64,000 nt of DNA. It comes from an uncultured Bacilli bacterium. GTDB taxonomy: Bacteria > Bacillota_I > Bacilli_A > RF39 > UBA660. Shown here in pieces: positions 1 to 64,000 of the stretch; the first letter of the stretch is position 1, and every line of letters starts with the position of its first letter. The notes beneath the pieces were generated by a model. That model saw nothing but the letters and a program-made list of their open reading frames with translations. It did not search any database and had not been told where the DNA came from. The translations under genes and the position numbers were made by a program. The stretch is from assembly GCA_947627805.1 (NCBI GenBank), contig CANQXB010000001.1, positions 24,836 to 88,835 on the forward strand, written 5' to 3'.

Positions 1-243
1 CTTTACTCATTAAATAATTTAGTAGATGTTATATCTACCACAGGGCAGCTTGCCCGCATAGGTGTATGGTCACATCCTGGTCTAATGATGATTATTAATG
101 GTGAAGAAATTAGAGTTACCGCAAGTGGTTATTATGAATTAGATGCAATTCTTATCACTTCTCTTGGAATTGTTGCTCCTGATAACAATTATTCTAATTT
201 CTTTACAATTGATTACGAATATGACGAAGATGTAGAAGGATAA
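1..243 (+). CDS. C-terminal fragment of an upstream virion structural gene; runs off the window start
   Basis: Frame 1 is open from nt 1 to TAA at 241-243, followed by RBS AAAGGAGG for the next gene. Confidence 0.4.
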   Translation, partial: LYSLNNLVDVISTTGQLARIGVWSHPGLMMIINGEEIRVTASGYYELDAILITSLGIVAPDNNYSNFFTIDYEYDEDVEG

Positions 244-255
244 AGGAGGCGCAGC

Positions 256-2763
256 ATGGATTCGCTTTACGGAGGCCATCAAGGAATTAGCTTTGTTCTA
301 AAAGCATCTTATCCATCTGTCGCTCAAATGGTTGCTGCTTTTAAAGGTGGCGCAAACTATACAGCTGTATGGTATGGTGAATTTGTTTTAATAGATACAC
401 CTAATAAAAATGATGCAGATAATGGCAAAGTTTATCGTCGTGGTCTTGATTATCAGAATAATATGGGTGGCGCTGAATATATTGGACAAATTGTTGGTCC
501 AAGCAGTGGTACACCATATTTTCAATTAGATGATCTTGATGAAGTCAAAGAAAAAGCGCAAGAAGCTATTGATGAATTAACATGGAAGAAATATCCAACA
601 GGCCGCGATGAAGATGGTAAATATATTGTTTCTACTAATGGTGACGGCTCAGATATTGGAGAATTTGCTTTTGGCAGGACTAATGCATTAGTACCTGGTA
701 AACAAGGTGAACAATTTAATGATGATATTAAATATACGTGGGTAAATATTCGTAAAGATAATGCGGATGCAGATTCATGGTTTTATGTTGGTTTTGAAAT
801 TCCTTACCTAGTAATTGATTACCAAGTTAATTCTGCAAGCCCTTATAACGATTTAGGAAATCGTGTTGATTTAGCAACAATTGAACGTATAGATAACTAT
901 ACTCATCCATTTTATGAAGAATGGCGATTAAATGTTCCAAAAGGTGTTAAAGGTGATACATTAAGTAATTTGCGAGTTATTGTACCGCAAGCACAAGATA
1001 TTATTTATGATATTGATAATATTACCACTTCTGTAGATCTTTCAACAGGTAAATTTACTACCACTCTTGGAAAACCGGGATATGATGGACAGCAAGATGA
1101 TATCACGGGTGGTCGTGCTATTTTAGTATTTGATTATTCTTATTATGATGATACAGCACAAGGCACTACTGTTACTGTTTATGTTGCTGATTATAATTTA
1201 GTGCGGGCTGTTAATTTAGATGATGATGGTACTTTGCGGTTAGAGATGACTCATGAAGATGAAGTTGTCTTTGAAAAGAAAATTCGTTGGATTGATTTAA
1301 TTTCTTTGACTAACGGTAATGGTCAAGATGGTGGTCATTTTACTTTTAGATATAATAATGATAATCCAAGACAGATAGATGAATTTGATATTTCTTGGAT
1401 TAAAGGTCTTGAAATAGATGATGATGGTTCTATAATTTATACTTATGCGGGAACACCAGATAGTTTACCTGAAGGAAACCGCCGCATTGCAGAAGGTGTA
1501 TATAGAGTTGAAGATTTCTTACAATGGATTTCCGCAGTATCTTTAAATTCTGATACTGGCGAGTTTACTGTTACTAATAATAGAAGTGAAACTATTTATA
1601 GTACAGTTTTAGATTGGATTAAAAGTATTCAACTTGATCAAGATGGTACTCTTCATTTGCGTCATACAAAAGACAATCGAGATGAACAATTAGTGCATGC
1701 AATTAAATGGGTAACTGATGTTGATCTTAATTTACAAACTGGCATCTTCCAAATAAATTTTAATTATGGAGATCCATTAACTGTACAACTTGATTGGATT
1801 AATGATCTTTATATTGATGAAGCAACTGGTGAAATCGCAGTTCATCATATAAGTGATGCGCATAACACTGACACCACTGCTGGCGGGCAAAAAGGTAAAA
1901 TTTTAGATGCTAAGTTAAAAATTATAGTAAAAGCACAAATTGGCTCTGATGGTACTATTGATTTTATAACTAACACTGGTAATGTTATTTCTTTGCAAAA
2001 TGCTGGATTTGAAGGCGGCGCTTTTAGATTTAAAACACTAGATGATGTACGACTTCAAACTCCAATAGCTGCGGATAAGCATATTCAAGTAAAATATAGT
2101 ACCGATGTAACTTACCAAAATATTGGTAATCCAATTAATTATATTCAAGATATGGTGGTCAGAAATACTGACTTTCATTTATTGGTTCTTTATAATGATC
2201 CTACTCATAGACCTACCGCGGAACAGTTAGATGAACAAGGTAAGTGGCATGGCTATAGTTGGATCGCTGATATACAAGGGTCAGATGGTTCTAACTATGG
2301 CCCATCTGTATATTGGCAAGATTTAGGGACTATTAAAGATCAAAGTGGTCTTTTAATTGGTTTTAATGTAACAGAAGATAAAATTACAGGTTCTTTATTT
2401 GATGATATTATCTCTTATCTAAATGGTACTTATCCTGATGGTTTAACTGAAGAACAAAATGAACGGGGCGGATTACCACTAAAAGGAAAAATAGTCACTT
2501 ATAGCAAAGACGTTGGAGATAGTAAAGAATATTATGCTTTTGATTATAATGCTCATTCATGGTATTATTTAGGAAAGTTAGAAGATAGCGGTGATATGCG
2601 GGATGCTAGAGCTATTCTTACTCCATATTCTGGAGCACAAAGACAAGAAATGATTCAGAAACTGACAACAAGTGGCTTGCTTTTTACTATTGATACGCAA
2701 GTAACTTCTTCTGATACTAATATACCAAGATACTGGAGTTGGGATTACAACCAATGGACATAG
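256..2763 (+). CDS. large virion structural protein, probably a tail or baseplate component
   Basis: 835-aa ORF with a strong RBS; Asp/Gly/Thr-rich beta-type composition; sits in the late block next to the tail fibre and lysis genes. Confidence 0.6.
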   Translation: MDSLYGGHQGISFVLKASYPSVAQMVAAFKGGANYTAVWYGEFVLIDTPNKNDADNGKVYRRGLDYQNNMGGAEYIGQIVGPSSGTPYFQLDDLDEVKEKAQEAIDELTWKKYPTGRDEDGKYIVSTNGDGSDIGEFAFGRTNALVPGKQGEQFNDDIKYTWVNIRKDNADADSWFYVGFEIPYLVIDYQVNSASPYNDLGNRVDLATIERIDNYTHPFYEEWRLNVPKGVKGDTLSNLRVIVPQAQDIIYDIDNITTSVDLSTGKFTTTLGKPGYDGQQDDITGGRAILVFDYSYYDDTAQGTTVTVYVADYNLVRAVNLDDDGTLRLEMTHEDEVVFEKKIRWIDLISLTNGNGQDGGHFTFRYNNDNPRQIDEFDISWIKGLEIDDDGSIIYTYAGTPDSLPEGNRRIAEGVYRVEDFLQWISAVSLNSDTGEFTVTNNRSETIYSTVLDWIKSIQLDQDGTLHLRHTKDNRDEQLVHAIKWVTDVDLNLQTGIFQINFNYGDPLTVQLDWINDLYIDEATGEIAVHHISDAHNTDTTAGGQKGKILDAKLKIIVKAQIGSDGTIDFITNTGNVISLQNAGFEGGAFRFKTLDDVRLQTPIAADKHIQVKYSTDVTYQNIGNPINYIQDMVVRNTDFHLLVLYNDPTHRPTAEQLDEQGKWHGYSWIADIQGSDGSNYGPSVYWQDLGTIKDQSGLLIGFNVTEDKITGSLFDDIISYLNGTYPDGLTEEQNERGGLPLKGKIVTYSKDVGDSKEYYAFDYNAHSWYYLGKLEDSGDMRDARAILTPYSGAQRQEMIQKLTTSGLLFTIDTQVTSSDTNIPRYWSWDYNQWT

Positions 2764-3098
2764 TACAATATAAAGGTCCTTTTAAGGCAGGTTCCCGCGT
2801 AACTGTAGAACCAGTAACTGGGAAAAGATATGTACATATTGGCATTCAAAGACCTAAAATACAGGGTTATGGAATACCAGTTACTACAGTTTCCGCGGAT
2901 GGTAAAACAACTACTGTTATTCCAGACTCTTGGAGAGAGATTAGAGCGCCGCATACACAAGTTAGAATAAATGATGTGATATATCAATATAGTCCAAGTG
3001 GAATATTAGAATTTGATGGACTAAATGAAGTAGAATGGAATATTACTTTTTTAGATGATGCCCCCGCGGAGACTATAATTGATATTGTGAGAGAATAA
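2754..3098 (+). CDS. small virion-associated protein (hypothetical)
   Basis: ORF overlaps the end of the previous gene; listed from a TTG at 2739, but ATG at 2754 is the more likely start. Confidence 0.4.
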   Translation: MDIVQYKGPFKAGSRVTVEPVTGKRYVHIGIQRPKIQGYGIPVTTVSADGKTTTVIPDSWREIRAPHTQVRINDVIYQYSPSGILEFDGLNEVEWNITFLDDAPAETIIDIVRE

Positions 3099-3111
3099 AA
3101 GGAGGTAGCTA

Positions 3112-5589
3112 ATGGTGAGAGGAGATCCCAATAACGAAGAAATGAAATTAAATTTCGTTGCTAAAGTTTGGGATGAAAAAGCAAATGATGGTCAAGGTGC
3201 ATATAAACCTATATATGTTGCGCCAGATGCTACCTCTAACACTAGAGGAGATGTTTATTTATCAGATGCTGTTGATGGTACGGATAACGCGGAGACTGGT
3301 GTAACAGCAGCAACCCCCGCGGCTGTAAAAGCAGTGAATGATAAAATTGATGATAAAGTATCTAAATCGGATTTAGAAACACAGTCTATTAAAAGTTCTT
3401 TGAACCCAGATGTAACGGATACTCAAGATTTAGGCACAGAAGAACTAAAATGGAATGATATTTATGCAAATAAATTCCACGGTGAATTAGACGGAAATGC
3501 GACTACTGCTTCAACTTTAAAAACTCCTCGTAATATTGGTATTAAAAATGGAGAAGCTGAAGAATCAAAACTTCCTTTTGATGGCGCAGGAGATATAACT
3601 ATTCCACTTAATAGTTTAGATGCTAGTACCTTGACAGTAGGAGAAGTTCCTCTAGCACGATTACCAAAAGCAGCTTTAGAGAGATTAGTTATTGTTCAAG
3701 ACTTAGATGCAATGTATGATTTAACTACTGATACTGTGCAACTTGGAGATACAGTTCAATTAGAAGATACAAAAGCTATGTATTATGTAGTTGATGAAAG
3801 TAATCTTGATAATGAAAAAGGTTACGTTGAATATGTTGCGGCTACCGCCGCAAAAGCAACAGAAGCAGATAAATTAAGTGATGCAAATGTAGGTTCATCT
3901 AGCCATCCTGTTTATTTTAGTGGTGGAAAACCAGTTGCTACTTCTGGTACTACTGGGAGCACTAGCTGTCCTGTTTATATATCTAATGGTGTGCCGACAG
4001 GAATTAGTGCTTTAAGTGTATCATATGGTGGTACAGGTGCTACAACTGCGAATGATGCTTGGACAGCACTTGGTGGCGGCAATATTGGCAAAATGAATTC
4101 TACTGGTTCTACTTCTTATTTCTTAAGAGCAGATGGTCAATGGGCTGCTCCACCTACGAGTAGCGGCAGTACTACAGATAATGACTATAGAGTACAACAG
4201 GCATATAGCAGTAACTCTAGTAGTTATCCGATTCTTTTAAGACCAGTTACTTCAGGTACTACTACTACTACTACTACTGCATATTATAGTGGAGTTAGCA
4301 TTACTCCATCTACAAATACTATTAATGGTAACTTAAGTGGTACTGCTTCTTATGCTACGTCCGCGGGAACTGCTAGTGGTTTATCTAGTACATTAGGTGT
4401 TTCTTATGGTGGTACAGGAAATACGTCATTGACTAGTAATCAAGTAGTTTTAGGTAATGGTAGTAGCGCATTAAAAACAACTAGTGCGACAGGAACAGGT
4501 GCTCTTTATCGTACTAGTACAACTGGAGCACCAAGTTTTGGCGTCTTACCAGTCGCGCAAGGTGGTACAGGTGTAACTAGTATTTCTGAGTTACAGAATT
4601 TAGTTGGAGGCGGAGGTTCTTCTTCTGATGTTAATGTAACGCAGAATGCGACAACAACTAATGCTAGTTATCCTATTTTATTAAAAGGTACAACTACATC
4701 TGGTTCATATACCGGTACTGTGTATTTTGATAGTGGGGTTACTCTTAATCCTTACACAAATATGATTGCAGCTAACATTAGTGGAAATGCGGCGACTGCA
4801 ACAACTGCTACTTCTGCGACAACAGCCACTACCGCAAGCGGTTTATCTAGCACATTAAGTATTAATGGCGGTGGTACTGGTGTGACTACTCTTACCTCTA
4901 ATCAAGTAGTCCTAGGTAATGGAACTTCTGCTTTAAAAACTACGTCAGCATCAGGAACTGGTGCATTATATCGCACAGGAACAACAAGTGCTCCTAGCTT
5001 TGGCACACTAGGCGTTTCTTATGGTGGTACAGGTACGACAAGTTTAACAAGTAATCAAGTTGTGCTTGGTAGTGGAACTGGAGCTCTTAAAACAACTAGC
5101 GCATCTGGTGTAGGTATATTACATCGTACTGTCGCGACTTCTGCTCCTACTTTTGGACCAATAAAATGGGAAACTGTAAATGTTACTTATAATACTACTA
5201 GTTCATTTGGTGGTACTAAACTTAAAGTGTTAACAAGTCCCAATGGTGAACAACGTGCTTATGTGTGCGGATGTAAAGCACTTAATATTCTTAAAATAGG
5301 TGTTCGTTTTGGTCTTGCTTCTGGTACAACTATAACAGCAGGGACTTGGACATTACTCACTTTACCAACAGGATGGCGTCCTACTTCTAAACGAACGTTA
5401 TATGATTTTTGTGAAATACAAGAAATGCATGCCCCAGAGGCACAAAGAGCACATTATTTAGGTAAATTTATAGTATATATTAATACCAATGGTACAGTAC
5501 AAGTATATATTCAATCAGCACGTAGTAATGTACAAGAAATTGCAATATATCAATTTCCTATAGATACTAGTCAATGGGGATTAACTTAA
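3112..5589 (+). CDS. tail fibre protein with internal Gly/Thr/Ser-rich repeats
   Basis: 825 aa; four or more copies of the module VSYGGTG..T.LTSNQVVLGNG.SALKTTSA.GTGALYRT; RBS AAAGGAGG. Confidence 0.7.
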   Translation: MVRGDPNNEEMKLNFVAKVWDEKANDGQGAYKPIYVAPDATSNTRGDVYLSDAVDGTDNAETGVTAATPAAVKAVNDKIDDKVSKSDLETQSIKSSLNPDVTDTQDLGTEELKWNDIYANKFHGELDGNATTASTLKTPRNIGIKNGEAEESKLPFDGAGDITIPLNSLDASTLTVGEVPLARLPKAALERLVIVQDLDAMYDLTTDTVQLGDTVQLEDTKAMYYVVDESNLDNEKGYVEYVAATAAKATEADKLSDANVGSSSHPVYFSGGKPVATSGTTGSTSCPVYISNGVPTGISALSVSYGGTGATTANDAWTALGGGNIGKMNSTGSTSYFLRADGQWAAPPTSSGSTTDNDYRVQQAYSSNSSSYPILLRPVTSGTTTTTTTAYYSGVSITPSTNTINGNLSGTASYATSAGTASGLSSTLGVSYGGTGNTSLTSNQVVLGNGSSALKTTSATGTGALYRTSTTGAPSFGVLPVAQGGTGVTSISELQNLVGGGGSSSDVNVTQNATTTNASYPILLKGTTTSGSYTGTVYFDSGVTLNPYTNMIAANISGNAATATTATSATTATTASGLSSTLSINGGGTGVTTLTSNQVVLGNGTSALKTTSASGTGALYRTGTTSAPSFGTLGVSYGGTGTTSLTSNQVVLGSGTGALKTTSASGVGILHRTVATSAPTFGPIKWETVNVTYNTTSSFGGTKLKVLTSPNGEQRAYVCGCKALNILKIGVRFGLASGTTITAGTWTLLTLPTGWRPTSKRTLYDFCEIQEMHAPEAQRAHYLGKFIVYINTNGTVQVYIQSARSNVQEIAIYQFPIDTSQWGLT

Positions 5590-5629
5590 TATCTTTAATA
5601 AATATTTTTTTATCGAAAGGAGTATTTTC

Positions 5630-6166
5630 TTGGATAATCTTGTAAATTTACTGAGTCAATACTCCTTAGAGGGTATTATTATTTTTATTGTTATGATTAT
5701 TGTAGCTTCTAAATTTATATTTGAAACTATTGATTGGTTGTGGCAAAAAATAAAAATAAAAGTTACTAAAAAAAATGAAGAGCAAGAAAAAACAGAAGAT
5801 ATTGACCATTATTTTGAAAAAATAGATAAAAATTTTGAAGAAATTAATAAACGTTTTGATACAATAGATGCTCAATCGCAGCAAACAAATGAACGTTTAT
5901 CTTTTATAGAAGAACGTCAACAAGAAAATACTCGTTCTTATTTAATTGATGCACATCATAAATTCTGTTATGAAATAAAAGCTATAGATGATATAAACTT
6001 ACAATCTATGGAAAGACGATATATGTATTATAAGACTCAAGGTGGCAATAGCTTTATTAATGAATTAATGCAAGAAGTAAGACAATTACCAAGAGTTAAT
6101 CTTAGTCATCCAATATCAGATATTACCTTAGAAAACATTGATAATGAAAGGAGCAATGATGGCTAG
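5630..6166 (+). CDS. membrane-anchored coiled-coil protein (TTG start)
   Basis: N-terminal TM helix followed by a K/E-rich coiled coil; RBS GAAAGGAG 8 nt upstream of TTG. Confidence 0.45.
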   Translation: MDNLVNLLSQYSLEGIIIFIVMIIVASKFIFETIDWLWQKIKIKVTKKNEEQEKTEDIDHYFEKIDKNFEEINKRFDTIDAQSQQTNERLSFIEERQQENTRSYLIDAHHKFCYEIKAIDDINLQSMERRYMYYKTQGGNSFINELMQEVRQLPRVNLSHPISDITLENIDNERSNDG

Positions 6167-7148
6167 TACAGGTCAAAATGTTGCAGGAATCATGGAACAT
6201 CTAGTAACTCATAGCTCACATGGATACACCCAAGGTAATCGTTGGGGTAACGGGCGTACAGAAACTATTACTGTTAATGGACAGCAATATCAAGTTGCAC
6301 TAGGTGACCGCGATTGTTCTTCAGGTTGTATTAGTGCCTGGGAAGCCGCAGGAGTAAATTGTGGCGGTGCTACTTATACAGGTAATATGCGTTCTTGTAT
6401 GTGCGGTACCGGTAACTTTGTTTGGTATCCTGGCACTTCTTTTATCGCTAGTCCTGGTGACATGTATCTTAATGAAAATAACCATGTTGCAATGTGTAAG
6501 CAACAGGTACCAGATGAGTTAATGGAATTTTCAATTTCTGAAACTGGCGGCATCTTTGGTGCTGAAGGAGATCAAACAGGTTGGGAAAGTCATATTGCTG
6601 CTTATTATAACTATCCTTGGGATGGAATCTTACATTATGTAGGTAGTGATGTTAGTGCTCCTAATGTTGTGCAACCATCTATTCCTACTCCTTATCTAAC
6701 TTATAGAGCTTCTACAGATCCAAATGGGCAATATTGGTTACCAGAAATGCAAGATTGGCATGACACTGGTGGTTCTTCTGATGATTACGCAGGCGATGCT
6801 CTTAATCCAATTAGATGGCTTGCTATTCAAATGCCTGGTTGGTATCAAGTTAGAACTCAAGCTGGCGGTTGGCTTGTACCTGTTAGAGGATATAATATTA
6901 ATGATCTAGAATTTGGTACTGCGGGTGACGGTTCTCCAATTTTAGATGTAAGAGCATACTATGAAACCCAGAATCCCGCGGAAACTGGATGGCTAGGAAT
7001 TGAATATCAATGTGCTGACCTCAATGAAAATTGGCTACCACTAATGGTTGATTTAACTGATACAGGTGGCTCCGCAGATGACTTTGCAGGAGATGCTGAT
7101 AATCAACCAATTACTAAGTTTAGAGCTAGATTAGTTTCTACAGAATAA
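6138..7148 (+). CDS. putative cell-wall hydrolase with a Cys/His peptidase-like N-domain and a duplicated C-terminal repeat
   Basis: Conserved Cys (DCSSGC) and a later His (NHVAMC) resemble CHAP or NlpC/P60-type enzymes; two copies of W.P.M.D.TDTGGS.DD.AGDA.N.PI. Confidence 0.4.
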   Translation: MIMKGAMMASTGQNVAGIMEHLVTHSSHGYTQGNRWGNGRTETITVNGQQYQVALGDRDCSSGCISAWEAAGVNCGGATYTGNMRSCMCGTGNFVWYPGTSFIASPGDMYLNENNHVAMCKQQVPDELMEFSISETGGIFGAEGDQTGWESHIAAYYNYPWDGILHYVGSDVSAPNVVQPSIPTPYLTYRASTDPNGQYWLPEMQDWHDTGGSSDDYAGDALNPIRWLAIQMPGWYQVRTQAGGWLVPVRGYNINDLEFGTAGDGSPILDVRAYYETQNPAETGWLGIEYQCADLNENWLPLMVDLTDTGGSADDFAGDADNQPITKFRARLVSTE

Positions 7149-7169
7149 ATAAATAGGAAGGAGAGGTTT

Positions 7170-7982
7170 ATGATAGATAACTATGGTATAGACTCTCTTC
7201 GTCCTAATGTAATTGTTTTAAAATCTTTAGACCAAGATATATCTGATCCAATTATCGCGGGTGCTGGTGAGGCAGGTGGTAATAAACTAGTTGTAGTTTT
7301 TGCACAAGAAGCTGCGGCAAGATTTACTCCTGAAACAAAAGTTTATCTTAACTGGCGCCATCAGGATTTTGATAATGTCTGTGGATTTGATATGTTCCAA
7401 GAGCAACAAGAAGAAGAAGAGGTATCTATGAAATGCGGGACTCCGCATTGTATTTGGTCAATAGGGTGGCCCCGCAATATGAAACACGAAGGCACTGTTG
7501 AAGCTTCTATTGTGCTTTTGGATGCGGTCAGTAAAGATGAAACAGTTCATTTTAATATAAATGTTTTATCTGATTTGAACGGTTCAGAAAATCAGATGGA
7601 CGATGAAGATTTTTCTTTATTTGAACAAGCCTTATTAGATGTAAATCAAACTATATCAGATACTAGAGATTTGTGGGAAGAAGCGCAAAAAGTTTTTGAT
7701 GTTATATTTGATTTACAACAACAATTAACACAAGAATTAGAAGATGTTAAACAAGAAGCAGAAAAATTAAAACAACAGCAAGAAGAGTTAATCCAAGAAT
7801 GGAATGATTTCTTAGCTGAATATGAAAAATATGATGATAGGGTTAAACGTTTAGAAGAACAAATGTATATATGGTTTGCATATCATGGATTAGCATATTA
7901 TCCTCGTATAGATACAAGTGATATTATTACTCCTGGCTTACCTGAATATAACTCAGAATTAAAATTCAAAGGAGGTAACTAA
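7170..7982 (+). CDS. acidic coiled-coil protein (hypothetical)
   Basis: 270-aa ORF with a good RBS; long E/Q/K-rich heptad region. Confidence 0.45.
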   Translation: MIDNYGIDSLRPNVIVLKSLDQDISDPIIAGAGEAGGNKLVVVFAQEAAARFTPETKVYLNWRHQDFDNVCGFDMFQEQQEEEEVSMKCGTPHCIWSIGWPRNMKHEGTVEASIVLLDAVSKDETVHFNINVLSDLNGSENQMDDEDFSLFEQALLDVNQTISDTRDLWEEAQKVFDVIFDLQQQLTQELEDVKQEAEKLKQQQEELIQEWNDFLAEYEKYDDRVKRLEEQMYIWFAYHGLAYYPRIDTSDIITPGLPEYNSELKFKGGN

Positions 7983-8284
7983 TGGGGTTAGAAATGATTC
8001 CTATTAATGACTTTATTTCTCCAATTATTGTGCTTGCTTGTTTATGTGTTGGCTATGTAATTAAAAATATTATTCCTAATGAAAAAGTCAATAATTGGAT
8101 TCCTTTAATTGTTTGTGCTTTAGGTATTATTCTTAATATTTGGAACAGTGGTGGTGTTGATTTACTTATTGTAGTTACTGGTGCAATTAGTGGTCTTGCC
8201 TCTAGTGGTTTATATGAAGCATTTAAAGGTTTCATTGAAGCGCTTACTGCTCCTAAAGAAGCAAAAGAAGAAAATGCTGGTTAA
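7982..8284 (+). CDS. holin
   Basis: 100 aa with three predicted TM helices and a charged C-terminus; immediately upstream of the endolysin. Confidence 0.6.
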   Translation: MGLEMIPINDFISPIIVLACLCVGYVIKNIIPNEKVNNWIPLIVCALGIILNIWNSGGVDLLIVVTGAISGLASSGLYEAFKGFIEALTAPKEAKEENAG

Positions 8285-8368
8285 CTATGGCTGAAGAAAC
8301 AACTGCAATGTCTTGCGACGTTCCTGTTGATATTGACCTTTCTATCAACAGTGATTTAGTAGATACTC

Positions 8369-9643
8369 GTGATTGTTCTCAGGATAACACAGCAGAGACA
8401 GAAGGTGAACAACTTGGCTAGCTATGAAATTAAAAAATATCATGGCTCATTTAACCGCAGTTATCGAGGTAATACAAGTATTAAATATATTGTAATGCAC
8501 TATACCGGTGCGGGTAGCTCTGCACCGGGTTGTGCTCGTAATAACTGTATTTATTTTTCTGGCGGAGATAGACAGGCTTCCGCGGATTACTTTGTTGATG
8601 ATGCAGATATTTACGAATATAATGATCCTAGTTCTGGATATTATACTTGGCACTGCGGCGATGGCTATGGAGTATATGGTATTACTAATTCCAATTCTAT
8701 TGGAATTGAAGTATGCATGAATGGTGATAATCCTTATACAGCGGCAGAAATTGATCGTGCAACTTTCTTAGTGCAGTATTTAATGAATAGATTTGGTATT
8801 CCTGCGAATAATATTGTGCGACATTATGATGCTTCCCGCAAATTATGTCCTTATTATTATGCTAATCGTCAAGATGCGTGGAATAATTTAAAGGCACAAT
8901 TAACTGGAGGAGCAGTTTCTGGCGATTCTTCCAATAGCAATGGAGGTTTTACTGATCCTACTGGATTAAGTTTAACTGAAGTCGCACAACGTGTTATTAA
9001 TGGTGAATTTGGTAATGGTGATGAACGTAAGCAACGTCTTATTGCTGCTGGATATGATTATAACGCGGTTCAAACAGAAGTTAATCGTTTGCTTGGTGGC
9101 GGTTCTGCTAATACTGGTTCTCCTTCTTCAAATGGAATTACAGCTGGTACATATCGTATTATAGTAGATAGCCTAAATGTGCGGACCGCACCTTCAACAT
9201 CTGCACAATCTGTGGCAAGTTATAGTGCAGGAGAGAGCGTTATCTTAGACGGATGGTCAACAACCGCGAATGGTTATATTTGGGGTAGATACGTAGGAGC
9301 AAGTTCTGGTCAATACCGTTATATTGCCATTAAAGAAATTAACGGTTCTGATTATGCTGTTTTAAATGGTACAACTGGGTCTGGCGGCAATAATGGTGTA
9401 TCTACCAGTGTTCCCGCGGGACGTTATCAAGTAATTGTTGATACATTAAATGTGCGTACTGCGCCTACTACATCTGCGCAAGTTGCTACTTATTATAATA
9501 ATGGTGGTACAGTAAACCTTGACGGATATTCTACTGTTGCAGATGGATATGTTTGGGGCAGATATATTGGTGCTACCAGTGGTCAATACCGTTATATTGC
9601 AATACGAACAACTGGTGGAACAGAATATGCTCAAAAAATTTAA
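8369..9643 (+). CDS. endolysin: N-acetylmuramoyl-L-alanine amidase (amidase_2/PGRP fold) plus two C-terminal SH3b-like repeats
   Basis: KYIVMHYTGAG...IGIEVCMNG amidase_2 motifs; duplicated segment YR(I/V)IVD(S/T)LNVRTAP(S/T)TSAQ; the true start is probably TTG near 8414, behind RBS GAAGGTGA. Confidence 0.8.
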   Translation: MIVLRITQQRQKVNNLASYEIKKYHGSFNRSYRGNTSIKYIVMHYTGAGSSAPGCARNNCIYFSGGDRQASADYFVDDADIYEYNDPSSGYYTWHCGDGYGVYGITNSNSIGIEVCMNGDNPYTAAEIDRATFLVQYLMNRFGIPANNIVRHYDASRKLCPYYYANRQDAWNNLKAQLTGGAVSGDSSNSNGGFTDPTGLSLTEVAQRVINGEFGNGDERKQRLIAAGYDYNAVQTEVNRLLGGGSANTGSPSSNGITAGTYRIIVDSLNVRTAPSTSAQSVASYSAGESVILDGWSTTANGYIWGRYVGASSGQYRYIAIKEINGSDYAVLNGTTGSGGNNGVSTSVPAGRYQVIVDTLNVRTAPTTSAQVATYYNNGGTVNLDGYSTVADGYVWGRYIGATSGQYRYIAIRTTGGTEYAQKI

Positions 9644-9650
9644 GCAAAAA

Positions 9651-9690
9651 ATAAGGGGTTAGTCTTAATTGACTAACCCCATTTTTTTAT
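9651..9690. terminator. bidirectional rho-independent terminator between the late plus-strand and early minus-strand blocks
   Basis: GGGGTTAGTC-ttaatt-GACTAACCCC hairpin with an A-run upstream and a T-run downstream. Confidence 0.7.
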
Positions 9691-9744
9691 TTTACGCGTG
9701 TGCGGCAGCCGAAGCCATATTCCTGGATTCATGGATTCATCATT

Positions 9745-9858
9745 TTAGCGGCCATCATCTATTAAATTATTAAGCTCATCTTGAAGATTAATTAATTGTA
9801 CTTTAAAAGATAATAGTTGCTCTTTTAATGATGTAAGTCTACGTTCTAAGTTAGACAT
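9745..9858 (-). CDS. small coiled-coil protein (37 aa), absent from the ORF track
   Basis: Read on the minus strand: MSNLERRLTSLKEQLLSFKVQLINLQDELNNLIDDGR. Confidence 0.25.
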   Translation of the reverse strand: MSNLERRLTSLKEQLLSFKVQLINLQDELNNLIDDGR

Positions 9859-9865
9859 GCTTTTA

Positions 9866-10087
9866 TCAATGCTCTGTATATCTTGGATTATATCTACTAT
9901 ATCTCTCTGTGGTTGCATAATAATTATACCCCTTTATCTTTTCTTGTAACATTGTTAAAAAAGGAATTGCTTCTGTCATTGTATAACCACTATCATATGC
10001 GGCTTTCCATACTTTCCAAGCTGCTTCCGCGAGTTTCTGCGTATTCATTGTAGCTTCTACAATATTTTTTGTCTCTAAATTATCCAA
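9866..10087 (-). CDS. hypothetical protein
   Basis: 73-aa ORF at the head of the minus-strand block. Confidence 0.4.
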   Translation of the reverse strand: MDNLETKNIVEATMNTQKLAEAAWKVWKAAYDSGYTMTEAIPFLTMLQEKIKGYNYYATTERYSRYNPRYTEH

Positions 10088-10099
10088 TTAAATCACCTT

Positions 10100-10612
10100 T
10101 TAAAAATTAACAGGTGTTTGTTTCATTTCAATATTACCAGCTATTCCAATAGCAATAGCATCTGCTTCATCTTCAGTAATGTCAATATTAAATTTATTTT
10201 TTACAAAATCACAACTTTTATTTTTTTGTTCAGTCCTTGAACGTCCAAATTTAATATTAAAATTATCTGTAATAATTTTTCGCCAATGAGATGGTGAGAG
10301 AATTAAATATTTTGTCTCATTAAAAAAACACCATAATAAAATTGTTGCTTGTACATAAGCTAATTTTTTATAAGTGTCTTTATTATTTTGATATTGAATA
10401 TCTTCAAAATATATATATTCAAATTGATAATCTTTATATAATTTATATATTTTTTCCCACAAAGTACCTAGACGGTTCTCAATAGATTCCGCGCTATGAA
10501 TTTTAAAATGACCAAATTTTATCAATGAATTGTTATCAAAAATAGCCCAACCAGATGTGTTAAGACTTTGATCTAACGCCAATATCTTCATCTTGTTGAA
10601 CTCTCCTTTCAT
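10100..10612 (-). CDS. RuvC-like Holliday junction resolvase
   Basis: N-terminal KILALDQSLNTSGWAIF is typical of the RuvC/RNase H-like resolvase fold; likely start is the internal ATG (MKILALDQ) behind RBS AAAGGAGAG. Confidence 0.65.
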   Translation of the reverse strand: MKGEFNKMKILALDQSLNTSGWAIFDNNSLIKFGHFKIHSAESIENRLGTLWEKIYKLYKDYQFEYIYFEDIQYQNNKDTYKKLAYVQATILLWCFFNETKYLILSPSHWRKIITDNFNIKFGRSRTEQKNKSCDFVKNKFNIDITEDEADAIAIGIAGNIEMKQTPVNF

Positions 10613-10727
10613 AACAATCTAAACATAACGCAATAACCGAACCATTTTGATTTACCCAAACCGCGGACTTGTGCTTCTTCCCGCATTTCTGACATTCAAA
10701 GCCTGAATCTGTCTCTATCTCTGTCAT
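10557..10727 (-). CDS. small zinc-ribbon protein (56 aa), absent from the ORF track
   Basis: ATGA start/stop overlap with the dUTPase stop; CQKCG...CLDCY spacing. Confidence 0.35.
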
Positions 10728-11173
10728 ACTCCAGTACTCCCAAATCCTCCACGATTAGAGCTATTTAATTCTTCAACTTTCAATAGATGAATAGGAGGTT
10801 GATGTTGAATAATGCGGAATTGACATAATCTTGTATCTTTTGGAATACAAATAAAAGACTTATCTTGATTTAAGTTTAATACTGGCATTTTCCAAATATC
10901 ATCATTCCCGCAATAACTCTCATCTATTACTCCAATATGGTTAGTTTGAATAATATTATATTTCATAAAAGTAGAACTGCGGGGAACAATTAATGCTTCA
11001 TATCCTTGTGGAAGTTCCATAGCAATACCTAAATTTACAAGACAAAATTCCCAAGGCTTTAAGATTACCTCTTCATAAGTATAAAGATCAATCCAATCTC
11101 CCTTTTTTATTTGTTCTAATTTATGTGCTCCTGGGAGATATTTAATTATAATAGTCTCTGAAATATTGCTCAT
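10724..11173 (-). CDS. dut: dUTP diphosphatase
   Basis: 149 aa; IGVIDESYCGNDD and C-terminal RGGFGSTG motifs of trimeric dUTPases. Confidence 0.8.
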   Translation of the reverse strand: MSNISETIIIKYLPGAHKLEQIKKGDWIDLYTYEEVILKPWEFCLVNLGIAMELPQGYEALIVPRSSTFMKYNIIQTNHIGVIDESYCGNDDIWKMPVLNLNQDKSFICIPKDTRLCQFRIIQHQPPIHLLKVEELNSSNRGGFGSTGV

Positions 11174-11443
11174 TTATTCACCAAAATCAATCTGTTGTTT
11201 TTGTTTATAGGTGATAGAATCAAGAGCAAAATCAGGATCGCGCAAACTATTAAAGATAAATTTATATTTTACTTGGTAATAAATTTCATCAGTTTTTTTA
11301 TTTTCTTTTTGAGTCCAGCTAAAATTATTTAGTAGACACCCCATATTATCAGCTTCATCTTGCAACTCTTTATGTAAAGCCTCAACATCTTGTATTGTTT
11401 CTACACGGACTTCATTTGTTGAACTAATTAAAAATTGTAACAT
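11174..11443 (-). CDS. hypothetical protein
   Basis: 89-aa ORF tightly packed in the operon. Confidence 0.4.
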   Translation of the reverse strand: MLQFLISSTNEVRVETIQDVEALHKELQDEADNMGCLLNNFSWTQKENKKTDEIYYQVKYKFIFNSLRDPDFALDSITYKQKQQIDFGE

Positions 11444-11458
11444 TATAACACCTTTTCT

Positions 11459-11743
11459 CTAAAACGAGACATAATTAATTTGTATATCTGTAGATAAAAT
11501 ATGATTACTCATCTTCATACCAATTTCACCCGTGTAATCTTCAGGGCCGCATAACATAATCTCGCTGATTTGTCCTTTAAATTTTTCTAATATAATATCA
11601 ATAGTTGGTATTAATTCTGAATACCAAAATTGATTAGAATACATTTCTGTATTAGTAGATTCTTCTAATACAGTTAAAGTCAGTTTAGAAGTAGGAAAAG
11701 CTCTAATTATAATTATCATATTTTTACGACCCAATCTGTACAA
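11459..11743 (-). CDS. hypothetical protein
   Basis: 94-aa ORF. Confidence 0.4.
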   Translation of the reverse strand: MYRLGRKNMIIIIRAFPTSKLTLTVLEESTNTEMYSNQFWYSELIPTIDIILEKFKGQISEIMLCGPEDYTGEIGMKMSNHILSTDIQINYVSF

Positions 11744-12093
11744 TTAAATAAAGTATACATGCGAGGTTCTTCATCATCATAACTTTGTACCCAACATTCA
11801 TAATAATGATTATTATGAGAATAATCAATACTCAAAATAACCCCTCTTGTTTCAAGACATTCTCTTAATTCTTTGATAAATTTATCATAGTCTTGATCTT
11901 GGAAATAAAAAATAATAAAGTCATGTATTTCACGACAATATAACAAGAAATAATCGTTTTTCTTATAATTATAGGATAACCATGCACCTACACTAGCTAA
12001 TTGTAATTTAACACTTTTTTTACTTGGCTTATCCATTTGTTTTAACAAGTTTTTATTTAAATCATATGCATTCCCTAGTGCAATATCAGCCAT
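11716..12093 (-). CDS. hypothetical protein
   Basis: 125-aa ORF downstream of a consensus promoter. Confidence 0.45.
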   Translation of the reverse strand: MADIALGNAYDLNKNLLKQMDKPSKKSVKLQLASVGAWLSYNYKKNDYFLLYCREIHDFIIFYFQDQDYDKFIKELRECLETRGVILSIDYSHNNHYYECWVQSYDDEEPRMYTLFNCTDWVVKI

Positions 12094-12131
12094 TTTACTC
12101 CTTTATTCTTTTTTTATTTACTATATTATAT

Positions 12132-12160
12132 AGTATAACATTATTTTTTTGTCTTGTCAA
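12132..12160 (-). promoter_or_regulatory. sigma-A-type promoter: TTGACA, 17 nt, TATACT, with TGn extension
   Basis: Minus-strand reading TTGACAagacaaaaaaataatgtTATACT; member of the recurring promoter family. Confidence 0.5.
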
Positions 12161-12578
12161 ATCTAATTACTTGTTGATTGCGGGAACCACACCATCTCAG
12201 CCCTAAATCTTTTTCATCTTCTATAAAAGGACCCGCTACTAATACATCAACTTTTTCTAATATTTCTTTTAATTGTCTATTATTTATATTGGTTAAAAAT
12301 TCATATTCATATCCTGTATATAACCAAATTTTTATATGAGGAAATATTAAACGTACTTCTCGCAATAATTGGTTTAAATCTTTCCAATTGCATTCTTCAA
12401 GTGGTTCTCCGCCAAGAATGCTGAGTCTAGTTATTACAGGGTTATTTAAATATTGAAAAAGAGTTTCTTTTGTCTCTTGGATAAATTTTTCACCAGCATC
12501 AAAACTCCAAGTCTCTGGCTGAAAACATCCTTTACAATGAATTGAGCTAAGAGCAGCCTTGAACAAACAACGCAACAC
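12141..12578 (-). CDS. nrdG: anaerobic ribonucleotide reductase activating protein (radical SAM)
   Basis: CKGCFQPETW matches the NrdG C-x-G-C-x-N-P-x-T-W cluster; adjacent to nrdD. Confidence 0.7.
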   Translation of the reverse strand: MLRCLFKAALSSIHCKGCFQPETWSFDAGEKFIQETKETLFQYLNNPVITRLSILGGEPLEECNWKDLNQLLREVRLIFPHIKIWLYTGYEYEFLTNINNRQLKEILEKVDVLVAGPFIEDEKDLGLRWCGSRNQQVIRFDKTKK

Positions 12579-12601
12579 CTATTCCTTCTCCATTAGATAT
12601 A

Positions 12602-13525
12602 TCAAGCGGTCTGATCGTGGCATACCTCATTAGCATCACCTCCTATAATAAAAGTGCTAGTTTCTAACAGTAAATCTTCTATTATTAAATTATTATAATG
12701 CCAATAAGGAATTCTAATAATTGGAATATTGTTATCAAAACAATATTGATTCTTAAATTGGTCTTTATTTTTAATTTTTTGTAAATCCATAGGAGTTCTT
12801 GCCCAAGTATTACTTTTGTAATGTTGTCGTCCGTCAAATTCAATGATATATTTGTTATTAACGTAAAAGTCAAAACGTAAAGATCTTTTAGAATTATTGT
12901 AAAATAATTTAGGAGCATATTCTTGAATATAAGGAATATTTGCTTGATTTAATAATGTTTTAATTTTTTCTTCTCCTTTAGAAAAGGAAATACAACCACA
13001 ACTAATAGTGTCATTTGCAATCAAATGATTGCCATATATATCTTTAATTGTGCCACATTCGCATTTACAAGTATATTTCACCCCATTTGTAACACGATCA
13101 TTCCATGTTTGTGTTTGAGAAGGTTCGATGACTGTTAATAATCCAAATTTTTGACCAGATAAATTATTTCTTAATTTTGTTTCCTTACATTGTGAGCTAC
13201 CACAACTTTTTGTTTTTCCAGTTCTTAAATGATTTTTATAGACAGATAAAATTTTTCCACAATTACATTGACAAATATATTTTTGGCTATTATTTTCATC
13301 TTTTTTTAAAACCATTAATTTACCGAATCGTTTCCCTATATCATCTATTTTTTGAGCGCACCCACAGCTTTTGGTGCGCCCTTTCCTTAGTTCTGATCCA
13401 TAAATACTTTTTATAGTACCACAATCACATTGACAAATCCAGTATCCACGCTGTTTAGTATTATCTCGTTTTAATACTGTCCATTTACCATATCTATGCC
13501 CTGTTTCATCTATTAATCTAGGCAT
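12602..13525 (-). CDS. free-standing homing-endonuclease-like protein inserted between nrdG and nrdD
   Basis: Five N-terminal repeats of Y.C.C.CG(T/K)I...G(T/K)TKSCGC; C-terminal FDFY.NN.YIIEFDGRQH resembles a DUF559/Vsr-like nuclease domain. Confidence 0.5.
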   Translation of the reverse strand: MPRLIDETGHRYGKWTVLKRDNTKQRGYWICQCDCGTIKSIYGSELRKGRTKSCGCAQKIDDIGKRFGKLMVLKKDENNSQKYICQCNCGKILSVYKNHLRTGKTKSCGSSQCKETKLRNNLSGQKFGLLTVIEPSQTQTWNDRVTNGVKYTCKCECGTIKDIYGNHLIANDTISCGCISFSKGEEKIKTLLNQANIPYIQEYAPKLFYNNSKRSLRFDFYVNNKYIIEFDGRQHYKSNTWARTPMDLQKIKNKDQFKNQYCFDNNIPIIRIPYWHYNNLIIEDLLLETSTFIIGGDANEVCHDQTA

Positions 13526-15756
13526 TAATAATCCTCTTCGTTATGGTCGGTCACATGAATAAATCTGTGGTACATTTCATCAGCACGTCCTTCATTAAAA
13601 GCGCTTGTACTGATGTAGCCACATACTCGTCGAGCAACATTCATTCTTTCAAAATTACGATTGCCACATTGTGGACATTCAAAATAGTGTTTACCATTTT
13701 CATCTTCATGAAGGATAATTTCTCCCTCAAAGCCGCAATCCATGCAATTATCTAGTTTTGTGTTAAACTCACAGTACATAATCTTATCATACATAAACTT
13801 AAGCAATGCTAAAATTACTTCGAGATTATTTTGAAGATTAGTTGTTTCAATATAACTAATACATCCTCCTGGACTTAGTTTTTGAAATTCAGCTTCTTTT
13901 TTAATTTTATCCCAAGGAGTGATAGGTTCTTCTACCCACACATGATAACTATTAGTTACATAATCTCTATCTGTGATGCCTGGGATAATACCAAACTTTT
14001 CTTGTAATTTGCGGGCAAATTTATAAGTTGTAGTTTCAATAGGTGTGCCATATACGCTATAATCTACAGGTTCTTGCTTACGCCATTCTATACATTTATC
14101 ATTCATAAATTGCAATACTCGTAAAGCAAAATCCCGGCCTTTAGGCTGCGTATGACTTTCACCTGTAATTACCAGAGCGGTTTCATATAAACCAACATAC
14201 CCTAGGCTAGAAGTAAAATGTTTTTCTGCGATAACTTTTCCAACAGGCTCATCAGCTTCTAATCTTGACAATGCTCCATATTGCCAAAGAATAGGATTAA
14301 CTTCCGCGGGTGTATCTTGTAATCTTTCCCAACGAACTCTTTGAACATCATGACAAAGTTCTAATCTTCTTTTGAGAATATCAAAAAATAATTTTTCTAA
14401 TTCTTCTTCATTTGTTGGAGCGCCATCTTGTCTCCAATATATATCATCTATCATTGCCTTTGCGGTTAATGCTGTATCAATTAAATTTACAGTGGTAACA
14501 CCTATATTGCCTCTACCATAAAATTCTGGTTTACCTTCCTGATTTAGGTAGGTATCTGTTAAAAAGCTTCTACATCCCATACACGGATAGCAATCCCCAG
14601 TTCCTGCAGGATTAATTTTTTGTTCTTTCATAACTTTTTCAGAGATGTAATCAGGTACCATCCTTTTTGCAGTACATTCTGCGGCGAGTTCTGTAAGATA
14701 CCAATAAGGAGCATCTTCTGTAATATTATCCTCTTCAAGAACGTAAAGTAATTTAGGAAATGCTACTGTAACATATTGTCCAGCTTCATTTTTCATACCT
14801 TGAATACGTTGCCGCAACGTTTCTTCAATTAACATTGCAACTTCTTCTTTATATTCTTCAGTTTCTCCTAAATACATACAAATACTAACAAAAGGAGTTT
14901 GTGCGCGTGCCACACAGAAAGAATTAATCTGATAGTTTAAAGTTTGGATAGCATCTTGTACTTCTTTGCGAGTATCTTTCATAGCCAAAACTTCAACTTG
15001 TTTAGGAGTTAAGTCCTCTTCCATATATTTTTCAAGATAACGTTCATAAGAATCTCGCACAAAAGGCGCTAAATGAGTTAAAGTAATAGTTAAACCACCA
15101 TATTGTGCACCACTTACTGCCGCAATAATTTGTGAGGCAATAGTGGCAGCTGTAATAAGACGATGCGGTTTTTCAATCATAACACCATTAATAACCGTGC
15201 CATTTTGTAACATATCTTCAAGATTAACTAAGCAACAATTTGTATAAGTCCTTTCTGCGGAAAAGTCCATATCATGAATATGAATTTCTCCTGCATCGTG
15301 AGCTGCTACAGCCTCTCTTGGAAAAATAAAAGTGCGGGCAAGATCTGTATCTACAATACCCGCAATATAATCTCGTTGAGTTACAGCTAAACGAGCATCT
15401 TTATTACTATTTTCTGTACGCCAATATTCATTATTACCTTGAATCATCTCTAGGATTTCTGCTTCATTACGATGTTGCCTCGCTAATTCTCTTTTATATC
15501 TATATCTAATATAAGCCTTAGCTTCATCATAATATCCCCACACCATTAATGCAGTTTCAACCAAATCTTGGATTTCTTCTACAGAAATAATAGGATTAGG
15601 CCAATTTTGAATTAGTTGATCAATTTCTGTTAAAATTTCAGTATCTTCAAATTCCCTTTCTAATTCTTCAAAAGCACCTGCTATAGCGACAGAAATACGT
15701 TCCAAGTCGTAAGGCACTAATGATTCATCACGTTTCATTACTTGAATCATATGCAT
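13525..15756 (-). CDS. nrdD: anaerobic ribonucleoside-triphosphate reductase
   Basis: 743 aa; C-terminal zinc ribbon CMDCG...CPQCG and glycyl-radical motif RVCGY. Confidence 0.9.
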   Translation of the reverse strand: MHMIQVMKRDESLVPYDLERISVAIAGAFEELEREFEDTEILTEIDQLIQNWPNPIISVEEIQDLVETALMVWGYYDEAKAYIRYRYKRELARQHRNEAEILEMIQGNNEYWRTENSNKDARLAVTQRDYIAGIVDTDLARTFIFPREAVAAHDAGEIHIHDMDFSAERTYTNCCLVNLEDMLQNGTVINGVMIEKPHRLITAATIASQIIAAVSGAQYGGLTITLTHLAPFVRDSYERYLEKYMEEDLTPKQVEVLAMKDTRKEVQDAIQTLNYQINSFCVARAQTPFVSICMYLGETEEYKEEVAMLIEETLRQRIQGMKNEAGQYVTVAFPKLLYVLEEDNITEDAPYWYLTELAAECTAKRMVPDYISEKVMKEQKINPAGTGDCYPCMGCRSFLTDTYLNQEGKPEFYGRGNIGVTTVNLIDTALTAKAMIDDIYWRQDGAPTNEEELEKLFFDILKRRLELCHDVQRVRWERLQDTPAEVNPILWQYGALSRLEADEPVGKVIAEKHFTSSLGYVGLYETALVITGESHTQPKGRDFALRVLQFMNDKCIEWRKQEPVDYSVYGTPIETTTYKFARKLQEKFGIIPGITDRDYVTNSYHVWVEEPITPWDKIKKEAEFQKLSPGGCISYIETTNLQNNLEVILALLKFMYDKIMYCEFNTKLDNCMDCGFEGEIILHEDENGKHYFECPQCGNRNFERMNVARRVCGYISTSAFNEGRADEMYHRFIHVTDHNEEDY

Positions 15757-15808
15757 ACTCCTTAAAAAATCCGACTATTTTATTTATATGAAAAAACTAA
15801 AACTAAGA

Positions 15809-16417
15809 TTATTGTATCTTGCCCATTAGCTGCAAACGACGTAGAATAGAATTTACTGCTTTTATACTAGCTTGTTCTCCTCCTGTATTATGAATAATAA
15901 GAGGTTCAATAATAGAATTTCTATGTAGCCATCTTTTAAATCCAGCAAAATCTTTATAATCAACAGCTAGCCGTCTAAAAAATTCAAATGACCATTTACC
16001 TTCTCTATCATGGCTACGTATAAGTCTTTCTTTTGTATTAGTTTCCAAAAGTACAGGTAGAACAGCGTCAAATAATGTACTGTTAATAATATTGCGGACG
16101 CCCGCTGGATCAAAAATTGCAATATTAAATCCATCTGCAATTTCATCTGCGGACGTTCCATAGTACCAACCATTAAAATCTGTATATTCTAAATATTTTC
16201 CTTCTGCGGCCCTCTTTAAAAATTGTTCAGAAGAAAGATAGTGATAATGAACACCATTATTTTCTCCTTTGCGTTTTGGTCTAGTAGTATCACTAATCAT
16301 AATATGGCAAGGATAACTTTTAGCTTGTAGCACTCGGTTAAGTTTCATTGCAACCGTGTCTTTACCAGCTGCGCTCTTTCCGCATAAAAGTATTAAAGTT
16401 TTACCCATTAGTTTCAT
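15809..16417 (-). CDS. deoxynucleoside monophosphate kinase (P-loop)
   Basis: LLCGKSAAGKDT P-loop resembling the T4 gp1 dNMP kinase. Confidence 0.55.
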   Translation of the reverse strand: MKLMGKTLILLCGKSAAGKDTVAMKLNRVLQAKSYPCHIMISDTTRPKRKGENNGVHYHYLSSEQFLKRAAEGKYLEYTDFNGWYYGTSADEIADGFNIAIFDPAGVRNIINSTLFDAVLPVLLETNTKERLIRSHDREGKWSFEFFRRLAVDYKDFAGFKRWLHRNSIIEPLIIHNTGGEQASIKAVNSILRRLQLMGKIQ

Positions 16418-19400
16418 CCCATCTCTTATTAGTCATATCAAAGCTACCATCACTATGAATTTCTGTAATTTTATATAATTGATGCGAAGGAGTCTTGCTA
16501 TATGCTTTTGCTATAAACATATCTCCTCTTCTGTATCCATTTACAACTACTAAAGTACCTTTTGAGAACCAACTTGCTTCCCGCACTTTTTTTGTACCAT
16601 CTGGCATCACTTCACTTATGCGGCGATTATATTTTGCATAATAATCTCTATTAAATTTAACAAAAACAACTCCACTATTTGGTGTTAAAATAGATATGGT
16701 TGATTTTATATCATCTTTTGCTACTACAGTTCCCGCTATGCGGCAAGTTTCAAAAATAGGAATTTCAATACCACTTCTTTTAAAAGTATATTCTACAGGC
16801 GGATATTCTGGTAAATCTTTATATTCCCGCACATGTTCTAATTCTAGACGTGCTTCCCGCAATTCATGATCATGATAATAACAACCTAAACTATCCATTT
16901 CCCATTTTGATAATGAGCCTTCAGCATATTTTTTCCATTGCTCTTGGAATAATGCATCATTTAATTGTTCTAATAATTCAATTTTATGTTTTGTTATATA
17001 TTCTTTTGCGGGAGCCATAGCTTTATCGTAGCATTTCTTTTTCCATATTTCTTTATCTATTGCTAAATCATTATTAAAAGGTTCTAATAAATCAATATCA
17101 AAAAATTGTTCATAAAAATCATAATAATTATCTTTAATAATATATTTACCATTTTTTAATACATTTTTTAATGCTTTATTAAAAACAAATACTCTTTTTT
17201 GAAAATCTAACTCTTCTGGCAATAAATTTCTTTGATTTAAACCGTTAAAATTTTGCATAGTTACACGTTTTTTAGGTTCGCTGCATATGTTCATATAATC
17301 TTGCATTACTTCTATACGATTTTTAAATTGATCAAAAGCTCCAGCTTTAATCAAAGATACTATAACAGTTTTATTTGCAGAAGTTTTTTCTAAAACATCC
17401 TCTAATCCTTTATATGGACGATTATCTATAATCTCTTGGATAATCTCTCCACCAACTCCATTAAGTCCTTTCATTCCAAAAAGTATTTGATTATTTTCTA
17501 CGTCTGGTTCAAACATATATAATGATTTATTTATATCAATTAAAGATATATGAATACCATGGTTCATCATATTACCTACAGCTGTAGCAATTTTATCATA
17601 GTTTGTACTTGCATCTTCATCTAGTCCGCTATCTACTCGTAAACATGCAGTATTCCAATAAATAGGATTATAATATGTAGCTAGATAAACAGTCTGCAGC
17701 CCCACATATGAGTATGCCAAGGAATGGATCAGAGAGAATGAATATCCTAGTTGGATCTTAATCAACACTTCCCAAACATATTCTCCTAAAGCAGTAGACT
17801 TAGCTGATTCTAATACTTTTTTCTGAAGCTGCGGGATTTCCTCCATTCTTTTCTTTGCACAGACTTTCCTAGCCCAATTTGCATCCTCTAAGCTAAATCC
17901 GCAGATATCTGGATCCATTAAGATCATCATCATATCTTCTTGCTGCGCGGGCGTACCATAACTATCTTTACAATATTTCTCTAACACATGCTGTTCTGCT
18001 TTAGTTAAACCCCAACGATTCATTTCATCATACCATAAAAACAAATTATTTTTTAATCTTTGATATCTGTCTGTCGGTGTTTCGCCACCTTTTTCTTGAG
18101 CCATTAACCGCATAACAGAATTACAAGTTGCCATTTCTTTAGGGCTATGTGGCTTTAAAGTTTTGATAGTTTGTGCACCTACCATACTATCAAATTGAAA
18201 GAACTTTAGAATATTACCTGAAACTGCAGCTTCCCACAATTTTTCATCATTAATTGGCAATACATCTGGATGTAAATATTTATTATAAAGCTGTCGCAGA
18301 CTTAAATTTGCTTCTACTTCTTCATGTTCTTGAAGAATTTGGAGGCACTGGGTAATCACGTCCTGAATCTCTGTCACCAAAAAGTCATATTTAACTGATC
18401 CAACTTCCTCTTCGTCATGAAGAGAAAACTGCGTTGTGATCGCTCCATTGCGGGCCTTCATGAAACACGAAGATTCATATGGATCATCATCATAAAAAAC
18501 TACTCCAGATGCATGGATACCTCTACGTGAAATTAACCCTTCAATCTTTTCAATAATTTCTAATAGTCCAGGATATTTATTTACTTCTTGAATAAATGCT
18601 TTAACAGGTTTTCTATCTTTTTCTTTATTCCCATTAATAACATCAGAAATTGGCCATAAAAAACCTCTTTCTACAGGAATTAAAGATGACATATATTGAG
18701 CAATATCATTATCAATACCGTGCGGAAACTCCGCTGCACTATACCCTCTACAAGCTGTTACAATTGCTGACTTGGTTGATTCTGTACCATACGTACAAAC
18801 TTGAATACAACCTAATTTTCCACGTTCTTCTCTAATCCTGGCGAAAATTTCTTCTCTTTTGCTGGGGCAGATATCAATATCAATATCTGGCAATTCTGTT
18901 CGAGATTTATTTAAAAACCTCCAGTAAGGAAGAGCATTCTTCAGCGGGTCTAATTGAGTAATACCCAGCAGATAATGATTTAATCCCGAACAAGCGCTAC
19001 CTCTTCCAGCTCCAACAGTGCTCCCGCATTCCCAAATTAAATCAATATATTTTTGTAAGAAAATTGGATAACTAAAAATACAGGTTCCTAACTTTTCACC
19101 AATAAATTTTTGAATATCTGCTTCTTCTTCAAGCCTACTTAAATATTTATCATTATATAAATCAAGTTCCCGCAATTTATTTAAACAATAATTTACCCAA
19201 TATCTTTCTTGCGGATTGTTGCTATCCAAAAGTGAGTTAAGAACAGAATAACCAATATCTTTCTTGACTCTTGGGTAATCTGGTACATCTACTTGCGGGC
19301 AGTGCTGTTTGCGGGCAATGCTAAAATCTCCAATCTTACTATAAACTTCTAAAGTATTATTTTTTAATTCTTCATAATCTAAATCTGTATTTTTTAAATT

Positions 19401-20219
19401 TTTAATTACTTCTTCTTCTGTTTGAAGATAAGCATAACTATAAAATTCATCAACTTCTCTTTCTCCTAACTTTGAATTAAGATAAGCCTTATGAATAGGT
19501 CTATCCGCGGCAGTCAGATAATGTGCATCAGTCGTTATAACAATCTTACTATTACAATAATTTGCGACCGCTCGCATTTTATTATTAACAATCAATTGTT
19601 CTTTACTTTGTGCTGGTTGTACTTCTAAATAAAAATCATCACCAAACATTTCTTTACAAAAATTAAGATGTGCAATTAATTGTTCATTTGCTTCAATCTT
19701 ACCCTGAATATTTTGTACTTTATCTGCTTTATCCATTTCAAGAATATAATAATCCACTTCTGAACCTAAGCATGCGGAAGAGCCTATTAAATGCCCTTCT
19801 CCATATTTTTGGATAACTTCAGCAAGTTCAGATTTTAGTAGTGGGACTCTCTCCATTCCTCGGTCAAAATATGAATTAATCCAAGCTATAGAGGACAATT
19901 CTTTTAACATTTTAAAACCAAGTTCATCTTTTGCAATTAAAATAAAATGAAAATATTTTTGTCCATTTTTCCGTTCATTAACTAAATAAATTTCATTACC
20001 GTGCGCTATTTTAAAATTAGGATTTTTATCTTTATATTTTTTTTGTAACCTATCTATTATTACACTTGCTCCTAATGATTCATGATCGGTAATAGTGATA
20101 CCTGCTAGTCCCATATCATAAGCAGATTCAATCAATTTTTCTGGTGTATTAATACAATCAAGTAATCTTAAATTAGAGTTAAGAATAATGAGTATGTGAA
20201 TGCATTTCAAAACGTCCAT
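16401..20219 (-). CDS. DNA polymerase III alpha-like replicative polymerase with N-terminal PHP domain
   Basis: 1272 aa; N-terminal PHP motif GITITDHESLGA; size and architecture of DnaE/PolC. Confidence 0.85.
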   Translation of the reverse strand: MDVLKCIHILIILNSNLRLLDCINTPEKLIESAYDMGLAGITITDHESLGASVIIDRLQKKYKDKNPNFKIAHGNEIYLVNERKNGQKYFHFILIAKDELGFKMLKELSSIAWINSYFDRGMERVPLLKSELAEVIQKYGEGHLIGSSACLGSEVDYYILEMDKADKVQNIQGKIEANEQLIAHLNFCKEMFGDDFYLEVQPAQSKEQLIVNNKMRAVANYCNSKIVITTDAHYLTAADRPIHKAYLNSKLGEREVDEFYSYAYLQTEEEVIKNLKNTDLDYEELKNNTLEVYSKIGDFSIARKQHCPQVDVPDYPRVKKDIGYSVLNSLLDSNNPQERYWVNYCLNKLRELDLYNDKYLSRLEEEADIQKFIGEKLGTCIFSYPIFLQKYIDLIWECGSTVGAGRGSACSGLNHYLLGITQLDPLKNALPYWRFLNKSRTELPDIDIDICPSKREEIFARIREERGKLGCIQVCTYGTESTKSAIVTACRGYSAAEFPHGIDNDIAQYMSSLIPVERGFLWPISDVINGNKEKDRKPVKAFIQEVNKYPGLLEIIEKIEGLISRRGIHASGVVFYDDDPYESSCFMKARNGAITTQFSLHDEEEVGSVKYDFLVTEIQDVITQCLQILQEHEEVEANLSLRQLYNKYLHPDVLPINDEKLWEAAVSGNILKFFQFDSMVGAQTIKTLKPHSPKEMATCNSVMRLMAQEKGGETPTDRYQRLKNNLFLWYDEMNRWGLTKAEQHVLEKYCKDSYGTPAQQEDMMMILMDPDICGFSLEDANWARKVCAKKRMEEIPQLQKKVLESAKSTALGEYVWEVLIKIQLGYSFSLIHSLAYSYVGLQTVYLATYYNPIYWNTACLRVDSGLDEDASTNYDKIATAVGNMMNHGIHISLIDINKSLYMFEPDVENNQILFGMKGLNGVGGEIIQEIIDNRPYKGLEDVLEKTSANKTVIVSLIKAGAFDQFKNRIEVMQDYMNICSEPKKRVTMQNFNGLNQRNLLPEELDFQKRVFVFNKALKNVLKNGKYIIKDNYYDFYEQFFDIDLLEPFNNDLAIDKEIWKKKCYDKAMAPAKEYITKHKIELLEQLNDALFQEQWKKYAEGSLSKWEMDSLGCYYHDHELREARLELEHVREYKDLPEYPPVEYTFKRSGIEIPIFETCRIAGTVVAKDDIKSTISILTPNSGVVFVKFNRDYYAKYNRRISEVMPDGTKKVREASWFSKGTLVVVNGYRRGDMFIAKAYSKTPSHQLYKITEIHSDGSFDMTNKRWDETNG

Positions 20220-20322
20220 TACTCATTACCATTAACATCACCTTCCTCTCTCATAAGTGTCTATATCAAAGATAATTACCATAGCTTAATCCTTGATACT
20301 TTTCTAGTTTTCTTATAAGAAT

Positions 20323-20351
20323 ATTATACTATAGAAAAGAGCAATTGTCAA
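20323..20351 (-). promoter_or_regulatory. sigma-A-type promoter, TTGACA, 17 nt, TATAAT
   Basis: Minus-strand reading TTGACAattgctcttttctatagTATAAT, upstream of the polymerase gene. Confidence 0.55.
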
Positions 20352-20359
20352 TTTACTCT

Positions 20360-20881
20360 TTATAGCAATTCAGCAAATATAAGTTTATCTGATAAAAAAT
20401 TTTTACATAAATAAATAGAAGCAAAAGCAGGTGATTTTGGTTTATCTGATAAATCTAAATTATGATGAAATCTTATTCTTTTATTAAAAATAAGTAATTC
20501 ACACTGTTTAATTAAATTAAAACTTTTTTGAAGCTGTATACTTGGTAATGGCCACATAATAGCAAAAGGAATATCTAGTTTAAATAAATATTTTAATATT
20601 TCTTCTTTCTTACTAAAAGGCGGATTACTAATTATACAATCACAAGGTGGGTAAGGTATTTCAAAAAAATTTTGATCATATTCTATATGTGTATTTATTA
20701 CATCATATTTTTTTGACAATATTTTAACATATTGGCTATCTTCTGTATCAAAAGGACACCAAATTGTTTTTGTATCATCAGGGATATAAGGTAGAATTGC
20801 TTCTACAGCATAACTAGGGGTATATAATTCATCTCCTTTAACCGTTCTATCACTAGTCATATATCCTATATTCATGCCCAT
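20360..20881 (-). CDS. small DNA N6-adenine methyltransferase (NPPF motif IV)
   Basis: DCIISNPPFSKKEEI catalytic motif. Confidence 0.55.
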   Translation of the reverse strand: MGMNIGYMTSDRTVKGDELYTPSYAVEAILPYIPDDTKTIWCPFDTEDSQYVKILSKKYDVINTHIEYDQNFFEIPYPPCDCIISNPPFSKKEEILKYLFKLDIPFAIMWPLPSIQLQKSFNLIKQCELLIFNKRIRFHHNLDLSDKPKSPAFASIYLCKNFLSDKLIFAELL

Positions 20882-20885
20882 ATAT

Positions 20886-21122
20886 TTATTCCTCTATCAT
20901 TTCTTTTAATGTTTTAAAATATCTAGGATATGTTGTATTAAATGTTATATCACATAAATTTTTAAAAAAGTCACTCGTAGTATAGTATTTAATAAAAATA
21001 TCATAGCTAATAGAGAAATTAAGAAAAGCATACATCATAGCTCTAAACCGCATAGACTCTTCATACCATTGTGCAATATCTTCATTTGAGACATCTTGTT
21101 TTTCTAACATTAAAATATCCAT
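20886..21122 (-). CDS. hypothetical protein
   Basis: 78-aa ORF. Confidence 0.35.
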   Translation of the reverse strand: MDILMLEKQDVSNEDIAQWYEESMRFRAMMYAFLNFSISYDIFIKYYTTSDFFKNLCDITFNTTYPRYFKTLKEMIEE

Positions 21123-22900
21123 TCTTCTCTTAATTCATAATCATCTATCAAAATTTGTGGAGTTACAAAATCATTCCATTCATTTATATTTGGCGTACCT
21201 ACTATTGTAAGAACTTGATTTGGTTTAGTCCATTTTTCATACTCCTCTTGTGAAGAATTAAATTTAATTAAATTAACTCCATTATTTAGAATTACTTTAA
21301 TCGTTGGCTTTTTATCAGGTGACATTAGTTGTACTTCTTGTGATTCTAACGGAATATGTGCTACTACTACAGCTGCCTCAGGAATTTCTTGTCCCCAATA
21401 ATCATTCATTTTATTTAAGTCATATAAATAATGAGAAAAATCTTCGTTAGTGTGCCAAATAAAATCAACCCAATAAATAGGTTCTTGCGGGACGTTCGCG
21501 TAAATTCTATTAGTAACAGCTATAAATTTATCTAACTGCTCCTCTGGAATTGATATTCCGAAAGCACCAGCATGTCCAGTTGCAAAATCTACACATCCTG
21601 TTTTTTCACAAATTTCCCGCATATCCTGCACCTGTGATTTGCTATAATTGCGGGCGCTTCCCATATAAACATATTTATCAGCATCGGGCACTTTTGTTTT
21701 AGTGAGAACTAAGCATGGTCTTTGATATTTTGCTTGAATTTTATTTGCTGCCAACCCTGCGAGATTTTTTTCTACTTCTCCCGGTTCACATAAACAAATA
21801 ATAATACTATTATCTAATAAATGCTCATCTTCAATTTTATTTTCCAAAAGTTGCATAGAAGCGTCTGATAATCTAGTCTGTCTAGCTTTTACATTAGCAG
21901 CAACCCGCACTGCTTCTTCTACTCTTGGAACCAATTCGCCTTTATGTCCGCGTTTTTCTGATTTAATCTTTTCAAATGCTTTTGTAGTAAGCATTGATTC
22001 AAAGATTAGTTGTTTTTCTTCTTGTGTACCTGATCGTACAATAGCATTAATAAAAGGTGTTACATACCAAGCTATTGAATTATAATTTACCCCACCTTTT
22101 TTATCAATAGAAAAACTATTTTTTTCAACCATATAATAAAAAAATGAATTATGAATATTTTGTAAACCTTTATGAATAATATATCTCGTTTCAAGATTGC
22201 GATAATCCATCATATCAGATAAATTTCCAAGTGCGACTAAATCTAAAAAATCATCTGCAAAATTGTTTCCAGTTTCATTATCATAGGCTTGGCAAAAACG
22301 ATATACTATTCCAGCACCACTAAATGATTTATTACTATAATCATTTGAAAGTTGATTATTAACTGTAATTACATTAGCACTTGTACTTGTATGCGGGGCT
22401 TCGTGATGGTCAAAAATTACAATTATTTGACCTTTTTTACTCATTATTTCATGTTCTTCATAATCATTGCTACCTGCGTCTGGTACTATAACTATCGGAG
22501 CAGTTAATTTATCTGTCATATCTGCTAGTCCATGTTGTTTACCTGTATGCAAATAATATTTTATATGGTCTGCCGCATATTCTGGAGCAACTGCATTGAT
22601 ATAGTTGATAAAAATGGCAGAAGAACAGTACCCATCGGCATCACAATCCACCACCACTTCCATATCCCATTTTTGAGCAATGGCATCTTGGATAACAACT
22701 ACTGCATCTATAATACTATCTAACTTACGCCAAATTTCTTTTTCATTAGGATTTTCTGCTTTAATCCATTTTTCTAGTATATCTTCATTAATTCCTCGAC
22801 TAATTAAAATGCGGGAAGTAGTATCTTTATATTCATCTTCGTTTTCACTAAATAAGCGATAATCCACGTTTTTCCTCCAATGCTTTTGAACATAAGTCAT
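21110..22900 (-). CDS. DHH-family phosphoesterase, RecJ-like exonuclease
   Basis: VVVDCDADGYCSS DHH motif I and DHH motif FDHHE. Confidence 0.7.
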   Translation of the reverse strand: MTYVQKHWRKNVDYRLFSENEDEYKDTTSRILISRGINEDILEKWIKAENPNEKEIWRKLDSIIDAVVVIQDAIAQKWDMEVVVDCDADGYCSSAIFINYINAVAPEYAADHIKYYLHTGKQHGLADMTDKLTAPIVIVPDAGSNDYEEHEIMSKKGQIIVIFDHHEAPHTSTSANVITVNNQLSNDYSNKSFSGAGIVYRFCQAYDNETGNNFADDFLDLVALGNLSDMMDYRNLETRYIIHKGLQNIHNSFFYYMVEKNSFSIDKKGGVNYNSIAWYVTPFINAIVRSGTQEEKQLIFESMLTTKAFEKIKSEKRGHKGELVPRVEEAVRVAANVKARQTRLSDASMQLLENKIEDEHLLDNSIIICLCEPGEVEKNLAGLAANKIQAKYQRPCLVLTKTKVPDADKYVYMGSARNYSKSQVQDMREICEKTGCVDFATGHAGAFGISIPEEQLDKFIAVTNRIYANVPQEPIYWVDFIWHTNEDFSHYLYDLNKMNDYWGQEIPEAAVVVAHIPLESQEVQLMSPDKKPTIKVILNNGVNLIKFNSSQEEYEKWTKPNQVLTIVGTPNINEWNDFVTPQILIDDYELREEWIF

Positions 22901-23057
22901 TGAGGAAGAACCATTCGCAAAATGTACCTTTTATTTTTGGATGTCTAATTATTTTATCTAAAAGTCTGCAAACATAAAATTTTCCGCAATATCTTAAATG
23001 TTCACATGGTATTATATATTTTTCACAGTATCTACATATTGTACATGTTCTTTTCAT
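22848..23057 (-). CDS. small Cys-rich protein
   Basis: 69 aa with CTICRYC...CEHLRYC. Confidence 0.35.
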   Translation of the reverse strand: MKRTCTICRYCEKYIIPCEHLRYCGKFYVCRLLDKIIRHPKIKGTFCEWFFLNDLCSKALEEKRGLSLI

Positions 23058-23065
23058 GATTCTTC

Positions 23066-24154
23066 CTATTGTAATATAATTCTATTTTCTCTAAACAAAT
23101 ATTGGAACACATCTTTACCATGGTCTAATGGCGATGATTTATAATCTAATAAGTTGCTTTCATCCCATATAATACTTACATTGACTTGTGAAGTAAACTT
23201 GCGAGCTAATTTAATCATTTTATCTCTATTCTCATAATATTCTTGTGAGCCAATGTCTTTAAAATCTTTATCGAATGCGATAATTAAATCTTTAACTCCA
23301 AGAGTCACAAGTAAATGAAATTGATATTTTGATATAGAGCTGCCGCATACTGCTACACACATATTATTACCTAAACCAATATATGATAAATATTGCATAA
23401 CAGCTTTTTCTGATTCTACTACAATAGCCGTTTTCTTCTTTTGTATATTTTCTTTTGCTTGTTCTAACCCATATAAATTAAAAGCTAATGGATGATTATA
23501 CATTTTACCATTATTTATCCACGGTCTATACTTTCCACATTGCTCTTCAATTTCTTTTACTAATGTTCTTGTTCTAATTCCTATTAATCTACCATCTTCA
23601 TCTGTATGAGGAATTAAAATTCCACCATTTACAGGATCATACCGTATATTCATATAATCACAAACTTCTTTAATTATACCTTCACGCTCCCAAGATTTAA
23701 TTAAAGGTTGTGGATAATATTGTAAAATATTCTCATTGATTTGCGGCAAGATTAATTTTTCAGTTTGCTCACCATGAATTTTTGCGACTCTTTGATATTC
23801 TCTAAATGCTTTTTGATCTTCTGTATTTAATACTTCTATATCAGTTATAGAACCTTCAAGATTAAAAAATTGAACAACAAAATAAATTGCCGTATTAAAA
23901 TCTTCTAAATGTTCTATTTTTTGTACTAGTTCAAATATATCAAATTTTCCGCAACTACCTGTGTAACATGTAAATAGTTGGCTATTTTCATAATAATATA
24001 ATTTATGAGAATCTCCGCCATGACATATTGTTAATGCTTCTATATGATTAGAATACATTTGCGGTTCTGCATTATAATATTCTAATAATAAAAAAACATC
24101 TTCTAACTCAATTAATTCTTTAACTTCTTCTTTACTATAGCTCATTATTATCAT
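23066..24154 (-). CDS. DnaG-like DNA primase
   Basis: CHC2 zinc finger (CHGGDSH...CYTGSCG) followed by a Toprim region (VVESEKAV...D.D). Confidence 0.75.
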   Translation of the reverse strand: MIIMSYSKEEVKELIELEDVFLLLEYYNAEPQMYSNHIEALTICHGGDSHKLYYYENSQLFTCYTGSCGKFDIFELVQKIEHLEDFNTAIYFVVQFFNLEGSITDIEVLNTEDQKAFREYQRVAKIHGEQTEKLILPQINENILQYYPQPLIKSWEREGIIKEVCDYMNIRYDPVNGGILIPHTDEDGRLIGIRTRTLVKEIEEQCGKYRPWINNGKMYNHPLAFNLYGLEQAKENIQKKKTAIVVESEKAVMQYLSYIGLGNNMCVAVCGSSISKYQFHLLVTLGVKDLIIAFDKDFKDIGSQEYYENRDKMIKLARKFTSQVNVSIIWDESNLLDYKSSPLDHGKDVFQYLFRENRIILQ

Positions 24155-25691
24155 CTACTTCTATAGTTAAAGGAGTTAATGTAATTGGATTATATTTCCA
24201 ATCTGTAACAAAGATCCCTTCAAAACGACAAGTGCCTTTATCTGCGTACATCCATATATAACATTTGTTGCACTCGCCACCACGATTTTTATAAATTGAC
24301 ATTTTTATATTAGGTTCACGAGACAATTCTAATGATGGGGTTAGCTGAGATAATTTTTCTCTATCATTATCAGTTAATTCTAACAAAATCATACCAGCGT
24401 CTACTTTATCTGCAATAGCTTTTGCACCACGTAATAGATTTTGATCAGGTGTATCTGATGTTTGATAATCTGCATTTAATTGTGTTGCAGACATAATAAA
24501 TATATTAAATTTTGTGCATATATCTTTTAACGATACTGAAATCATAAAAAGAACATTATCTTCTCTTAGCCGCATACCTGCGGAACGTCGAGAAATTTCT
24601 TCTAATATTTTCATTGAACTATGAATATAATCTAAAAAAACATATTGAATTGCATGTTGCCGCAAATTTCTTTTAATTGTATTCTCAATATCTTTCATAT
24701 TAAAATCAGGAAGCTCTTCAACATATAAAGGAGAGCTTTGTAATAATTTTGCAGCGTATTGTACTCTTTCTAATTCTTCTGTTGAATAATATTCATTTCG
24801 TAGAATATGTTCTTCATTTACAGCTGATAAAAATGCTAAAGCCATTGTAGTAATTTCTTGAATATCTTGCTCTGTCGATATAAATAATACTGGTTGTTTC
24901 TTACCATTTTTAATCCATTTTCCATGAGTAGTAGAGTATATCTCAGAGCATGCCATCTGACAAGCATCCGCAACCATAGACCTTGATTTACCGATACCAG
25001 TCGCGGCAGATCTAATATAAAATTTACCAAGACGCGCTCCCCGCACCGCCGCATTTGTGAACTGATCATGTAGCGGAAGTCCAACATCTGGTAATTTTTC
25101 AAGACTAGCTAAAATATCAGAAACTTTATCTCCAAGAAGTACAGCTCCTTCATATACGTTTTCTTCCGCATAGTGCGCCCGCACATTCTCTATCATTATT
25201 TCTATTTCATTAGCAATATCATCAACAGTTAAACTTTCAAAATATTTTCTTTTTTCTTCAACAATATCTGAGCTATCTAATATATCAGAAGGAATTGGAT
25301 AAAATTTGCTAACATCTACCCCAATTGCATCATACGCTCGCAAAAGAGTTAATTTCTTGATTGTATTATAATAATGGTCAAAATTTAATAATTCTGACTG
25401 CTCTTTAACATTTTCTACCCACTGCGCTCCACCATTTGCATCATATATTGCTTTACTTTTGGGTTTCGATTCAAGATAGTTTTCTATCGCTTGTAAAGTA
25501 ATATTTTGTGCACCAGTTTGATATAAATTATAAACTGCGCCAAATACTACTTTATGCATATCGTTTAAAAAATCTTCTTCATTAAAAAAATAAATACCAT
25601 CGTTTTCTAATAATGATGGTTTCTTTAAAATACATCCTATTAAATGAAGAGCGGCGTCATTATCTCTATAATCAGAGTTTTTTATACTCAA
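24135..25691 (-). CDS. DnaB-like replicative helicase
   Basis: N-terminal DnaB domain and RecA-fold Walker A SAATGIGKS. Confidence 0.8.
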   Translation of the reverse strand: MSIKNSDYRDNDAALHLIGCILKKPSLLENDGIYFFNEEDFLNDMHKVVFGAVYNLYQTGAQNITLQAIENYLESKPKSKAIYDANGGAQWVENVKEQSELLNFDHYYNTIKKLTLLRAYDAIGVDVSKFYPIPSDILDSSDIVEEKRKYFESLTVDDIANEIEIMIENVRAHYAEENVYEGAVLLGDKVSDILASLEKLPDVGLPLHDQFTNAAVRGARLGKFYIRSAATGIGKSRSMVADACQMACSEIYSTTHGKWIKNGKKQPVLFISTEQDIQEITTMALAFLSAVNEEHILRNEYYSTEELERVQYAAKLLQSSPLYVEELPDFNMKDIENTIKRNLRQHAIQYVFLDYIHSSMKILEEISRRSAGMRLREDNVLFMISVSLKDICTKFNIFIMSATQLNADYQTSDTPDQNLLRGAKAIADKVDAGMILLELTDNDREKLSQLTPSLELSREPNIKMSIYKNRGGECNKCYIWMYADKGTCRFEGIFVTDWKYNPITLTPLTIEVDDNNEL

Positions 25692-25706
25692 TACACCCCT
25701 CCTCTT

Positions 25707-26201
25707 CTACTCTAAATGAAACAATTTTAATCTCTTTGGTTTCGTAGTTACAGTAGAATTTGTATGAATAATTTTTGGCTCTAGTGATTTTTTCCATTTA
25801 TCAAAATTTGTCTCATTGTATTGGTGTTTACTTTTTTCTTTTTCCTCCCAATAATCCATTGCTTCTCCATACACATATTCTACAATACCTATACTTCCAT
25901 AAGCAGCGCTTGGATCATTCTTTTTTATATCATACCAATAATCAAGAGTTTTCTTTATTCCTATTGGAGTGAATCCCATTTTTTTATATGCAGATATTTT
26001 TGAATCTATTCTTTTTTTATTATACGCATTTCCGCATAATTCTCGCATTTTACAATGAATTGAATCTATTATAATATCATTTTTATTACGTTCTATATAA
26101 CATTTTTTATGATAATATCTATTTTTTACTTGTACATATTCTTCATCTTCTCGATAAAAAGATTGCTCACATGAAGGACATTTTACTTTATGTTTTGCCA
26201 T
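25707..26201 (-). CDS. hypothetical Zn-binding protein
   Basis: 164 aa with CPSCEQ...HKKCY. Confidence 0.45.
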   Translation of the reverse strand: MAKHKVKCPSCEQSFYREDEEYVQVKNRYYHKKCYIERNKNDIIIDSIHCKMRELCGNAYNKKRIDSKISAYKKMGFTPIGIKKTLDYWYDIKKNDPSAAYGSIGIVEYVYGEAMDYWEEKEKSKHQYNETNFDKWKKSLEPKIIHTNSTVTTKPKRLKLFHLE

Positions 26202-26239
26202 GAATATCCTCCTTTGTGTATACTAATACTATATAATAT

Positions 26240-26268
26240 ATTATATCATAAAAAAACATTCTTGTCAA
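26240..26268 (-). promoter_or_regulatory. sigma-A-type promoter, perfect TTGACA, 17 nt, TATAAT with TGn
   Basis: Minus-strand reading TTGACAagaatgtttttttatgaTATAAT. Confidence 0.6.
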
Positions 26269-26275
26269 AGAAAAA

Positions 26276-26297
26276 GCCCGCCGAAGCGGGCTTAAAA
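26276..26297. terminator. bidirectional rho-independent terminator
   Basis: AAAAAGCCCGC-cgaa-GCGGGCTTAAAAAG. Confidence 0.65.
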
Positions 26298-26305
26298 AGT
26301 ATTTC

Positions 26306-26956
26306 TTAAATTCCTTGTCCAACAGCATCAATAAGATCTGATATAATAAGATCGAGTTGCTCAACTTGTGAACGTTGCATTTCTGCAACTTTTTTACCTG
26401 GACCAAGATGTTTAGCTACAATATCATTGATGCGGGGAGCCCAGGTAGTGCCAAAATTCCCTCCCGCAGCTTCCATGATCTTAGAAACAAGATCATTAAA
26501 GGTTGACATTAACTGGTCAAAGTTAGGAGTTTCTTTAATTTCATAAGCTGTAGTGCGGGAGTCTGTAACAAATTCTCCATTATGCGTTTCAGCTTCTTTA
26601 TCAATAGCCTCTCCAATAGCATCAACAAGATTTTGATATGTAAACTCAATAGATGGCGGAGTAAAACGAAAACGACTACCAGCTACAAATCGCGGGGTTC
26701 CGCGCATATATAAGGTGGTGTGAGTTGTGCCATCTTCGTCTTGTACAGGATGCGCATAACCAATAATATCAGACATGCGGTCTACAATAAGACGAGGACG
26801 CTTATCAAGAGTTGGAACAATTTGGTTATACTCTTTGCCGTTTTCATCAGTAAAGACTTTGTCCTCAGAGTGAGAAATCATTACTAAACCATATCCCATT
26901 TGCGGGATACTGCGCAATGTTTCATCAAATTCTTTTGCGGCGAGTTTGTAACCCTT
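26306..26956 (-). CDS. exon 3 (217 aa) of a split P-loop recombination-type ATPase gene (RecA-like/AAA_24, Sak4-like)
   Basis: Continues the exon 2 frame after the intron; exact 3' splice site within GGATAACATAATTG|AAGGGT is uncertain by a few nt. Confidence 0.6.
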   Translation of the reverse strand, partial: KGYKLAAKEFDETLRSIPQMGYGLVMISHSEDKVFTDENGKEYNQIVPTLDKRPRLIVDRMSDIIGYAHPVQDEDGTTHTTLYMRGTPRFVAGSRFRFTPPSIEFTYQNLVDAIGEAIDKEAETHNGEFVTDSRTTAYEIKETPNFDQLMSTFNDLVSKIMEAAGGNFGTTWAPRINDIVAKHLGPGKKVAEMQRSQVEQLDLIISDLIDAVGQGI

Positions 26957-28045
26957 CAATTATGTTATCCTAAAGGCTTTTTATCCTTTAGTTCTTATAC
27001 TTCTTATTCGTATAAGTTCAGCATATCTTTTTATCCTTTTGCAAAGGATAAGCAGTCTCGTGGAAAATTATTTCATTATAAGTTTTTGGAATTTTTCAAA
27101 TTTTCTTTTCATATAAATTTTTGGATTATCTTTATAAAGAAAATCTAAAACGGTTTTAGCTTTATTCCCATAGCAATAAAGTCTATATAAAGGAATTCTC
27201 CTATTTTCACCAAATTGAGAAGTTAAATTAAGTTGAATATTGATAGTCTCTAATAAGTATTGCTGAATTTCAGTTAAAAAATGTAAACAAGTAGAATCTA
27301 ATTGAAAAACTAAAGAAGTCGCTTTTTTAACAGAACCATCGCCATCAAAAAACCCTCTTATGTAATGACGAATTAAATGATAATCAATACTATCTAAAGG
27401 AACATGGAAATTTTTATGATTGTAAGTTTTATTTGGAGGTAGGTGGTATCGTTCAATTAATATTTTTTTAAGATTTTTATCTTCTATATAAAGTTTACAA
27501 TTTTCATATCCTCGTTGTGTCACATAAAATTTAATTGGTCTAGTTAATCCCATTGCTTCTCTAATTTTTTCTAGCACTTCAGCATCTTGTTTTCGTAACT
27601 CAATATATACTTGATTACTTCGTTCTGCTACACATCCATCAGCTGCAATTAAACCTAATGTATATGCTAATTCTTCAGACTGATGATAGAAAAAATCTTC
27701 ATTAAAATTATATACTCTGCAATGCTCTCCCGGTTTTCTCGTATCAACATTGTGTTTTGCTAAAATTTTTCTTAATCTTTTTTCTCCAATGCTAAAATGT
27801 TTACATGTCTTTTTAATAGAATTAGGTTGTAAATAATATTCAACAACCTTTAATTCATTTACTTCTACAATTTTACCCATTTTACTCCTCCCGAGTCAAA
27901 TGTTTTACTTATAATGTTTAAGTTTTCTATGCGTTGCACGTGACTAAACTTTTGCATTTAGCCTTCCGTTCTGATTCCCCTCTCAGGGTTCCAGCTTTTA
28001 CTGCTTTTTTCAAAGAATATTACTATTCTAAGCGGCAAGTAATTT
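26957..28045 (-). mobile_element. group I intron 2 in the ATPase gene, carrying a LAGLIDADG homing endonuclease
   Basis: Starts T|AAATTACTTGCCGCTTAG like intron 1; shares TTGAAAAAA, GAAGGCT, ACG(T/C)GCAACGCATAGA and the 3' block TGTTATCCTAAAGGCTTTTTATCCTTTAGTTCTT with intron 1; covarying P9-like stem. Confidence 0.7.
27068..27880 (-). CDS. LAGLIDADG homing endonuclease, intron-encoded
   Basis: LGLIAADGCV and IRGFFDGDGSV motifs; N-terminal HTH-like region; own RBS and start codon. Confidence 0.8.
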   Translation of the reverse strand: MGKIVEVNELKVVEYYLQPNSIKKTCKHFSIGEKRLRKILAKHNVDTRKPGEHCRVYNFNEDFFYHQSEELAYTLGLIAADGCVAERSNQVYIELRKQDAEVLEKIREAMGLTRPIKFYVTQRGYENCKLYIEDKNLKKILIERYHLPPNKTYNHKNFHVPLDSIDYHLIRHYIRGFFDGDGSVKKATSLVFQLDSTCLHFLTEIQQYLLETINIQLNLTSQFGENRRIPLYRLYCYGNKAKTVLDFLYKDNPKIYMKRKFEKFQKLIMK

Positions 28046-28315
28046 ACCGTAGGGTATATCACCTATAGTTGCGGCACCTTCATTATTGCAAATATATTTT
28101 TCACATAAATCATAAGCTATGTCTGCCGTATCCACAATAATATTTTGAAACTTTTGATGAGCTTCTTCATTATTTAATTGCTTCAAAACCTTTTTAAAAT
28201 CAGACCATTTTTTAATAGGTTGCGCAAGAATCCCAGGGATAGCCAGGTATCCGACTTCAAAAGCTAAAAGCAAAGCCTTGGGAAATTGACTGGCGATGGT
28301 AGTTTTTCCGGTTTT
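28046..28315 (-). CDS. exon 2 (90 aa) of the split ATPase gene
   Basis: TGKTTIASQF completes Walker A GAPK|TGKTT with exon 1; the tracked ORF 28028..28318 begins on GTG and ends on an intron-encoded stop. Confidence 0.6.
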
Positions 28316-29348
28316 CACATTGTTATCCTAAAGGCTTTTTATCCTTTAGTTCTTGCGGTTTCCCGCAAGGTCAGCATATATTATCATCTATTTAATATAA
28401 CTAAATAGAGTCCTTGACTCGTGGATTTATTATATTCTTGAATTAAGCGCTATAAGATATTTGTTATATTTTCTTTCTAGCTTTGGAGTATTAATATTAT
28501 AAATATCTTTTAAGAATTGCAAAGAAGGCGTAGTTGATAGTTCTAAACTATATAAGTCTCTTGATGTATGATAAAGATACCAAGGATAATCTGTAAAATC
28601 TTGAATTTCTTCAAATAATCCTTTTGTCTTTGAAGTAATTTTTACTTTCCCAGCAGTATAACTCCCATCTCCATCATAAAAACCTTTAATAAAACTTAGT
28701 TTAAATACATCTGGGATATTCTTCATTGAAATATTTTTGTAAGTTTTATCAGGAACAATGCTATAATTTTCTAAATCTTCTTTAATTTGTTTAGAAGAAA
28801 ATTCTAATTCTGCTACAGGATATTTACTTTCAACAGTATAATGTTTAATTGGAGCTTCAATTTGAGCTTTTTCTTTGAATTCAATTAACCATTGTTCGTC
28901 TGCTACTTGCAATCCAATTTTTATAGCATTACGATTTTTTCTTATTGTGCCATCTGCCGCAATAAAACCTAAATAATAAGCTGATGTATCATTTAATGTA
29001 TGAAAATAATTATGATTAACTTTGTATCCTCTTTTCATATTTTCAATAACACACTGTTCATGACGATCTCTAATATGAACATTATAAGAATTAAACATTT
29101 TTTTCAACTTATAGGTAGAAATATTAAATTCTCTTTCACAAGCAGCTAAACTATTGCCTTCTTGATAAAATTTTATAATATTACTGTGGTTGACCATTAC
29201 AGGCAAGCATCCTTTCTTCAAGTTTCAAAATCTATGCGTTGCGCGTGTTATAACTTTTAAATTATAACTTCCGCTCGTGTTAGCAGCTAAGCCTTCACGT
29301 TTTTTCAAGGATTTGCTAGTTTAATCGCTCAAACTAGGCCCAAAATTT
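28316..29348 (-). mobile_element. group I intron 1 in the ATPase gene, carrying a LAGLIDADG homing endonuclease
   Basis: 5' splice site after U (GCGCCT|AAATTTTGGGCC) with a 4-bp P1 to IGS GGGC; terminal G in AATGTG|AAAACC; P2 hairpin CTAGTTT..AAACTAG. Confidence 0.7.
28430..29221 (-). CDS. LAGLIDADG homing endonuclease, intron-encoded; paralogue of 27068..27880
   Basis: LGFIAADGTI and IKGFYDGDGS motifs. Confidence 0.8.
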   Translation of the reverse strand: MKKGCLPVMVNHSNIIKFYQEGNSLAACEREFNISTYKLKKMFNSYNVHIRDRHEQCVIENMKRGYKVNHNYFHTLNDTSAYYLGFIAADGTIRKNRNAIKIGLQVADEQWLIEFKEKAQIEAPIKHYTVESKYPVAELEFSSKQIKEDLENYSIVPDKTYKNISMKNIPDVFKLSFIKGFYDGDGSYTAGKVKITSKTKGLFEEIQDFTDYPWYLYHTSRDLYSLELSTTPSLQFLKDIYNINTPKLERKYNKYLIALNSRI

Positions 29349-29435
29349 AGGCGCACCGTATAACAAAACCGTATAGCCGCAGAGATCACGAGAAATTTCA
29401 TGCGGCTGGATAGACAGAATATCAATATCAGCCAT
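29349..29435 (-). CDS. exon 1 (29 aa) of the split ATPase gene
   Basis: RBS AGGAGG then ATG; MADIDILSIQPHEISRDLCGYTVLLYGAP ends in the first half of Walker A; a stop follows 4 codons into the intron. Confidence 0.55.
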
Positions 29436-29449
29436 CTATACAACCTCCT

Positions 29450-30403
29450 TTAAAATACAAAGCCTGCATTAGTGGTTGACTTAGGCGCCTCTGCTGCTGG
29501 TGTCACACTCCCCGCGAATCCATTATTGCGAGAGTTTTGATAATCCTCTTGTTCTTTTTTGCGTTGAGCGACATAAGCCTCACGAGCTTCAATAGCTTTC
29601 TTAAGTTCATCCAAAGTAATTGTGCTTGGATCATCAAATACCATTGGCTCAGGAGAAGCTGCTGTTACATCCCACGCACGGAATACACGAGTTGTTGTTT
29701 CAATTTCAGGTGCTCCAAAAGCACTTTCAATTTCTCGCTCTTGGACAATTGTATTTGAAATAATGCGCCCACGTAAAGTCGTTAGCATAGGATTCTGAGA
29801 GCTAATATCCGCATCTTCAAAATATTTTAATCCAGCAGTAGTAGAGAATGTTACTGGAAGCAAATCTCCTCGCCAATTAAAACAATATCCATTAAGTTGC
29901 AAATAATCTTCTCCATCTTCAACCTCTTTTAATACAGTTGAAGAAATAAGAGTATCTACTTCAAAATGCGCACCAGTTCCAGAAAGGTCACTAATAATAT
30001 TTATAAAACTACCACGGACACGCTTTTGTGCTACCATTTCATTTGTACGATTACTCAAGAAATCATTAATTTCAATTTCTCCTTGAACGCGAACTTTTGT
30101 AGCATTAGTACCTACTTGCTCATAAGTTTGGCACTTACCCTCAATAAACCCTTTCAGAGTATTAAAATTAGGATTGGGCTTAGGGTTAGGCCGCTGTGGT
30201 GTAACTGCACCATATGTAGGAGTTACATAAGTAAAATATACAGGAACTACATTTAGTGCATCATCATCTGTTGCGATATTAAGAACACCATTAATAAATT
30301 TTTGTCCAGGATTTTTTGATTTTTCTCCACTTACACGTTCTTGTAGGTTTACATTAAAAATATAGCCTTCTACTGTAACACTATTTTTCCAATTGTCTTT
30401 CAA
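29450..30403 (-). CDS. hypothetical protein, possibly ssDNA-binding or recombination-associated, upstream of the ATPase
   Basis: 317-aa ORF; the stop overlaps the RBS of ATPase exon 1; function not recognised. Confidence 0.45.
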   Translation of the reverse strand: MKDNWKNSVTVEGYIFNVNLQERVSGEKSKNPGQKFINGVLNIATDDDALNVVPVYFTYVTPTYGAVTPQRPNPKPNPNFNTLKGFIEGKCQTYEQVGTNATKVRVQGEIEINDFLSNRTNEMVAQKRVRGSFINIISDLSGTGAHFEVDTLISSTVLKEVEDGEDYLQLNGYCFNWRGDLLPVTFSTTAGLKYFEDADISSQNPMLTTLRGRIISNTIVQEREIESAFGAPEIETTTRVFRAWDVTAASPEPMVFDDPSTITLDELKKAIEAREAYVAQRKKEQEDYQNSRNNGFAGSVTPAAEAPKSTTNAGFVF

Positions 30404-31340
30404 TTCTACTCCTTAATTCTCTTTCTTCTTCTTCATAATCTTCTTCTTCATCTTCTTCTTCAAAATCTTCGTCTTTAAAAATTTCTATTATATTTTCTTT
30501 TATATCTTCTTCTTTTATTTTATTGTTTTCTTCTATTTCTTTGTCTTCTTTTACCTCTTCCGTTTCTTCTTTTTCCTGCTTACTATCACATTTGTTTTTT
30601 TTCTTTCTTTGTTGTTTTTCCTCTCTAAGCTCTTTCTCAATTTGTTCTAACATTTTACTTTTTCTTTTATTTTCTTTTATTATATCATAAGATTTTTCTT
30701 TTGTAAAGTTTCCAGTTATAAATTCAGAATAAGGTAAAGAATTAATCCAATTTACAAAATTAACACGCCAATGCGGCAACCTGTGATTATGTCTTTGTTG
30801 ATACATTCTAGCTAAAACTTCATAATTTATATTAATAAATCTACGTTGAATATAGCTACAAGGTAATAAACTTTTAATTTCAACTAGTAGATCTGATTGT
30901 ATTGTTTTAGCTAAATTAGGAGTATTATAAGCATTAATCAATTTATTTAAAATTTCAATAATATAAGATAATGCTTTATATGAGTAATTCTTCATAGAAA
31001 CAGAACTATCAAAATCTGCGATGGACAATTGAGCTTTTCCAATAGTGTGCATAGTTGATTCAGAATTGCAGCTTACGCCAATGTGATAGGTGTCCCATTC
31101 AGACCAAAAAAATAATGGCGCAGCTATTTCTACCCAAACCTGCACTTGCCGCATCCATTTTCTATGCTCTGAGCCACCTTCCCACAATGATTTAGCTAAT
31201 CTGTAATCTCTTGGGCCAATAACAATTTTATTATTTTTATAATCAAAATAACTATCTGCTTTATTATATGATTTAAGGGGCGCTCGCATACCTTCTAAAG
31301 CTGCTTGCCACCCACTAATATTCTTTGTTAAAAATTCCAT
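30381..31340 (-). CDS. hypothetical protein with K/E-rich low-complexity C-terminal tail
   Basis: 319 aa; C-terminal 90 aa is almost pure K/E/D. Confidence 0.45.
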   Translation of the reverse strand: MEFLTKNISGWQAALEGMRAPLKSYNKADSYFDYKNNKIVIGPRDYRLAKSLWEGGSEHRKWMRQVQVWVEIAAPLFFWSEWDTYHIGVSCNSESTMHTIGKAQLSIADFDSSVSMKNYSYKALSYIIEILNKLINAYNTPNLAKTIQSDLLVEIKSLLPCSYIQRRFININYEVLARMYQQRHNHRLPHWRVNFVNWINSLPYSEFITGNFTKEKSYDIIKENKRKSKMLEQIEKELREEKQQRKKKNKCDSKQEKEETEEVKEDKEIEENNKIKEEDIKENIIEIFKDEDFEEEDEEEDYEEEERELRSRIERQLEK

Positions 31341-32246
31341 TTATTTAACCCCCGTATTTGAATTATAACCATAGTCACAACTTAAATACGTTTTAATATA
31401 AAATTGTTCTAATTCATTTAATTCTTCTTTATTACATTCTTGAATAACTTCAAAAGTAAATTGATCTAAACCATATTTTAACATTGCTTCATATAATTTA
31501 TTTTTTTCTGGTGTATCAATACCAAGCCCGCATTTACAATGTTGGAGAAAGCGTTCCCTGCAATTAAGACTTTGCCCAATATAACATTCATCAGTTTGTA
31601 TATTAGTTATTTTATAAATACCTGTAACTGCTTCAGTCCCTAATATATTAGCAAATAATTTCTTTGCTTTAGGCTGATAAAATGTTTGCCAAATTAACAT
31701 TGATAAAATACGGGGCTTCCGCAAAACATGACGTATACTTTCTAAGGTTTGTATATCAGCATGTTCCGCGGAAGTCAAGACTAATCTATAATTATCTTTT
31801 TCCTTTTGGAGAATTTCTTCACGATGCGTTGCTTCTACAATAGCTTGTTTTTGTGCTTGATATTGTTCTAATTCATTTTGTAGCTGTTTAGACTCTGCAT
31901 TAATTTTAGTCTTAAATTCTTCAAAATCATTATATAATAAATCTTTTTGTGAAGCTAATGTTCTTTCAAACTCTTCTTTTTTATAAGCATATTCTTGTTC
32001 AAGAGCTTTACTTTTTTCATTATAAGCTGTTTGCGCATTTTGTCGAGCATTATTTATCAGCGCTTTTTGAGCTTCATAATTAGAACTAATTCTACTTATA
32101 TCTTGAAGAATTTGTTCACGTTCCCGCAAAACATTATCATTATTTTCTTGAACAATATTAACGGTTTTTTTACGACCAATTTTATAAAATATTATACCTA
32201 CAAGTACACATAAAATGGAGCAAATAATAATTATAATTAACTCCAT
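31341..32246 (-). CDS. membrane-anchored coiled-coil protein with C-terminal GIY-YIG nuclease domain
   Basis: N-terminal TM helix; about 130-aa coiled coil; GIYKITN...YIGQS...R...H...E GIY-YIG motif. Confidence 0.55.
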   Translation of the reverse strand: MELIIIIICSILCVLVGIIFYKIGRKKTVNIVQENNDNVLREREQILQDISRISSNYEAQKALINNARQNAQTAYNEKSKALEQEYAYKKEEFERTLASQKDLLYNDFEEFKTKINAESKQLQNELEQYQAQKQAIVEATHREEILQKEKDNYRLVLTSAEHADIQTLESIRHVLRKPRILSMLIWQTFYQPKAKKLFANILGTEAVTGIYKITNIQTDECYIGQSLNCRERFLQHCKCGLGIDTPEKNKLYEAMLKYGLDQFTFEVIQECNKEELNELEQFYIKTYLSCDYGYNSNTGVK

Positions 32247-32279
32247 TTTTATAAACCTTTACTTTTTAATAATAAACAA

Positions 32280-32310
32280 AGAATAGGCTGCTTAGACAAA
32301 CAGCCTATCC
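32280..32310 (-). terminator. rho-independent terminator for gene 32344..32616
   Basis: Minus-strand reading ATAGGCTG-tttgtctaag-CAGCCTAT followed by a T-rich stretch. Confidence 0.5.
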
Positions 32311-32343
32311 CCTTCTCCTTTTATCTCTTTATAAGATATAATA

Positions 32344-32616
32344 TTACTCAGCATCTACTTTTTCAGCGAGCACATCAAATGCGGCGCCCTCCGCGGTTAG
32401 ACGAATAACCTTATCATCAATACCATCAATCTTTACTCGTTCAACTAGTGGAGCATGAGACTTGGAATTACGACCAAGACCAGTTAGTGTACCATTTACA
32501 GATTTCTTCTCAAGACCAAGAGCTTCGGCAATAGACGCGGCAGTTACATCCATGTCCTGATTGTTCTGTAGATACTTTAGAATTACTTGTGCTTTTTCAG
32601 ATAGAATTGCAGCCAT
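32344..32616 (-). CDS. hypothetical protein
   Basis: 90 aa with its own consensus promoter. Confidence 0.45.
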   Translation of the reverse strand: MAAILSEKAQVILKYLQNNQDMDVTAASIAEALGLEKKSVNGTLTGLGRNSKSHAPLVERVKIDGIDDKVIRLTAEGAAFDVLAEKVDAE

Positions 32617-32731
32617 TTACAATCTCCTTCTTTTTCTTTTGAGTGAACTTTCTTACTTTATTTTTTACTTCTTTTTCTTAATATTATATTCAAACAAAGG
32701 CTTCACTCTCTATCCTTCATTTGTTAATATT

Positions 32732-32760
32732 ATTATAATATATTTTTTTAATTATGTCAA
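32732..32760 (-). promoter_or_regulatory. sigma-A-type promoter, TTGACA, 17 nt, TATAAT
   Basis: Minus-strand reading TTGACAtaattaaaaaaatatatTATAAT. Confidence 0.55.
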
Positions 32761-32776
32761 TTATTTTTTCTTGTTT

Positions 32777-33145
32777 TTAAATAAAATCATATAATGTTTT
32801 AGCTTTATGTCTAGCTTTCCGCAAAGCATTCACTATATTAATATCAGAATAATGTTTTTCAATTTTTTCTGCTACTTTTGGAGGAATTAAATTGATGCAA
32901 CAAATACCGTTGCTCCAAAAGAAAATTTTACTATTTTTTAAAAATATATCAACATCATGAGCGTCCCAATCAAAATAAACATATCTATAATTGTGATTCT
33001 CATTATAATGTTTTTGTATTTCTTCTTTTAAAATTTTTTGAAAAAGTTCTAGCTGTTCTTGTGTTAAAGAAAAATTAATATCTGAATCATCTTCTTGAGA
33101 AAAAGCATAATATATAATATCATTTAAACAGAATCTAATAGCCAT
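32777..33145 (-). CDS. hypothetical protein; paralogue of 33145..33543
   Basis: Shared YYAFS...L...IL(R/K)(K/E)EI(R/Q)KH...Y.Y(V)(K/Y)FDWD...INALR.AR.K. Confidence 0.45.
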   Translation of the reverse strand: MAIRFCLNDIIYYAFSQEDDSDINFSLTQEQLELFQKILKEEIQKHYNENHNYRYVYFDWDAHDVDIFLKNSKIFFWSNGICCINLIPPKVAEKIEKHYSDINIVNALRKARHKAKTLYDFI

Positions 33146-33543
33146 TATTTTTTCTCTTCTCTAATAGCTTTTCTTGCTGTTCTTAAAGCATTTATAATAA
33201 CTGGATTATCTGGATCAAAATTATATTTTTCTTCGACCCAAGAAACAGCCCATTCGGGTATTTTATCAATTAAATAAATTTCATCTATCCAATGAAAAAA
33301 TAAGTCTTGATGATTTGTAAAAAATTGATTATATTCAAACTCATCCCAATCAAATTTTACATACGTATAATGAGAATGTTCATAACGATGTTTGCGAATT
33401 TCCTTACGAAGAATATCTAAAAAAGTATTAAATTGTTTTAATGTAAGACAACTTGTAGGAATTAAAGAATCATCATCAGAAAAAGCATAATAAATAACTG
33501 GTTTTAACTTAAATAAAACTGTCATATTTATCACATCTATCAA
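33145..33543 (-). CDS. hypothetical protein; paralogue of 32777..33145
   Basis: Tandem duplicate, see previous feature. Confidence 0.45.
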   Translation of the reverse strand: MIDVINMTVLFKLKPVIYYAFSDDDSLIPTSCLTLKQFNTFLDILRKEIRKHRYEHSHYTYVKFDWDEFEYNQFFTNHQDLFFHWIDEIYLIDKIPEWAVSWVEEKYNFDPDNPVIINALRTARKAIREEKK

Positions 33544-34610
33544 TTATTAAAGATACTGCCTAAAGTACACTCGATAGCAGGCTTATCATCGCGAATCCGC
33601 ATTAGTCTACCATGACGAATAGTTAATTCTTCTTTATTAACAGACATAGCTTGAATTTCTACAACTTTGCCTAAATAATTATTAGGACATTTAGCCATAT
33701 CTTCTCTCCAAAAGTCTGTCATACCACTACTAATAGTACCAATATTAACTAAATCACCTTTATCATTATATGCGGCAACTTCTATACCTGCTTTCCAACC
33801 GTTGTAATATGCTTTTGTTACAGGAATATCATTTTGCCAATATTTCCAAGTTTCAATTTCTTTTCCAGTATATTCTTTTTCAGGCTCGATAAAGCCATTT
33901 ATGATACAATCAAAAGTTTCTTCAGTTTTTACTTTAAAATTATCAGGCGGTCTTTTACCTGGAATATAAACTCCATTTTGTTTTTTAAAAACCATTCCTT
34001 CTTCGCCATTATCAAAAACTTTTTTTAAATTTTCTGATAAATTATTTTTATAAAATTCTACAAATTCAATATAATCATTTTGACGGAAATAAAAGTCTGC
34101 CATCAAAGTATATAGTCTATCCCCATAAGAATGAGACATTAATTCTCTACCATTTTGATAAATTATATCATGAATATAATAATGGATTGGACCACCATAT
34201 TCTTCTGTATTAAATTGACGCTCAATTGCTCTTTTAGATAGGCATCCCATGATTTTAGTTACATCTTTGCTTGTCTTTTCTGGGTAATATATCTCACCAA
34301 TTAAAACGGTGCCTGGCCGCGTGTAATTATGTGCCCATTCTTCAATATGCGGGACATTAGCAATTTTTTCTGTTAACTCACCAGTTTTACGAGACTTTGA
34401 ACGAGAGAACAAATATACCTTACCTGTTGGAGTATGCTCTAATTGATACCAATATCCATCACGCTTAACAGTACCTATATATTTACCATTATTTAAATAT
34501 TGCGATAACTTAGGCTCTGATGGAGTTTTGCTGATAAGCATAGCAGGAATCTGATAACTGTCAGGATATAGTGTATCACTCATGTCAATTCTTCTTCTAC
34601 ACACAAACAA
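33540..34610 (-). CDS. ATP-dependent DNA ligase (compact, T7-like size)
   Basis: Nucleotidyltransferase motifs I (VKRDGYW), III (VLIGEIYY), IV (EGMVFKK) and V. Confidence 0.65.
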   Translation of the reverse strand: MFVCRRRIDMSDTLYPDSYQIPAMLISKTPSEPKLSQYLNNGKYIGTVKRDGYWYQLEHTPTGKVYLFSRSKSRKTGELTEKIANVPHIEEWAHNYTRPGTVLIGEIYYPEKTSKDVTKIMGCLSKRAIERQFNTEEYGGPIHYYIHDIIYQNGRELMSHSYGDRLYTLMADFYFRQNDYIEFVEFYKNNLSENLKKVFDNGEEGMVFKKQNGVYIPGKRPPDNFKVKTEETFDCIINGFIEPEKEYTGKEIETWKYWQNDIPVTKAYYNGWKAGIEVAAYNDKGDLVNIGTISSGMTDFWREDMAKCPNNYLGKVVEIQAMSVNKEELTIRHGRLMRIRDDKPAIECTLGSIFNN

Positions 34611-34804
34611 TTTTGATTAAATTCACTACATCTATACCATGAACTATGAAGATAATCTTTAGTAAAACAAATACATTGCGGATTACACGAATCTCTTCTT
34701 AAGGGACACCATACTCTATCATCACCATATCGCTGATCTGGATATACATATTTAACTCGTCTAATTTTTGGCATACTGTTTTCCTTTTTGTGCTCGTTTT
34801 CCAA
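34580..34804 (-). CDS. small Cys-rich protein
   Basis: 74-aa ORF. Confidence 0.3.
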   Translation of the reverse strand: MENEHKKENSMPKIRRVKYVYPDQRYGDDRVWCPLRRDSCNPQCICFTKDYLHSSWYRCSEFNQNCLCVEEELT

Positions 34805-36968
34805 TAGGCAAAGATAATAAGTTTTTATCTTTTACAATTTTCACATCATAAACATAATCTCCATCTTTAAGACTAATCCCTTTAACACCTTTCGCACCTT
34901 TACCAGTTAGCCGCACGTCTTCCATTTCAAAACACAAACCTATGCCATCTTTTGTACGGACCTCCGCATAATCTCCGTTGGTCTCTTCTATCGCAACAAT
35001 TTCGTCATTTTCATTTAACCCAATTGCTTTAAGACCATTTAGATTGCGGGTATTAGCTATAAAATCACTTTTATCAGTCTTTTTAACTAATCCGTTTTTA
35101 GTAAAGAAAGCTATATAAGGATATTTTTCATCAATGTTCATTGAAAATATATTAACAATTTTTTCATTATTTGTCAACTTAATAAGAGCGCCGCACGCTT
35201 GACCTTTGTCACGTGGCCCGCATTCTTTAATATCGCTTGCTAAAATTCTATATTGTTTCCCAAAATTACTAAATAATAAAACAGTATCATTAGTTTGACA
35301 TTTAAATGTAGTTTTTGCTGTACTATTACGATACCGATTCATAGGAATAGACCGTATATAACCCGTATCTGTAAATTGAATAACTACATCTTGCGGGATT
35401 ACTATCTTTGCTTCTTTACTTTTGGAAATACGCTTAATCTCTTTTTGTGTCACTTTAGTGCGACGCTCGTCCGCAAATTCTTTAACTAATTGTTGTAATT
35501 CATTAGTTAAAATCTTTTTTTGTTTATTTTCTGATTCAATGATAGCTTGACAATATTTTGCATATTCTTCTTTCTCTTGGAGTTCTTTTTCAACCTTAAC
35601 TTTCTCTAAGTTAGCTAAACGAGATAATTTCATATCAAGAATAGCTTTAGCTTGCTTATCAGAGAAGCCATATTTCTCAATTAACTTACTCTGTGCGCTT
35701 GCCGCAGTATCACTGTGTTTAATAATTGCAACAATATTATCAATATCAGTTAATGCCTTAGACAGTCCTTTTAAAATTTCTATACGCGCGTTGGCAGCAT
35801 CGAAATCGTATTTGAAGCGATTCACGATAAGTCGCAGATTAAACGCGATATAATAATCAACCACTTGCGCTAAATTTAATAGAGTGGGTGATTTTCCAAC
35901 CAATGCAACTTGATTGACACTGAATGATTTGCGGAGATCTGTTAGATTAAAAAGAATCTCCGCCACTTGATCAATATCCGCATCTTTCTCAATTTCAAAA
36001 ACGATGCGGGGTTTTAGTAATTCACTTTCATCTTGTACATCTAAGATATGCGGCAAATTATCATCTGCATATTCTTTTGCAATTTTTTCAAGTAATGGCT
36101 GAATAAACACTTGAAATGGTAATGAAGTAAAAACAAGAAGTCTTTTATTCCCTCTAGTTTCTTCATGATATTCGCTTTCAACAATTACTTTACCACGTCC
36201 AGTTTTATAAATTGTTGCTATATCTTTTTGATTAACAATAATTCCTCCAAGAGGAAAATCAGGATAAAGATTATCATAATCAATTTCTTCATCGCGGAGG
36301 ACTGGCAGAATAGCCTTCTCCGCAATATCTCGTAAATTATTCGGCAGCCAGTTGCATGCAAGAGCTACGCCAATTCCTTGAGTGGGATTACAGAGTAAGT
36401 TTGGAAAAAGTGCAGGGAGCAGCTTTGGTTCTTCCTGTGTCTCATCATAGTTTGGTTGCATCTCAACTATATTTTTATTCATATATGCAAGCAGACCGTC
36501 TTCTGATAGTTTCTCAAGACGACATTCTGTATAACGAGAAGCAGCTGCGCCATCCCCTACGATATTACCTTGATTGCCATGCCAGTCAATTAATGGATAC
36601 CGCATACTCCAAGGTTGACTTAATCTTGTTAAGGCATCATAAACTGCGGCATCTCCGTGAGGATGCCAGTGTCCCATTACCGAGCCCACAACTCTGCCGC
36701 ACTTCACATAAGTTTTATTGTGAAATAATTTGGTTTCAGCCATATCATATAAAATGCGGCGAGCAACTGGTTTAAGTCCATCTTCTACCGATGGAATTGC
36801 ACGATCTGTGTTTACCGCAATAGCGTAGTCTATAAAATTTTGTCCTAGTTCTTCATTTAAATCAATCTCACACATAAATTTCAGCCTTTTCCGCATTTTC
36901 TTGTATAAACTTTTTGCGGGAAGTGCTATCACTTCCAAGCAGTGTATCAAATAATAATCCTGCCGCAC
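34761..36968 (-). CDS. type II topoisomerase subunit A-like (GyrA/ParC breakage-reunion domain)
   Basis: DGLKPVARRILYDM signature and active-site AASRYTE. Confidence 0.8.
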   Translation of the reverse strand: MRQDYYLIHCLEVIALPAKSLYKKMRKRLKFMCEIDLNEELGQNFIDYAIAVNTDRAIPSVEDGLKPVARRILYDMAETKLFHNKTYVKCGRVVGSVMGHWHPHGDAAVYDALTRLSQPWSMRYPLIDWHGNQGNIVGDGAAASRYTECRLEKLSEDGLLAYMNKNIVEMQPNYDETQEEPKLLPALFPNLLCNPTQGIGVALACNWLPNNLRDIAEKAILPVLRDEEIDYDNLYPDFPLGGIIVNQKDIATIYKTGRGKVIVESEYHEETRGNKRLLVFTSLPFQVFIQPLLEKIAKEYADDNLPHILDVQDESELLKPRIVFEIEKDADIDQVAEILFNLTDLRKSFSVNQVALVGKSPTLLNLAQVVDYYIAFNLRLIVNRFKYDFDAANARIEILKGLSKALTDIDNIVAIIKHSDTAASAQSKLIEKYGFSDKQAKAILDMKLSRLANLEKVKVEKELQEKEEYAKYCQAIIESENKQKKILTNELQQLVKEFADERRTKVTQKEIKRISKSKEAKIVIPQDVVIQFTDTGYIRSIPMNRYRNSTAKTTFKCQTNDTVLLFSNFGKQYRILASDIKECGPRDKGQACGALIKLTNNEKIVNIFSMNIDEKYPYIAFFTKNGLVKKTDKSDFIANTRNLNGLKAIGLNENDEIVAIEETNGDYAEVRTKDGIGLCFEMEDVRLTGKGAKGVKGISLKDGDYVYDVKIVKDKNLLSLPIGKRAQKGKQYAKN

Positions 36969-37272
36969 CTAAATCTTCAACAGTGATCTGTTTGATAATG
37001 CGATTATTTGGATCAATCAGACATTCAGCTGTTTCTTCTGCGCTTAATTCCCCAAGCCCCTTTAAGCGGCTGACTTGGTATTTGTCAATAGAGCGACTCT
37101 TTTTAAATTTTTGAAGAGCTGCATCATCTTTAAGATAAAGAATTTCTTTATTATTCTTCAAACGAAACAAAGGCGGTACGCCCGCGTAAATAAATCCATC
37201 TTGGAACATGTCCGGCAAGAAGTTCCAAAAAAACGCGTAGACCAGATTTTTGATATGCGCTCCATCAACATC
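36868..37272 (-). CDS. exon C (135 aa) of the split GyrB-like topoisomerase II ATPase/Toprim subunit
   Basis: In-frame upstream of the tracked ORF reads DVDGAHIKNLVYAFFWNFLPDMFQDGFIYAGVPPLF...KGLGE, the GyrB Toprim C-terminal signature. Confidence 0.7.
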   Translation of the reverse strand, partial: DVDGAHIKNLVYAFFWNFLPDMFQDGFIYAGVPPLFRLKNNKEILYLKDDAALQKFKKSRSIDKYQVSRLKGLGELSAEETAECLIDPNNRIIKQITVEDLGAAGLLFDTLLGSDSTSRKKFIQENAEKAEIYV

Positions 37273-37519
37273 CAGTGATTCTTATGTTTCCATAAGCCCT
37301 GACTATATCTTAATGTTATTACTAACACGATACCCATTTCAAACTACGTACCAATAGTAGTCTTACTCTCCCGATCCGGAGATAGTCGATACAGGTTTTA
37401 TCTTACCAGATATTTCCCACGGTATTACCATATGTTTTATACACTTAGGCTCCACCGTTAGCTTGCTTACACAAACCCTGCTGGTAAACAGAAAAGGTAT
37501 AACACAGCCAATATTACTT
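37273..37519 (-). mobile_element. ORF-less group I intron b (247 nt) in the topoisomerase gene
   Basis: Lies between GCT|AAGTAA and CACTG|GATGTT; contains P7-type GACTA...AAGATATAGTC; 5' and 3' blocks are homologous to intron a. Confidence 0.55.
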
Positions 37520-37753
37520 AGCATCGGACATAATTATAACTTTGCCATAGCGAACTTTATTTTTATCATACGCCAGCTTTTTGTCTCCTTTAGCTGGCTG
37601 GAAACCAAGAGCTTTAATTAAGTCCATAATTTCTGCGTTTGCCATTGCTTTATCCAATGTAGCTTTTTGAGTGTTTAGCACTTTGCCTTTGACACCTAAG
37701 ACAGCTTGAAACTCTTTGTCACGTACCGCTTTCAGGTTACCTGACGCAGAATC
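37520..37753 (-). CDS. hidden exon B (78 aa) of the GyrB-like subunit, not in the ORF track
   Basis: DSASGNLKAVRDKEFQAVLGVKGKVLNTQKA...VRYGKVIIMSDA matches the GyrB Toprim core (EGDSAGG...RYGKIIIMTDADVDG) and joins exon A to exon C. Confidence 0.7.
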
Positions 37754-38823
37754 CGTATTATCCTATATTTCTATAGGGACTGACTATTTCTTCGCTCTGA
37801 TTTGTCAAATCTTCAACGCGTCCTCTATTTCGAATTACGTATCAATAGTAATCCTACTCCCTCACAACAAGGGATAGTCGATACAGCTTATTTTATATCT
37901 TTATAAGTTTTTCTAAGCGCAATATTATAAATCGTGCTATAGACTTGAGTTAAATTAAGTTGTTTTTGAATTTGTTTTACTGATATTCCTTGGTCGTATA
38001 AATCTCTAATTTTTCTTACTTCATCAGGACTAAATTGTCTTTTGTTATTAGCAGCAACCTCATAAGGATTAGCTTTAGCTCTAGTAGCATGCCATTTTCT
38101 ATTCTCTTCAGTATAATATTCTGGATATACTTCTTTCCAAGTATCAAACCACCAAACTTTTTGTAATCCTCTTTTAGAAATTTTAGTTTTATACTGCTCA
38201 TATACGACTTTAAAAGGAATATGGTCATTATAACATTCTCTAATATACTTAACATCATCCAAAGTCAATAATGCGCGACCATTATTTTCTCCTTTTTGGC
38301 CTGGCTTTCCTTTGCTATCTGAACCACCAGGAGTTGCATTATAGCCATTGTAATAAGAATCATATTGATTAATGTATAATTTTTCAAGACTATCTAAAAA
38401 TTCTTGAGTATATTCATCTTGTGAAATCTCTACTAAAACTTGGAAATCGAAGTTATCCCATCCATATTTTCTTATTGCTTGATGAAATTGACTATTATAA
38501 TCTTGAGCTTGATTATTATATGCAGCATTTTTATGTTGAGACACTCTTCTTTGTATATTAATGCTTTGACCTACATAAACTTTTTGATTAATTTTATTAG
38601 TAAATTTATAAATTCCTATCATACACTACCTCCTTCATCGTTTATATATGAAAGTGATAATGTACAAATAACTCAATTTTACCCAAAGATATAAAACCTT
38701 GCCACGAGATTATCTTCGCCTAAACATATTTTGACGTATATGTGTAACGGTCAGACTTCCTCGTTAGCCTCATAAAGAGACCCCTGCGATAAACAGGAAA
38801 AAAGGATAAGGGCAATTCCATTT
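37754..38823 (-). mobile_element. group I intron a in the topoisomerase gene, carrying a GIY-YIG homing endonuclease
   Basis: Exon A ends ELIITEG|; intron ends GGATAATACG|GATTCT; P7-type GATTA...AATAGTC. Confidence 0.65.
37888..38622 (-). CDS. GIY-YIG homing endonuclease, intron-encoded
   Basis: MIGIYKFTNKINQKVYVGQS...R...H...E GIY-YIG motif; own RBS AAGGAGG. Confidence 0.8.
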   Translation of the reverse strand: MIGIYKFTNKINQKVYVGQSINIQRRVSQHKNAAYNNQAQDYNSQFHQAIRKYGWDNFDFQVLVEISQDEYTQEFLDSLEKLYINQYDSYYNGYNATPGGSDSKGKPGQKGENNGRALLTLDDVKYIRECYNDHIPFKVVYEQYKTKISKRGLQKVWWFDTWKEVYPEYYTEENRKWHATRAKANPYEVAANNKRQFSPDEVRKIRDLYDQGISVKQIQKQLNLTQVYSTIYNIALRKTYKDIK

Positions 38824-40149
38824 ACCCTCTGTGATGATGAGCTCACATTTAGAACGATCAGTGCTATAGCAGTCAGATAATTTAGACGGCAAATTAATAT
38901 TTTTTTGTTTTATAACACCAGTTGTTGATGTTTTCTTCCGCACATTCTCTCGTGCTCTTTTCGCTGCTTCCGCAGCTTTCCGCGCTAATAATGCTTTATC
39001 AATAATCGCACGCCCATCCGCGGGATTATTATCTAACCAAAGTTCTAAATTCTTTCCAATAGCCTCATTAAGGAAAGAAACAAATTCATTGCTAACAATG
39101 CGGGACTTCACTTGTGCATCGTAAGCAATGCCAGGTGATACAAGATTAAAGATAAATACTAATCCTTCTTGAAGATTAGCTCCTTCTAAATTTTTATCTT
39201 TTTCCTTAAGAAGCCCTTGCTCTTTCGCCCATTTATTTAATGTGCGAGTAATACAACTCTTTGCTGCTGTTAAATGTGGGCCTGCGTCAGTTAAACCATA
39301 ATTGACATACGCTACAATTTTACTACTATTGTTTGAAGTATATGTAAGCGCCGCGTCTAGTTTTCTTTTTTCACTTTGCTCTTGGAAAATTAATTCACTT
39401 GTAAGTGGTATAGTTTTTTCAATTTCTTTATCTAAAAAATCTTCAAGTCCTTTTGGATGACTAAAAATTTTAATTTCAGAATCCCATTTTAATTCAATTA
39501 TTAATTGCGGACACAAAATAGTAATATCATCTAAAAAAGATTCTAATGCTTTTCTATCAGGTTCAATATAAGAAAAAAATTCTTCACTTGGCTGAAACAC
39601 AATTCTTGTTCCTGAAGGAGATGAATATTCATCACTTATACTATTGATATTATGTATCTCTATATCTGTAAGGCATCCTTCATTATACAAGTCTCGTTCC
39701 ATCCTACCCTTTTGCCAAGATTCAACCTTCACATAATGAGACAAATATATTGGCAATTTTGCGCCAATACCATTAAGACCAAGACTGGTACCTTCATATA
39801 CTCCATCATCACGATACTTGGCAGAAGTGTTCATTACACTAAAAGCAGCTTCAAGGACAGTTTTTCCATCTTCTCTTTTTTCCCCTATTGGAAAACCTTG
39901 TCCTTCATCTGTCACACTAACAAACAGATTTTGATTATTATCTTTATAAACATGAATATAGATTTTGTTCCCATGACCGAGATTATGCTCATCTACTGCA
40001 TTACTAACTAACTCTACAATCAAATGATTGGGGTAAGTAGTATCGCCGCAATATACGCCAGGTCTTAATCGAGTAAACTCTAATGGAGATAATGATTCAA
40101 TACTATTTTTATTATACAAATTTTCCAAATTTTTCTTCACCCCTTTCAA
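38824..40149 (-). CDS. exon A (442 aa) of the GyrB-like subunit: GHKL ATPase, transducer and start of Toprim
   Basis: HLIVELVSNAVDEH GHKL motif; the ORF tail after ELIITEG is intron read-through. Confidence 0.75.
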
Positions 40150-40183
40150 GATATTATTATTATAACATTTTAATAGTAATTTA

Positions 40184-40645
40184 TCAAGCGGGATTTGTTT
40201 CTTTACTTTCTTGTTGTTTTTTCATTTTTTCTCTAAAATCTCGACGAGCTTTAACAACTTTGTCACAAAACATATACTCTTTTTGTGACATATTATCATA
40301 TTTATTTTTAGTTTTCATATACTCTTTATAAGCACCTTTGACTTGCTGCTTCATTGCATTAATCATAAGTTTTTCTTCGCCAGTTAATTTAATAGTTTCA
40401 TATTGCTGTAAGATATGTTCATAAAGATTTTTTGCTCCTAAATAGCGTTCCCGCATTTTATTGCGGTGAAGTTTAGCAATTTCTTTATTACAACGAAATT
40501 CACAAATGCGGGCACCATCCCATTGATTTGCAATATCTAAATCATCTGGATGAACAAAAGCAGCTCCTTTTACCATTCCATAAGGTGAACTTTTTTCCAT
40601 AAAAGATGCCCCATTAGATGTGTAAGAAAAATCAATTTTAGGCAT
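40184..40645 (-). CDS. hypothetical protein
   Basis: 153-aa ORF. Confidence 0.45.
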   Translation of the reverse strand: MPKIDFSYTSNGASFMEKSSPYGMVKGAAFVHPDDLDIANQWDGARICEFRCNKEIAKLHRNKMRERYLGAKNLYEHILQQYETIKLTGEEKLMINAMKQQVKGAYKEYMKTKNKYDNMSQKEYMFCDKVVKARRDFREKMKKQQESKETNPA

Positions 40646-40646
40646 T

Positions 40647-41357
40647 TTAATCCTCCAACTTTACTACACTGCGATATAACATATGAAACTTATCTTGAAT
40701 TGTGCGGTCATCGTGCATATGTCCAAAATAGTATGCTTTAAGATTAATTTCATCTAAAATTTTCTGAATACCATGTTCCATACTTTTGTCTGTTGGACCT
40801 ATATATTTTAAGAATAAATCAGATACATCTTTTTCAATGCGGATAGGATAAGTGTGAGCAACAACATAAAACTCATTATTCAATTTATATTTTTTAATAT
40901 TCCGCATTAATGAGCCCATTTCTGAAGATGTTAATTGCTCATGTGGTTCATAAATAATTCCATTTAGTTGACGATACACTCCGTCAATAGACCATGCTCC
41001 TGGAATAAAAATAAATACTTTCCCATCAATATGTACTATATCTCCTGCATCTTTGACGTACCAGATATTAGGATATTTATCCTGAACCAAAAAATGATCT
41101 TTATAAGTTAAATGCCATCCTTCTTGTCCTTCATGATCTCGCCAATAACGCGTATCATGATTTCCCCGCAAAATTATAAAAGTACAAGAATATTTTTTAC
41201 AAACTTTTTTAATTCCTCCAAATACTTTACCGCCATACTCTGCACCAAAGTCGCCGCAAATAATCATATAGTCTTTATCAGTTAATTCTAAATCTTTTAA
41301 CCTATTCTTTAATTCCGCGGCTTCCCCATGTGTGTCACCTGTTAAATAAATTGTCAT
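40647..41357 (-). CDS. calcineurin-like metallophosphoesterase (paralogue 1 of 3)
   Basis: GDTHG...ICGDFG...GNHD motifs. Confidence 0.65.
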   Translation of the reverse strand: MTIYLTGDTHGEAAELKNRLKDLELTDKDYMIICGDFGAEYGGKVFGGIKKVCKKYSCTFIILRGNHDTRYWRDHEGQEGWHLTYKDHFLVQDKYPNIWYVKDAGDIVHIDGKVFIFIPGAWSIDGVYRQLNGIIYEPHEQLTSSEMGSLMRNIKKYKLNNEFYVVAHTYPIRIEKDVSDLFLKYIGPTDKSMEHGIQKILDEINLKAYYFGHMHDDRTIQDKFHMLYRSVVKLED

Positions 41358-42159
41358 TTTTTGTTACCTTTTCTTTAATCAAATGATATAATATTTCTTC
41401 CATCATAATGACAGTACGTGTACAGTTAACACTTTTATGATAATAACAAAAAGTATCTGCCATATTATCTATATGATGTATATAATAATCAGCTAAGACT
41501 TGAGCTTGCTTTAAATTATACATTTTTTTGTTACGTTTTAAACATAATATATTTTGCATCACATCATTATCTTTTATTTTAATACATTCTGCATAAGGAT
41601 AGTTACTAGTATATTTCTTAATAAAATAATCAATTCTTGCTAAATGAGAAAGTTGTTTAGGGTCAAATCCATATTTATTAATATATTCCATTCTACTTGG
41701 ATAATTGTGAGTTAAAGCATGATATTTTTGATAAGCCATACCCCGCATAGCTTTTACTGCTTGATAAGGATTAACTCTTGCAATTGCTTCCCTCATAGTA
41801 ATAAAATCATTCCAATAAGGACAATATCTTGGATTAACTATTGTCCATTCAGTAAAAAATACTTCAACAAAATTAATATTACATTTTAAAACAATTTTAA
41901 GATATTCCCGCGCATCTTTTACATCACAATGTTCATTATTATTCATAATAAAAGTACGACTAATAGGCGGTTTGTTTAAAGCAAGTTCTCGCAAACTAGG
42001 CACAATTAATGCTTTAGAATCAATATCAGATTCTTCATCAGCAACTCCATAATTTTGTGAACCTTGTAAAGCTATAAAAAATAAATCTAAATCAGGTCTT
42101 TTTTCTTCAACTTCATTCCAATGTTCATATAATCTATTTTTTATTTTATCATCTTCCAT
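41335..42159 (-). CDS. Pol-beta superfamily nucleotidyltransferase (minimal NTase fold)
   Basis: LQGSQNYGVADEESDIDS = GS...D.D motif. Confidence 0.5.
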   Translation of the reverse strand: MEDDKIKNRLYEHWNEVEEKRPDLDLFFIALQGSQNYGVADEESDIDSKALIVPSLRELALNKPPISRTFIMNNNEHCDVKDAREYLKIVLKCNINFVEVFFTEWTIVNPRYCPYWNDFITMREAIARVNPYQAVKAMRGMAYQKYHALTHNYPSRMEYINKYGFDPKQLSHLARIDYFIKKYTSNYPYAECIKIKDNDVMQNILCLKRNKKMYNLKQAQVLADYYIHHIDNMADTFCYYHKSVNCTRTVIMMEEILYHLIKEKVTKNDNLFNR

Positions 42160-42177
42160 TTTTCCTCCTTTTTATAA

Positions 42178-42206
42178 ATTATAACATAAAAAAGAGTATT
42201 AGTCAA
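42178..42206 (-). promoter_or_regulatory. sigma-A-type promoter, TTGACT, 17 nt, TATAAT with TGn
   Basis: Minus-strand reading TTGACTaatactcttttttatgtTATAAT. Confidence 0.5.
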
Positions 42207-42210
42207 TAAA

Positions 42211-42240
42211 TAAAAAAAAGGAAGGATTAAATATCCTTCC
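42211..42240 (-). terminator. rho-independent terminator
   Basis: GGAAGGAT-taaat-ATCCTTCC followed by TTTTTTTT on the minus strand. Confidence 0.55.
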
Positions 42241-42412
42241 CATCTAATAGATTTTTCTTTTCATTTTCTCTATACCTTTGTTGGTCTTTTATATCTTGTC
42301 GTTTATGCTTGTTCTGTGTTTTCTCATACGCCTTTGCTGCTTTTGGTTTGTGTTTTACCTTTTGGAAAGTAGGTTCTTCATCATATTCCTCTTCCCAATA
42401 TAAATCATTCAT
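42227..42412 (-). CDS. small basic protein (hypothetical)
   Basis: 61-aa ORF. Confidence 0.3.
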   Translation of the reverse strand: MNDLYWEEEYDEEPTFQKVKHKPKAAKAYEKTQNKHKRQDIKDQQRYRENEKKNLLDGKDI

Positions 42413-42435
42413 AATTCTCCCTTATTTCTCTAATT

Positions 42436-42510
42436 TGGTGCCCCTACAGGAACTCGAATCCCGATTCTCAGATTAGAAGTCTGACGTTCTATCCATTGAA
42501 CTATAGAGGC
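42436..42510 (-). tRNA. tRNA-Arg (anticodon TCT), CCA encoded
   Basis: GCCTCTA-TA-GTTC/AATGGATA/GAAC-G-TCAGA/CTTCTAA/TCTGA-GAAT-CGGGA/TTCGAGT/TCCTG-TAGGGGC-A-CCA cloverleaf folded by hand. Confidence 0.8.
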
Positions 42511-42756
42511 TTTTTAAAAAGACTTTTCCTTTTACGAACGAAATAAGTTTTAGAAAGGATAACGGATTAATATTTCTTCTTCCTTTTTTTTTGTGTTCTT
42601 TTAACATTTAAAGGAATGCGAAAGAAAAGAATATAATCATTAACTTCTGCCACAATAAGTGTTTTCCTAAGATAAGAGCCTTTAATTATCTTAGTCGCTG
42701 ACTAGGCGCGAGGTAGGTCTATAAGACCATTAGCTACATGCTTAACCCCTAAGTCT

Positions 42757-42945
42757 TTATTTGGAAAAAATGTAAAAGTTTTTACATGTATTTCCAGAAC
42801 AAAACATAATATTAGTATCATCAAGACGAATCATAGGTCTCCCACATTTTCTACATTTAAATTGTTTTTTTCTGCGGTGACGCTCCTTTGGTTCATCAGC
42901 TAATCCTGCTTCGACAAGTGCTTTTTGCATTGCTCCTAAACTCAT
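42757..42945 (-). CDS. small zinc-ribbon protein
   Basis: CRKCGRP...CSGNTC. Confidence 0.35.
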   Translation of the reverse strand: MSLGAMQKALVEAGLADEPKERHRRKKQFKCRKCGRPMIRLDDTNIMFCSGNTCKNFYIFSK

Positions 42946-42947
42946 AT

Positions 42948-43313
42948 TTAGTCTCTCTCTTCAATCAAATATATTTGTACTTTTCGACCAATTGATTTCG
43001 CATAATCTATAGTATATTTAGTACCTCGTGATTGTCCATTCCAAAAAGCGATAATAATATCTGCGGCCTTTGCCATTTCTTCGTCTCTTACTAAAGGAGC
43101 TCTTTTACCAAACATTTTATAATTAGGCTTATAAAGTACAAATTCAATTTTATTTTTTTTAGCCCATTGTTCAGCTATACTATCAACTCCAGTTGCGCCG
43201 CCAGATAAAATCGCTGCATAATCCTGCGGTTTAAGGAATTGTGATAAATTTAGAAAAGTTATCGTTCTTGAACCTATAATCGCGGCAATTGGCTTTGTCG
43301 TAATTAATGGCAT
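42948..43313 (-). CDS. Rossmann-fold SLOG/DprA-like domain protein
   Basis: IIGSR...SGGATGVD motif. Confidence 0.45.
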   Translation of the reverse strand: MPLITTKPIAAIIGSRTITFLNLSQFLKPQDYAAILSGGATGVDSIAEQWAKKNKIEFVLYKPNYKMFGKRAPLVRDEEMAKAADIIIAFWNGQSRGTKYTIDYAKSIGRKVQIYLIEERD

Positions 43314-43418
43314 GATAATACCTGCTGTAGGTCTCTCGATACCAAATCAGAAGCAATCCTAACATTCCTAAAACAGCTCCGCCGCACGCGGCCAATAAAA
43401 TTTTCTTCACAAAATCTC

Positions 43419-43862
43419 CTAAAATATATGTTCATAACAATAACCCGCATCTGTAGTATAATATATATGCCTAATTCCTTTATCCCGCAAAGCTGCAATA
43501 CACGCTTCACAAGGTCTCGCCATTCCAAAACCCCGTTCTTTACCAGGACAACTACGATAAATATAAACCTTAACCTTAGACCAATCTATTTGTTGTGCTA
43601 TTGGATAAGGTATTTCATTCAATGCTTTCATTTCCGCATGAACGCTATCAACAATAGGCTTTTCACTTTTTTTAAATGTACGGTATCGCCTATTATATTT
43701 ACGTTGTTTTGGATGTGTTTTATTACTATTAGATGCTTCACTAATAATATGGTGTTTATAAGCAATTACACATCCAAGACTATGAGTTTTATAAGTAGAA
43801 GTATAACTTACCTGATGTGCTTTTTCAAACATTTTATAATCAAAATTAGTAAGAGTTTTCAT
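43419..43862 (-). CDS. dCMP/cytidine deaminase family protein
   Basis: VHAEMKAL and PCEAC zinc-binding motifs. Confidence 0.7.
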   Translation of the reverse strand: MKTLTNFDYKMFEKAHQVSYTSTYKTHSLGCVIAYKHHIISEASNSNKTHPKQRKYNRRYRTFKKSEKPIVDSVHAEMKALNEIPYPIAQQIDWSKVKVYIYRSCPGKERGFGMARPCEACIAALRDKGIRHIYYTTDAGYCYEHIF

Positions 43863-43899
43863 TATACTTCTTTTTCTTTTTCCAACCTTTAATAATTAA

Positions 43900-43928
43900 A
43901 TTATACTATATTTAAATATTACTGTCAA
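43900..43928 (-). promoter_or_regulatory. sigma-A-type promoter, TTGACA, 17 nt, TATAAT
   Basis: Minus-strand reading TTGACAgtaatatttaaatatagTATAAT. Confidence 0.5.
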
Positions 43929-44103
43929 TATTTTTATTCAAAAAACATCTCTTCGTAAACTTTAATTTCACATTCAGGTTCTGACATCTTCGCAATTGTT
44001 AGAAAAATAGCTGCTTCTTTACTATTAAGAAAAGGCCATTCTTCTTCTAGTTTAATATTACCCGAGATTTTGTCAATGTAACGGAACAAATACATTCTTT
44101 CTC

Positions 44104-44766
44104 CTACCACTTAAACTTATCACCTAACAATTCTTTATATTCTTTTTCAAAAGCTATCTTTGCTCTTTGAGCAGATATATCAATATGTCCATCAGGTTTT
44201 AAAATTAAATCTTGTTGAGGTCGAGCAATAACTTTTTCCCAATCTGTAAAAGGCGCTTGCAAAAAACGTCTATTATATTTTGGTAATTGCGAAAAACGGT
44301 TAGTAATATATTTAAAACTTACTAACTTAAAATTATTTATTTCAAGACACGTACTAATATAATTTGGTTTGTCAATTATATTATTATGAAGATGAGCATA
44401 TACGTTAATTTGGTCATCAAATACATTTTGAGGAATATGACTAATACAAATTTTATCATTGATATAAATAGGATATTCATATATAATATCAAAATATTGT
44501 TTAAATAATGTTATATCTGTATGTTTATCATGATTGCCAAACATAAATATTGTTTTACATTTAAAATTATTCATTAAATATAAAAATTCAGTATTCCCCC
44601 AATCACCTAAAACCCAAAGCTCATCTTCTTCATGTAATATTGTAGACCATTCAATAAAACTATTTACTAAAAATTGATCATGCATTTTAATATTTGAAAA
44701 TTGTGGGCGAGCCCATTCAATAATATTTTTATGAGAGAAATGAGGGTCACCTAAGAAAAACTTCAT
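44104..44766 (-). CDS. calcineurin-like metallophosphoesterase (paralogue 2 of 3)
   Basis: GDPHF...LGDWGN...GNHD. Confidence 0.65.
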   Translation of the reverse strand: MKFFLGDPHFSHKNIIEWARPQFSNIKMHDQFLVNSFIEWSTILHEEDELWVLGDWGNTEFLYLMNNFKCKTIFMFGNHDKHTDITLFKQYFDIIYEYPIYINDKICISHIPQNVFDDQINVYAHLHNNIIDKPNYISTCLEINNFKLVSFKYITNRFSQLPKYNRRFLQAPFTDWEKVIARPQQDLILKPDGHIDISAQRAKIAFEKEYKELLGDKFKW

Positions 44767-45572
44767 TTAAAAAACTCTTTCCATTTATATCCATAACTAC
44801 TTTGAGATTTCCCCATACAAGCACGACGAATATTGCCTCCGCCATTAGCATTTTTCCCTATTTTTAAAGCTGCTTCAGTATAGTTACTATATTCTGCAAT
44901 TATTTTACCAGTTTTTGAATCAATTTGTTGAATAATACGTTTTTTAGGTTTTTGTAAAGTTGCATAATCTTCTACTTTACACCATCTAAAATTATAAGCT
45001 GTATGTTGTATATTATTAATTGCTAATTCTATTGCAGAGCGTGTACCATGCAAAGCTGCTGCCGCTGCTTTTATAGATGGATACTGTTTAATAATTTCTA
45101 AGGTATCTTTATCCAATTGATAGATCGGAATTGATGTTGTATTAGGTTTATTGTAAACACCTCGCTTACCTATTACTTTTCTAACAACACGTCTATCGCA
45201 TCCAAAATAATTAGCGGTTTGCTGGATATTTTGTAATTCTTTATATTTGGTCCAAATAGCGTCATAATCATATTGAGTGTTTCCATCGCCACCACGAGTA
45301 GCATTATATCCATTAGAATAAGTATTTAACTTATTAATCCAAAATTGTTCTCGTTCATCAATTTCTTCTTCATTGCATACTTCTAAAGTTGTAATAAAAA
45401 AATTATCTTCTCCATATTTTTTTATTGCATCATATAATGGACGTTTTTTATTTTGACTAGAATTAATATCACTTAAATGTTTTTTATATCTAGTCTGAAC
45501 ATCTGACATAGTTTTGCCTACATATTGTTTTCCATTTATTTTATTGGTGATACAATAGATAAATCCATTCAT
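44763..45572 (-). CDS. free-standing GIY-YIG homing-endonuclease-like protein
   Basis: GFIYCITNKINGKQYVGKT...R...H GIY-YIG motif plus a C-terminal DNA-binding region. Confidence 0.7.
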   Translation of the reverse strand: MNGFIYCITNKINGKQYVGKTMSDVQTRYKKHLSDINSSQNKKRPLYDAIKKYGEDNFFITTLEVCNEEEIDEREQFWINKLNTYSNGYNATRGGDGNTQYDYDAIWTKYKELQNIQQTANYFGCDRRVVRKVIGKRGVYNKPNTTSIPIYQLDKDTLEIIKQYPSIKAAAAALHGTRSAIELAINNIQHTAYNFRWCKVEDYATLQKPKKRIIQQIDSKTGKIIAEYSNYTEAALKIGKNANGGGNIRRACMGKSQSSYGYKWKEFFK

Positions 45573-45668
45573 AATAGCACCTACTTTCTATTCATGTTTA
45601 CATGAATATATGAAAATAGTGCAACTAAAATATCTTCATTCTACCCATTTTTCTTAATTTACTATTAT

Positions 45669-45697
45669 ATTATAATATAAAATTTTAAATATGTCAA
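45669..45697 (-). promoter_or_regulatory. sigma-A-type promoter, TTGACA, 17 nt, TATAAT
   Basis: Minus-strand reading TTGACAtatttaaaattttatatTATAAT. Confidence 0.5.
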
Positions 45698-45909
45698 ATT
45701 CTCTTCCAATAGTAGCCATAAGCCTTAGAGTGAAACTTATTAATTGCGTCCGCTATGATTTGTGGGCGCCCTCCTTTGGCTTTTGCAGCTGCTATTACGT
45801 TTGGATAAATACCTGTAATCATATAAGTATTAGGATCAACCGCAGCAACTTTGCGGAAAACCCTAAGATTTACATTTTCTACTTCTGTCGGATTTTTCCA
45901 CTTCAACAT
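45694..45909 (-). CDS. hypothetical protein
   Basis: 71 aa; start overlaps the stop of the upstream gene (translational coupling). Confidence 0.4.
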   Translation of the reverse strand: MLKWKNPTEVENVNLRVFRKVAAVDPNTYMITGIYPNVIAAAKAKGGRPQIIADAINKFHSKAYGYYWKRI

Positions 45910-46226
45910 TACTTTGTCCTATAATGACTAGACCAATATGCTTTAAAATCTTTTTCATCATCAAAATGTTCTTTAGTCCATTGCCAATTCTTAGCATCAT
46001 CATAATCTACTCGACAGCTATAATCACAAATATACCAACTACAATTCATCTTTCGATAAGCACTCCCATCTGGAATATCTTGAAACTTATCGCTTCGCCG
46101 CAATTTGCGATTAAAATGTTTTTTATACCAGGAGTCTTTTGCGCATTTCACAACCGGATTATGACGATATGACCGAGACATAATTAACCTCTTTCTGTGG
46201 CGGAAGTCCGAGGTAACGCTCCCCAT
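45909..46226 (-). CDS. hypothetical basic protein
   Basis: 105 aa, preceded by a GC-rich structured leader. Confidence 0.45.
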   Translation of the reverse strand: MGSVTSDFRHRKRLIMSRSYRHNPVVKCAKDSWYKKHFNRKLRRSDKFQDIPDGSAYRKMNCSWYICDYSCRVDYDDAKNWQWTKEHFDDEKDFKAYWSSHYRTK

Positions 46227-46289
46227 ACCTTGCGGTACTCACTGCTTTCGAGGCAGGACTAGAAACTTTTCTAGTTGAACTTCCACTTA

Positions 46290-46781
46290 TTAAACAATAG
46301 AGCACAAAATACGCACTTCTCCTGGATTAGGATAATAAATGCCATTCTCTTCTACAATAAAATTAATCTTAGACATAAAATTCTCTAATGCATTATATTG
46401 CGGATAATTTCCATCCTCATCAGGCTCAACATCATAATCAGTAACCATAACTTGATCAGTTTCCGCAAGCAGATTTAACTCAATATAATCATACCAAGTA
46501 GTTTGCGCGGCACTTCGCATAGAGACAGAGAACTCACCATCTTCATCATCTTCTTTGCTATCAAAATATTTGCTAGCAATAGGTCCAAGTTCTTTAGGAA
46601 GGCGTCGCCAGCTACCTTCAAACTTTTCAAACAGCAATTCAAACAACTCATAATCTGCATTACCAGTATCTAGCCACAAAGGCTCAAACTCGCCATCTTC
46701 ATTTTTAATATAAAAAGTTACATCTTCCCAAGAACCATCCTCATTACGCTTTTCAATAAAAAATCTAGGGGTGCGGCTCAT
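46290..46781 (-). CDS. acidic hypothetical protein
   Basis: Tracked ORF 46290..46808; likely start is ATG at 46781 behind RBS AAAGGAGAG, which avoids overlapping the tRNA. Confidence 0.5.
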   Translation of the reverse strand: MSRTPRFFIEKRNEDGSWEDVTFYIKNEDGEFEPLWLDTGNADYELFELLFEKFEGSWRRLPKELGPIASKYFDSKEDDEDGEFSVSMRSAAQTTWYDYIELNLLAETDQVMVTDYDVEPDEDGNYPQYNALENFMSKINFIVEENGIYYPNPGEVRILCSIV

Positions 46782-46800
46782 AGTAACTCTCCTTTTTTGT

Positions 46801-46895
46801 TGGTACACGCGGAGGGACTTGAACCCCCATCGTGCGCTAATCTGGCGCTTATCTCGGGTATAAACCGAGCGCTCTGCCCATTGAGCTACGCGTGC
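46801..46895 (-). tRNA. atypical 95-nt tRNA with a 24-nt variable arm and apparent anticodon UAU
   Basis: GCACGCG-TA-GCTC/AATGGGCA/GAGC-G-CTCGG/TTTATAC/CCGAG, then variable arm with GCGC/GCGC stem, then GGGGG/TTCAAGT/CCCTC-CGCGTGT-A-CCA; identity uncertain. Confidence 0.6.
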
Positions 46896-46917
46896 ACTTT
46901 CCCTTTCTTACAATTAT

Positions 46918-46946
46918 ATTATAACATTAATATTTTTTGCTGTCAA
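46918..46946 (-). promoter_or_regulatory. sigma-A-type promoter, perfect TTGACA, 17 nt, TATAAT with TGn; drives the tRNA and the downstream gene
   Basis: Minus-strand reading TTGACAgcaaaaaatattaatgtTATAAT. Confidence 0.6.
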
Positions 46947-46954
46947 AATAATTT

Positions 46955-48145
46955 TTAAACTGCCTTAAAATTATAAATAGGAGTTAATTGCTCAGTTATA
47001 ACAAAACCATTACGAGTTAGGAGTTCTTCTAATGCTTTACTACTATTATATGTATTAGGAGCTTCATCTAATGTAGACTCAGTAACACAACTAGAATAAA
47101 TTCCATTCATTGATGCCTTATATGACTCTATTTGCAATAGTAGATGTGCGGCTGTACGTGACATTACACGACCAGCCCCATGCGGCAAACTATTATTCCA
47201 ATCTTCGTTCTCACACCCTTCGATAATAAGTAGTCCATCCCGCATATTTAACGGAACTAGACATCTCGCGTTTGTACAGTCGATAGCACCTTTTCGCACT
47301 ATATGATTATCTACATCAACGTAATTATGTAAACTTGTTGCAACTATAGAATAATTATAATAACCTATTAACATATTGGCCATAGCAATATGACTTACTA
47401 AAGACCAATTTGCACAAACTAACATATCATTTAAATAATCATCTAAATCATTACCTTCAATATAAGCTAAATCAGACTCTAAAGCATACTTTTCAATTTG
47501 TATTCCATGTAACATATCTAACATCTGGCTAATTAATTGTTCTTGATGCGTCTCTTTCCCATATGAAATAACAGCTTCCCGCATTGTTTTAAGTAGGTTA
47601 CCTTTACTTTTGGATTTTTCTACAGCAATTTTCTGATAAAAATTACAAACTTGTACTCCTAAATTGCGGGAACCACTATGTATAACAAGATAAACACGAC
47701 CATTGTCATCTACATCTAATTCGATATAGTGATTGCCTCCTCCAAGAGTGCCTTGAGAATTGATAATACGTTGATGATTACTAATATAATCCCAACACAT
47801 CAATTCATTATAATCAAAAGAAGAAACAGAATGATTATGAATATTTCTTCCTGTTGGAATAACAGAACGTACTTTTTTATCAAATTTATCTAAATCTGTC
47901 ATATCTTCTAAGAACCAAGGGGTTTCAAATAGCGATATGCGGCAACCAATATCAACTCCTACAGTATTAGGACAAATCTTATCACTAAATGTAGAGGTAA
48001 AACCAACACAAGACCCTTTACCCGCATGCGCATCTGGCATAATGCGGATTTTCTGGTCCACATACGCAGGACTTGCCGCAATTTCTGCAACCTGGTCTAA
48101 TAGTTTTTTGGTTTTATTTAAAGCAAAATTTTTAACATCAGTCAT
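46955..48145 (-). CDS. rtcB: RtcB RNA 3'-phosphate/2',3'-cyclic-phosphate ligase
   Basis: MPDAHAGKG, GVDIGC, GGGNHYIE and HSGSRNLG RtcB motifs; start moved to ATG 48145 behind RBS AGAAAGGGG. Confidence 0.8.
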   Translation of the reverse strand: MTDVKNFALNKTKKLLDQVAEIAASPAYVDQKIRIMPDAHAGKGSCVGFTSTFSDKICPNTVGVDIGCRISLFETPWFLEDMTDLDKFDKKVRSVIPTGRNIHNHSVSSFDYNELMCWDYISNHQRIINSQGTLGGGNHYIELDVDDNGRVYLVIHSGSRNLGVQVCNFYQKIAVEKSKSKGNLLKTMREAVISYGKETHQEQLISQMLDMLHGIQIEKYALESDLAYIEGNDLDDYLNDMLVCANWSLVSHIAMANMLIGYYNYSIVATSLHNYVDVDNHIVRKGAIDCTNARCLVPLNMRDGLLIIEGCENEDWNNSLPHGAGRVMSRTAAHLLLQIESYKASMNGIYSSCVTESTLDEAPNTYNSSKALEELLTRNGFVITEQLTPIYNFKAV

Positions 48146-48178
48146 AAAAAAAATCCCCTTTCTTAACAATATAAATAT

Positions 48179-48207
48179 ATTATATTATAATAGAAAGGGG
48201 TTGTCAA
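48179..48207 (-). promoter_or_regulatory. sigma-A-type promoter, TTGACA, 17 nt, TATAAT
   Basis: Minus-strand reading TTGACAacccctttctattataaTATAAT. Confidence 0.5.
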
Positions 48208-48229
48208 AGAAAAAATAAGCAGTTTTTTA

Positions 48230-49250
48230 GGTTAACGCCAAGACACTGCAAAACTTGGCGGATGTTAGCAGGCGGTGAGCCTATGATTCGTTTATATAAA
48301 CAGGCGGAGTACTTACTATCGACTATATGATCTTTCTCCGCGTCATATTTAACGTGTGACCAACCACGGTAAGCGTTTAATTTTTTTGACTGTTTATTTT
48401 ATTAATTATTAAATATAGATTTACAAAACTCTTAAACTGACTTTCGCCATACTCGCAAGCCCGCATAAATATTCAGCCACGTAGGAGATAAGTCTGACTC
48501 ATAAGGAGCGACCTTATAAGTTCTTACCCCGGCATCTTACCATATCTACGAGTGGATTGGTTACCACTAACTTTCACCCACCATTCAGAAATTGAATGGG
48601 ACTTTTTCCTCAAAAGCCAAATTAATTATTATTTAGTCTATTAATCTTCCTCAATTTGGGCTACTCGCTCTTTGAACTTTCCTTATAGTTAATTACTTAG
48701 CATCAACGAGGAAACTTACTTATTTGGATTCCCTAACGTACTATGAGGTTCCACCCTCATGCCTAATTAGGGTTCAAAGGTGCGCTGCACCCGCCTATTA
48801 CGCAAGCGGAAAGATAAAGCCTTTTTATACGAAACTCTTTTGAGCGCCATTCTCTTTTGTTGGAAGTTTCTTCCTTCTGCGACTTGGTTACCTGCTGCCG
48901 CAATGTCCGCCCACGATAAAAGTATCCTTTTATCGGACAGGCACTTAAGGGATGCCCCTGACCGCATGGTATTGCGCATGCACAAGGTTGTAAAGAGTTT
49001 TGTAAATCTATATTCAATTTTCAATTTACATTTTAGGTACCTTATTTTGTAAGGCACCTAATGTGGGGCATCTATTTTGTAGACGCCCCACGTAAATGAC
49101 TTAACATTAAGTCATATAAACTACTGCCCTATGATGTAGTTTACACCCAGCAACCCTCCGCTGCCCTGATAACCCTTCCCAGTAACCGATTGATTTGCAG
49201 AACGCAGGCTCAATCACATAGAACAGATCGTATGTTTAGTTTAAAGCCTT
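48230..49250 (-). ncRNA. candidate large structured non-coding RNA (about 1 kb), unclassified
   Basis: No ORF over about 95 aa on either strand; local GC far above the genome background; 12 or more strong hairpins (for example CCGATAAAAG-tatc-CTTTTATCGG, GTGGGGC...GCCCCAC, ATGACTTAA-cat-TTAAGTCAT, CCATTCA-gaaatt-GAATGG); two tandem consensus promoters directly upstream. Confidence 0.4.
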
Positions 49251-49257
49251 GATTTAT

Positions 49258-49286
49258 ATTATATCATTTTTTTATTTTATTGTCAA
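49258..49286 (-). promoter_or_regulatory. sigma-A-type promoter, TTGACA, 17 nt, TATAAT
   Basis: Minus-strand reading TTGACAataaaataaaaaaatgaTATAAT, facing the structured region. Confidence 0.5.
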
Positions 49287-49320
49287 AAGTTTTTTATTTT
49301 TCCTTTCTCTCTCCTTTTAT

Positions 49321-49349
49321 ATTATAACATATATTTTTCTATCTGTCTA
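49321..49349 (-). promoter_or_regulatory. sigma-A-type promoter, TAGACA, 17 nt, TATAAT with TGn
   Basis: Minus-strand reading TAGACAgatagaaaaatatatgtTATAAT. Confidence 0.5.
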
Positions 49350-49379
49350 GTAAAATTTTTAACTGTTTCTGGTCGCGAA

Positions 49380-49620
49380 GCCTAGGTGCTGCTCCTAGTT
49401 ACCCCAGCTTATGAGACTGGGTCAGATACTGACCTGCCGCCCGCATTTTGGTTGCTCCCGGTGGTTACGCTCCACCCGCACAATACTTATGAGGCATTGC
49501 TAGACACTAGTCAAGAGAGCAATGCATGTATCTTTACTCTTGAGTTCCTTACGCCAAGCTTGCGCCCAGCCGCGGACTCGAACCACGTCAAGCATCATTA
49601 ACATATTACTTTTACGTCTA
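49380..49620 (-). ncRNA. candidate structured ncRNA (about 240 nt) ending in a tRNA-like T-arm and acceptor 3' strand
   Basis: GC-rich hairpins (CCCAGC-ttatgaga-CTGGG, GGTCAG-atac-TGACC, GCATTGCT...AGCAATGC); 3' part CGTGG-TTCGAGT-CCGCG-GCTGGGC-G is a perfect T-arm plus acceptor 3' strand with no matching 5' acceptor strand; own promoter at 49740-49768. Confidence 0.45.
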
Positions 49621-49739
49621 AAAGTAAATTATAGTTAATTACTTTTGTAAAGATACATCTTTTCTACTTATAATAAGTAGAAAGTCTAATAAGAGATTCA
49701 CAACCCGTCGGCTTTTGTTATCTCCTTTCGATATTTATA

Positions 49740-49768
49740 TTATATCATAAAAATTTTTATCTGTCTAG
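49740..49768 (-). promoter_or_regulatory. sigma-A-type promoter, TAGACA, 17 nt, TATAAT with TGn
   Basis: Minus-strand reading TAGACAgataaaaatttttatgaTATAAT. Confidence 0.5.
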
Positions 49769-49864
49769 GTAAATTTTATATTGAATCAGCTTTGACACTT
49801 GAAGTCACAGTTTGTGATTTCAAATTTAAACCTATCTCTCATTGGTAAAAAACAATACCTATAG

Positions 49865-49939
49865 TCTGCCTAGCAGGATTTGAACCTACGACACCTTGCT
49901 CCCAAAACAAGTGCGCTAACCAAACTGCGCTATAGACAG
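49865..49939 (-). tRNA. tRNA-Pro (anticodon TGG), CCA not encoded
   Basis: CTGTCTA-TA-GCGC/AGTTTGGTTA/GCGC-A-CTTGT/TTTGGGA/GCAAG-GTGTC-GTAGG/TTCAAAT/CCTGC-TAGGCAG-A; flanked by inverted repeat TACCTATAG / CTATAGGTA. Confidence 0.75.
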
Positions 49940-49949
49940 GCTATAGGTA

Positions 49950-50249
49950 TTACAACTCTTCTAAGAAAACCTCAATCTTCTTAGCAAGAACAGCTTTTGT
50001 TTTGCGGCCCCGCACAAGATCATCTTTAATTTCATATAAAAATTCTGTCATTTCATTTATATCTTGTGCTTTTGAATCGTTCCGATATTCATAATAATCA
50101 CGATCCTCAGTTGCTGCATATAATTGAGCTTTTAAATTTTCTACTTCATCTTGACAGAGATACTGTCTAACATCATTAATTTCGTCACTGTCAAAGCCAG
50201 CTTCCCGCAAACTTTCTTCACAAGAATATTGACTATAGATGAATTTCAT
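49950..50249 (-). CDS. acidic hypothetical protein
   Basis: 99-aa ORF with a long structured leader. Confidence 0.45.
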   Translation of the reverse strand: MKFIYSQYSCEESLREAGFDSDEINDVRQYLCQDEVENLKAQLYAATEDRDYYEYRNDSKAQDINEMTEFLYEIKDDLVRGRKTKAVLAKKIEVFLEEL

Positions 50250-50541
50250 ATTTATTCCTTTCTTTTGGAATAAAAATTTTTTTCTGGTGGAGCTGCTGAC
50301 TTACGATAGCCAGGTCCTAACATACTAATTACTAAATCCTTAATATAATCTAAAAGATAAAATTAGTTAATAAATGTGCCTTTTAATGATTCTTCCTCGC
50401 ACGTAAAAGGCATCGGTGCGAGGTATAGGCTTATGCTGCCATTGCAAAATTAAATTTGTCAGTTAATTTTTTAAAGGTGATTACAGATTTAGCTTTCATA
50501 TCCTAGTCGAATCCTTTCAGCCCCTTTCTCATTATATTAAT

Positions 50542-50571
50542 ATTATAACATATTTATTATCTGGCTGTCAA
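50542..50571 (-). promoter_or_regulatory. sigma-A-type promoter, TTGACA, 18 nt, TATAAT with TGn
   Basis: Minus-strand reading TTGACAgccagataataaatatgtTATAAT. Confidence 0.45.
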
Positions 50572-50574
50572 GAT

Positions 50575-51132
50575 TTACATTATAAAGAACTCTGAAAATT
50601 CATTTGTATTATAACAAGTAGGACCACTATAAACTCCACTTGCGTTACCACGATAAATTTCAAAATGAAGATGCGGGCCTGTACTATTTCCAGTAGACCC
50701 AACCACCCCAATTTGTTCACCTTTCCGCACATGTTGTCCAAAAGTAACACGAATGTCAGGCTGATGCGCGTAAGCAGTAGTCAAATTTAAATCTGGGTGA
50801 TATATTTGTACATAATAGCCATAAGTGCCGCACCACCCCGCATAAATTATTTCACCATTGGCAGCTGCATAAATAGGAGTATACATAGTCGCGGGAATAT
50901 CGCAAGCAGGATGCCCCGCGTAAGTAGTATAATATGAGTTATCTGTTAGTGGCCATAGTAAACGGCCATCAGTTGAATGTCGCGCACCACCACCATCAGG
51001 AATCCATATTGAATAAGTAATCCCTGGAAGAGGAGAAAGTGGAATCCGCACTTCTTGTGCGGAAGCTACAGTAGGTAACATAAATAGACATAGTAATGCA
51101 GTTATGCAACTGCCGCATATTTTGTGTAACAT
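50575..51132 (-). CDS. secreted M23/LytM-family peptidase
   Basis: Signal peptide plus HxxxD and GPHLHFEIY motifs. Confidence 0.7.
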   Translation of the reverse strand: MLHKICGSCITALLCLFMLPTVASAQEVRIPLSPLPGITYSIWIPDGGGARHSTDGRLLWPLTDNSYYTTYAGHPACDIPATMYTPIYAAANGEIIYAGWCGTYGYYVQIYHPDLNLTTAYAHQPDIRVTFGQHVRKGEQIGVVGSTGNSTGPHLHFEIYRGNASGVYSGPTCYNTNEFSEFFIM

Positions 51133-51285
51133 AACAAACCTTTCTCTGAACTATTTTAGCGCAATCCAGCGATACCACGAGGAGGTATAGTTCTAATCGC
51201 CACAAATAATAACGCGGCAGGGGATAATAGTTCACCCTACCGCGCCATCCTATAAATTAAAAAATCTTAATTAAAGATTGTTAAA

Positions 51286-51843
51286 TTAAAGCCGAGAAAC
51301 TAAAGAATAAATATATTTTTCTAAATCAGAAGGATTATCTTTTTTATAATTTAGCAAGTCAGATATATTATAACTATTGGTAGAATAATTATATTTAGGA
51401 CCTGCTTGCTGTTTTTGAAGAAGTTTGCAATATTTATTTAAAAGTTTACTATAATCACCACTAACTTTATTATACTTGTTTTCTAGTTCTTCATATGCTT
51501 CTTCTAATTCTTCATATTCATCTATTGAAACATCTTGTGGTGACTCTTTTTCCTCTTGAAGCTGTTTCTCAAACTCGTCAAAGCCTTCTTCTAGTCCTCC
51601 ATTCAACTCATCACAGACCTCTGTAATAGTTTCACCTTCTGCGGTGACTTCAATTTCATATCCCTCCGCAGTATGTACAGTTACTTCGCCTGAAGCACCC
51701 GCATCATCTTTACTAATAGAAACTGTATAAGTAATTTGATCTGTCATTTTATCTCCTTTTTCATCAATAATTAGTATATAAATCTCTTGTACCTGCCGCG
51801 CACCCTGAATCATATACTTTTCCCTGTCCATATGGTGTATCAA
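51286..51843 (-). CDS. acidic hypothetical protein
   Basis: 185-aa ORF. Confidence 0.4.
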   Translation of the reverse strand: MIHHMDREKYMIQGARQVQEIYILIIDEKGDKMTDQITYTVSISKDDAGASGEVTVHTAEGYEIEVTAEGETITEVCDELNGGLEEGFDEFEKQLQEEKESPQDVSIDEYEELEEAYEELENKYNKVSGDYSKLLNKYCKLLQKQQAGPKYNYSTNSYNISDLLNYKKDNPSDLEKYIYSLVSRL

Positions 51844-52546
51844 TTACATCACCATATGCATCAGAAGAAGAAGCTACAACAATATTACCTTCTTCGTCAC
51901 AAACAAATCCACGTTCATCAACATGGCGGCCTGGTATTGATAAACCTTCTCCTGGAAGCATATTTTGACTATACCACGTATACCTCCATCCATTTTGATA
52001 TACTACACCAGCATTTTTAAAATCACTAGAATAACTATTATCGTAATTATTAGTAATTGGAATAAATGTGTCAGAATGATTAATTGAAGTAGATGCATCA
52101 GAATAATTAACTGGATTTTGTTGAGTAGTTATTGTATCTTTTGTGGATTGCGCTTCTGCTTGTATTAAATCTACTCCATTAAGAATACCATGAATTTCTT
52201 TAATAGAATGCGACGTAGCCATAGTGATTGACATTTGTTCTAATACATTTAATTGTTCTTCTGTTAAATATCCACTATATTGAATTATTGTATCTGCAAT
52301 ATAAGTTGCATATCTAGCTTTTATATCACTAATTTCTTGTAACCATTCATCTAAATTATCAAAACCATCTGACTCGTACCAATCTGCAGGAACTTTTAAA
52401 TCTTGTACTTCTTCATTAAATGTTGTTTGCGAAACTGTTTGTTCTTCTTGTTGAATATAATTAATATGACTATAATATCCAATACAAATAGCACATAGGA
52501 TAATTAGAATACCTGCGATAGTACCAAGAATAATTTTTCTTTTCAA
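51764..52546 (-). CDS. membrane-anchored protein with C-terminal 3D (MltA-like) domain
   Basis: N-terminal TM helix; GRHVDERGFVCDEEGNIVVASSSDAYGDVIDTPYGQGKVYDSGCAAGTRDLY. Confidence 0.5.
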   Translation of the reverse strand: MKRKIILGTIAGILIILCAICIGYYSHINYIQQEEQTVSQTTFNEEVQDLKVPADWYESDGFDNLDEWLQEISDIKARYATYIADTIIQYSGYLTEEQLNVLEQMSITMATSHSIKEIHGILNGVDLIQAEAQSTKDTITTQQNPVNYSDASTSINHSDTFIPITNNYDNSYSSDFKNAGVVYQNGWRYTWYSQNMLPGEGLSIPGRHVDERGFVCDEEGNIVVASSSDAYGDVIDTPYGQGKVYDSGCAAGTRDLYTNY

Positions 52547-52581
52547 TCATTTCACCTTCTCAAAATAAAAAGTGTATTTAA

Positions 52582-53409
52582 TTATATATCAAAATCAGAA
52601 GATTCAAATGATTCACTTTCGTCCGCTCGCACACCAATATTATTATTCATTAAAGTAAAAGCTGTATCCAAAAGTAGCTTACATTTATGACACCTACAAT
52701 TCATATCATAAGCACACTTCCGCCCGCATCTCATTTTATAATCAATAATTTCACTTTGTATATAACTATTGCCTGGAATAGGTACGTTTAAACCAGTAAT
52801 AATTTCTTGTAGATTACCACGCCAATGTTGCTTTTCAAACCAAGCCCTATAATAGACTCCAAATTTATCCCAGTTATAAGGACTACCGCAATCAAATTCT
52901 ACTACATCAATATAATTTTTATATCTCTCGAATGCTTGCGGTGCAAAGAACATACCTTTTTCAGGCTGAGATTCAATTGCACTACTTTGCATATGATTCA
53001 AAATTATTCGCACTTCTGTCCATTCTTGAATTTGCGGCAACTTGTATAAGAGGTCTCCCGCAGGATAGATTGCGCACACTCCAACAGCAAGAAGATCTTG
53101 AAATAAAACAAAATTATCTACTGGATCCTGTGTAAAGAAACTTACGCGGGAATCTCTTAATTCCGCCGCATGTTCCCGCAATTGTTGACGAGTTAACTTA
53201 CATGAAACATGCGGGTGTATCCTTTGGAGTGTTCGCATAAGAGATGCATCTACACTATCAAACATAATAACTAATCTGTGATCTTGATACTCTTCAGCAA
53301 ACTCAATTAATTTTTCAAAAGAATTACGCTTATTATTATATTTAAGAATTAATTCTCCCATTTTATCTGTATATTTATTATTAAGTGCAAACGGTCCAGC
53401 TAATATCAT
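52582..53409 (-). CDS. hypothetical protein
   Basis: 275-aa ORF. Confidence 0.45.
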   Translation of the reverse strand: MILAGPFALNNKYTDKMGELILKYNNKRNSFEKLIEFAEEYQDHRLVIMFDSVDASLMRTLQRIHPHVSCKLTRQQLREHAAELRDSRVSFFTQDPVDNFVLFQDLLAVGVCAIYPAGDLLYKLPQIQEWTEVRIILNHMQSSAIESQPEKGMFFAPQAFERYKNYIDVVEFDCGSPYNWDKFGVYYRAWFEKQHWRGNLQEIITGLNVPIPGNSYIQSEIIDYKMRCGRKCAYDMNCRCHKCKLLLDTAFTLMNNNIGVRADESESFESSDFDI

Positions 53410-54878
53410 ATATGTCCTTCCAACAAAGCTGTATAAAAATCTAAATATTCTTTATCCGATTCACAAAGATTTTTTGCTATAAAATGCCCTTCTTCTATAT
53501 CATATCGCAATTCTTCTTGCGCGCATGATTCACACATTTTAGTATATGTTATGCCACCTGTAATTACATTATATACGGGTATTAAATATACTTCATCTGG
53601 ATCATAATGAGATTCGCAACATTCGCATAGTTCTTTATTTAAACAATTATAACAAACGATTTCACATGCTTCTCCGCAATCATCCTCAATTAGCGGTTCC
53701 CCGCATACAACGCAATGAGCAGTTGCCCCAATACTAATATCTATGGTTTTAGGAACATAATTGCGGGAACATACAAAAGGATAAGATGGGTTATTAGGAA
53801 AATCATTATATACTAATCCATGAGAAACAAAGAAAATTCGATGTGCTCTCTCATTAGTAGTAGGAGACCAATCCCAATATAGAGAATCTTTATATTCTTC
53901 TTGTTTATATTGGTAATTCCATTTGAGGTTTTCCTTAACCAAATCTTCGATGCCGGAAAGCGCGGCACAGTCAATTGATTTAGAATGGAATGGATAACTT
54001 TTACCTATAATTGCAATATGTTTATTAACAAAAGCAAAAGCTCTCCAAAATTTATTTGGTAGAGGTTGTCGCATTCCTGATACTTGCATATCTTTACTAT
54101 GTTTAGCATATACAATTAAACAATTTTTACTTCCAAGATATTCAAGAATACCTGCTCTATATGCTCCTGGACGCCTAAAATCGAGGCATGAGGTCCAGCC
54201 GCAATGATTATCACTTGCCATCAATATATCTAAAGGATGAATACTAATTACAATAGACCGCGGACGTGTGCTGCGGGTGCGTATATTTGAGATTGCATCA
54301 CACCAACGTGTAAATAATGGTAAAATATTTTTTTGTATTTTTTCATCTAAGCACATTATAATTTTGCGGATGCCTTTAATTGGTTTACATCCTTCAGGAA
54401 TTTTTACTTTTTTACCGTTAACAGTAAATTCATAAGTCTTTTGGACACGTTGTTCTGCAATTTGTTTATAGCTAAACAAACACGTAAGATCAAAAACATC
54501 TTCTTCTTTGATAAATGGAAAGACATTATAAAAAAATCGTGCTACAAATATATCTTGGAACACATTTTGTAAAGAATCTTCATCCATGTTCATATATATT
54601 TTAGCTTCCCACGTATCAATGGGATAAAAATTATAAATAGTAGATAAGTCTTGAGCGATTACATCAGTTGAGTCATTAAATAAAGATACATCAACAGGAA
54701 TTTCAACTCTAAGTTTACCGCCAAGAGCTTTACAAAGAGTTGTTTTATTTTTATTCCAGTCACCTAATAAATCTTCTATAGGTAATAGATACTCATCATG
54801 AGGATAACTAACAGATAATTGATAATAATTATATATATCGTGTAATTCATCTTCTGATAAAAGATCAATAGGATACAT
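53406..54878 (-). CDS. hypothetical protein with Cys-rich C-terminal Zn-binding region
   Basis: 490 aa with multiple CxxC pairs near the C-terminus. Confidence 0.5.
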   Translation of the reverse strand: MYPIDLLSEDELHDIYNYYQLSVSYPHDEYLLPIEDLLGDWNKNKTTLCKALGGKLRVEIPVDVSLFNDSTDVIAQDLSTIYNFYPIDTWEAKIYMNMDEDSLQNVFQDIFVARFFYNVFPFIKEEDVFDLTCLFSYKQIAEQRVQKTYEFTVNGKKVKIPEGCKPIKGIRKIIMCLDEKIQKNILPLFTRWCDAISNIRTRSTRPRSIVISIHPLDILMASDNHCGWTSCLDFRRPGAYRAGILEYLGSKNCLIVYAKHSKDMQVSGMRQPLPNKFWRAFAFVNKHIAIIGKSYPFHSKSIDCAALSGIEDLVKENLKWNYQYKQEEYKDSLYWDWSPTTNERAHRIFFVSHGLVYNDFPNNPSYPFVCSRNYVPKTIDISIGATAHCVVCGEPLIEDDCGEACEIVCYNCLNKELCECCESHYDPDEVYLIPVYNVITGGITYTKMCESCAQEELRYDIEEGHFIAKNLCESDKEYLDFYTALLEGHI

Positions 54879-54887
54879 CTTTTTCCT

Positions 54888-55136
54888 CTACTCTATAATA
54901 TCAATCTCTTCATCTATTCTATCTTTACTATATTGCGGAAGCATTAAATAATCTAAATTATATTCTTCAAAAAAACCATTCATTTGTTCAAAAGTTACTT
55001 TACCATTATATGTATCTTTTATTTCTTGTATCATCTCTTCTGTTCTCGCGGCTAAATCATTTTCTATCATTGAAAACATACCAGCATTAGGGGGGAATAA
55101 TTGTGGTGGAAAAATTTGTGTAAAATCTTCTTCCAT
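54888..55136 (-). CDS. hypothetical acidic protein
   Basis: 82-aa ORF. Confidence 0.4.
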   Translation of the reverse strand: MEEDFTQIFPPQLFPPNAGMFSMIENDLAARTEEMIQEIKDTYNGKVTFEQMNGFFEEYNLDYLMLPQYSKDRIDEEIDIIE

Positions 55137-55167
55137 ATTAACTCCTTTACTCTATTTACTATAATAT

Positions 55168-55196
55168 ATTATATCATAAAGGAATTATTTTGTCTA
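55168..55196 (-). promoter_or_regulatory. sigma-A-type promoter, TAGACA, 17 nt, TATAAT with TGn
   Basis: Minus-strand reading TAGACAaaataattcctttatgaTATAAT. Confidence 0.5.
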
Positions 55197-55220
55197 ATAG
55201 ATTTTTAGACAAAGTTATAA

Positions 55221-55251
55221 AAATAAAAAAAGTGCGGAAACCCGCACTTTT
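55221..55251. terminator. bidirectional rho-independent terminator downstream of the Ro60-like gene
   Basis: AAAAAAA-GTGCGG-aaac-CCGCAC-TTTT. Confidence 0.65.
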
Positions 55252-56707
55252 AATAATGAATTGCTTGAATTACTTCTTCTAGTTTTAATCCTTGGTTTGC
55301 CTCCATATATGGGAACAATTTAAATACTTTATCATTTAGTGCGGTCATTAGATGAACATAAGGATTATTTGGATTAGCAATCTGTCCTTTGTAATTGCCT
55401 AAGTCAAAACTAAATATATCTGTACGACCATATTTTGTACAATAACGATTATAAGAATTAACAGTATTCTCACGACTATTATAATAATGGTCTTCCATTG
55501 TTTGCATATCACTAATAAGAAAGATGCGGTCAACTTTTTCATCTAATTGATTGAATGCTTTTGGAACATTAGTGCCATATCCTAGATTTTCTTCATCAAT
55601 CATATGTTCAATACTAACAAATGGATTAAATCTAATTGCATTTGTATCATAATTTTTCTTTTTAGCTGAAGTGCCAAATTTAATGAATACACTTTCAGGA
55701 TTTTGAATCAATAGAGTCGCCGCATATACTGCGCCAACTTCTTTAAGAGTAATAACACTCTTAGGTGACATGCGACAATCCATAGACCCAGATATATCAA
55801 GCATAATAGCTGTGCGGCCATCCAGCTGGGGAATATTTCCAACAGCCGCATAGAATGCTTGTTGAAGAGCATCAATTAAATTACCTGGCACAATATCTTT
55901 AATCTCACGATAAGCCGCATAAATTTGATATGGAAATACTAATGATTTATAGATTGCTATTTGATTACATACTTGGCCGCAAAGATATTTAGTAATCCAC
56001 TCTCTTGAAACTCCGCTTTGTAAAATATTGCGGAGATTGCGGATGAGCGCTAAATATCCAAGTTGCTTTTTCTCAACTAGATTTTGCCAAGCCTTACAAC
56101 GTTCTTCTTCTGACTGCTGTTGAGAAATATTACGTTCCCACGTATCAATTTCTGAATATTGTTCATATACAAACTTATCAATATGCGGGGAAGTTGCATG
56201 AGTAATTCTAATTAAATCATGCATATTATATTTTTTACCCTTTAGCTTATATTTTGCTAATTGGTAACCTGTTAACTGTGAGAGATAATCGCAAATACCT
56301 CGAACCACCGCATGAGATCTCTTTTGTCCCATCATCTCAATTGCCGCGAATAGTTCTGCCGCGTCATCAGGTCTATGCGGGAAGTGCGCATAGAACTGAC
56401 GTTTATTAGCAAATTGGAGGTCATTAAGATACGCCGCTACTAAAGTAGCCGCGCTCCGCATTCCAAGTTCATTACGAGCAAAGTAAGCGCCCTTTGCCGC
56501 AAATTCTGGCCCCTTAGTATCAATTACTTTTTGAGTCAGATCAAGGAAACGAGTTGTTTGTTCTGTTTCTGTTTCATAAAATTTATCTGAGAGGAAAGAT
56601 GAAAACATAAAATTAATCCAATCCTCTGTTGGATTTTTTTGATACAACTCTGCGCCCTCGTATGATATTGTTTTAGGTGCTTCTTGCTTCATATTAAATT
56701 TGGACAT
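55250..56707 (-). CDS. Ro60-like RNA-binding protein (TROVE domain plus C-terminal vWA domain with MIDAS motif)
   Basis: 485 aa; MIDAS LDISGSM with downstream GYGTNV and LISDMQT metal-site equivalents; N-terminal alpha-helical-repeat region consistent with TROVE; assignment from motif layout only. Confidence 0.55.
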   Translation of the reverse strand: MSKFNMKQEAPKTISYEGAELYQKNPTEDWINFMFSSFLSDKFYETETEQTTRFLDLTQKVIDTKGPEFAAKGAYFARNELGMRSAATLVAAYLNDLQFANKRQFYAHFPHRPDDAAELFAAIEMMGQKRSHAVVRGICDYLSQLTGYQLAKYKLKGKKYNMHDLIRITHATSPHIDKFVYEQYSEIDTWERNISQQQSEEERCKAWQNLVEKKQLGYLALIRNLRNILQSGVSREWITKYLCGQVCNQIAIYKSLVFPYQIYAAYREIKDIVPGNLIDALQQAFYAAVGNIPQLDGRTAIMLDISGSMDCRMSPKSVITLKEVGAVYAATLLIQNPESVFIKFGTSAKKKNYDTNAIRFNPFVSIEHMIDEENLGYGTNVPKAFNQLDEKVDRIFLISDMQTMEDHYYNSRENTVNSYNRYCTKYGRTDIFSFDLGNYKGQIANPNNPYVHLMTALNDKVFKLFPYMEANQGLKLEEVIQAIHY

Positions 56708-56965
56708 TATCTCTCCTTATATATCTCACGGGGAAATACTATAGAAGGTAATATGATAGCTTATCATGTCAGCTATGTTTTCCTTATTATATACTGAAGT
56801 AACCTTCTAACCATCACCCGCAACTTACATAAATGGGCACTATATTAATAATGCCCTTAGATAGAGAAAGGAAAAAAGGTACAAATAAGGACATACTTAA
56901 AAAAGTGTTTACATACCATCCTTTATATGAAGTAACTTTTTTACCATCACTTATTTGATATTTAT

Positions 56966-56994
56966 ATTATATATTAATTTTTTTATATTGTCAA
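56966..56994 (-). promoter_or_regulatory. sigma-A-type promoter, TTGACA, 17 nt, TATAAT, driving the Ro60-like gene through a roughly 250-nt leader
   Basis: Minus-strand reading TTGACAatataaaaaaattaataTATAAT. Confidence 0.5.
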
Positions 56995-56999
56995 ATTTT

Positions 57000-57029
57000 T
57001 TGACATGTTTTTTACAATTATGGTATAAT
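57000..57029 (+). promoter_or_regulatory. divergent plus-strand promoter, TTGACA, 18 nt, TGnTATAAT
   Basis: TTGACAtgttttttacaattatggTATAAT, 22 nt upstream of the RBS of ORF 57052. Confidence 0.55.
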
Positions 57030-57051
57030 AAATTTAAAAGAGAGGAGTTTT

Positions 57052-57354
57052 ATGGACGATAAAAAATATATTAAGTTGTTATGTAGTGATTGTGACAATC
57101 AAAATATATGCGTATATGGAGATAAATATTGTTGGTGGTTAGACCAAGAAAATATTGGATGTACTAGATTAGTTGATTCTGAAACGCATGATGAATATTT
57201 TTATCGTACAAATGAAGAACTACCTTTATTTTTAGCCAATCCAAAAGTCAATGAAGAACAAAAGATAAAGAAGTTCAATGAGCTTTTGGATTGGCTTGAT
57301 AAGTTCATATACTCCGCACCTATAGGAAGGATATGCGGGAGTCCGCAAGATTAA
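57052..57354 (+). CDS. Cys-rich hypothetical protein
   Basis: 100 aa; RBS AGAGGAG. Confidence 0.5.
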   Translation: MDDKKYIKLLCSDCDNQNICVYGDKYCWWLDQENIGCTRLVDSETHDEYFYRTNEELPLFLANPKVNEEQKIKKFNELLDWLDKFIYSAPIGRICGSPQD

Positions 57355-57704
57355 TTATAATTCTTGCGCTGTTTCATTTGCTCCAAATATGCGCGTCCTT
57401 TGTCTGTTAAAACATATACCGCATCATCGTCGTCCTTATCCTCATCGTCTTCTTGGTCATCTTTAAAGAAATCCTCAAACAGCTTATAAATAGCTCTCAT
57501 GTGTGATTCATACTCTTCATAGCGCCAATCAGAAAAACAATCTTGGCAGATATGTCGTTCCCGTACTTTGAACAGGTTTCTGTCTGGGACAAAAAAAGTA
57601 TTAATGTAATCACCAAAGAGCCCAGGATGCTCAGAATCCTCAACAAAGGACTGCCCGCATACGTCACAACGAAAACGATAAAGTTTCTCTTGTCCTACGT
57701 ACAT
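57351..57704 (-). CDS. acidic zinc-finger protein
   Basis: CDVCGQ...CQDC; D/E-rich C-terminus. Confidence 0.45.
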   Translation of the reverse strand: MYVGQEKLYRFRCDVCGQSFVEDSEHPGLFGDYINTFFVPDRNLFKVRERHICQDCFSDWRYEEYESHMRAIYKLFEDFFKDDQEDDEDKDDDDAVYVLTDKGRAYLEQMKQRKNYN

Positions 57705-57723
57705 TTTTTGTTCCTTTCTCTCT

Positions 57724-57951
57724 TTATTTTACTTTGCGAATCTCAAATACTACACCTTGTTTAGGCTTATGCGCATTAAGAAAGTCTTGTGCATCTTCTT
57801 TTGTTGCAAAAGAAAAAGCATCATCTAATTTAGTAACTCTTTCTCCTTTTTCATTAATAGCACGAAAACTACTATCAGGTCCCATATATTTATGAGTATC
57901 TGTATTATAAATAGCTTCAGTTCTCTTACCATATACTAGATATTGGCCCAT
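57724..57951 (-). CDS. hypothetical protein
   Basis: 75-aa ORF. Confidence 0.4.
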   Translation of the reverse strand: MGQYLVYGKRTEAIYNTDTHKYMGPDSSFRAINEKGERVTKLDDAFSFATKEDAQDFLNAHKPKQGVVFEIRKVK

Positions 57952-57973
57952 ATATTCTCCTTATAATTATTTT

Positions 57974-58207
57974 TTAAATAATTTTTATTGGAGGTTCATT
58001 ATAACCTTTTATTTTATTTTTGTCAAGTATCCGCGGTGATGACTTATGAGATACATAAACACCAGAGCGAGATAAATCTGGAGTAATATCATCTTTACCG
58101 GCCTTAGAAATTTTTACAGCTAACCTTTTAAGACTTTTGGGAAGTGTTTTGTCGAGTATGGGATTTGTCATAGCACGCAAAACCATAACATCGCAAGGAT
58201 AAAACAA
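57974..58207 (-). CDS. hypothetical protein
   Basis: 77-aa ORF. Confidence 0.35.
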   Translation of the reverse strand: MFYPCDVMVLRAMTNPILDKTLPKSLKRLAVKISKAGKDDITPDLSRSGVYVSHKSSPRILDKNKIKGYNEPPIKII

Positions 58208-58347
58208 GATATAGTTAATATCATAGAAGACGATATTAAAATATAAAACACTGCTTGATAGTCTTTCATTTCAATACCTAAATTTATTATTATTACTACT
58301 TAATATTGCAAAGATAATACCTATTAATAATAATATTAATCCAAGTA

Positions 58348-58584
58348 TTAATCCATACATTGAAACTCCCAATCTTCTTCCCGTAAACAATCTTCATAAG
58401 TTGGAAAAAATGTTTCTCCTCTATGATTAATCCAATCATATGCAATTGGAACATTAGCCCAAGCTAATACTTGTCGGCAAAGTCTCTTCTCTCTCTCAGA
58501 AAGTTCATCACTATTAAGCAATTGCTCAATTTTGCGGGTCTTAATGCGGGGATCTCTATCCATGAAATAATCAATATCAATCAT
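58348..58584 (-). CDS. hypothetical protein
   Basis: 78-aa ORF. Confidence 0.4.
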   Translation of the reverse strand: MIDIDYFMDRDPRIKTRKIEQLLNSDELSEREKRLCRQVLAWANVPIAYDWINHRGETFFPTYEDCLREEDWEFQCMD

Positions 58585-58598
58585 TATTCTTCCTCATT

Positions 58599-59423
58599 TC
58601 AATAGTACCTAGCGAAAATTTCATCATTCTCTACATAGGCAAAATCATCACATACACACCGCATCTGTGAGACTTCTTCATCGCCCCAATCTTCAAAGCT
58701 ATCTTTATGATAGTGGCCATGAATCCAAGGAATTTGCGGGAACTTGCGATAGACACCTTCTAGGATGCGCTGTCCCGCGGTTGTCGCATCGAAGGGCAGG
58801 TCATATTCTTTATTATAATTTAAAGAAATATGCGATGGTGCATCATGAGAAACAATTACATCTGGAGTAAAACTCATTGTTGCGAGAACCAATTTCACAC
58901 CTGTATAATCAACATCCTCATTTTCCCACCAAGAACGATGATTACACCGCACACTCTCAAAACGACTGCGGTAAAGATAATATCTCTCCATATCTTCTGG
59001 ATCACTAGGGTTGGCTGGCGTATGCCACAGGTCATGCGAAGCTGCACCAGGAATCAAAAAGAATTTTTGACCCGCAATTTCACCCGCCCATGGTCTATCT
59101 ATAATATAAATGTTATCAAAATACTCACCATACATTACGAATTGCCGCACAGGATAATTACCAAGATAGATACTATCCATAGCGCCATATGCATCTCGAT
59201 CATCATGGTTGCCGCACATTGCATAGATAGGATAACCAAGGTTATTTAGGAAGTGCGCATATCGCAATTCTCTTTGCATATCTTCAATTGTGTGGTCAGG
59301 AGAAAGAACTCCAAAAGGAATACCAAAGTCACCAGCAATGATTACCGCGTCAGCTTGATGTTTCTGCGGCCACTCCCGCAAAACTGGGCAGCCATGAATA
59401 TCGCCTGTAATGTAAACTGTCAT
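58599..59423 (-). CDS. calcineurin-like metallophosphoesterase (paralogue 3 of 3)
   Basis: GDIHGC...IAGDFG...CGNHDD motifs. Confidence 0.65.
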   Translation of the reverse strand: MTVYITGDIHGCPVLREWPQKHQADAVIIAGDFGIPFGVLSPDHTIEDMQRELRYAHFLNNLGYPIYAMCGNHDDRDAYGAMDSIYLGNYPVRQFVMYGEYFDNIYIIDRPWAGEIAGQKFFLIPGAASHDLWHTPANPSDPEDMERYYLYRSRFESVRCNHRSWWENEDVDYTGVKLVLATMSFTPDVIVSHDAPSHISLNYNKEYDLPFDATTAGQRILEGVYRKFPQIPWIHGHYHKDSFEDWGDEEVSQMRCVCDDFAYVENDEIFARYY

Positions 59424-59445
59424 TCTCTCTCCTTTCTTTTATTAT

Positions 59446-59474
59446 ATTATAACATTAAAAAATATTACTGTCTA
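59446..59474 (-). promoter_or_regulatory. sigma-A-type promoter, TAGACA, 17 nt, TATAAT with TGn
   Basis: Minus-strand reading TAGACAgtaatattttttaatgtTATAAT. Confidence 0.5.
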
Positions 59475-59493
59475 ATAGTTTTTTAGAATGCGG

Positions 59494-60438
59494 CTATCCT
59501 AGATTTATAAATGCACGAGCTGCCGCAAAGGTCTCTCGTTGAAGAGCTGCGAAATTAATAGTCGGGTTCTTCCATTTCTTACAAATGAGAGCTATTTCAT
59601 CAAGAACCGCATCTCTCCAAACCATTTGTAGGTACATTCCAATATGCTTATTTGTTTTAGTACTGAATTGTTCGTTAAGAGTATTCTCAATTTTTGCGAT
59701 AGCTTTCCCGCATTCTTCATCAGTGACACAATATTTGACAATCTCTTTTTCTGTCTCTCCTGCGGGAATTACTTTCTTGCTCTTGGATTTGTCTTGTCGA
59801 TACTGCGGCCGCACATATTTACCAATTTCATAGCGGCCATATTTATTAAGATAATCAAGTCGCCGCACAACCAAACCTTCTCCAATAGCGCCATTGAGCA
59901 TTAGGAAAGTATTTTTTTCAGCCTCAGCCGCAATATCTTGTGTCGTTGGATTTTCAAGAGTTTTAAATGGTACATAATAAGGATATTTTTCTTCTCCATA
60001 CATGTCCCAATAGACATCAAGAAGCTCTCGCCATTCCGCATCTTCTAGGTAGCGGCCTGTGGATGAATCATAAATATCAAACACCCACAAGTGTTCAAGT
60101 GCTAGAGTTGGATCATAAGATTTAATGCTTCCGATAAATTTGCGGGAACCGAGCCATTCTCCATATATAATATAGGAAGGATTATCTGTTAGCACTTGCC
60201 GCAAAACAACCTTTTCAGAAGTATTTACATTAGACCACCAGAGAGCAAAATCTGCGTTGTCTTTCTCTATAGTGATGGTGCGAGTGCGGGAGCCTGCGCA
60301 AAATTCGCCATCATTGAACCAGACACAAGAATTAGTGCCATCCAGCTTTGGAGAAATTGTGACAGTGCCATTGAGAAGTCCTTCTACATCAGGAGACTCC
60401 AGTTTTTCAACATGATTATATGAACGATAAGTAGTCAT
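59494..60438 (-). CDS. RNA ligase, Rnl2-like covalent nucleotidyltransferase
   Basis: Motif I SPKLDGTN, motif III YIIYGEWLGS, motif IV GEGLVVRRL, motif V region; no OB/DNA-ligase-type C-terminal domain. Confidence 0.55.
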   Translation of the reverse strand: MTTYRSYNHVEKLESPDVEGLLNGTVTISPKLDGTNSCVWFNDGEFCAGSRTRTITIEKDNADFALWWSNVNTSEKVVLRQVLTDNPSYIIYGEWLGSRKFIGSIKSYDPTLALEHLWVFDIYDSSTGRYLEDAEWRELLDVYWDMYGEEKYPYYVPFKTLENPTTQDIAAEAEKNTFLMLNGAIGEGLVVRRLDYLNKYGRYEIGKYVRPQYRQDKSKSKKVIPAGETEKEIVKYCVTDEECGKAIAKIENTLNEQFSTKTNKHIGMYLQMVWRDAVLDEIALICKKWKNPTINFAALQRETFAAARAFINLG

Positions 60439-60464
60439 TGCGCTTCCTTTCTTTCGATGGTTAT

Positions 60465-60493
60465 ATTATATCATAGGAGAAAAAATCAGTCAA
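60465..60493 (-). promoter_or_regulatory. sigma-A-type promoter, TTGACT, 17 nt, TATAAT with TGn
   Basis: Minus-strand reading TTGACTgattttttctcctatgaTATAAT. Confidence 0.5.
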
Positions 60494-60530
60494 GATTTTT
60501 ATTAGGGTTAATTGTGTGAAATATTGCGGG

Positions 60531-60559
60531 TTGACTAAAGTTGCGGCGTATGGTATAAT
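60531..60559 (+). promoter_or_regulatory. plus-strand promoter, TTGACT, 17 nt, TGnTATAAT
   Basis: TTGACTaaagttgcggcgtatggTATAAT. Confidence 0.55.
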
Positions 60560-60602
60560 ATAGTTATTGAAAGGGCGCAAGACTAATAGATAGGAGTTCC
60601 CG

Positions 60603-60779
60603 CATGAATGACTGGAAAGAAGATTATGTGTATTATCAATATCTAAAGTATCGCGAGTGTCAAGAAGAGTATAAGCGCATCCAACAGCAACAAGAATTAA
60701 TTGATGAGTCAGATAATTGGGATAATTGGGAAACTGCTTTGGTTTATGATGCTTTTGGAGAGCCGCTTGTGGTTTAAAC
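60603..60779 (+). CDS. small hypothetical protein (58 aa), absent from the ORF track
   Basis: ATG behind RBS TAGGAG; MNDWKEDYVYYQYLKYRECQEEYKRIQQQQELIDESDNWDNWETALVYDAFGEPLVV. Confidence 0.35.
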
Positions 60780-60780
60780 G

Positions 60781-61395
60781 TTGATAGGAGATAGTTATAT
60801 GGAGATTATGCAGTATAAAAAACAAAATAATATGGTCTGTGTTGTTACTTTTAATAATATGGGTCATTATTGCGGGTATGTTGGTGTAAATAAATATCAT
60901 CCTTTCTTTGAGGTTGATTATCAAGACTTAGGGTGCGGCATCTCTGTACATGGTGGTCTTACTTATTCTGGAAAAGAAATTGGTGGAAAAGATATTGCGG
61001 ATGGTCAGTATTGGTTTCTTGGGTTTGATTGCGCGCATGCGGGTGATGTATGTAGTGAGGATGGTATTGATGCTTTTGGAGATGCGGTTTATGTGTGGAC
61101 CGCGGAATTGGTTATGCGGGAATGTGAGAATTTAGCTAGTCAGTTAAAGAAAATTTATGATGATTGTAAGAGTGAAATTTTAGAAATTGATACTGTCCAA
61201 GAGACAATGGAATCTATCTTAACTCAATTGTTGGAACTTGGTGAGACTGCGGACAAGTGTGAAGATAAAGCTGATGGTCCTATTAAATTGAGTTGGTATA
61301 AATTTAATGTTTTGCTTGATTTAGTAATTAGTACAGCAATGGATGCGGCTGATATGTTAGAAATTATACGTTGCCAAGAGCAAGGTAAGAAATAG
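60781..61395 (+). CDS. hypothetical protein
   Basis: 204-aa ORF followed by a terminator. Confidence 0.5.
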   Translation: MIGDSYMEIMQYKKQNNMVCVVTFNNMGHYCGYVGVNKYHPFFEVDYQDLGCGISVHGGLTYSGKEIGGKDIADGQYWFLGFDCAHAGDVCSEDGIDAFGDAVYVWTAELVMRECENLASQLKKIYDDCKSEILEIDTVQETMESILTQLLELGETADKCEDKADGPIKLSWYKFNVLLDLVISTAMDAADMLEIIRCQEQGKK

Positions 61396-61396
61396 G

Positions 61397-61426
61397 GTCT
61401 CATGAGAGGCCCTTATTTTTTCGCGC
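61397..61426 (+). terminator. rho-independent terminator
   Basis: GGGTCTC-atga-GAGGCCC followed by TTATTTTTT. Confidence 0.65.
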
Positions 61427-61493
61427 GGGCGGTCAGGTAAGATATTTCTTTAACTGCCGCATAATATTTTTTATCTGACCAGGCGGCCGCGTT

Positions 61494-61537
61494 TCTCTTA
61501 AGATAATTGTTAGAGAAGAAGTCTGGTAAGATAAGTG
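61494..61537. repeat. 44-bp direct repeat (left copy) bracketing the iteron array
   Basis: TCTCTTAAGATAATTGTTAGAGAAGAAGTCTGGTAAGATAAGTG; 41/44 identical to 62034-62077. Confidence 0.7.
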
Positions 61538-61750
61538 CAAGAGGAGATGAGTTTAGGAAAACCAGATAAAAAAAGTTAGGGGAATATGTTAAAAAAGTTA
61601 GGGGCCTAAAAGACAAAGACAAAGATATATAAAAGACATGTCATCTCTCTTTTAGTTTAGTATTTTTATCATGCTAAAACATGATATTTGATATTATATA
61701 TTAAAAATGATAAAAGAAATTTCGGAGAGACTATAAATAAACAGATAGTA

Positions 61751-61966
61751 AAAAATATAACACATTATTAGTAGGGTAATAAAAAATATAACACATTATA
61801 AAAAAAATATAACACAACTTATGCAAAAATATAACACATTATAAAAAAAATATAACACATTATTAGGAGTTATTTATTGACCCGATCAAAAATATAACAC
61901 ATTCCGATCAAAAATATAACACAACCCGCCGAAAAATATAACACAACCTATGCAAAAATATAACAC
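61751..61966. repeat. iteron array: 9 direct copies of AAAAATATAACAC(A), spaced mostly 21-22 bp; probable origin or initiator-binding site
   Basis: Copies start near 61751, 61782, 61803, 61825, 61846, 61888, 61910, 61932 and 61954. Confidence 0.7.
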
Positions 61967-62033
61967 CCTAAAAGTAATAAGTAATAAGTAATATAAAAGT
62001 AATGTCTCAACTTCTCTCTTAAGATAATTGTTA

Positions 62034-62077
62034 GAGAAGAAGTTTGATAAGATGAGTGTAAAAGAAGTACGGACTAA
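62034..62077. repeat. 44-bp direct repeat (right copy) bracketing the iteron array
   Basis: TCTCTTAAGATAATTGTTAGAGAAGAAGTTTGATAAGATGAGTG. Confidence 0.7.
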
Positions 62078-62098
62078 TTTGACATTATATATTTTTAT

Positions 62099-62127
62099 TG
62101 ATATAATTATATTAATTAAAATCAAAG
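62099..62127 (+). promoter_or_regulatory. plus-strand promoter, TTGACA, 17 nt, TATAAT
   Basis: TTGACAttatatatttttattgaTATAAT upstream of ORF 62147. Confidence 0.55.
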
Positions 62128-62146
62128 TTGAATATAAGGAGTATTA

Positions 62147-62878
62147 ATGGATAAAATTTTCATTAGTGTTGCAGAAGATCATATGAAGGAGAAGAATTAT
62201 AATCCTAAAGCTGTGGTTATTGCACAAGATTTAGGTTATATTCAAGAAGGTAATAGGGTTATTAATCGTCGAGAATTTACAACTTATCTTCAGCGAATAT
62301 TAAAAATAACTAAATATAAATGTAAAAAAATAATTGATACTTTTGTAGATACTGGTATTTTATTACAACATGATAATGACAGTAATATATTAATTATGCC
62401 AGCATTAAAAACAAATTTTCTAAAATTATTAAGAAGTACAACTAAATTTTGTATAGATGGTATAAGCGATTTTGCTTTTAAAGTATATTGTTATTTATTT
62501 AATAAATATAATATTAATCAAACTTATTGTAAACATCATAAAGAAAATTTTTTCTTTAGTAAAAAGCAGATATTAGCAGATTTAGGCTATAGTCGAGGAC
62601 AAGATAAATTAGTACAATTAACGAATGTTTTAACACTTTTACAAGATTTAAAAATGATTAATTATAATGAAAAAGGTATTGGTAGACCTGGTAACCATGG
62701 TACTTATCATGAACTTTATAAAGTGAATGAATATAGTCCTACACAAGTTAGAGCTTTAAATGTTACTATTGAAGAATTAGGGGTAGATAAATGTCCAGAA
62801 TTAGTTAAAGAACGAGATATGTTAGTAGAAAAAGAAAAATTTACGTTACCGGAGAAAAATGAAGGGTTTCAATTTTAA
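62147..62878 (+). CDS. hypothetical protein adjacent to the iterons, candidate replication initiator or iteron-binding protein
   Basis: 243-aa ORF with RBS AAGGAG; the functional guess rests on position only. Confidence 0.5.
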   Translation: MDKIFISVAEDHMKEKNYNPKAVVIAQDLGYIQEGNRVINRREFTTYLQRILKITKYKCKKIIDTFVDTGILLQHDNDSNILIMPALKTNFLKLLRSTTKFCIDGISDFAFKVYCYLFNKYNINQTYCKHHKENFFFSKKQILADLGYSRGQDKLVQLTNVLTLLQDLKMINYNEKGIGRPGNHGTYHELYKVNEYSPTQVRALNVTIEELGVDKCPELVKERDMLVEKEKFTLPEKNEGFQF

Positions 62879-62906
62879 AAGGAGAATAGTATGTATAAAG
62901 TTAAAT

Positions 62907-62966
62907 ATTATAAAGATTTTCTTATACCTTAAAGAATTATAAAGATTTTCTTATACCTCAAAGAAT
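62907..62966. repeat. tandem 30-bp direct repeat (2 copies)
   Basis: ATTATAAAGATTTTCTTATACCT(T/C)AAAGAA twice, head to tail. Confidence 0.6.
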
Positions 62967-63915
62967 TTGTGGTGCGCACATATAACAAGCGTTGTCAACA
63001 AAAATATTTTAAAATACATAACCATAACAAATTCTCGAACCTTCAAATTTATTATTTTGTTAAAAGTTAGCAATTTTAATGTTCAAACATACAATATTTT
63101 GTATTTTTTCAATATGTTTTTGATACAATATTTAGTATAGAATAGCGCAGTTAGTATAATTTTTTTTCAACCTACCAAATACTCGAGAGATAATAAAGTT
63201 AATAAATTTTGATAATGGATTTTGTTTATATTTAATATATATAAATTTTATACATATTTAATTTATTTTTAATATTTAAAAAATGATAAATCTTGAATCC
63301 TAGAAAATTTATAATAGGTGCGGAGCTGTGGAAAACTCAATAAAATTAATGGAAAACTTGTTGAAAGCTATTGAATTTTCAATGGAAAACTTGTTGAAAA
63401 CTTGTGGACAATCGTCTGAAGAGACAGGGCTAGCATAATTTTTCCTCAACCTGACAAGGACACGAGAGATAACAAATTCAATAAATTTTGATAGCAAATT
63501 GCGGGCCTCTGTGATATTAACTTTTTCGCTAGCTAAAACATTCATCTTACAGGGTTGCCGCGTATCAGTACCACCCTTATTACTATTTTCATTTCTACTT
63601 TTGGAATTGGGCTAACTTTAGTTAGTTAAGAATTGTTAAAAATAATTTTCAAGTTTGGGACTCCTAAATAGTTTTCATTTTCACTTTTGGAGACTCACGA
63701 AAAAAGTTTCATTTTAAGTAGAGGTTAGTAGCGCGAGAATCAGCCGAAGAGAATCTCATTTTCATTTCCAAAAGAAGTTTCAGTTCAAAATTTGTCTTTA
63801 CAGATAATAAAAAGTATTGTATAATATAGTCATCAAGAGAGGATAAGCCAGCTTGATAGAAGGAACAAAGTGTGGCTGTCCTGTGGTCTGAACTTTTTAA
63901 CTAGTTAAAAAAGTT

Positions 63916-63944
63916 TTGACAGTATAAAAATTTTATATTATAAT
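63916..63944 (+). promoter_or_regulatory. plus-strand promoter, TTGACA, 17 nt, TATAAT
   Basis: TTGACAgtataaaaattttatatTATAAT near the window end. Confidence 0.45.
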
Positions 63945-64000
63945 ATATGTGTAAGAAAGAGAAAAGAAAGAATAGTTAAAATATAATAAGCACTCCAAGA

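What the first reader, a model, noticed from the sequence alone, without database searches (positions are those of the whole stretch)
49380..49620. About 240-nt GC-rich element with a perfect tRNA-like T-arm and acceptor 3' strand but no 5' acceptor partner; possible Y-RNA-like or tRNA-mimic RNA
Seen in sequence: the minus strand reads ...CTTGA-CGTGG-TTCGAGT-CCGCG-GCTGGGC-G-CAAGC. That is a canonical T-stem and T-loop followed by a 7-nt acceptor-type 3' strand and a discriminator. Yet no D-arm or anticodon arm, nor the complementary GCCCAGC 5' strand, exists anywhere nearby. Upstream are stable hairpins (CCCAGC..CTGGG, GGTCAG..CTGACC, GCATTGCT..AGCAATGC), and the element has its own consensus promoter (49740-49768). 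Established knowledge: bacterial and phage Y RNAs (YrlA type) carry a tRNA-like T-arm and acceptor module fused to a Ro60-binding stem, and are encoded near rsr and rtcB in Salmonella. A Ro60-like gene and rtcB are both present in this window.
Basis: partly seen in the sequence, partly recalled or inferred. Interest (0 to 1): 0.8.

Follow-up and report, generated by a model that had tools for sequence, protein, structure and literature searches.

The report
Phage tRNA-mimic RNA plus two odd tRNAs
The flagged GC-rich stretch is three adjacent RNA genes in an uncultured phage: a circularly permuted tRNA mimic of the bacterial Y-RNA (YrlA) kind that has almost lost its D-arm, followed by two unusual methionine-type tRNAs that standard tRNA finders miss.

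Summary
The T-arm and acceptor 3' strand are real (minus strand, 49587-49564). So are the promoter, the Ro60-like (TROVE) gene and rtcB. The claim of no 5' partner is wrong: GCUUGGC lies 4 nt downstream and closes a 7-bp, GCAA-capped acceptor hairpin. That is the T-arm-then-closed-acceptor order of YrlA-type Y RNAs.

The "240-nt element" is three genes:
- a ~210-nt RNA (about 49732-49522), made of a 5' AUCGAAAGG leader hairpin, a 12-bp closing stem, a long variable arm, the T-arm, the closed acceptor stem and a D-arm reduced to UAAGGAA;
- tRNA-like unit A (49521-49449);
- tRNA-like unit B (49445-49370).

A and B both have CAU anticodon loops, an encoded CCA and non-canonical T-loops.

Homologs of the ~210-nt RNA in two other phage lineages keep the fold with many compensatory changes. 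One lineage still has a D-arm hairpin.

A model of canonical YrlA domains does not recognise the window's copy. The clade's presumed Ro60-binding motif sits on two other RNAs next to the TROVE gene. Ro60 binding is therefore unproven.

Verdict: a new variant of a known kind, of moderate interest.

The parts
49739..49767 (-). sigma-70-type promoter (TAGACA, 17 nt, TG-TATAAT) of the transcription unit
   Evidence: 11 of 12 matches, extended -10. A promoter occupies the same position in L083 (same TAGACA type) and L092 (TTGACA..TATAAT).
49522..49732 (-). YrlA-like tRNA-mimic RNA, about 210 nt. The start is inferred 7 nt after the -10 box. The end is inferred at the 5' end of unit A.
   Evidence: Homologs in L083 and L092-L097. 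The ends are inferred, not measured.
49725..49732 (-). 5'-terminal AUCGAAAG, resembling the YrlA motif GNCGAAN0-1G
   Evidence: Conserved as AUCGAA[A/G]GG at the predicted +1 in three lineages. Motif taken from PMC4201824 and PMC12135203.
49691..49726 (-). Leader hairpin P1 (AGGAGAU/AUCUCUU, inner AGCC/GGUU) capped by a GACG loop (49709-49706)
   Evidence: RNAalifold. L092 fold.
49664..49680 (-). Variable hairpin P2 (CUACUUA-UUA-UAAGUAG). Longer in L083 and absent in the L092 lineage.
49647..49658 (-). Closing stem P3, 5' strand (AUGUAUCUUUAC), the analog of the anticodon stem
   Evidence: Pairs with 49537-49526. 6 of 10 modelled pairs changed on both sides across lineages. L092 has CACACUC/GAGUGUG.
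49590..49644 (-). Long variable arm (P4 plus P5) tipped by a hairpin with the conserved loop AGACGU (GACG at 49618-49615)
49571..49587 (-). T-arm CGUGG-UUCGAGU-CCGCG
49553..49570 (-). Acceptor stem closed by a tetraloop: GCUGGGC-GCAA-GCUUGGC (7 bp, 3 G.U pairs)
   Evidence: The stem is 7 bp in all lineages. The loops are GCAA, GCUU, GCGU and GUGU.
49538..49552 (-). D-arm replacement loop G-UAAGGAA-CUCAAGA. It keeps the UA linker and GG but has no D stem.
   Evidence: Sequence read. L083 has GGA-UAGGUU-UCC and L092 has GUGGC-UUGGUU-GCCAU.
49526..49537 (-). Closing stem P3, 3' strand (GUAAAGAUACAU)
49449..49521 (-). tRNA-like unit A: 7-bp acceptor UGCUCUC/GGGAGCA, mini D-arm GAC-UAGU-GUC, anticodon loop CUCAUAA (CAU), T-loop AGCGUAA, A73, encoded CCA
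   Evidence: Cloverleaf count (89% of cells paired, against 32-48% when slid; 12 of 22 pairs changed on both sides). Not called by ARAGORN or Rfam.
49370..49445 (-). tRNA-like unit B: acceptor UGCG-GGC/GCU-U-CGCG (7 bp plus a bulged U), anticodon loop CUCAUAA (CAU), T-loop AGCAGCA, A73, encoded CCA
   Evidence: Cloverleaf count (97.5% of cells paired, against 35-49% when slid; 12 of 20 pairs changed on both sides; six lineages). Not called by ARAGORN or Rfam.
55250..56707 (-). TROVE/Ro60-like gene (context) with a vWA MIDAS-type DVSGSM motif
56726..56959 (-). Two tandem Y-RNA-type modules in the TROVE leader (GUGAUGGU-N6-GUUACUUC with a 3' UUUCC strand). Neither has a tRNA-like domain. Coordinates are approximate.
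46955..48169 (-). RtcB RNA ligase gene (context)

Best explanation
The flagged stretch is one promoter-driven unit holding three RNA genes.

The first gene (about 49732-49522, minus strand) is a member of a small, previously unannotated phage RNA family with the circularly permuted tRNA topology of YrlA-type Y RNAs. A 12-bp closing stem stands in for the anticodon stem. It is followed by a long variable arm, a canonical T-arm, a 7-bp acceptor stem closed by a GCAA loop, and a D region reduced to a loop that keeps UA and GG. The T-arm and the closed acceptor stem can stack into the 12-bp acceptor/T minihelix that tRNA-handling enzymes recognise.

Inferred: the RNA acts as the tRNA-mimic (effector) module of the phage's Ro60, RtcB and RNA-ligase RNA-repair and quality-control island. 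Like the 7-bp-stem YrlA of M. smegmatis, it may be cut by RNase P in the acceptor loop and receive CCA. All four observed loops begin with G and three continue with C (GUGU in L093 is the exception), which fits a discriminator base plus the first C of CCA.

The other two genes (A and B) are tRNA(CAU)-type cloverleaves with an encoded CCA and altered T and D loops. RNase P cleavage at the 5' end of A would release the mimic's 3' end.

Shown: the sequence features, the fold, its conservation and covariation, and the gene context. Inferred: the transcript ends, processing, Ro60 partnership and function.
For: - Topology: the T-arm is followed directly by a perfect 7-bp GCAA-capped hairpin. None appeared in 300 shuffles, and neither strand has another partner.
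- This order matches the published YrlA layout.
- Homologs: L083 (TROVE 58% identical) and the L092-L097 lineage were found with model R1 at E 3e-7 to 7e-3.
- Covariation: 98.4% of cells pair and 19 of 42 pairs changed on both sides. No shuffle out of 500 reached this, and slid controls gave 34-44%. Window against L083 alone gave 100% paired with 7 pairs changed on both sides.
- Conservation: the RNA is 72-89% identical between the window and L083, against 56-63% for neighbouring coding DNA.
- D-arm series: 5 bp in L092, 3 bp in L083 and a loop only in the window, always after UA and containing GG.
- The 5' AUCGAA[A/G]GG is conserved at the predicted +1 in three lineages.
- Related TROVE phages carry about 20 canonical T|AS|D modules on the TROVE strand. 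In L041 such a module is followed directly by a B-type tRNA, as in the window.
- Context: TROVE, RtcB, RNA ligase, two metallophosphoesterases, tmRNA, ROOL and tRNAs.
- Units A and B.
Against: - The canonical-YrlA model R2 matches only the T-arm (10.1 bits, E 0.18). Ordinary tRNAs in the window score higher.
- Even the D-arm-bearing relatives reach only E 6e-4 to 0.07, and tandem-tRNA junctions score higher.
- The clade's conserved presumed Ro60-site motif (GUGAUGGU-N6-GUUACUUC with UUUCC) is absent from this RNA. It is present on two RNAs beside the TROVE gene.
- The closing stem is an uninterrupted helix without the bulged Ro-type site, and it is not formed by the RNA's 5' end.
- The gene lies 5.5 kb from TROVE, beyond the roughly 4 kb seen for YrlA.
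- The 5' motif is only 7 of 8 (A in place of G), and UAUAAUAUAAAUAUC is shared by other promoters of this phage.
- Only three lineages are known, and the pair counts rest on a model-fitted alignment.
- There are no expression or binding data.
Confidence: 0.5

Rival explanations
1. A tRNA mimic that works independently of Ro60. It could be a decoy or competitor for tRNA-recognising factors, such as host anticodon nucleases, RNase P, the CCA-adding enzyme or modification enzymes. It could also be a tRNA-like processing signal within the phage's tRNA operon. Its resemblance to YrlA would then reflect common descent from tRNA rather than shared function.
For: - The clade's Ro60-type motif is on other RNAs and not on this one.
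- The RNA sits inside the tRNA/tmRNA array, 5.5 kb from TROVE.
- Its neighbours differ between lineages: two tRNAs in the window, an ORF in L083 and a terminator-like hairpin in L092.
- The 7-bp acceptor stem plus 5-bp T stem is the minimal RNase P substrate geometry.
- The canonical-YrlA profile fails.
Against: - The CGAA-type 5' motif is conserved.
- Both lineages with enough sequence (the window and L083) encode TROVE on the same strand.
- Canonical YrlA modules in related TROVE phages show that this topology is tied to Ro60 in this phage group.
Confidence: 0.3
2. A decaying, non-functional remnant of a YrlA or tRNA gene.
For: The D stem is lost in the window. C56 of the T-loop is U in L083. 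The canonical profile fails.
Against: All 42 modelled pairs are kept in the window and L083, with 7 pairs changed on both sides and 7 on one side. 19 of 42 pairs covary across three lineages. The RNA is more conserved than flanking genes. Each lineage has a consensus promoter in the same position.
Confidence: 0.05
3. A permuted tRNA gene, or a two-piece tmRNA-like gene, whose halves are rejoined or trimmed (for example by RtcB) into a functional adaptor.
For: The 3' half of the tRNA precedes the 5' half. RtcB and a second RNA ligase are encoded nearby. The acceptor stem is 7 bp and the loop starts with G, usually followed by C.
Against: - There is no anticodon loop. The closing stem is continuous with a structured leader and with unit A.
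- The D arm is missing in the window.
- There are no hits to any tmRNA family at E<=10, and a standard tmRNA gene lies at 50285-50524.
- The third acceptor pair is U.G rather than the G3.U70 of tmRNA and tRNA-Ala (read from the sequence).
- No CCA follows the acceptor 3' strand.
Confidence: 0.03
4. A leader peptide or attenuator. A short ORF in the 5' leader runs into the closing stem and would control folding or downstream tRNA expression.
For: The window (GUG at 49701, 20 codons) and L083 (AUG, 27 codons) have an ORF in the same frame, ending at the same aligned stop (read).
Against: In the third lineage the aligned start position is CUG, and a different, non-homologous short frame is open. 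The Shine-Dalgarno-like GGAG lies 21 nt upstream and is paired in P1. The middle of the peptide is not conserved.
Confidence: 0.02

Closest known systems
YrlA (Y RNA-like A) of bacteria and mycobacteriophages (Chen et al. 2014, PMC4201824; structure PDB 6CU1, bioRxiv 10.1101/312249)
   Same: - The module order is the same: 5' strand, variable arm, T stem-loop, loop-closed acceptor stem, D region, 3' strand.
- It has a canonical T-loop and a UA linker plus GG after the acceptor stem.
- It has a CGAA-type motif at the 5' end.
- It lies on the same strand as a Ro60 gene and close to RtcB and tRNAs.
- Its acceptor stem is 7 bp, as in M. smegmatis YrlA, which RNase P cleaves.
   Different: - The D stem is lost in the window (3 bp in L083, 5 bp in L092).
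- The variable arm is very long (about 55 nt) and carries a conserved AGACGU loop.
- An extra 5' leader hairpin carries the CGAA motif, so the closing stem is not formed by the RNA's 5' end and has no bulged Ro-type site.
- It lies 5.5 kb from the Ro60 gene.
- It is not recognised by a profile of canonical YrlA domains.
Canonical YrlA-type modules of related TROVE phages (for example L035 9876, L056 9844, L041 20225)
   Same: Same phage group and same strand as TROVE. A T-arm is followed at once by a hairpin-closed acceptor stem, often with a tetraloop. In L041 the module is followed directly by a B-type tRNA(CAU).
   Different: These have a textbook D-arm (UAGCUCAGUUGGUAGAGC), a 5-nt variable loop, and the GUGAUGGUA-N6-GUUACUUC with UUUCC stem. 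Most lie 100-600 nt upstream of TROVE.
YrlB, and phage phiLo Yrl1/Yrl2 (Y RNAs without a full tRNA-like domain; PMC12135203)
   Same: Phage-encoded RNAs near a Ro60 gene, identified through the CGAA motif. phiLo Ro60 with Yrl binds host PNPase.
   Different: These resemble the window's two TROVE-leader RNAs more than the flagged RNA, which is dominated by the tRNA-like domain.
Two-piece (permuted) tmRNA
   Same: The gene is permuted, with the T-arm and acceptor 3' strand placed ahead of the acceptor 5' strand.
   Different: There is no CCA after the acceptor strand, no G3.U70, no tag reading frame and no Rfam tmRNA hit. The phage has its own one-piece tmRNA.
Elongator, initiator and Ile2 tRNA(CAU) (for units A and B)
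   Same: Cloverleaf fold, 7-nt CUCAUAA anticodon loop, A73 and an encoded CCA.
   Different: The T-loops are AGCGUAA and AGCAGCA instead of UUCRANY. The D-loops lack GG. Unit B has a bulged U in the acceptor stem and a U1.G72 pair. ARAGORN and the Rfam tRNA model miss both.

Membership tests
YrlA-type Y RNA | Conserved tRNA-like T stem-loop | tested here: met
   CGUGG-UUCGAGU-CCGCG at 49587-49571. Kept in three lineages.
YrlA-type Y RNA | Stem-loop directly after the T arm that corresponds to a loop-closed acceptor stem (AS) | tested here: met
   GCUGGGC-GCAA-GCUUGGC at 49570-49553. 0 of 300 shuffles gave such a feature. 4 of 7 pairs changed on both sides. No alternative partners.
YrlA-type Y RNA | Conserved D stem-loop after a UA linker, with the two D-loop guanines | tested here: not met
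   The window has only G-UAAGGAA-C, with UA and GG present but no stem. Homologs keep a 3-bp stem (L083) or a 5-bp stem (L092) with loop U[A/U]GGUU.
YrlA-type Y RNA | GNCGAAN0-1G motif near the 5' end (presumed Rsr/Ro60 contact) | tested here: inconclusive
   AUCGAAAG at the predicted +1 to +8 matches 7 of 8 positions and is conserved in three lineages. It is short, and the preceding AUAUC is shared by other promoters of this phage.
YrlA-type Y RNA | Long stem formed by the 5' and 3' ends that carries the Ro60 site | tested here: not met
   The 12-bp closing stem (49658-47 with 49537-26) is internal, because a 75-nt leader precedes it. It is uninterrupted. The clade motif GUGAUGGU-N6-GUUACUUC is absent from it.
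YrlA-type Y RNA | Encoded within about 4 kb of the Ro60 gene on the same strand | tested here: inconclusive
   It is on the same strand, but 5.5 kb downstream of the TROVE stop codon. L083 has the same order, with the RNA about 4.2 kb downstream.
YrlA-type Y RNA | Match to a covariance model of bona fide YrlA tRNA-like domains | tested here: not met
   Model R2 (20 canonical phage modules) matches the T-arm only, at 10.1 bits and E 0.18. The L095 and L092 homologs match full-length at E 6e-4 to 0.014, but tandem tRNAs score higher.
YrlA-type Y RNA | Binds Ro60/Rsr; modified by TruB and DusA | not testable with these tools
   Needs co-immunoprecipitation or EMSA, and modification mapping.
Rfam families (all 4227) | Any match at E<=10 | tested here: not met
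   No hit on 49360-49740 or on the L092 homolog. Rfam also fails on canonical YrlA modules, so this result is uninformative for YrlA.
Ordinary or intron-containing tRNA, or truncated tRNA pseudogene (T-arm module) | A 5' acceptor strand, D arm and anticodon arm upstream of the T arm | tested here: not met
   No complementary 7-mer (G.U pairs allowed) in 313 nt upstream. No ARAGORN or Rfam tRNA hit. Conservation and covariation argue against a pseudogene.
Two-piece (permuted) tmRNA | CCA after the acceptor 3' strand, G3.U70, tag ORF, tmRNA-family match | tested here: not met
   No CCA, and the third pair is U.G. No tmRNA-clan hit at E<=10. A one-piece tmRNA lies at 50285-50524.
tRNA (units A and B) | Cloverleaf with a 7-bp acceptor stem, 7-nt anticodon loop, 5-bp T stem, discriminator base and CCA | tested here: met
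   Unit B: 97.5% of cells paired and 12 of 20 pairs changed on both sides. Unit A: 89% paired and 12 of 22. CUCAUAA or UUCAUAA loops. ACCA ends.
tRNA (units A and B) | Canonical T-loop (UUCRANY) and D-loop GG; detection by ARAGORN or Rfam RF00005 | tested here: not met
   T-loops are AGCGUAA and AGCAGCA, and the D-loops lack GG. Not called. Copies of B with a canonical T-loop (L032, L041) are called tRNA-Met.

The most novel reading that the evidence does not exclude
In this phage lineage the two halves of a Y RNA may have been split between separate molecules. The Ro60-binding stems would stay beside the Ro60 gene. The tRNA-like effector domain would have become a free-standing RNA. That RNA would be cut by RNase P in its GCAA loop and given a CCA tail, yielding a two-piece, D-armless tRNA mimic held together by its closing stem and acceptor stem. 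Together with the co-transcribed tRNA(CAU) genes that have altered T and D loops, it would serve as a decoy or spare part against host tRNA-targeting defences, serviced by the phage's RtcB and RNA ligase.
Probability: 0.1. Interest if true: 0.8.

Novelty: new variant of a known kind. Interest (0 to 1): 0.5.

Why it matters
Y RNAs of the YrlA kind are thought to need an intact tRNA elbow (D and T loops) to recruit a still-unknown effector. This phage family shows the D stem at three lengths, 5 bp, 3 bp and a bare loop, while the T-arm, the 7-bp closed acceptor stem and the closing stem stay under clear selection. It therefore points to which parts of the mimic matter. The family also sits apart from the RNAs that carry the clade's presumed Ro60 site, so one can ask whether tRNA mimicry and Ro60 binding can be separated.

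In practice, two covarying tRNA(CAU) genes here, and further tRNA-shaped candidates in related phages, carry an AGCGU[U/A]A-type T-loop and are invisible to ARAGORN and Rfam. Phage tRNA repertoires are therefore probably being under-counted.

Tried and rejected
- **Rfam:** the gathering-threshold scan and the E<=10 scan gave nothing on the element or on the L092 homolog. Rfam is also blind to canonical YrlA modules.
- **Deposited phages:** blastn of the region found no match. TROVE relatives there are at most 29% identical.
- **RtcB-anchored searches:** the search of IMG/VR and the exact-protein look-up found nothing.
- **Exact DNA patterns:** the T-arm/acceptor pattern and the leader pattern found nothing in IMG/VR. 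The AGACGU-hairpin pattern gave one chance hit inside a coding region, L086. The leader pattern found nothing in JGI metagenomes. In GTDB genomes it found only the contig already held, from a MAG titled 'uncultured Bacilli bacterium'.
- **Core model R1:** it found nothing in 77 IMG/VR TROVE loci. Homologs came only through the adjacent 99-aa ORF used as an anchor.
- **Type 2 modules in other loci (T-arm, hairpin, 3-bp D stem):** considered as distant relatives. The L030 case overlaps a sub-threshold full-length tRNA match, so the class was set aside as heterogeneous.
- **MAFFT plus RNAalifold on six sequences:** this misaligned the closing stem, whose sequence has turned over completely. A model-guided alignment was used instead.
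- **Hypotheses rejected:** small leader ORF, permuted tmRNA, permuted tRNA and pseudogene. The reasons are given under the rival explanations.
Full report
**1. What is in the sequence**

All features lie on the minus strand. The next bases are GCAA-GCUUGGC. GCUUGGC pairs with GCUGGGC over all 7 positions, three of them G.U. The "missing" 5' acceptor strand is therefore present, 4 nt downstream, and it closes the acceptor stem into a tetraloop hairpin.

ViennaRNA predicts this hairpin in both the MFE and the centroid structures, with a z-score of -4.0 for the whole region. A scan for a T-arm followed at once by a perfect 7-bp hairpin finds one case in the window and none in 300 dinucleotide shuffles. 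Neither acceptor strand has another possible partner within 250-310 nt, even when G.U pairs are allowed.

The promoter is confirmed: TAGACA, 17 nt, TG-TATAAT at 49767-49739, with 11 of 12 matches. RtcB (46955-48169) and a TROVE/Ro60-like protein (55250-56707) are confirmed on the same strand.

The neighbourhood also holds:
- ROOL (48418-49011), a one-piece tmRNA (50285-50524) and three ordinary tRNAs;
- an RNA ligase and two metallophosphoesterases;
- a phage replication module.

**2. The "240-nt element" is three genes**

Unit A (49521-49449) reads UGCUCUC UU GAC-UAGU-GUC U GCAAUGC-CUCAUAA-GUAUUGU GCG GGUGG-AGCGUAA-CCACC GGGAGCA A CCA.

Unit B (49445-49370) reads UGCGGGC GG CAG-GUCAGUAU-CUG A CCCAGU-CUCAUAA-GCUGGG GUAA CUAGG-AGCAGCA-CCUAG GCU-U-CGCG A CCA.

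Both have a CAU anticodon in a standard 7-nt loop, A73 and an encoded CCA.

| Unit | Lineages compared | Cells paired | Paired when partners slid | Pairs changed on both sides | Shuffles reaching this |
|---|---|---|---|---|---|
| B | 6 | 97.5% | 35-49% | 12 of 20 | 0 of 500 |
| A | 5 | 89% | 32-48% | 12 of 22 | 0 of 500 on four of five measures (1 of 500 on the fifth) |

ARAGORN and the Rfam tRNA model miss both units. Their T-loops (AGCGUAA, AGCAGCA) and D-loops are non-canonical. Copies of B that kept UUCGAUU (L032, L041) are called tRNA-Met.

In L083, an ORF and a tRNA-Ile separate the T-arm RNA from A and B. The three units are therefore independent genes that happen to abut in the window.

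**3. The T-arm RNA is a conserved, structured RNA**

A homolog exists in a phage whose TROVE protein is 58% identical (L081, L082 and L083, which are identical to one another here). It has the same TAGACA-type promoter, an identical 5' end (AUAUCGAAAGGAGAUAA), a conserved hairpin with loop AGACGU, and compensatory changes in every helix. All 84 cells pair. Seven pairs changed on both sides and seven on one side, against 38-46% paired when slid. The RNA is 72% (core) to 89% (leader) identical between the two phages. The TROVE gene is 63% identical and the next ORF 56%.

Model R1, built from these two sequences, found nothing in 77 IMG/VR TROVE loci. The small ORF beside the RNA (59% identical between the two phages) then served as an anchor. 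It led to identical copies from the window's own phage (L088-L091) and to a third lineage, L092, L093, L095, L096 and L097.

In the third lineage, R1 scored 19.5-37.3 bits (E 3e-7 to 7e-3). The RNA again starts at the predicted +1 with AUCGAA[A/G]GGA. The closing stem has a wholly different sequence (CACACUC/GAGUGUG). The AGACGU loop, the T-arm and a 7-bp closed acceptor stem are all kept.

On the model-guided alignment of five distinct sequences, 98.4% of cells pair and 19 of 42 pairs changed on both sides. No shuffle out of 500 reached this, and slid controls gave 34-44%. The caveat is that this alignment was fitted to the model.

**4. Anatomy**

From 5' to 3' the RNA contains:
- AUCGAAAG at the 5' end;
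- leader hairpin P1, capped by GACG;
- variable hairpin P2;
- closing stem P3, 12 bp;
- a long arm (P4 plus P5), capped by AGACGU;
- the T-arm;
- the closed acceptor stem, 7 bp;
- the D region;
- the P3 3' strand.

This is the order published for YrlA: 5' strand, V, T, AS, D, 3' strand. [quoted passage not shown]

The D region forms a series across the lineages:

| Lineage | D region after the UA linker | D stem |
|---|---|---|
| L092 | GUGGC-UUGGUU-GCCAU | 5 bp, predicted even from the single sequence |
| L083 | GGA-UAGGUU-UCC | 3 bp |
| Window | G-UAAGGAA-C | none |

The UA linker and the GG are among the YrlA core nucleotides that build the tRNA elbow. They persist in all three lineages.

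**5. Tests of YrlA membership**

Met: the T stem-loop and the closed acceptor stem.

Not met in the window:
- the D stem;
- a terminal stem carrying a Ro60-type site;
- a match to a model of 20 canonical phage YrlA domains. R2 matched the T-arm only, at 10.1 bits and E 0.18.

Inconclusive:
- the 5' motif, at 7 of 8 positions of GNCGAAN0-1G;
- the distance to the Ro60 gene, 5.5 kb on the same strand.

R2 aligns the D-arm-bearing relatives full-length, but only marginally (E 6e-4 to 0.07). Tandem-tRNA junctions score higher, which is the false-positive type noted by Chen et al.. Rfam flags neither this RNA nor the canonical modules, so its silence carries no weight.

**6. Where the clade's presumed Ro60 site is**

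Canonical YrlA modules of related TROVE phages share a 5' GUGAUGGUA-N6-GUUACUUC and a 3' UUUCC strand. In the window this motif occurs only in the TROVE leader, twice (GUUACUUC at 56936-29 and 56803-796), on two RNAs with no tRNA-like domain. The same arrangement is conserved in L079 and L083.

In this lineage, then, the presumed Ro60-binding stems and the tRNA-like domain lie on different RNAs. This is the main reason why Ro60 partnership of the flagged RNA stays an inference. A Ro60-independent tRNA mimic is a serious rival.

**7. Likely mechanism**

Shown: a promoter-driven, conserved RNA with a permuted tRNA-like fold, lying in an RNA-repair island.

Inferred:
- The 5-bp T stem stacks on the 7-bp closed acceptor stem to present the acceptor/T minihelix, with UA and GG docking on the T-loop.
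- tRNA-binding factors recognise this surface.
- Because the acceptor stem is exactly 7 bp in all lineages, RNase P may cleave before GCUUGGC, after which CCA would be completed. This happens in M. smegmatis YrlA. The loops are GCAA, GCUU, GCGU and GUGU. All begin with G and three of the four continue with C.
- In the window, RNase P cleavage at the 5' end of unit A would also define the mimic's 3' end.

Other readings were examined and given low weight: pseudogene, permuted tRNA or tmRNA, and leader peptide. The leader ORF shared by the window and L083 is not conserved in the third lineage.

**8. Source, novelty and verdict**

The phage is uncultured. One contig was binned with an "uncultured Bacilli bacterium" MAG whose isolate name begins "Lapin". 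TROVE proteins of deposited phages are at most 29% identical.

YrlA RNAs, including phage ones, have been known since 2014. This is a new, divergent variant of that kind: D-arm loss, a long variable arm with paired GACG loops, and separation from the Ro60 gene. It is not a new category. Interest is moderate.

Noticed in passing
window 56726-56959 (-): Two tandem Y-RNA-type modules lie in the leader of the TROVE gene, behind a TTGACA..TATAAT promoter. Each has GUGAUGGU-N6-GUUACUUC and a 3' UUUCC strand but no tRNA-like domain. They are conserved in L079 and L083 and resemble YrlB-type RNAs.
   Followed up: partly
window 49449-49521 (-); L029 18427-18506; L033 13187-13266 and 13931-14010; L035 17369-17448; L037 17942-18021 and 20152-20231; L041 20598-20677; L043 17103-17182: tRNA-shaped sequences ending in CCA carry the T-loop AGCGU[U/A]A instead of UUCRANY. 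By eye their anticodon loops read GUU, GUA, GCA, CAU, UAU and UGU. Only unit A was tested for covariation. In unit B, loss of the canonical T-loop goes with loss of the D-loop GG (L037 keeps both).
   Followed up: partly
window 49011-49349 (-): Two further strong promoters (49349-49321 and 49286-49258, the latter 12 of 12) drive about 240 nt of hairpin-rich, partly GC-rich sequence that runs into the 5' end of ROOL. It is either an unannotated RNA or a long ROOL leader. No Rfam hit.
   Followed up: no
window 49706-49709 and 49615-49618 (-): The leader hairpin and the variable-arm hairpin of the tRNA-mimic RNA are both capped by GACG (C-GACG-G and A-GACG-U). Both loops are conserved in most copies of all three lineages (the V-arm loop is deleted in L097). 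This could be a paired protein-binding or tertiary-contact motif.
   Followed up: no
window 49728-49732 with 49577-49581 (-): The 5'-terminal AUCGA is complementary to the T-loop UCGAU/UCGAG. RNAalifold paired them in the six-sequence alignment. This may only reflect the UCGA palindrome, but the same relation holds between the YrlA CGAA motif and T-loops in general.
   Followed up: no
window 48418-49011, 50285-50524, 46955-48169, 58599-60438 (-): A dense RNA island: ROOL (324.7 bits) about 250 nt upstream of rtcB, a short 240-nt tmRNA with a perfect promoter, and an RNA ligase (PF09414) plus a metallophosphoesterase just upstream of the TROVE gene. The co-location of ROOL with Ro60 and RtcB may be worth a survey.
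   Followed up: no
L015 19479, L002 20273, L035 16192, L049 19661: T-arms are followed at once by a 7-9 bp closed hairpin and then UG plus a 3-bp stem with a purine-rich loop containing GG. They sit inside larger GC-rich RNAs 6-10 kb downstream of TROVE. No Rfam or tRNA hit in L015. A similar case in L030 overlaps a weak tRNA match, so the class is heterogeneous.
   Followed up: partly
L041 20170-20400: A canonical YrlA module (with GUGAUGG...GUUACUUC, T, AS and D) lies 10 kb downstream of TROVE and is followed within about 10 nt by a B-type tRNA-Met. This matches the Y-RNA-then-tRNA(CAU) layout of the window.
   Followed up: partly
window 46801-46895 (-): A tRNA-Ile(UAU) carries a 21-nt insertion between the anticodon stem and the T-arm (a long variable arm or insert). 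It overlaps the start of ORF 46290-46808.
   Followed up: no
window about 46198-46277 (-): A possible further tRNA-like 3' half (UGGGG-AGCGUUA-CCUCG GACUUCC G CCA). No clear 5' acceptor partner was found by eye.
   Followed up: no
L083 8768-8839: Between units A and B, the related phage has an extra structured piece ending in a 7-bp minihelix, GGCGGGG-ACAUUUU-CCCCGCC-A. Its nature is unknown.
   Followed up: no

Follow-up and report, generated by a model that had tools for sequence, protein, structure and literature searches.

A phased repeat array beside the gene for a predicted RepE-like protein: a candidate iteron-type replication origin in a distant SPβ-like phage

We analysed a 64,000-nucleotide stretch of DNA from an uncultured Bacilli bacterium (hereafter the window) and found at 61.5-62.1 kb a locus that is probably an iteron-type replication origin, followed by an open reading frame (62147-62878) that would encode its cognate origin-binding, Rep-like initiator. 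The locus combines nine phased direct repeats, a conserved junction with short A-rich microrepeats, a perfect promoter and the gene for a 243-aa protein predicted to contain tandem winged-helix domains.

The first-pass annotation of this DNA had described nine direct copies of a short motif, and nine exact copies of AAAAATATAACAC were indeed present on the + strand at 61751-61966, starting at 61751, 61782, 61803, 61825, 61846, 61888, 61910, 61932 and 61954. Successive starts are 31, 21, 22, 21, 42, 22, 22 and 22 bp apart, so that the 21-22 bp phasing and the double gap (42 bp) given there were recovered, except that the first interval, of 31 bp, is off phase too. No copy of AAAAATATAACAC with up to one mismatch occurred outside the array on either strand of the 64-kb window; shuffled sequences held a mean of 0.59 copies, and nine copies were reached in 0 of 100 shuffles. 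The array was the best-scoring tandem repeat of the whole window and also came first in a scan for phased repeats. It consists of a distal cluster of five iterons (61751-61858, + strand) with spacers of A and T only, and a proximal cluster of four (61888-61966, + strand) that follow one another in strict 22-bp steps and whose spacers (ATTCCGATC, AACCCGCCG and AACCTATGC) contain G+C. The array region is the most A+T-rich part of its neighbourhood (GC 0.22-0.29), and no polymorphism in iteron copy number was seen among three samples with the same phage.

The last iteron is joined to CCTAAAAG, after which come 3-4 short A-rich microrepeats. This junction with its microrepeats occupies 61967-62003 (+ strand; CCTAAAAGTAAT AAGTAAT AAGTAAT ATAAAAGTAAT) and completes what we call module B; it may act as a track for single-strand binding or unwinding. 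The microrepeats reach only the 89th-91st percentile for duplex instability, and other DNA of the locus is less stable than they are. The least stable stretch, 62060-62160 (99.0-99.6th percentile of the window), begins ~95 bp past the last iteron and overlaps a TG-extended consensus sigma-70 promoter at 62079-62107 (+ strand; TTGACA-17-TATAAT, 12/12). The gene follows at 62147-62878 (+ strand), with the ribosome-binding site AAGGAG at 62136-62141. On the other side, a terminator-like hairpin with a T-run (61394-61413, + strand) ends the upstream gene (60781-61395). Terminator, plus-strand promoter and the 243-aa reading frame beside the array all agree with the first-pass annotation. An Rfam search of 60400-64000 gave no match at E <= 1 and so no support for a known RNA element.

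Duplicated GTTAGGGG boxes had been reported on both flanks of the array, but they sit to the left of it only. They form a second small iteron module (module A) that the earlier reading overlooked, with two copies of AAAAAAGTTAGGGG at 61569 and 61591, 22 bp apart (61569-61604, + strand); the homologous place in the related locus L003 holds four copies of AAAAAAGATATACA. Module A and the main array share the CCTAAAAG-plus-microrepeat junction (61605-61639 and 61967-62003). After module A it reads CCTAAAAGAC AAAGAC AAAGAT ATATAAAAGAC AT on the + strand, a string nearly identical to that after module A of L003. No second paralog that could bind module A was found in the window or in L003. A 53-nt box lies at 61494-61546, where it starts TCTCTTAAGATAATTGTTAGAGAAGAAGT, and again at 62015-62067 (both + strand; 89% identical, 41/44 over the first 44 nt). 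The 44-bp direct repeat claimed earlier is therefore real, with its second copy 19 nt away from the 62034-62077 assigned to it. Homologous boxes follow both modules in L003, and a degenerate third copy (GTCATCTCTCTTTTAGTTTAG at its start) can be read from the sequence at 61640-61665 (+ strand), the position of the box after module A in L003. A decayed promoter cassette at 61686-61715 (+ strand; TTGATA-17-TAAAAG) is 80% identical to 62077-62106 and has as its counterpart in L003 the promoter at 6247-6274. Since the same box stands after each iteron module in L003, we regard the boxes as part of a duplicated module. The 53-nt boxes and the two GTTAGGGG repeats derive from tandem duplication of a unit made up of iterons, microrepeats, box and promoter.

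Upstream of both modules, a long, imperfect, GC-rich hairpin at 61424-61491 (strand not assigned) folds as DNA with -13.9 kcal/mol (z = -2.7; equalled by 1 of 200 shuffled sequences), and L003 carries, on a reading of its sequence, an analogous GC-rich inverted repeat at the matching position. The 53-nt boxes were rejected as conserved hairpins (z = -0.4 in the window and +1.5 in L003). Significant hairpins occur at the box position in L004 (z = -3.8), L001 (-3.4) and L016 (-2.8).

The bracketing repeats had also been proposed to promote recombination or to mark a terminal-repeat boundary, a role that the data do not support: they are parts of the duplicated module, and two independent contigs identical to the window (L022 and L023) read through the boxes and continue unbroken for 8.9 kb more. 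We consider it extremely unlikely that the repeats are a packaging (pac) site or terminal-repeat boundary with the protein as a small-terminase-like recognition factor. Repeated boxes are known small-terminase targets, as at the pac sites of SPP1 and P1, and the long relative contigs L008, L009, L010, L017 and L018 end 1-6 kb downstream of the gene. However, every contig runs across the array, no gene for a large terminase adjoins it, the predicted fold is RepE-like rather than TerS-like, and the boxes are internal to a duplicated module found in L003 too.

The 243-aa protein belongs to an unnamed family with 269 representatives (representative clusters in metagenomes). An AlphaFold2 model built from a 60-sequence alignment (pLDDT 94.1, pTM 0.90) contains two winged-helix domains. 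It superseded an earlier model from 9 sequences (pLDDT 71.5) that had no significant PDB match and whose search returned RctB and the RepE-iteron-DUE complexes 8aan and 8ac8. RepE54, the initiator of mini-F in complex with iteron DNA, accounted for each of the best 16 PDB matches of the 60-sequence model (E 3e-4 to 4e-3, probability 0.97-1.00, 220-238 aligned columns); structurally the match is moderate, with TM 0.33-0.44 and ~10% identity. RepA_N initiators were also among the matches of this model. The protein is thus predicted to have a RepE-like fold of two winged-helix domains (WH1-WH2).

Sequence profiles gave fainter signals. Matches to Pfam Rep3_N and HTH_36 were weak; Rep_3/Rep3_N (PF01051) did not match the window protein at the gathering threshold and reached a sub-threshold E of ~0.008 in 2 of 60 family members. 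DUF6945 (PF22182), which covers the second winged-helix domain, was passed at its gathering threshold of 28 bits by members P0004 (30.2 bits) and P0005 (29.0 bits) and matched 19/60 members at E <= 0.05, the window protein being without a match. Several family members matched PHROG replication-initiation families and DnaD-like loaders weakly. With the DnaD-like loader profiles (PHROG 2514, 186 and 7882), the window protein reached E = 0.007 over 65 residues and 4/60 members matched weakly, which falls short of significance for membership among DnaD-like helicase loaders. The commonest weak PHROG match was ScpB (14/60 members); tandem winged helices occur also in transcription factors and ScpB, which, like the moderate structural match, counts against the origin reading. 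Searches by tblastn found no match in phages for the window protein and three distant family members, and none in plasmids for the window protein. An IMG/VR scan with the single protein likewise gave no match, while a scan with the alignment gave 3 loci. A sequence profile search of the PDB with A1 and A2 returned nothing meaningful, and no informative domain fusions were present among the long family members scanned.

We then compared the locus with its relatives. In 11 of 11 distinct relatives with upstream DNA, the homolog lay directly behind its own phased array, which ranked top among the repeat windows of the locus in 8 and tied or second in the other 3. Same-orientation repeats at ~21-22 bp were found in the window and likewise in the relatives. 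The results showed that the repeat core varies along with protein divergence. The window and L003 (70% protein identity) have the core ATATAACAC in common and L004 and L009 (96%) the core CCTAT, whereas L008, at 82-83% identity to L004/L009, has TGTCTGCTAA against their CCTATGCTAA. At protein identities of <=53% the cores are unrelated (GTACCAC, the iteron core of L001; TGATACAC; CGTATAT; GTTACGAAAAGTAACA; TTCACAATTTTTACTATAG). Clustering in a recognition helix of the substitutions between L008 and L004/L009 was no more than suggestive and did not count as evidence. A candidate initiator gene in cis, with repeat cores that co-vary with the protein, is what these 11 loci display, and binding of the array by the adjacent protein, as first proposed, is strongly supported by the comparison.

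The architecture is also conserved, in the order distal cluster, gap, four proximal iterons, CCTAAAAG and 3-4 A-rich microrepeats. The proximal cluster usually has four iterons, as it does in L001, L004, L008, L009 and L021, and the CCTAAAAG junction is conserved in 7 distinct loci and takes variant forms in 3 others. In the window and L001 the order is array, promoter, gene; in L003 and L004 the promoter precedes the array. This lack of a conserved promoter position argues against a simple operator, and conservation of the iteron-microrepeat unit indicates a function independent of promoter geometry.

Both points bear on the possibility, which we consider unlikely, that the protein is an early transcription regulator without a replication role and that the arrays are operators that, when bound, would repress or road-block its own transcription unit along with the early genes further downstream. 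The gene is preceded by a perfect promoter of early type, in a region rich in strong promoters, and in L003 and L004, where the best promoter is upstream of the array, transcription would run through bound sites. Tandem winged-helix folds also occur in RPC62, TFIIE and BlaI-type repressors. Inverted iteron pairs, present in L001 and L003, resemble dimer operators. Against a regulator, 9-12 same-orientation sites with two-turn phasing in two clusters are far above the usual need of an operator, and the best 16 structural matches are to an initiator and include no repressor. The regulator and origin readings are not exclusive, as plasmid Rep proteins autoregulate too.

The first-pass annotation had left origin and partition site side by side. 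The origin is favoured because of the RepE-like tandem winged-helix fold predicted for the protein, the weak initiator and DnaD-like matches, and the lack of a partition NTPase gene nearby. It is very unlikely that the array is a centromere-like site to which the adjacent protein binds for partition, for instance to maintain a plasmid prophage. An array of phased direct repeats ahead of the gene for a small DNA-binding protein does resemble parC/ParR-type centromeres such as that of the R1 system. However, the gene lists of the window and its relatives show no ParA-, ParM- or TubZ-type NTPase gene adjoining the locus, and the predicted tandem winged helix is unlike the Par adaptors (ParR and ParG are ribbon-helix-helix proteins, ParB is a helix-turn-helix protein). 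The phage, moreover, has the look of a large virus of the SPβ type that encodes a replisome of its own.

The window derives from a phage distantly related to SPβ, in which the replication genes follow the yorG-to-yorL order. Its full SPβ-type replisome comprises Sak4, DnaB, primase, RecJ, DnaE, gyrase and ligase, and the order Sak4, DnaB, primase, RecJ, DnaE corresponds to yorG to yorL; a protein matching phrog_4680 was placed, by its position, at yorH. DnaE shares 40% identity with YorL, the phage also encodes a YotB-like metallophosphoesterase, and relatives are ~130 kb long. An HMM of the family, run against every SPβ ORF, found no homolog of the winged-helix protein in that phage. The replication process of SPβ was described as not yet investigated in a 2021 review (PMC8270828). 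The DnaB-type helicase, primase and DnaE polymerase genes lie at 16-26 kb, the replisome genes being at least 36 kb from the array, with no helicase loader gene adjacent to it. This distance, the missing loader gene and the lack of a homolog in SPβ speak against the origin reading. Apart from the winged-helix protein, nothing recognisable as an initiator or loader turned up in the window, and the DNA at 61400-62900 matched no deposited phage in near or distant search modes.

GC skew, one of the checks suggested with the first-pass annotation, was run and proved uninformative: the cumulative minimum, near 60 kb, falls on a 4-kb island of + strand genes, and the trend turns back again past the island, so that the skew tracks gene orientation. 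We rejected it as an origin locator.

A further candidate lies 1.2 kb downstream, where non-coding DNA at 63.2-63.4 kb might be the true origin, with an extreme A+T tract and DnaA-box-like repeats served by host DnaA and the iteron/protein pair as an accessory or control. The least stable 60-bp duplex of the 64 kb is at 63224-63283, four same-strand boxes (TGTGGAAAA, AATGGAAAA twice, TGTGGACAA) follow it in a layout repeated in L003, and the region, though non-coding, is 77% conserved with L003; L004, L016 and L020 have 5-10 DnaA boxes within 130-250 bp, 3-4 kb downstream of the gene. However, only two of the window boxes are within one mismatch of TTATCCACA, DnaA boxes are not enriched in the window (15 found, 22.6 expected), L022, which extends the window, has no further cluster, and most relatives lack such clusters in the DNA covered. 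A phage with its own DnaB and primase needs an origin-specific factor, for which the winged-helix protein is the sole candidate. We consider the downstream site an improbable origin.

The iteron-type origin that we favour has its closest parallels in mini-F oriS/RepE and other iteron plasmids (RK2 oriV/TrfA, R6K/π, pPS10 RepA, P1 oriR/RepA), where direct repeats about two helical turns apart likewise stand beside a gene whose product has two winged-helix domains. The match of the predicted fold to RepE54 spans almost the entire chain, and, as in RK2 and F, short A-rich elements come in repeated form after the iterons, resembling plasmid DUE repeats. In iteron plasmids, Rep binds one strand of the DUE repeats (PMC4081077, PMC10602881). 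Autoregulation, as in those plasmids, is plausible here, and inverted iteron pairs occur in L001 and L003. The locus also differs from the plasmids. No inverted half-iterons of the kind that form an autorepression operator at a plasmid rep promoter were found in the region upstream of the gene in the window. By sequence, the window protein falls outside Rep_3. Its setting is a virulent-looking phage of ~130 kb with its own DnaB, primase and DnaE, whereas the plasmids rely on host DnaA, DnaB and DnaC. In contrast to F, P1, RK2 and pSC101, no DnaA boxes adjoin the iterons; the nearest (<=1 mismatch), at 63327 and 63403, are 1.36 kb off, across the gene. The iterons are also shorter than those of plasmids, a 13-16 nt core in a 21-22-bp unit that always begins with an A5-7 tract, the last one is fused to the conserved CCTAAAAG junction, and no second, incC/incA-like iteron set follows the gene.

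Phages λ (ori/O) and SPP1 (oriL/oriR with G38P) encode early origin-binding proteins that act at repeated sites and recruit the helicase; they have ~4 repeats, inside the initiator gene or other genes. The candidate protein resembles O and G38P as a phage-encoded, probably early origin-binding protein with repeated sites, but here 9-12 repeats occupy a dedicated intergenic region upstream of the gene, and similarity to the λ O-like and DnaD-like families is only weak (E 0.003-0.007). In the basal unwinding system of bacterial oriC, DnaA boxes are followed by DnaA-trios. The present locus is similar in having double-strand sites directly before a short tandem motif that could guide an initiator onto one strand, and differs in its winged-helix (not AAA+) protein and in a microrepeat period of 6-8 nt (not 3). 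A role of this kind for the microrepeats is purely hypothetical.

The proposed mechanism would run as follows. The early sigma-70 promoter at 62079 would express the 243-aa protein, with winged-helix domains arranged as in plasmid RepE. Monomers would bind the nine AAAAATATAACAC copies side by side on one helix face, 21-22 bp (two turns) apart, and in-phase A-tracts would add curvature to the array. The four proximal iterons would set the protein beside the CCTAAAAG junction and AAGTAAT microrepeats, ~100 bp from the A+T-rich promoter stretch, and melting may begin near these elements. By analogy with RepE and TrfA, the initiator may also hold one melted strand, after which the phage's DnaB-type helicase, primase and DnaE polymerase would be loaded. 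Occupied iterons would probably throttle transcription of the initiator gene too.

A bolder interpretation, tentative and on balance doubtful, is that the family is an unrecognised class of initiators, with a RepE-like fold and no detectable sequence relation to known Rep families. Its origins would follow a fixed grammar in which CCTAAAAG links four phased iterons to 3-4 A-rich, strand-asymmetric microrepeats. These would give the same protein a single-stranded track that it recognises by sequence, so that a winged-helix system would mirror DnaA-box/DnaA-trio unwinding. Tandem modules with different cores (GTTAGGGG and ATATAACAC in the window; GATATACA in L003) might then be traces of past switches in origin specificity between relatives that co-infect a cell, or make such switches possible.

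The system is of a familiar kind, an iteron origin with its initiator, here apparently built on an undescribed protein family. The locus offers a concrete origin-plus-initiator candidate for a gut-associated branch of SPβ-type phages, and a likely role for an unnamed family that in part overlaps Pfam DUF6945. Natural iteron/protein pairs at 96%, 83%, 70% and <=53% identity provide material on how winged-helix initiators change specificity, and the conserved iteron-microrepeat junction provides a specific hypothesis of origin melting. Once cloned, the module might be turned into a replicon part or a "per"-type decoy for phage interference in uncultured Bacilli.

Upstream of the gene for the 243-aa winged-helix protein, we found nine exact plus-strand copies of AAAAATATAACAC (61751-61966), starting at 61751, 61782, 61803, 61825, 61846, 61888, 61910, 61932 and 61954, so the nine-repeat array noticed in the first-pass annotation is real. 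With up to one mismatch allowed, the motif occurred nowhere else in the 64 kb; in shuffled sequence it averaged 0.59 copies, and 0/100 shuffles attained nine. The spacings of 31, 21, 22, 21, 42, 22, 22 and 22 bp therefore define two clusters, a distal one of five repeats and a proximal one of four at exactly 22 bp. This main array ranked first by score among the tandem repeats of the window and was also the top window in a clustered 10-mer scan. Two copies of AAAAAAGTTAGGGG, 22 bp apart, were located further left at 61569 and 61591.

Both repeat sets have the same ending, in which the final repeat runs into CCTAAAAG and then into short A-rich tandem units (microrepeats). The junction and microrepeats read CCTAAAAGAC AAAGAC AAAGAT ATATAAAAGAC in the small left set, module A (61605-61639), and CCTAAAAGTAAT AAGTAAT AAGTAAT ATAAAAGTAAT in the main array (61967-62003), and CCTAAAAG occurs at only these two sites in the window. 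Each microrepeat track is followed by a copy of a box, TCTCT.TTAAG.TAATTGTTAGAG, full at 62015 and degenerate at about 61640, and an extra full copy at 61494 stands ahead of all other elements. After the box comes a promoter cassette, perfect at 62077-62106 and decayed (80% identical) at 61686-61715. The long flanking repeat previously described does exist (53 nt, 89% identical, 41/44 over the first 44), but its second copy lies at 62015-62067 and not at 62034-62077; the terminator-like hairpin (61394-61413), the 12/12 TG-extended promoter (62079-62107) and the 243-aa ORF (62147-62878) were as claimed. Judged by sequence, the "bracketing" repeats belong to a module (iterons, microrepeats, box and promoter) that has been duplicated in tandem. 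Besides its collinear match, window 61910-62122 (proximal cluster, box and promoter) aligned with 6094-6285 of L003, a relative whose protein is 70% identical, where module A, box and promoter lie, and this match across modules confirms the tandem duplication. The box folded no better than shuffled sequence. Module A itself (window 61569-61639; L003 6071-6180) is a smaller iteron set with another core and the same CCTAAAAGAC microrepeat junction; the core is GTTAGGGG in two copies in the window versus GATATACA in four copies in L003, and neither encodes a second paralog able to bind it.

The repeats had also been suggested to mark a terminal-repeat boundary. Contigs identical to the window read through the array and boxes and continue for 8.9 kb, so these elements are not genome ends. 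Five independent contigs of relatives (L008, L009, L010, L017 and L018), of which three measure 128-134 kb, stop 1-6 kb beyond the winged-helix gene on its downstream side, a hint that the non-coding zone there contains a fixed genome end in those phages, or a repeat that breaks assembly.

We compared the neighbourhoods of homologs with protein identities from 96% down to 22%. A phased array was present directly upstream of the gene in 11/11 distinct loci with at least 250 bp of upstream sequence (window, L003, L001, L004, L009, L008, L010, L021, L016, L017/L018 and L019), and it ranked first among the repeat windows of its locus in 8/11 and was tied or second in 3/11. The repeat core was ATATAACAC in the window and L003, GTACCAC in L001 and CGTATAT in L010; the core or unit was TGATACAC in L021, CCTATTATAA / CCTATGCTAA in L004 and L009, and TGTCTGCTAA in L008. 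It was GTTACGAAAAGTAACA in L016 (period 32-33 bp) and TTCACAATTTTTACTATAG in L019 (period 32 bp), and L017/L018 carried weaker TAATAGAGT-type repeats. Proteins of 96% and 70% identity shared a common core, at 53% or less the cores were unrelated, and at 82-83% they differed at four central positions. Such tracking is what would be expected of a specific protein-DNA recognition pair, and this covariation among relatives strongly supports the earlier proposal that the array is bound by the neighbouring protein. The proximal cluster comprised four repeats in the window, L001, L004, L008, L009 and L021. Its last repeat was fused to CCTAAAAG, or to CCTATAAGA / CCTAAGATAA in distant members, and was followed by 3-4 microrepeats (AAAGAC, AAAGAT, AAGTAAT, AAGTTAT, AAGATT or TAAACAT). 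Inverted iteron pairs were present in L001 and L003; the window had none.

The 243-aa protein gave no significant match to Pfam and a weak DnaD-like match to PHROG (E = 0.007). It has nine close homologs, and an exhaustive profile search (E ≤ 1e-3) of a library that carries no names or annotation extended the family to 269 representative clusters; all 14 homologs from word-indexed searches, where source names are reported, were unnamed. Among 60 diverse members, 19 had at least a marginal match to DUF6945 (Pfam) in the second domain, above threshold for two, and weak matches were obtained to a ScpB PHROG (14/60), replication-initiation PHROGs (at least 5/60) and DnaD-like loaders (4/60). With nine sequences as input, AlphaFold2 gave a mediocre first model; the model from a 60-sequence alignment (pLDDT 94.1, pTM 0.90) predicted two winged-helix domains and, after them, a helical tail. 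With the latter, the best 16 Foldseek matches in the PDB were all RepE54, the mini-F initiator as a monomer on iteron DNA (E 3e-4 to 4e-3, probability 0.97-1.00, 220-238 aligned columns), indicating a RepE-like predicted fold. TM scores were 0.33-0.44, values that a somewhat different orientation of the two domains would be expected to give. Staphylococcal RepA_N initiators were also among the matches, while RctB and RepE-iteron-DUE (DNA unwinding element) complexes were matched only with the first, weaker model. At BLAST sensitivity, no homolog was found in deposited phages and plasmids, and the SPβ genome contained none. One locus, L010, encodes two tandem winged-helix paralogs (5112-5717 and 5989-6852, 30% identical) with an iteron array between them.

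Origin function is the best-supported reading of the 61.5-62.1 kb array, and we hold it with moderate confidence. It is favoured by the predicted RepE-like fold, by nine to twelve sites all in the same orientation, by a local A+T maximum (GC 0.22-0.29) and by the lack of another initiator candidate, since the window yielded no further recognisable initiator or helicase loader. A pure operator should hold a fixed geometry to its promoter. In the window and L001 the best promoter separates the array from the gene, whereas in L003 and L004 it is upstream of the array and no comparable promoter stands between array and gene; what is conserved is instead the iteron-microrepeat unit. Neither a partition function nor a terminal-repeat boundary was supported. 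In RK2 and F, two-winged-helix Rep proteins bind iteron double-stranded DNA and one strand of repeated DUE elements, every one of which is needed (PMC4081077, PMC10602881), and by analogy the phage microrepeats are a plausible counterpart of these repeats. Their duplex stability reached only the 89th-91st percentile, and the least stable duplex at the locus lies over the promoter (62060-62160). The minimum of the cumulative GC skew, near 60 kb, coincides with the switch to a 4-kb plus-strand gene island, and beyond this island the skew turns negative again, so that it is of no use in placing the origin.

A competing origin-like feature lies downstream at 63224-63411. There the 60-bp duplex with the lowest stability in the window (63224-63283) precedes four DnaA-box-like repeats on one strand (63327-63411). 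The layout recurs in L003, and in three relatives DnaA boxes are densely clustered 3-4 kb downstream of the gene for the winged-helix protein. However, the DnaA boxes of the window are weak and not enriched, and its extension through the identical contig L022 yielded no further cluster. The roughly 1.1 kb that follows the gene (62900-64000) has no plus-strand ORF of 60 aa or more, yet is 77% identical to L003 (8154-8801); it gave no Rfam match. A 29-bp unit is repeated in tandem at 62907-62967, a direct repeat of 63 nt has its copies at 63152-63214 and 63431-63493, and two promoters, at 63797-63825 and 63916-63944, are near-perfect. The stretch may serve as a second origin element assisted by DnaA or hold a set of small RNA genes. 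In the three relatives with dense clusters, L004 (5943-6072), L016 (10796-11046) and L020 (4625-4854), non-coding DNA holds 5-10 DnaA boxes each (TTATCCACA, many perfect). A cassette of about 65 nt with a promoter (TTGACA-17-TATAAT plus flanks) is repeated at several places in the window, for example at 59420-59485 (-) and 63907-63975 (+), and is 80-85% conserved in distant relatives (L004, L005, L007 and L009), above neighbouring coding DNA.

The window is a low-G+C phage genome without a DNA match in deposited phage genomes; its relatives were found in rabbit-gut assemblies, in bins labelled "uncultured Bacilli", and among IMG/VR contigs of about 130 kb. DnaE, RecJ, Toprim primase and DnaB follow the order of SPβ yorL, yorK, yorJ and yorI, a phrog_4680-matching protein is likened to yorH by position, and DnaE shares 40% identity with the YorL of SPβ-type Bacillus phages. 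A Sak4-like protein, gyrase A and B, DNA ligase, anaerobic ribonucleotide reductase, tail fibre and lysis genes are also encoded. The window further carries an RNA-repair-like set of RtcB ligase, TROVE/Ro-like RNA-binding protein, Rnl-type RNA ligase and nucleotidyltransferase (46955-48169, 55250-56707, 59494-60438 and 41335-42159) and three tRNA genes (42436, 46801 and 49864). Homing-endonuclease-type ORFs (HNH, two LAGLIDADG and three GIY-YIG) are unusually numerous and scattered across the replication and nucleotide-metabolism region (12602-13525, 27068-27880, 28430-29221, 31341-32246, 37888-38622 and 44763-45572). A 2021 review described SPβ replication processes as uninvestigated (PMC8270828). 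The arrangement at this locus is the classical one of iteron/Rep systems; its protein family does not belong by sequence to known initiator families. It includes a conserved iteron-microrepeat junction and occurs in a phage group for which no origin had been described.
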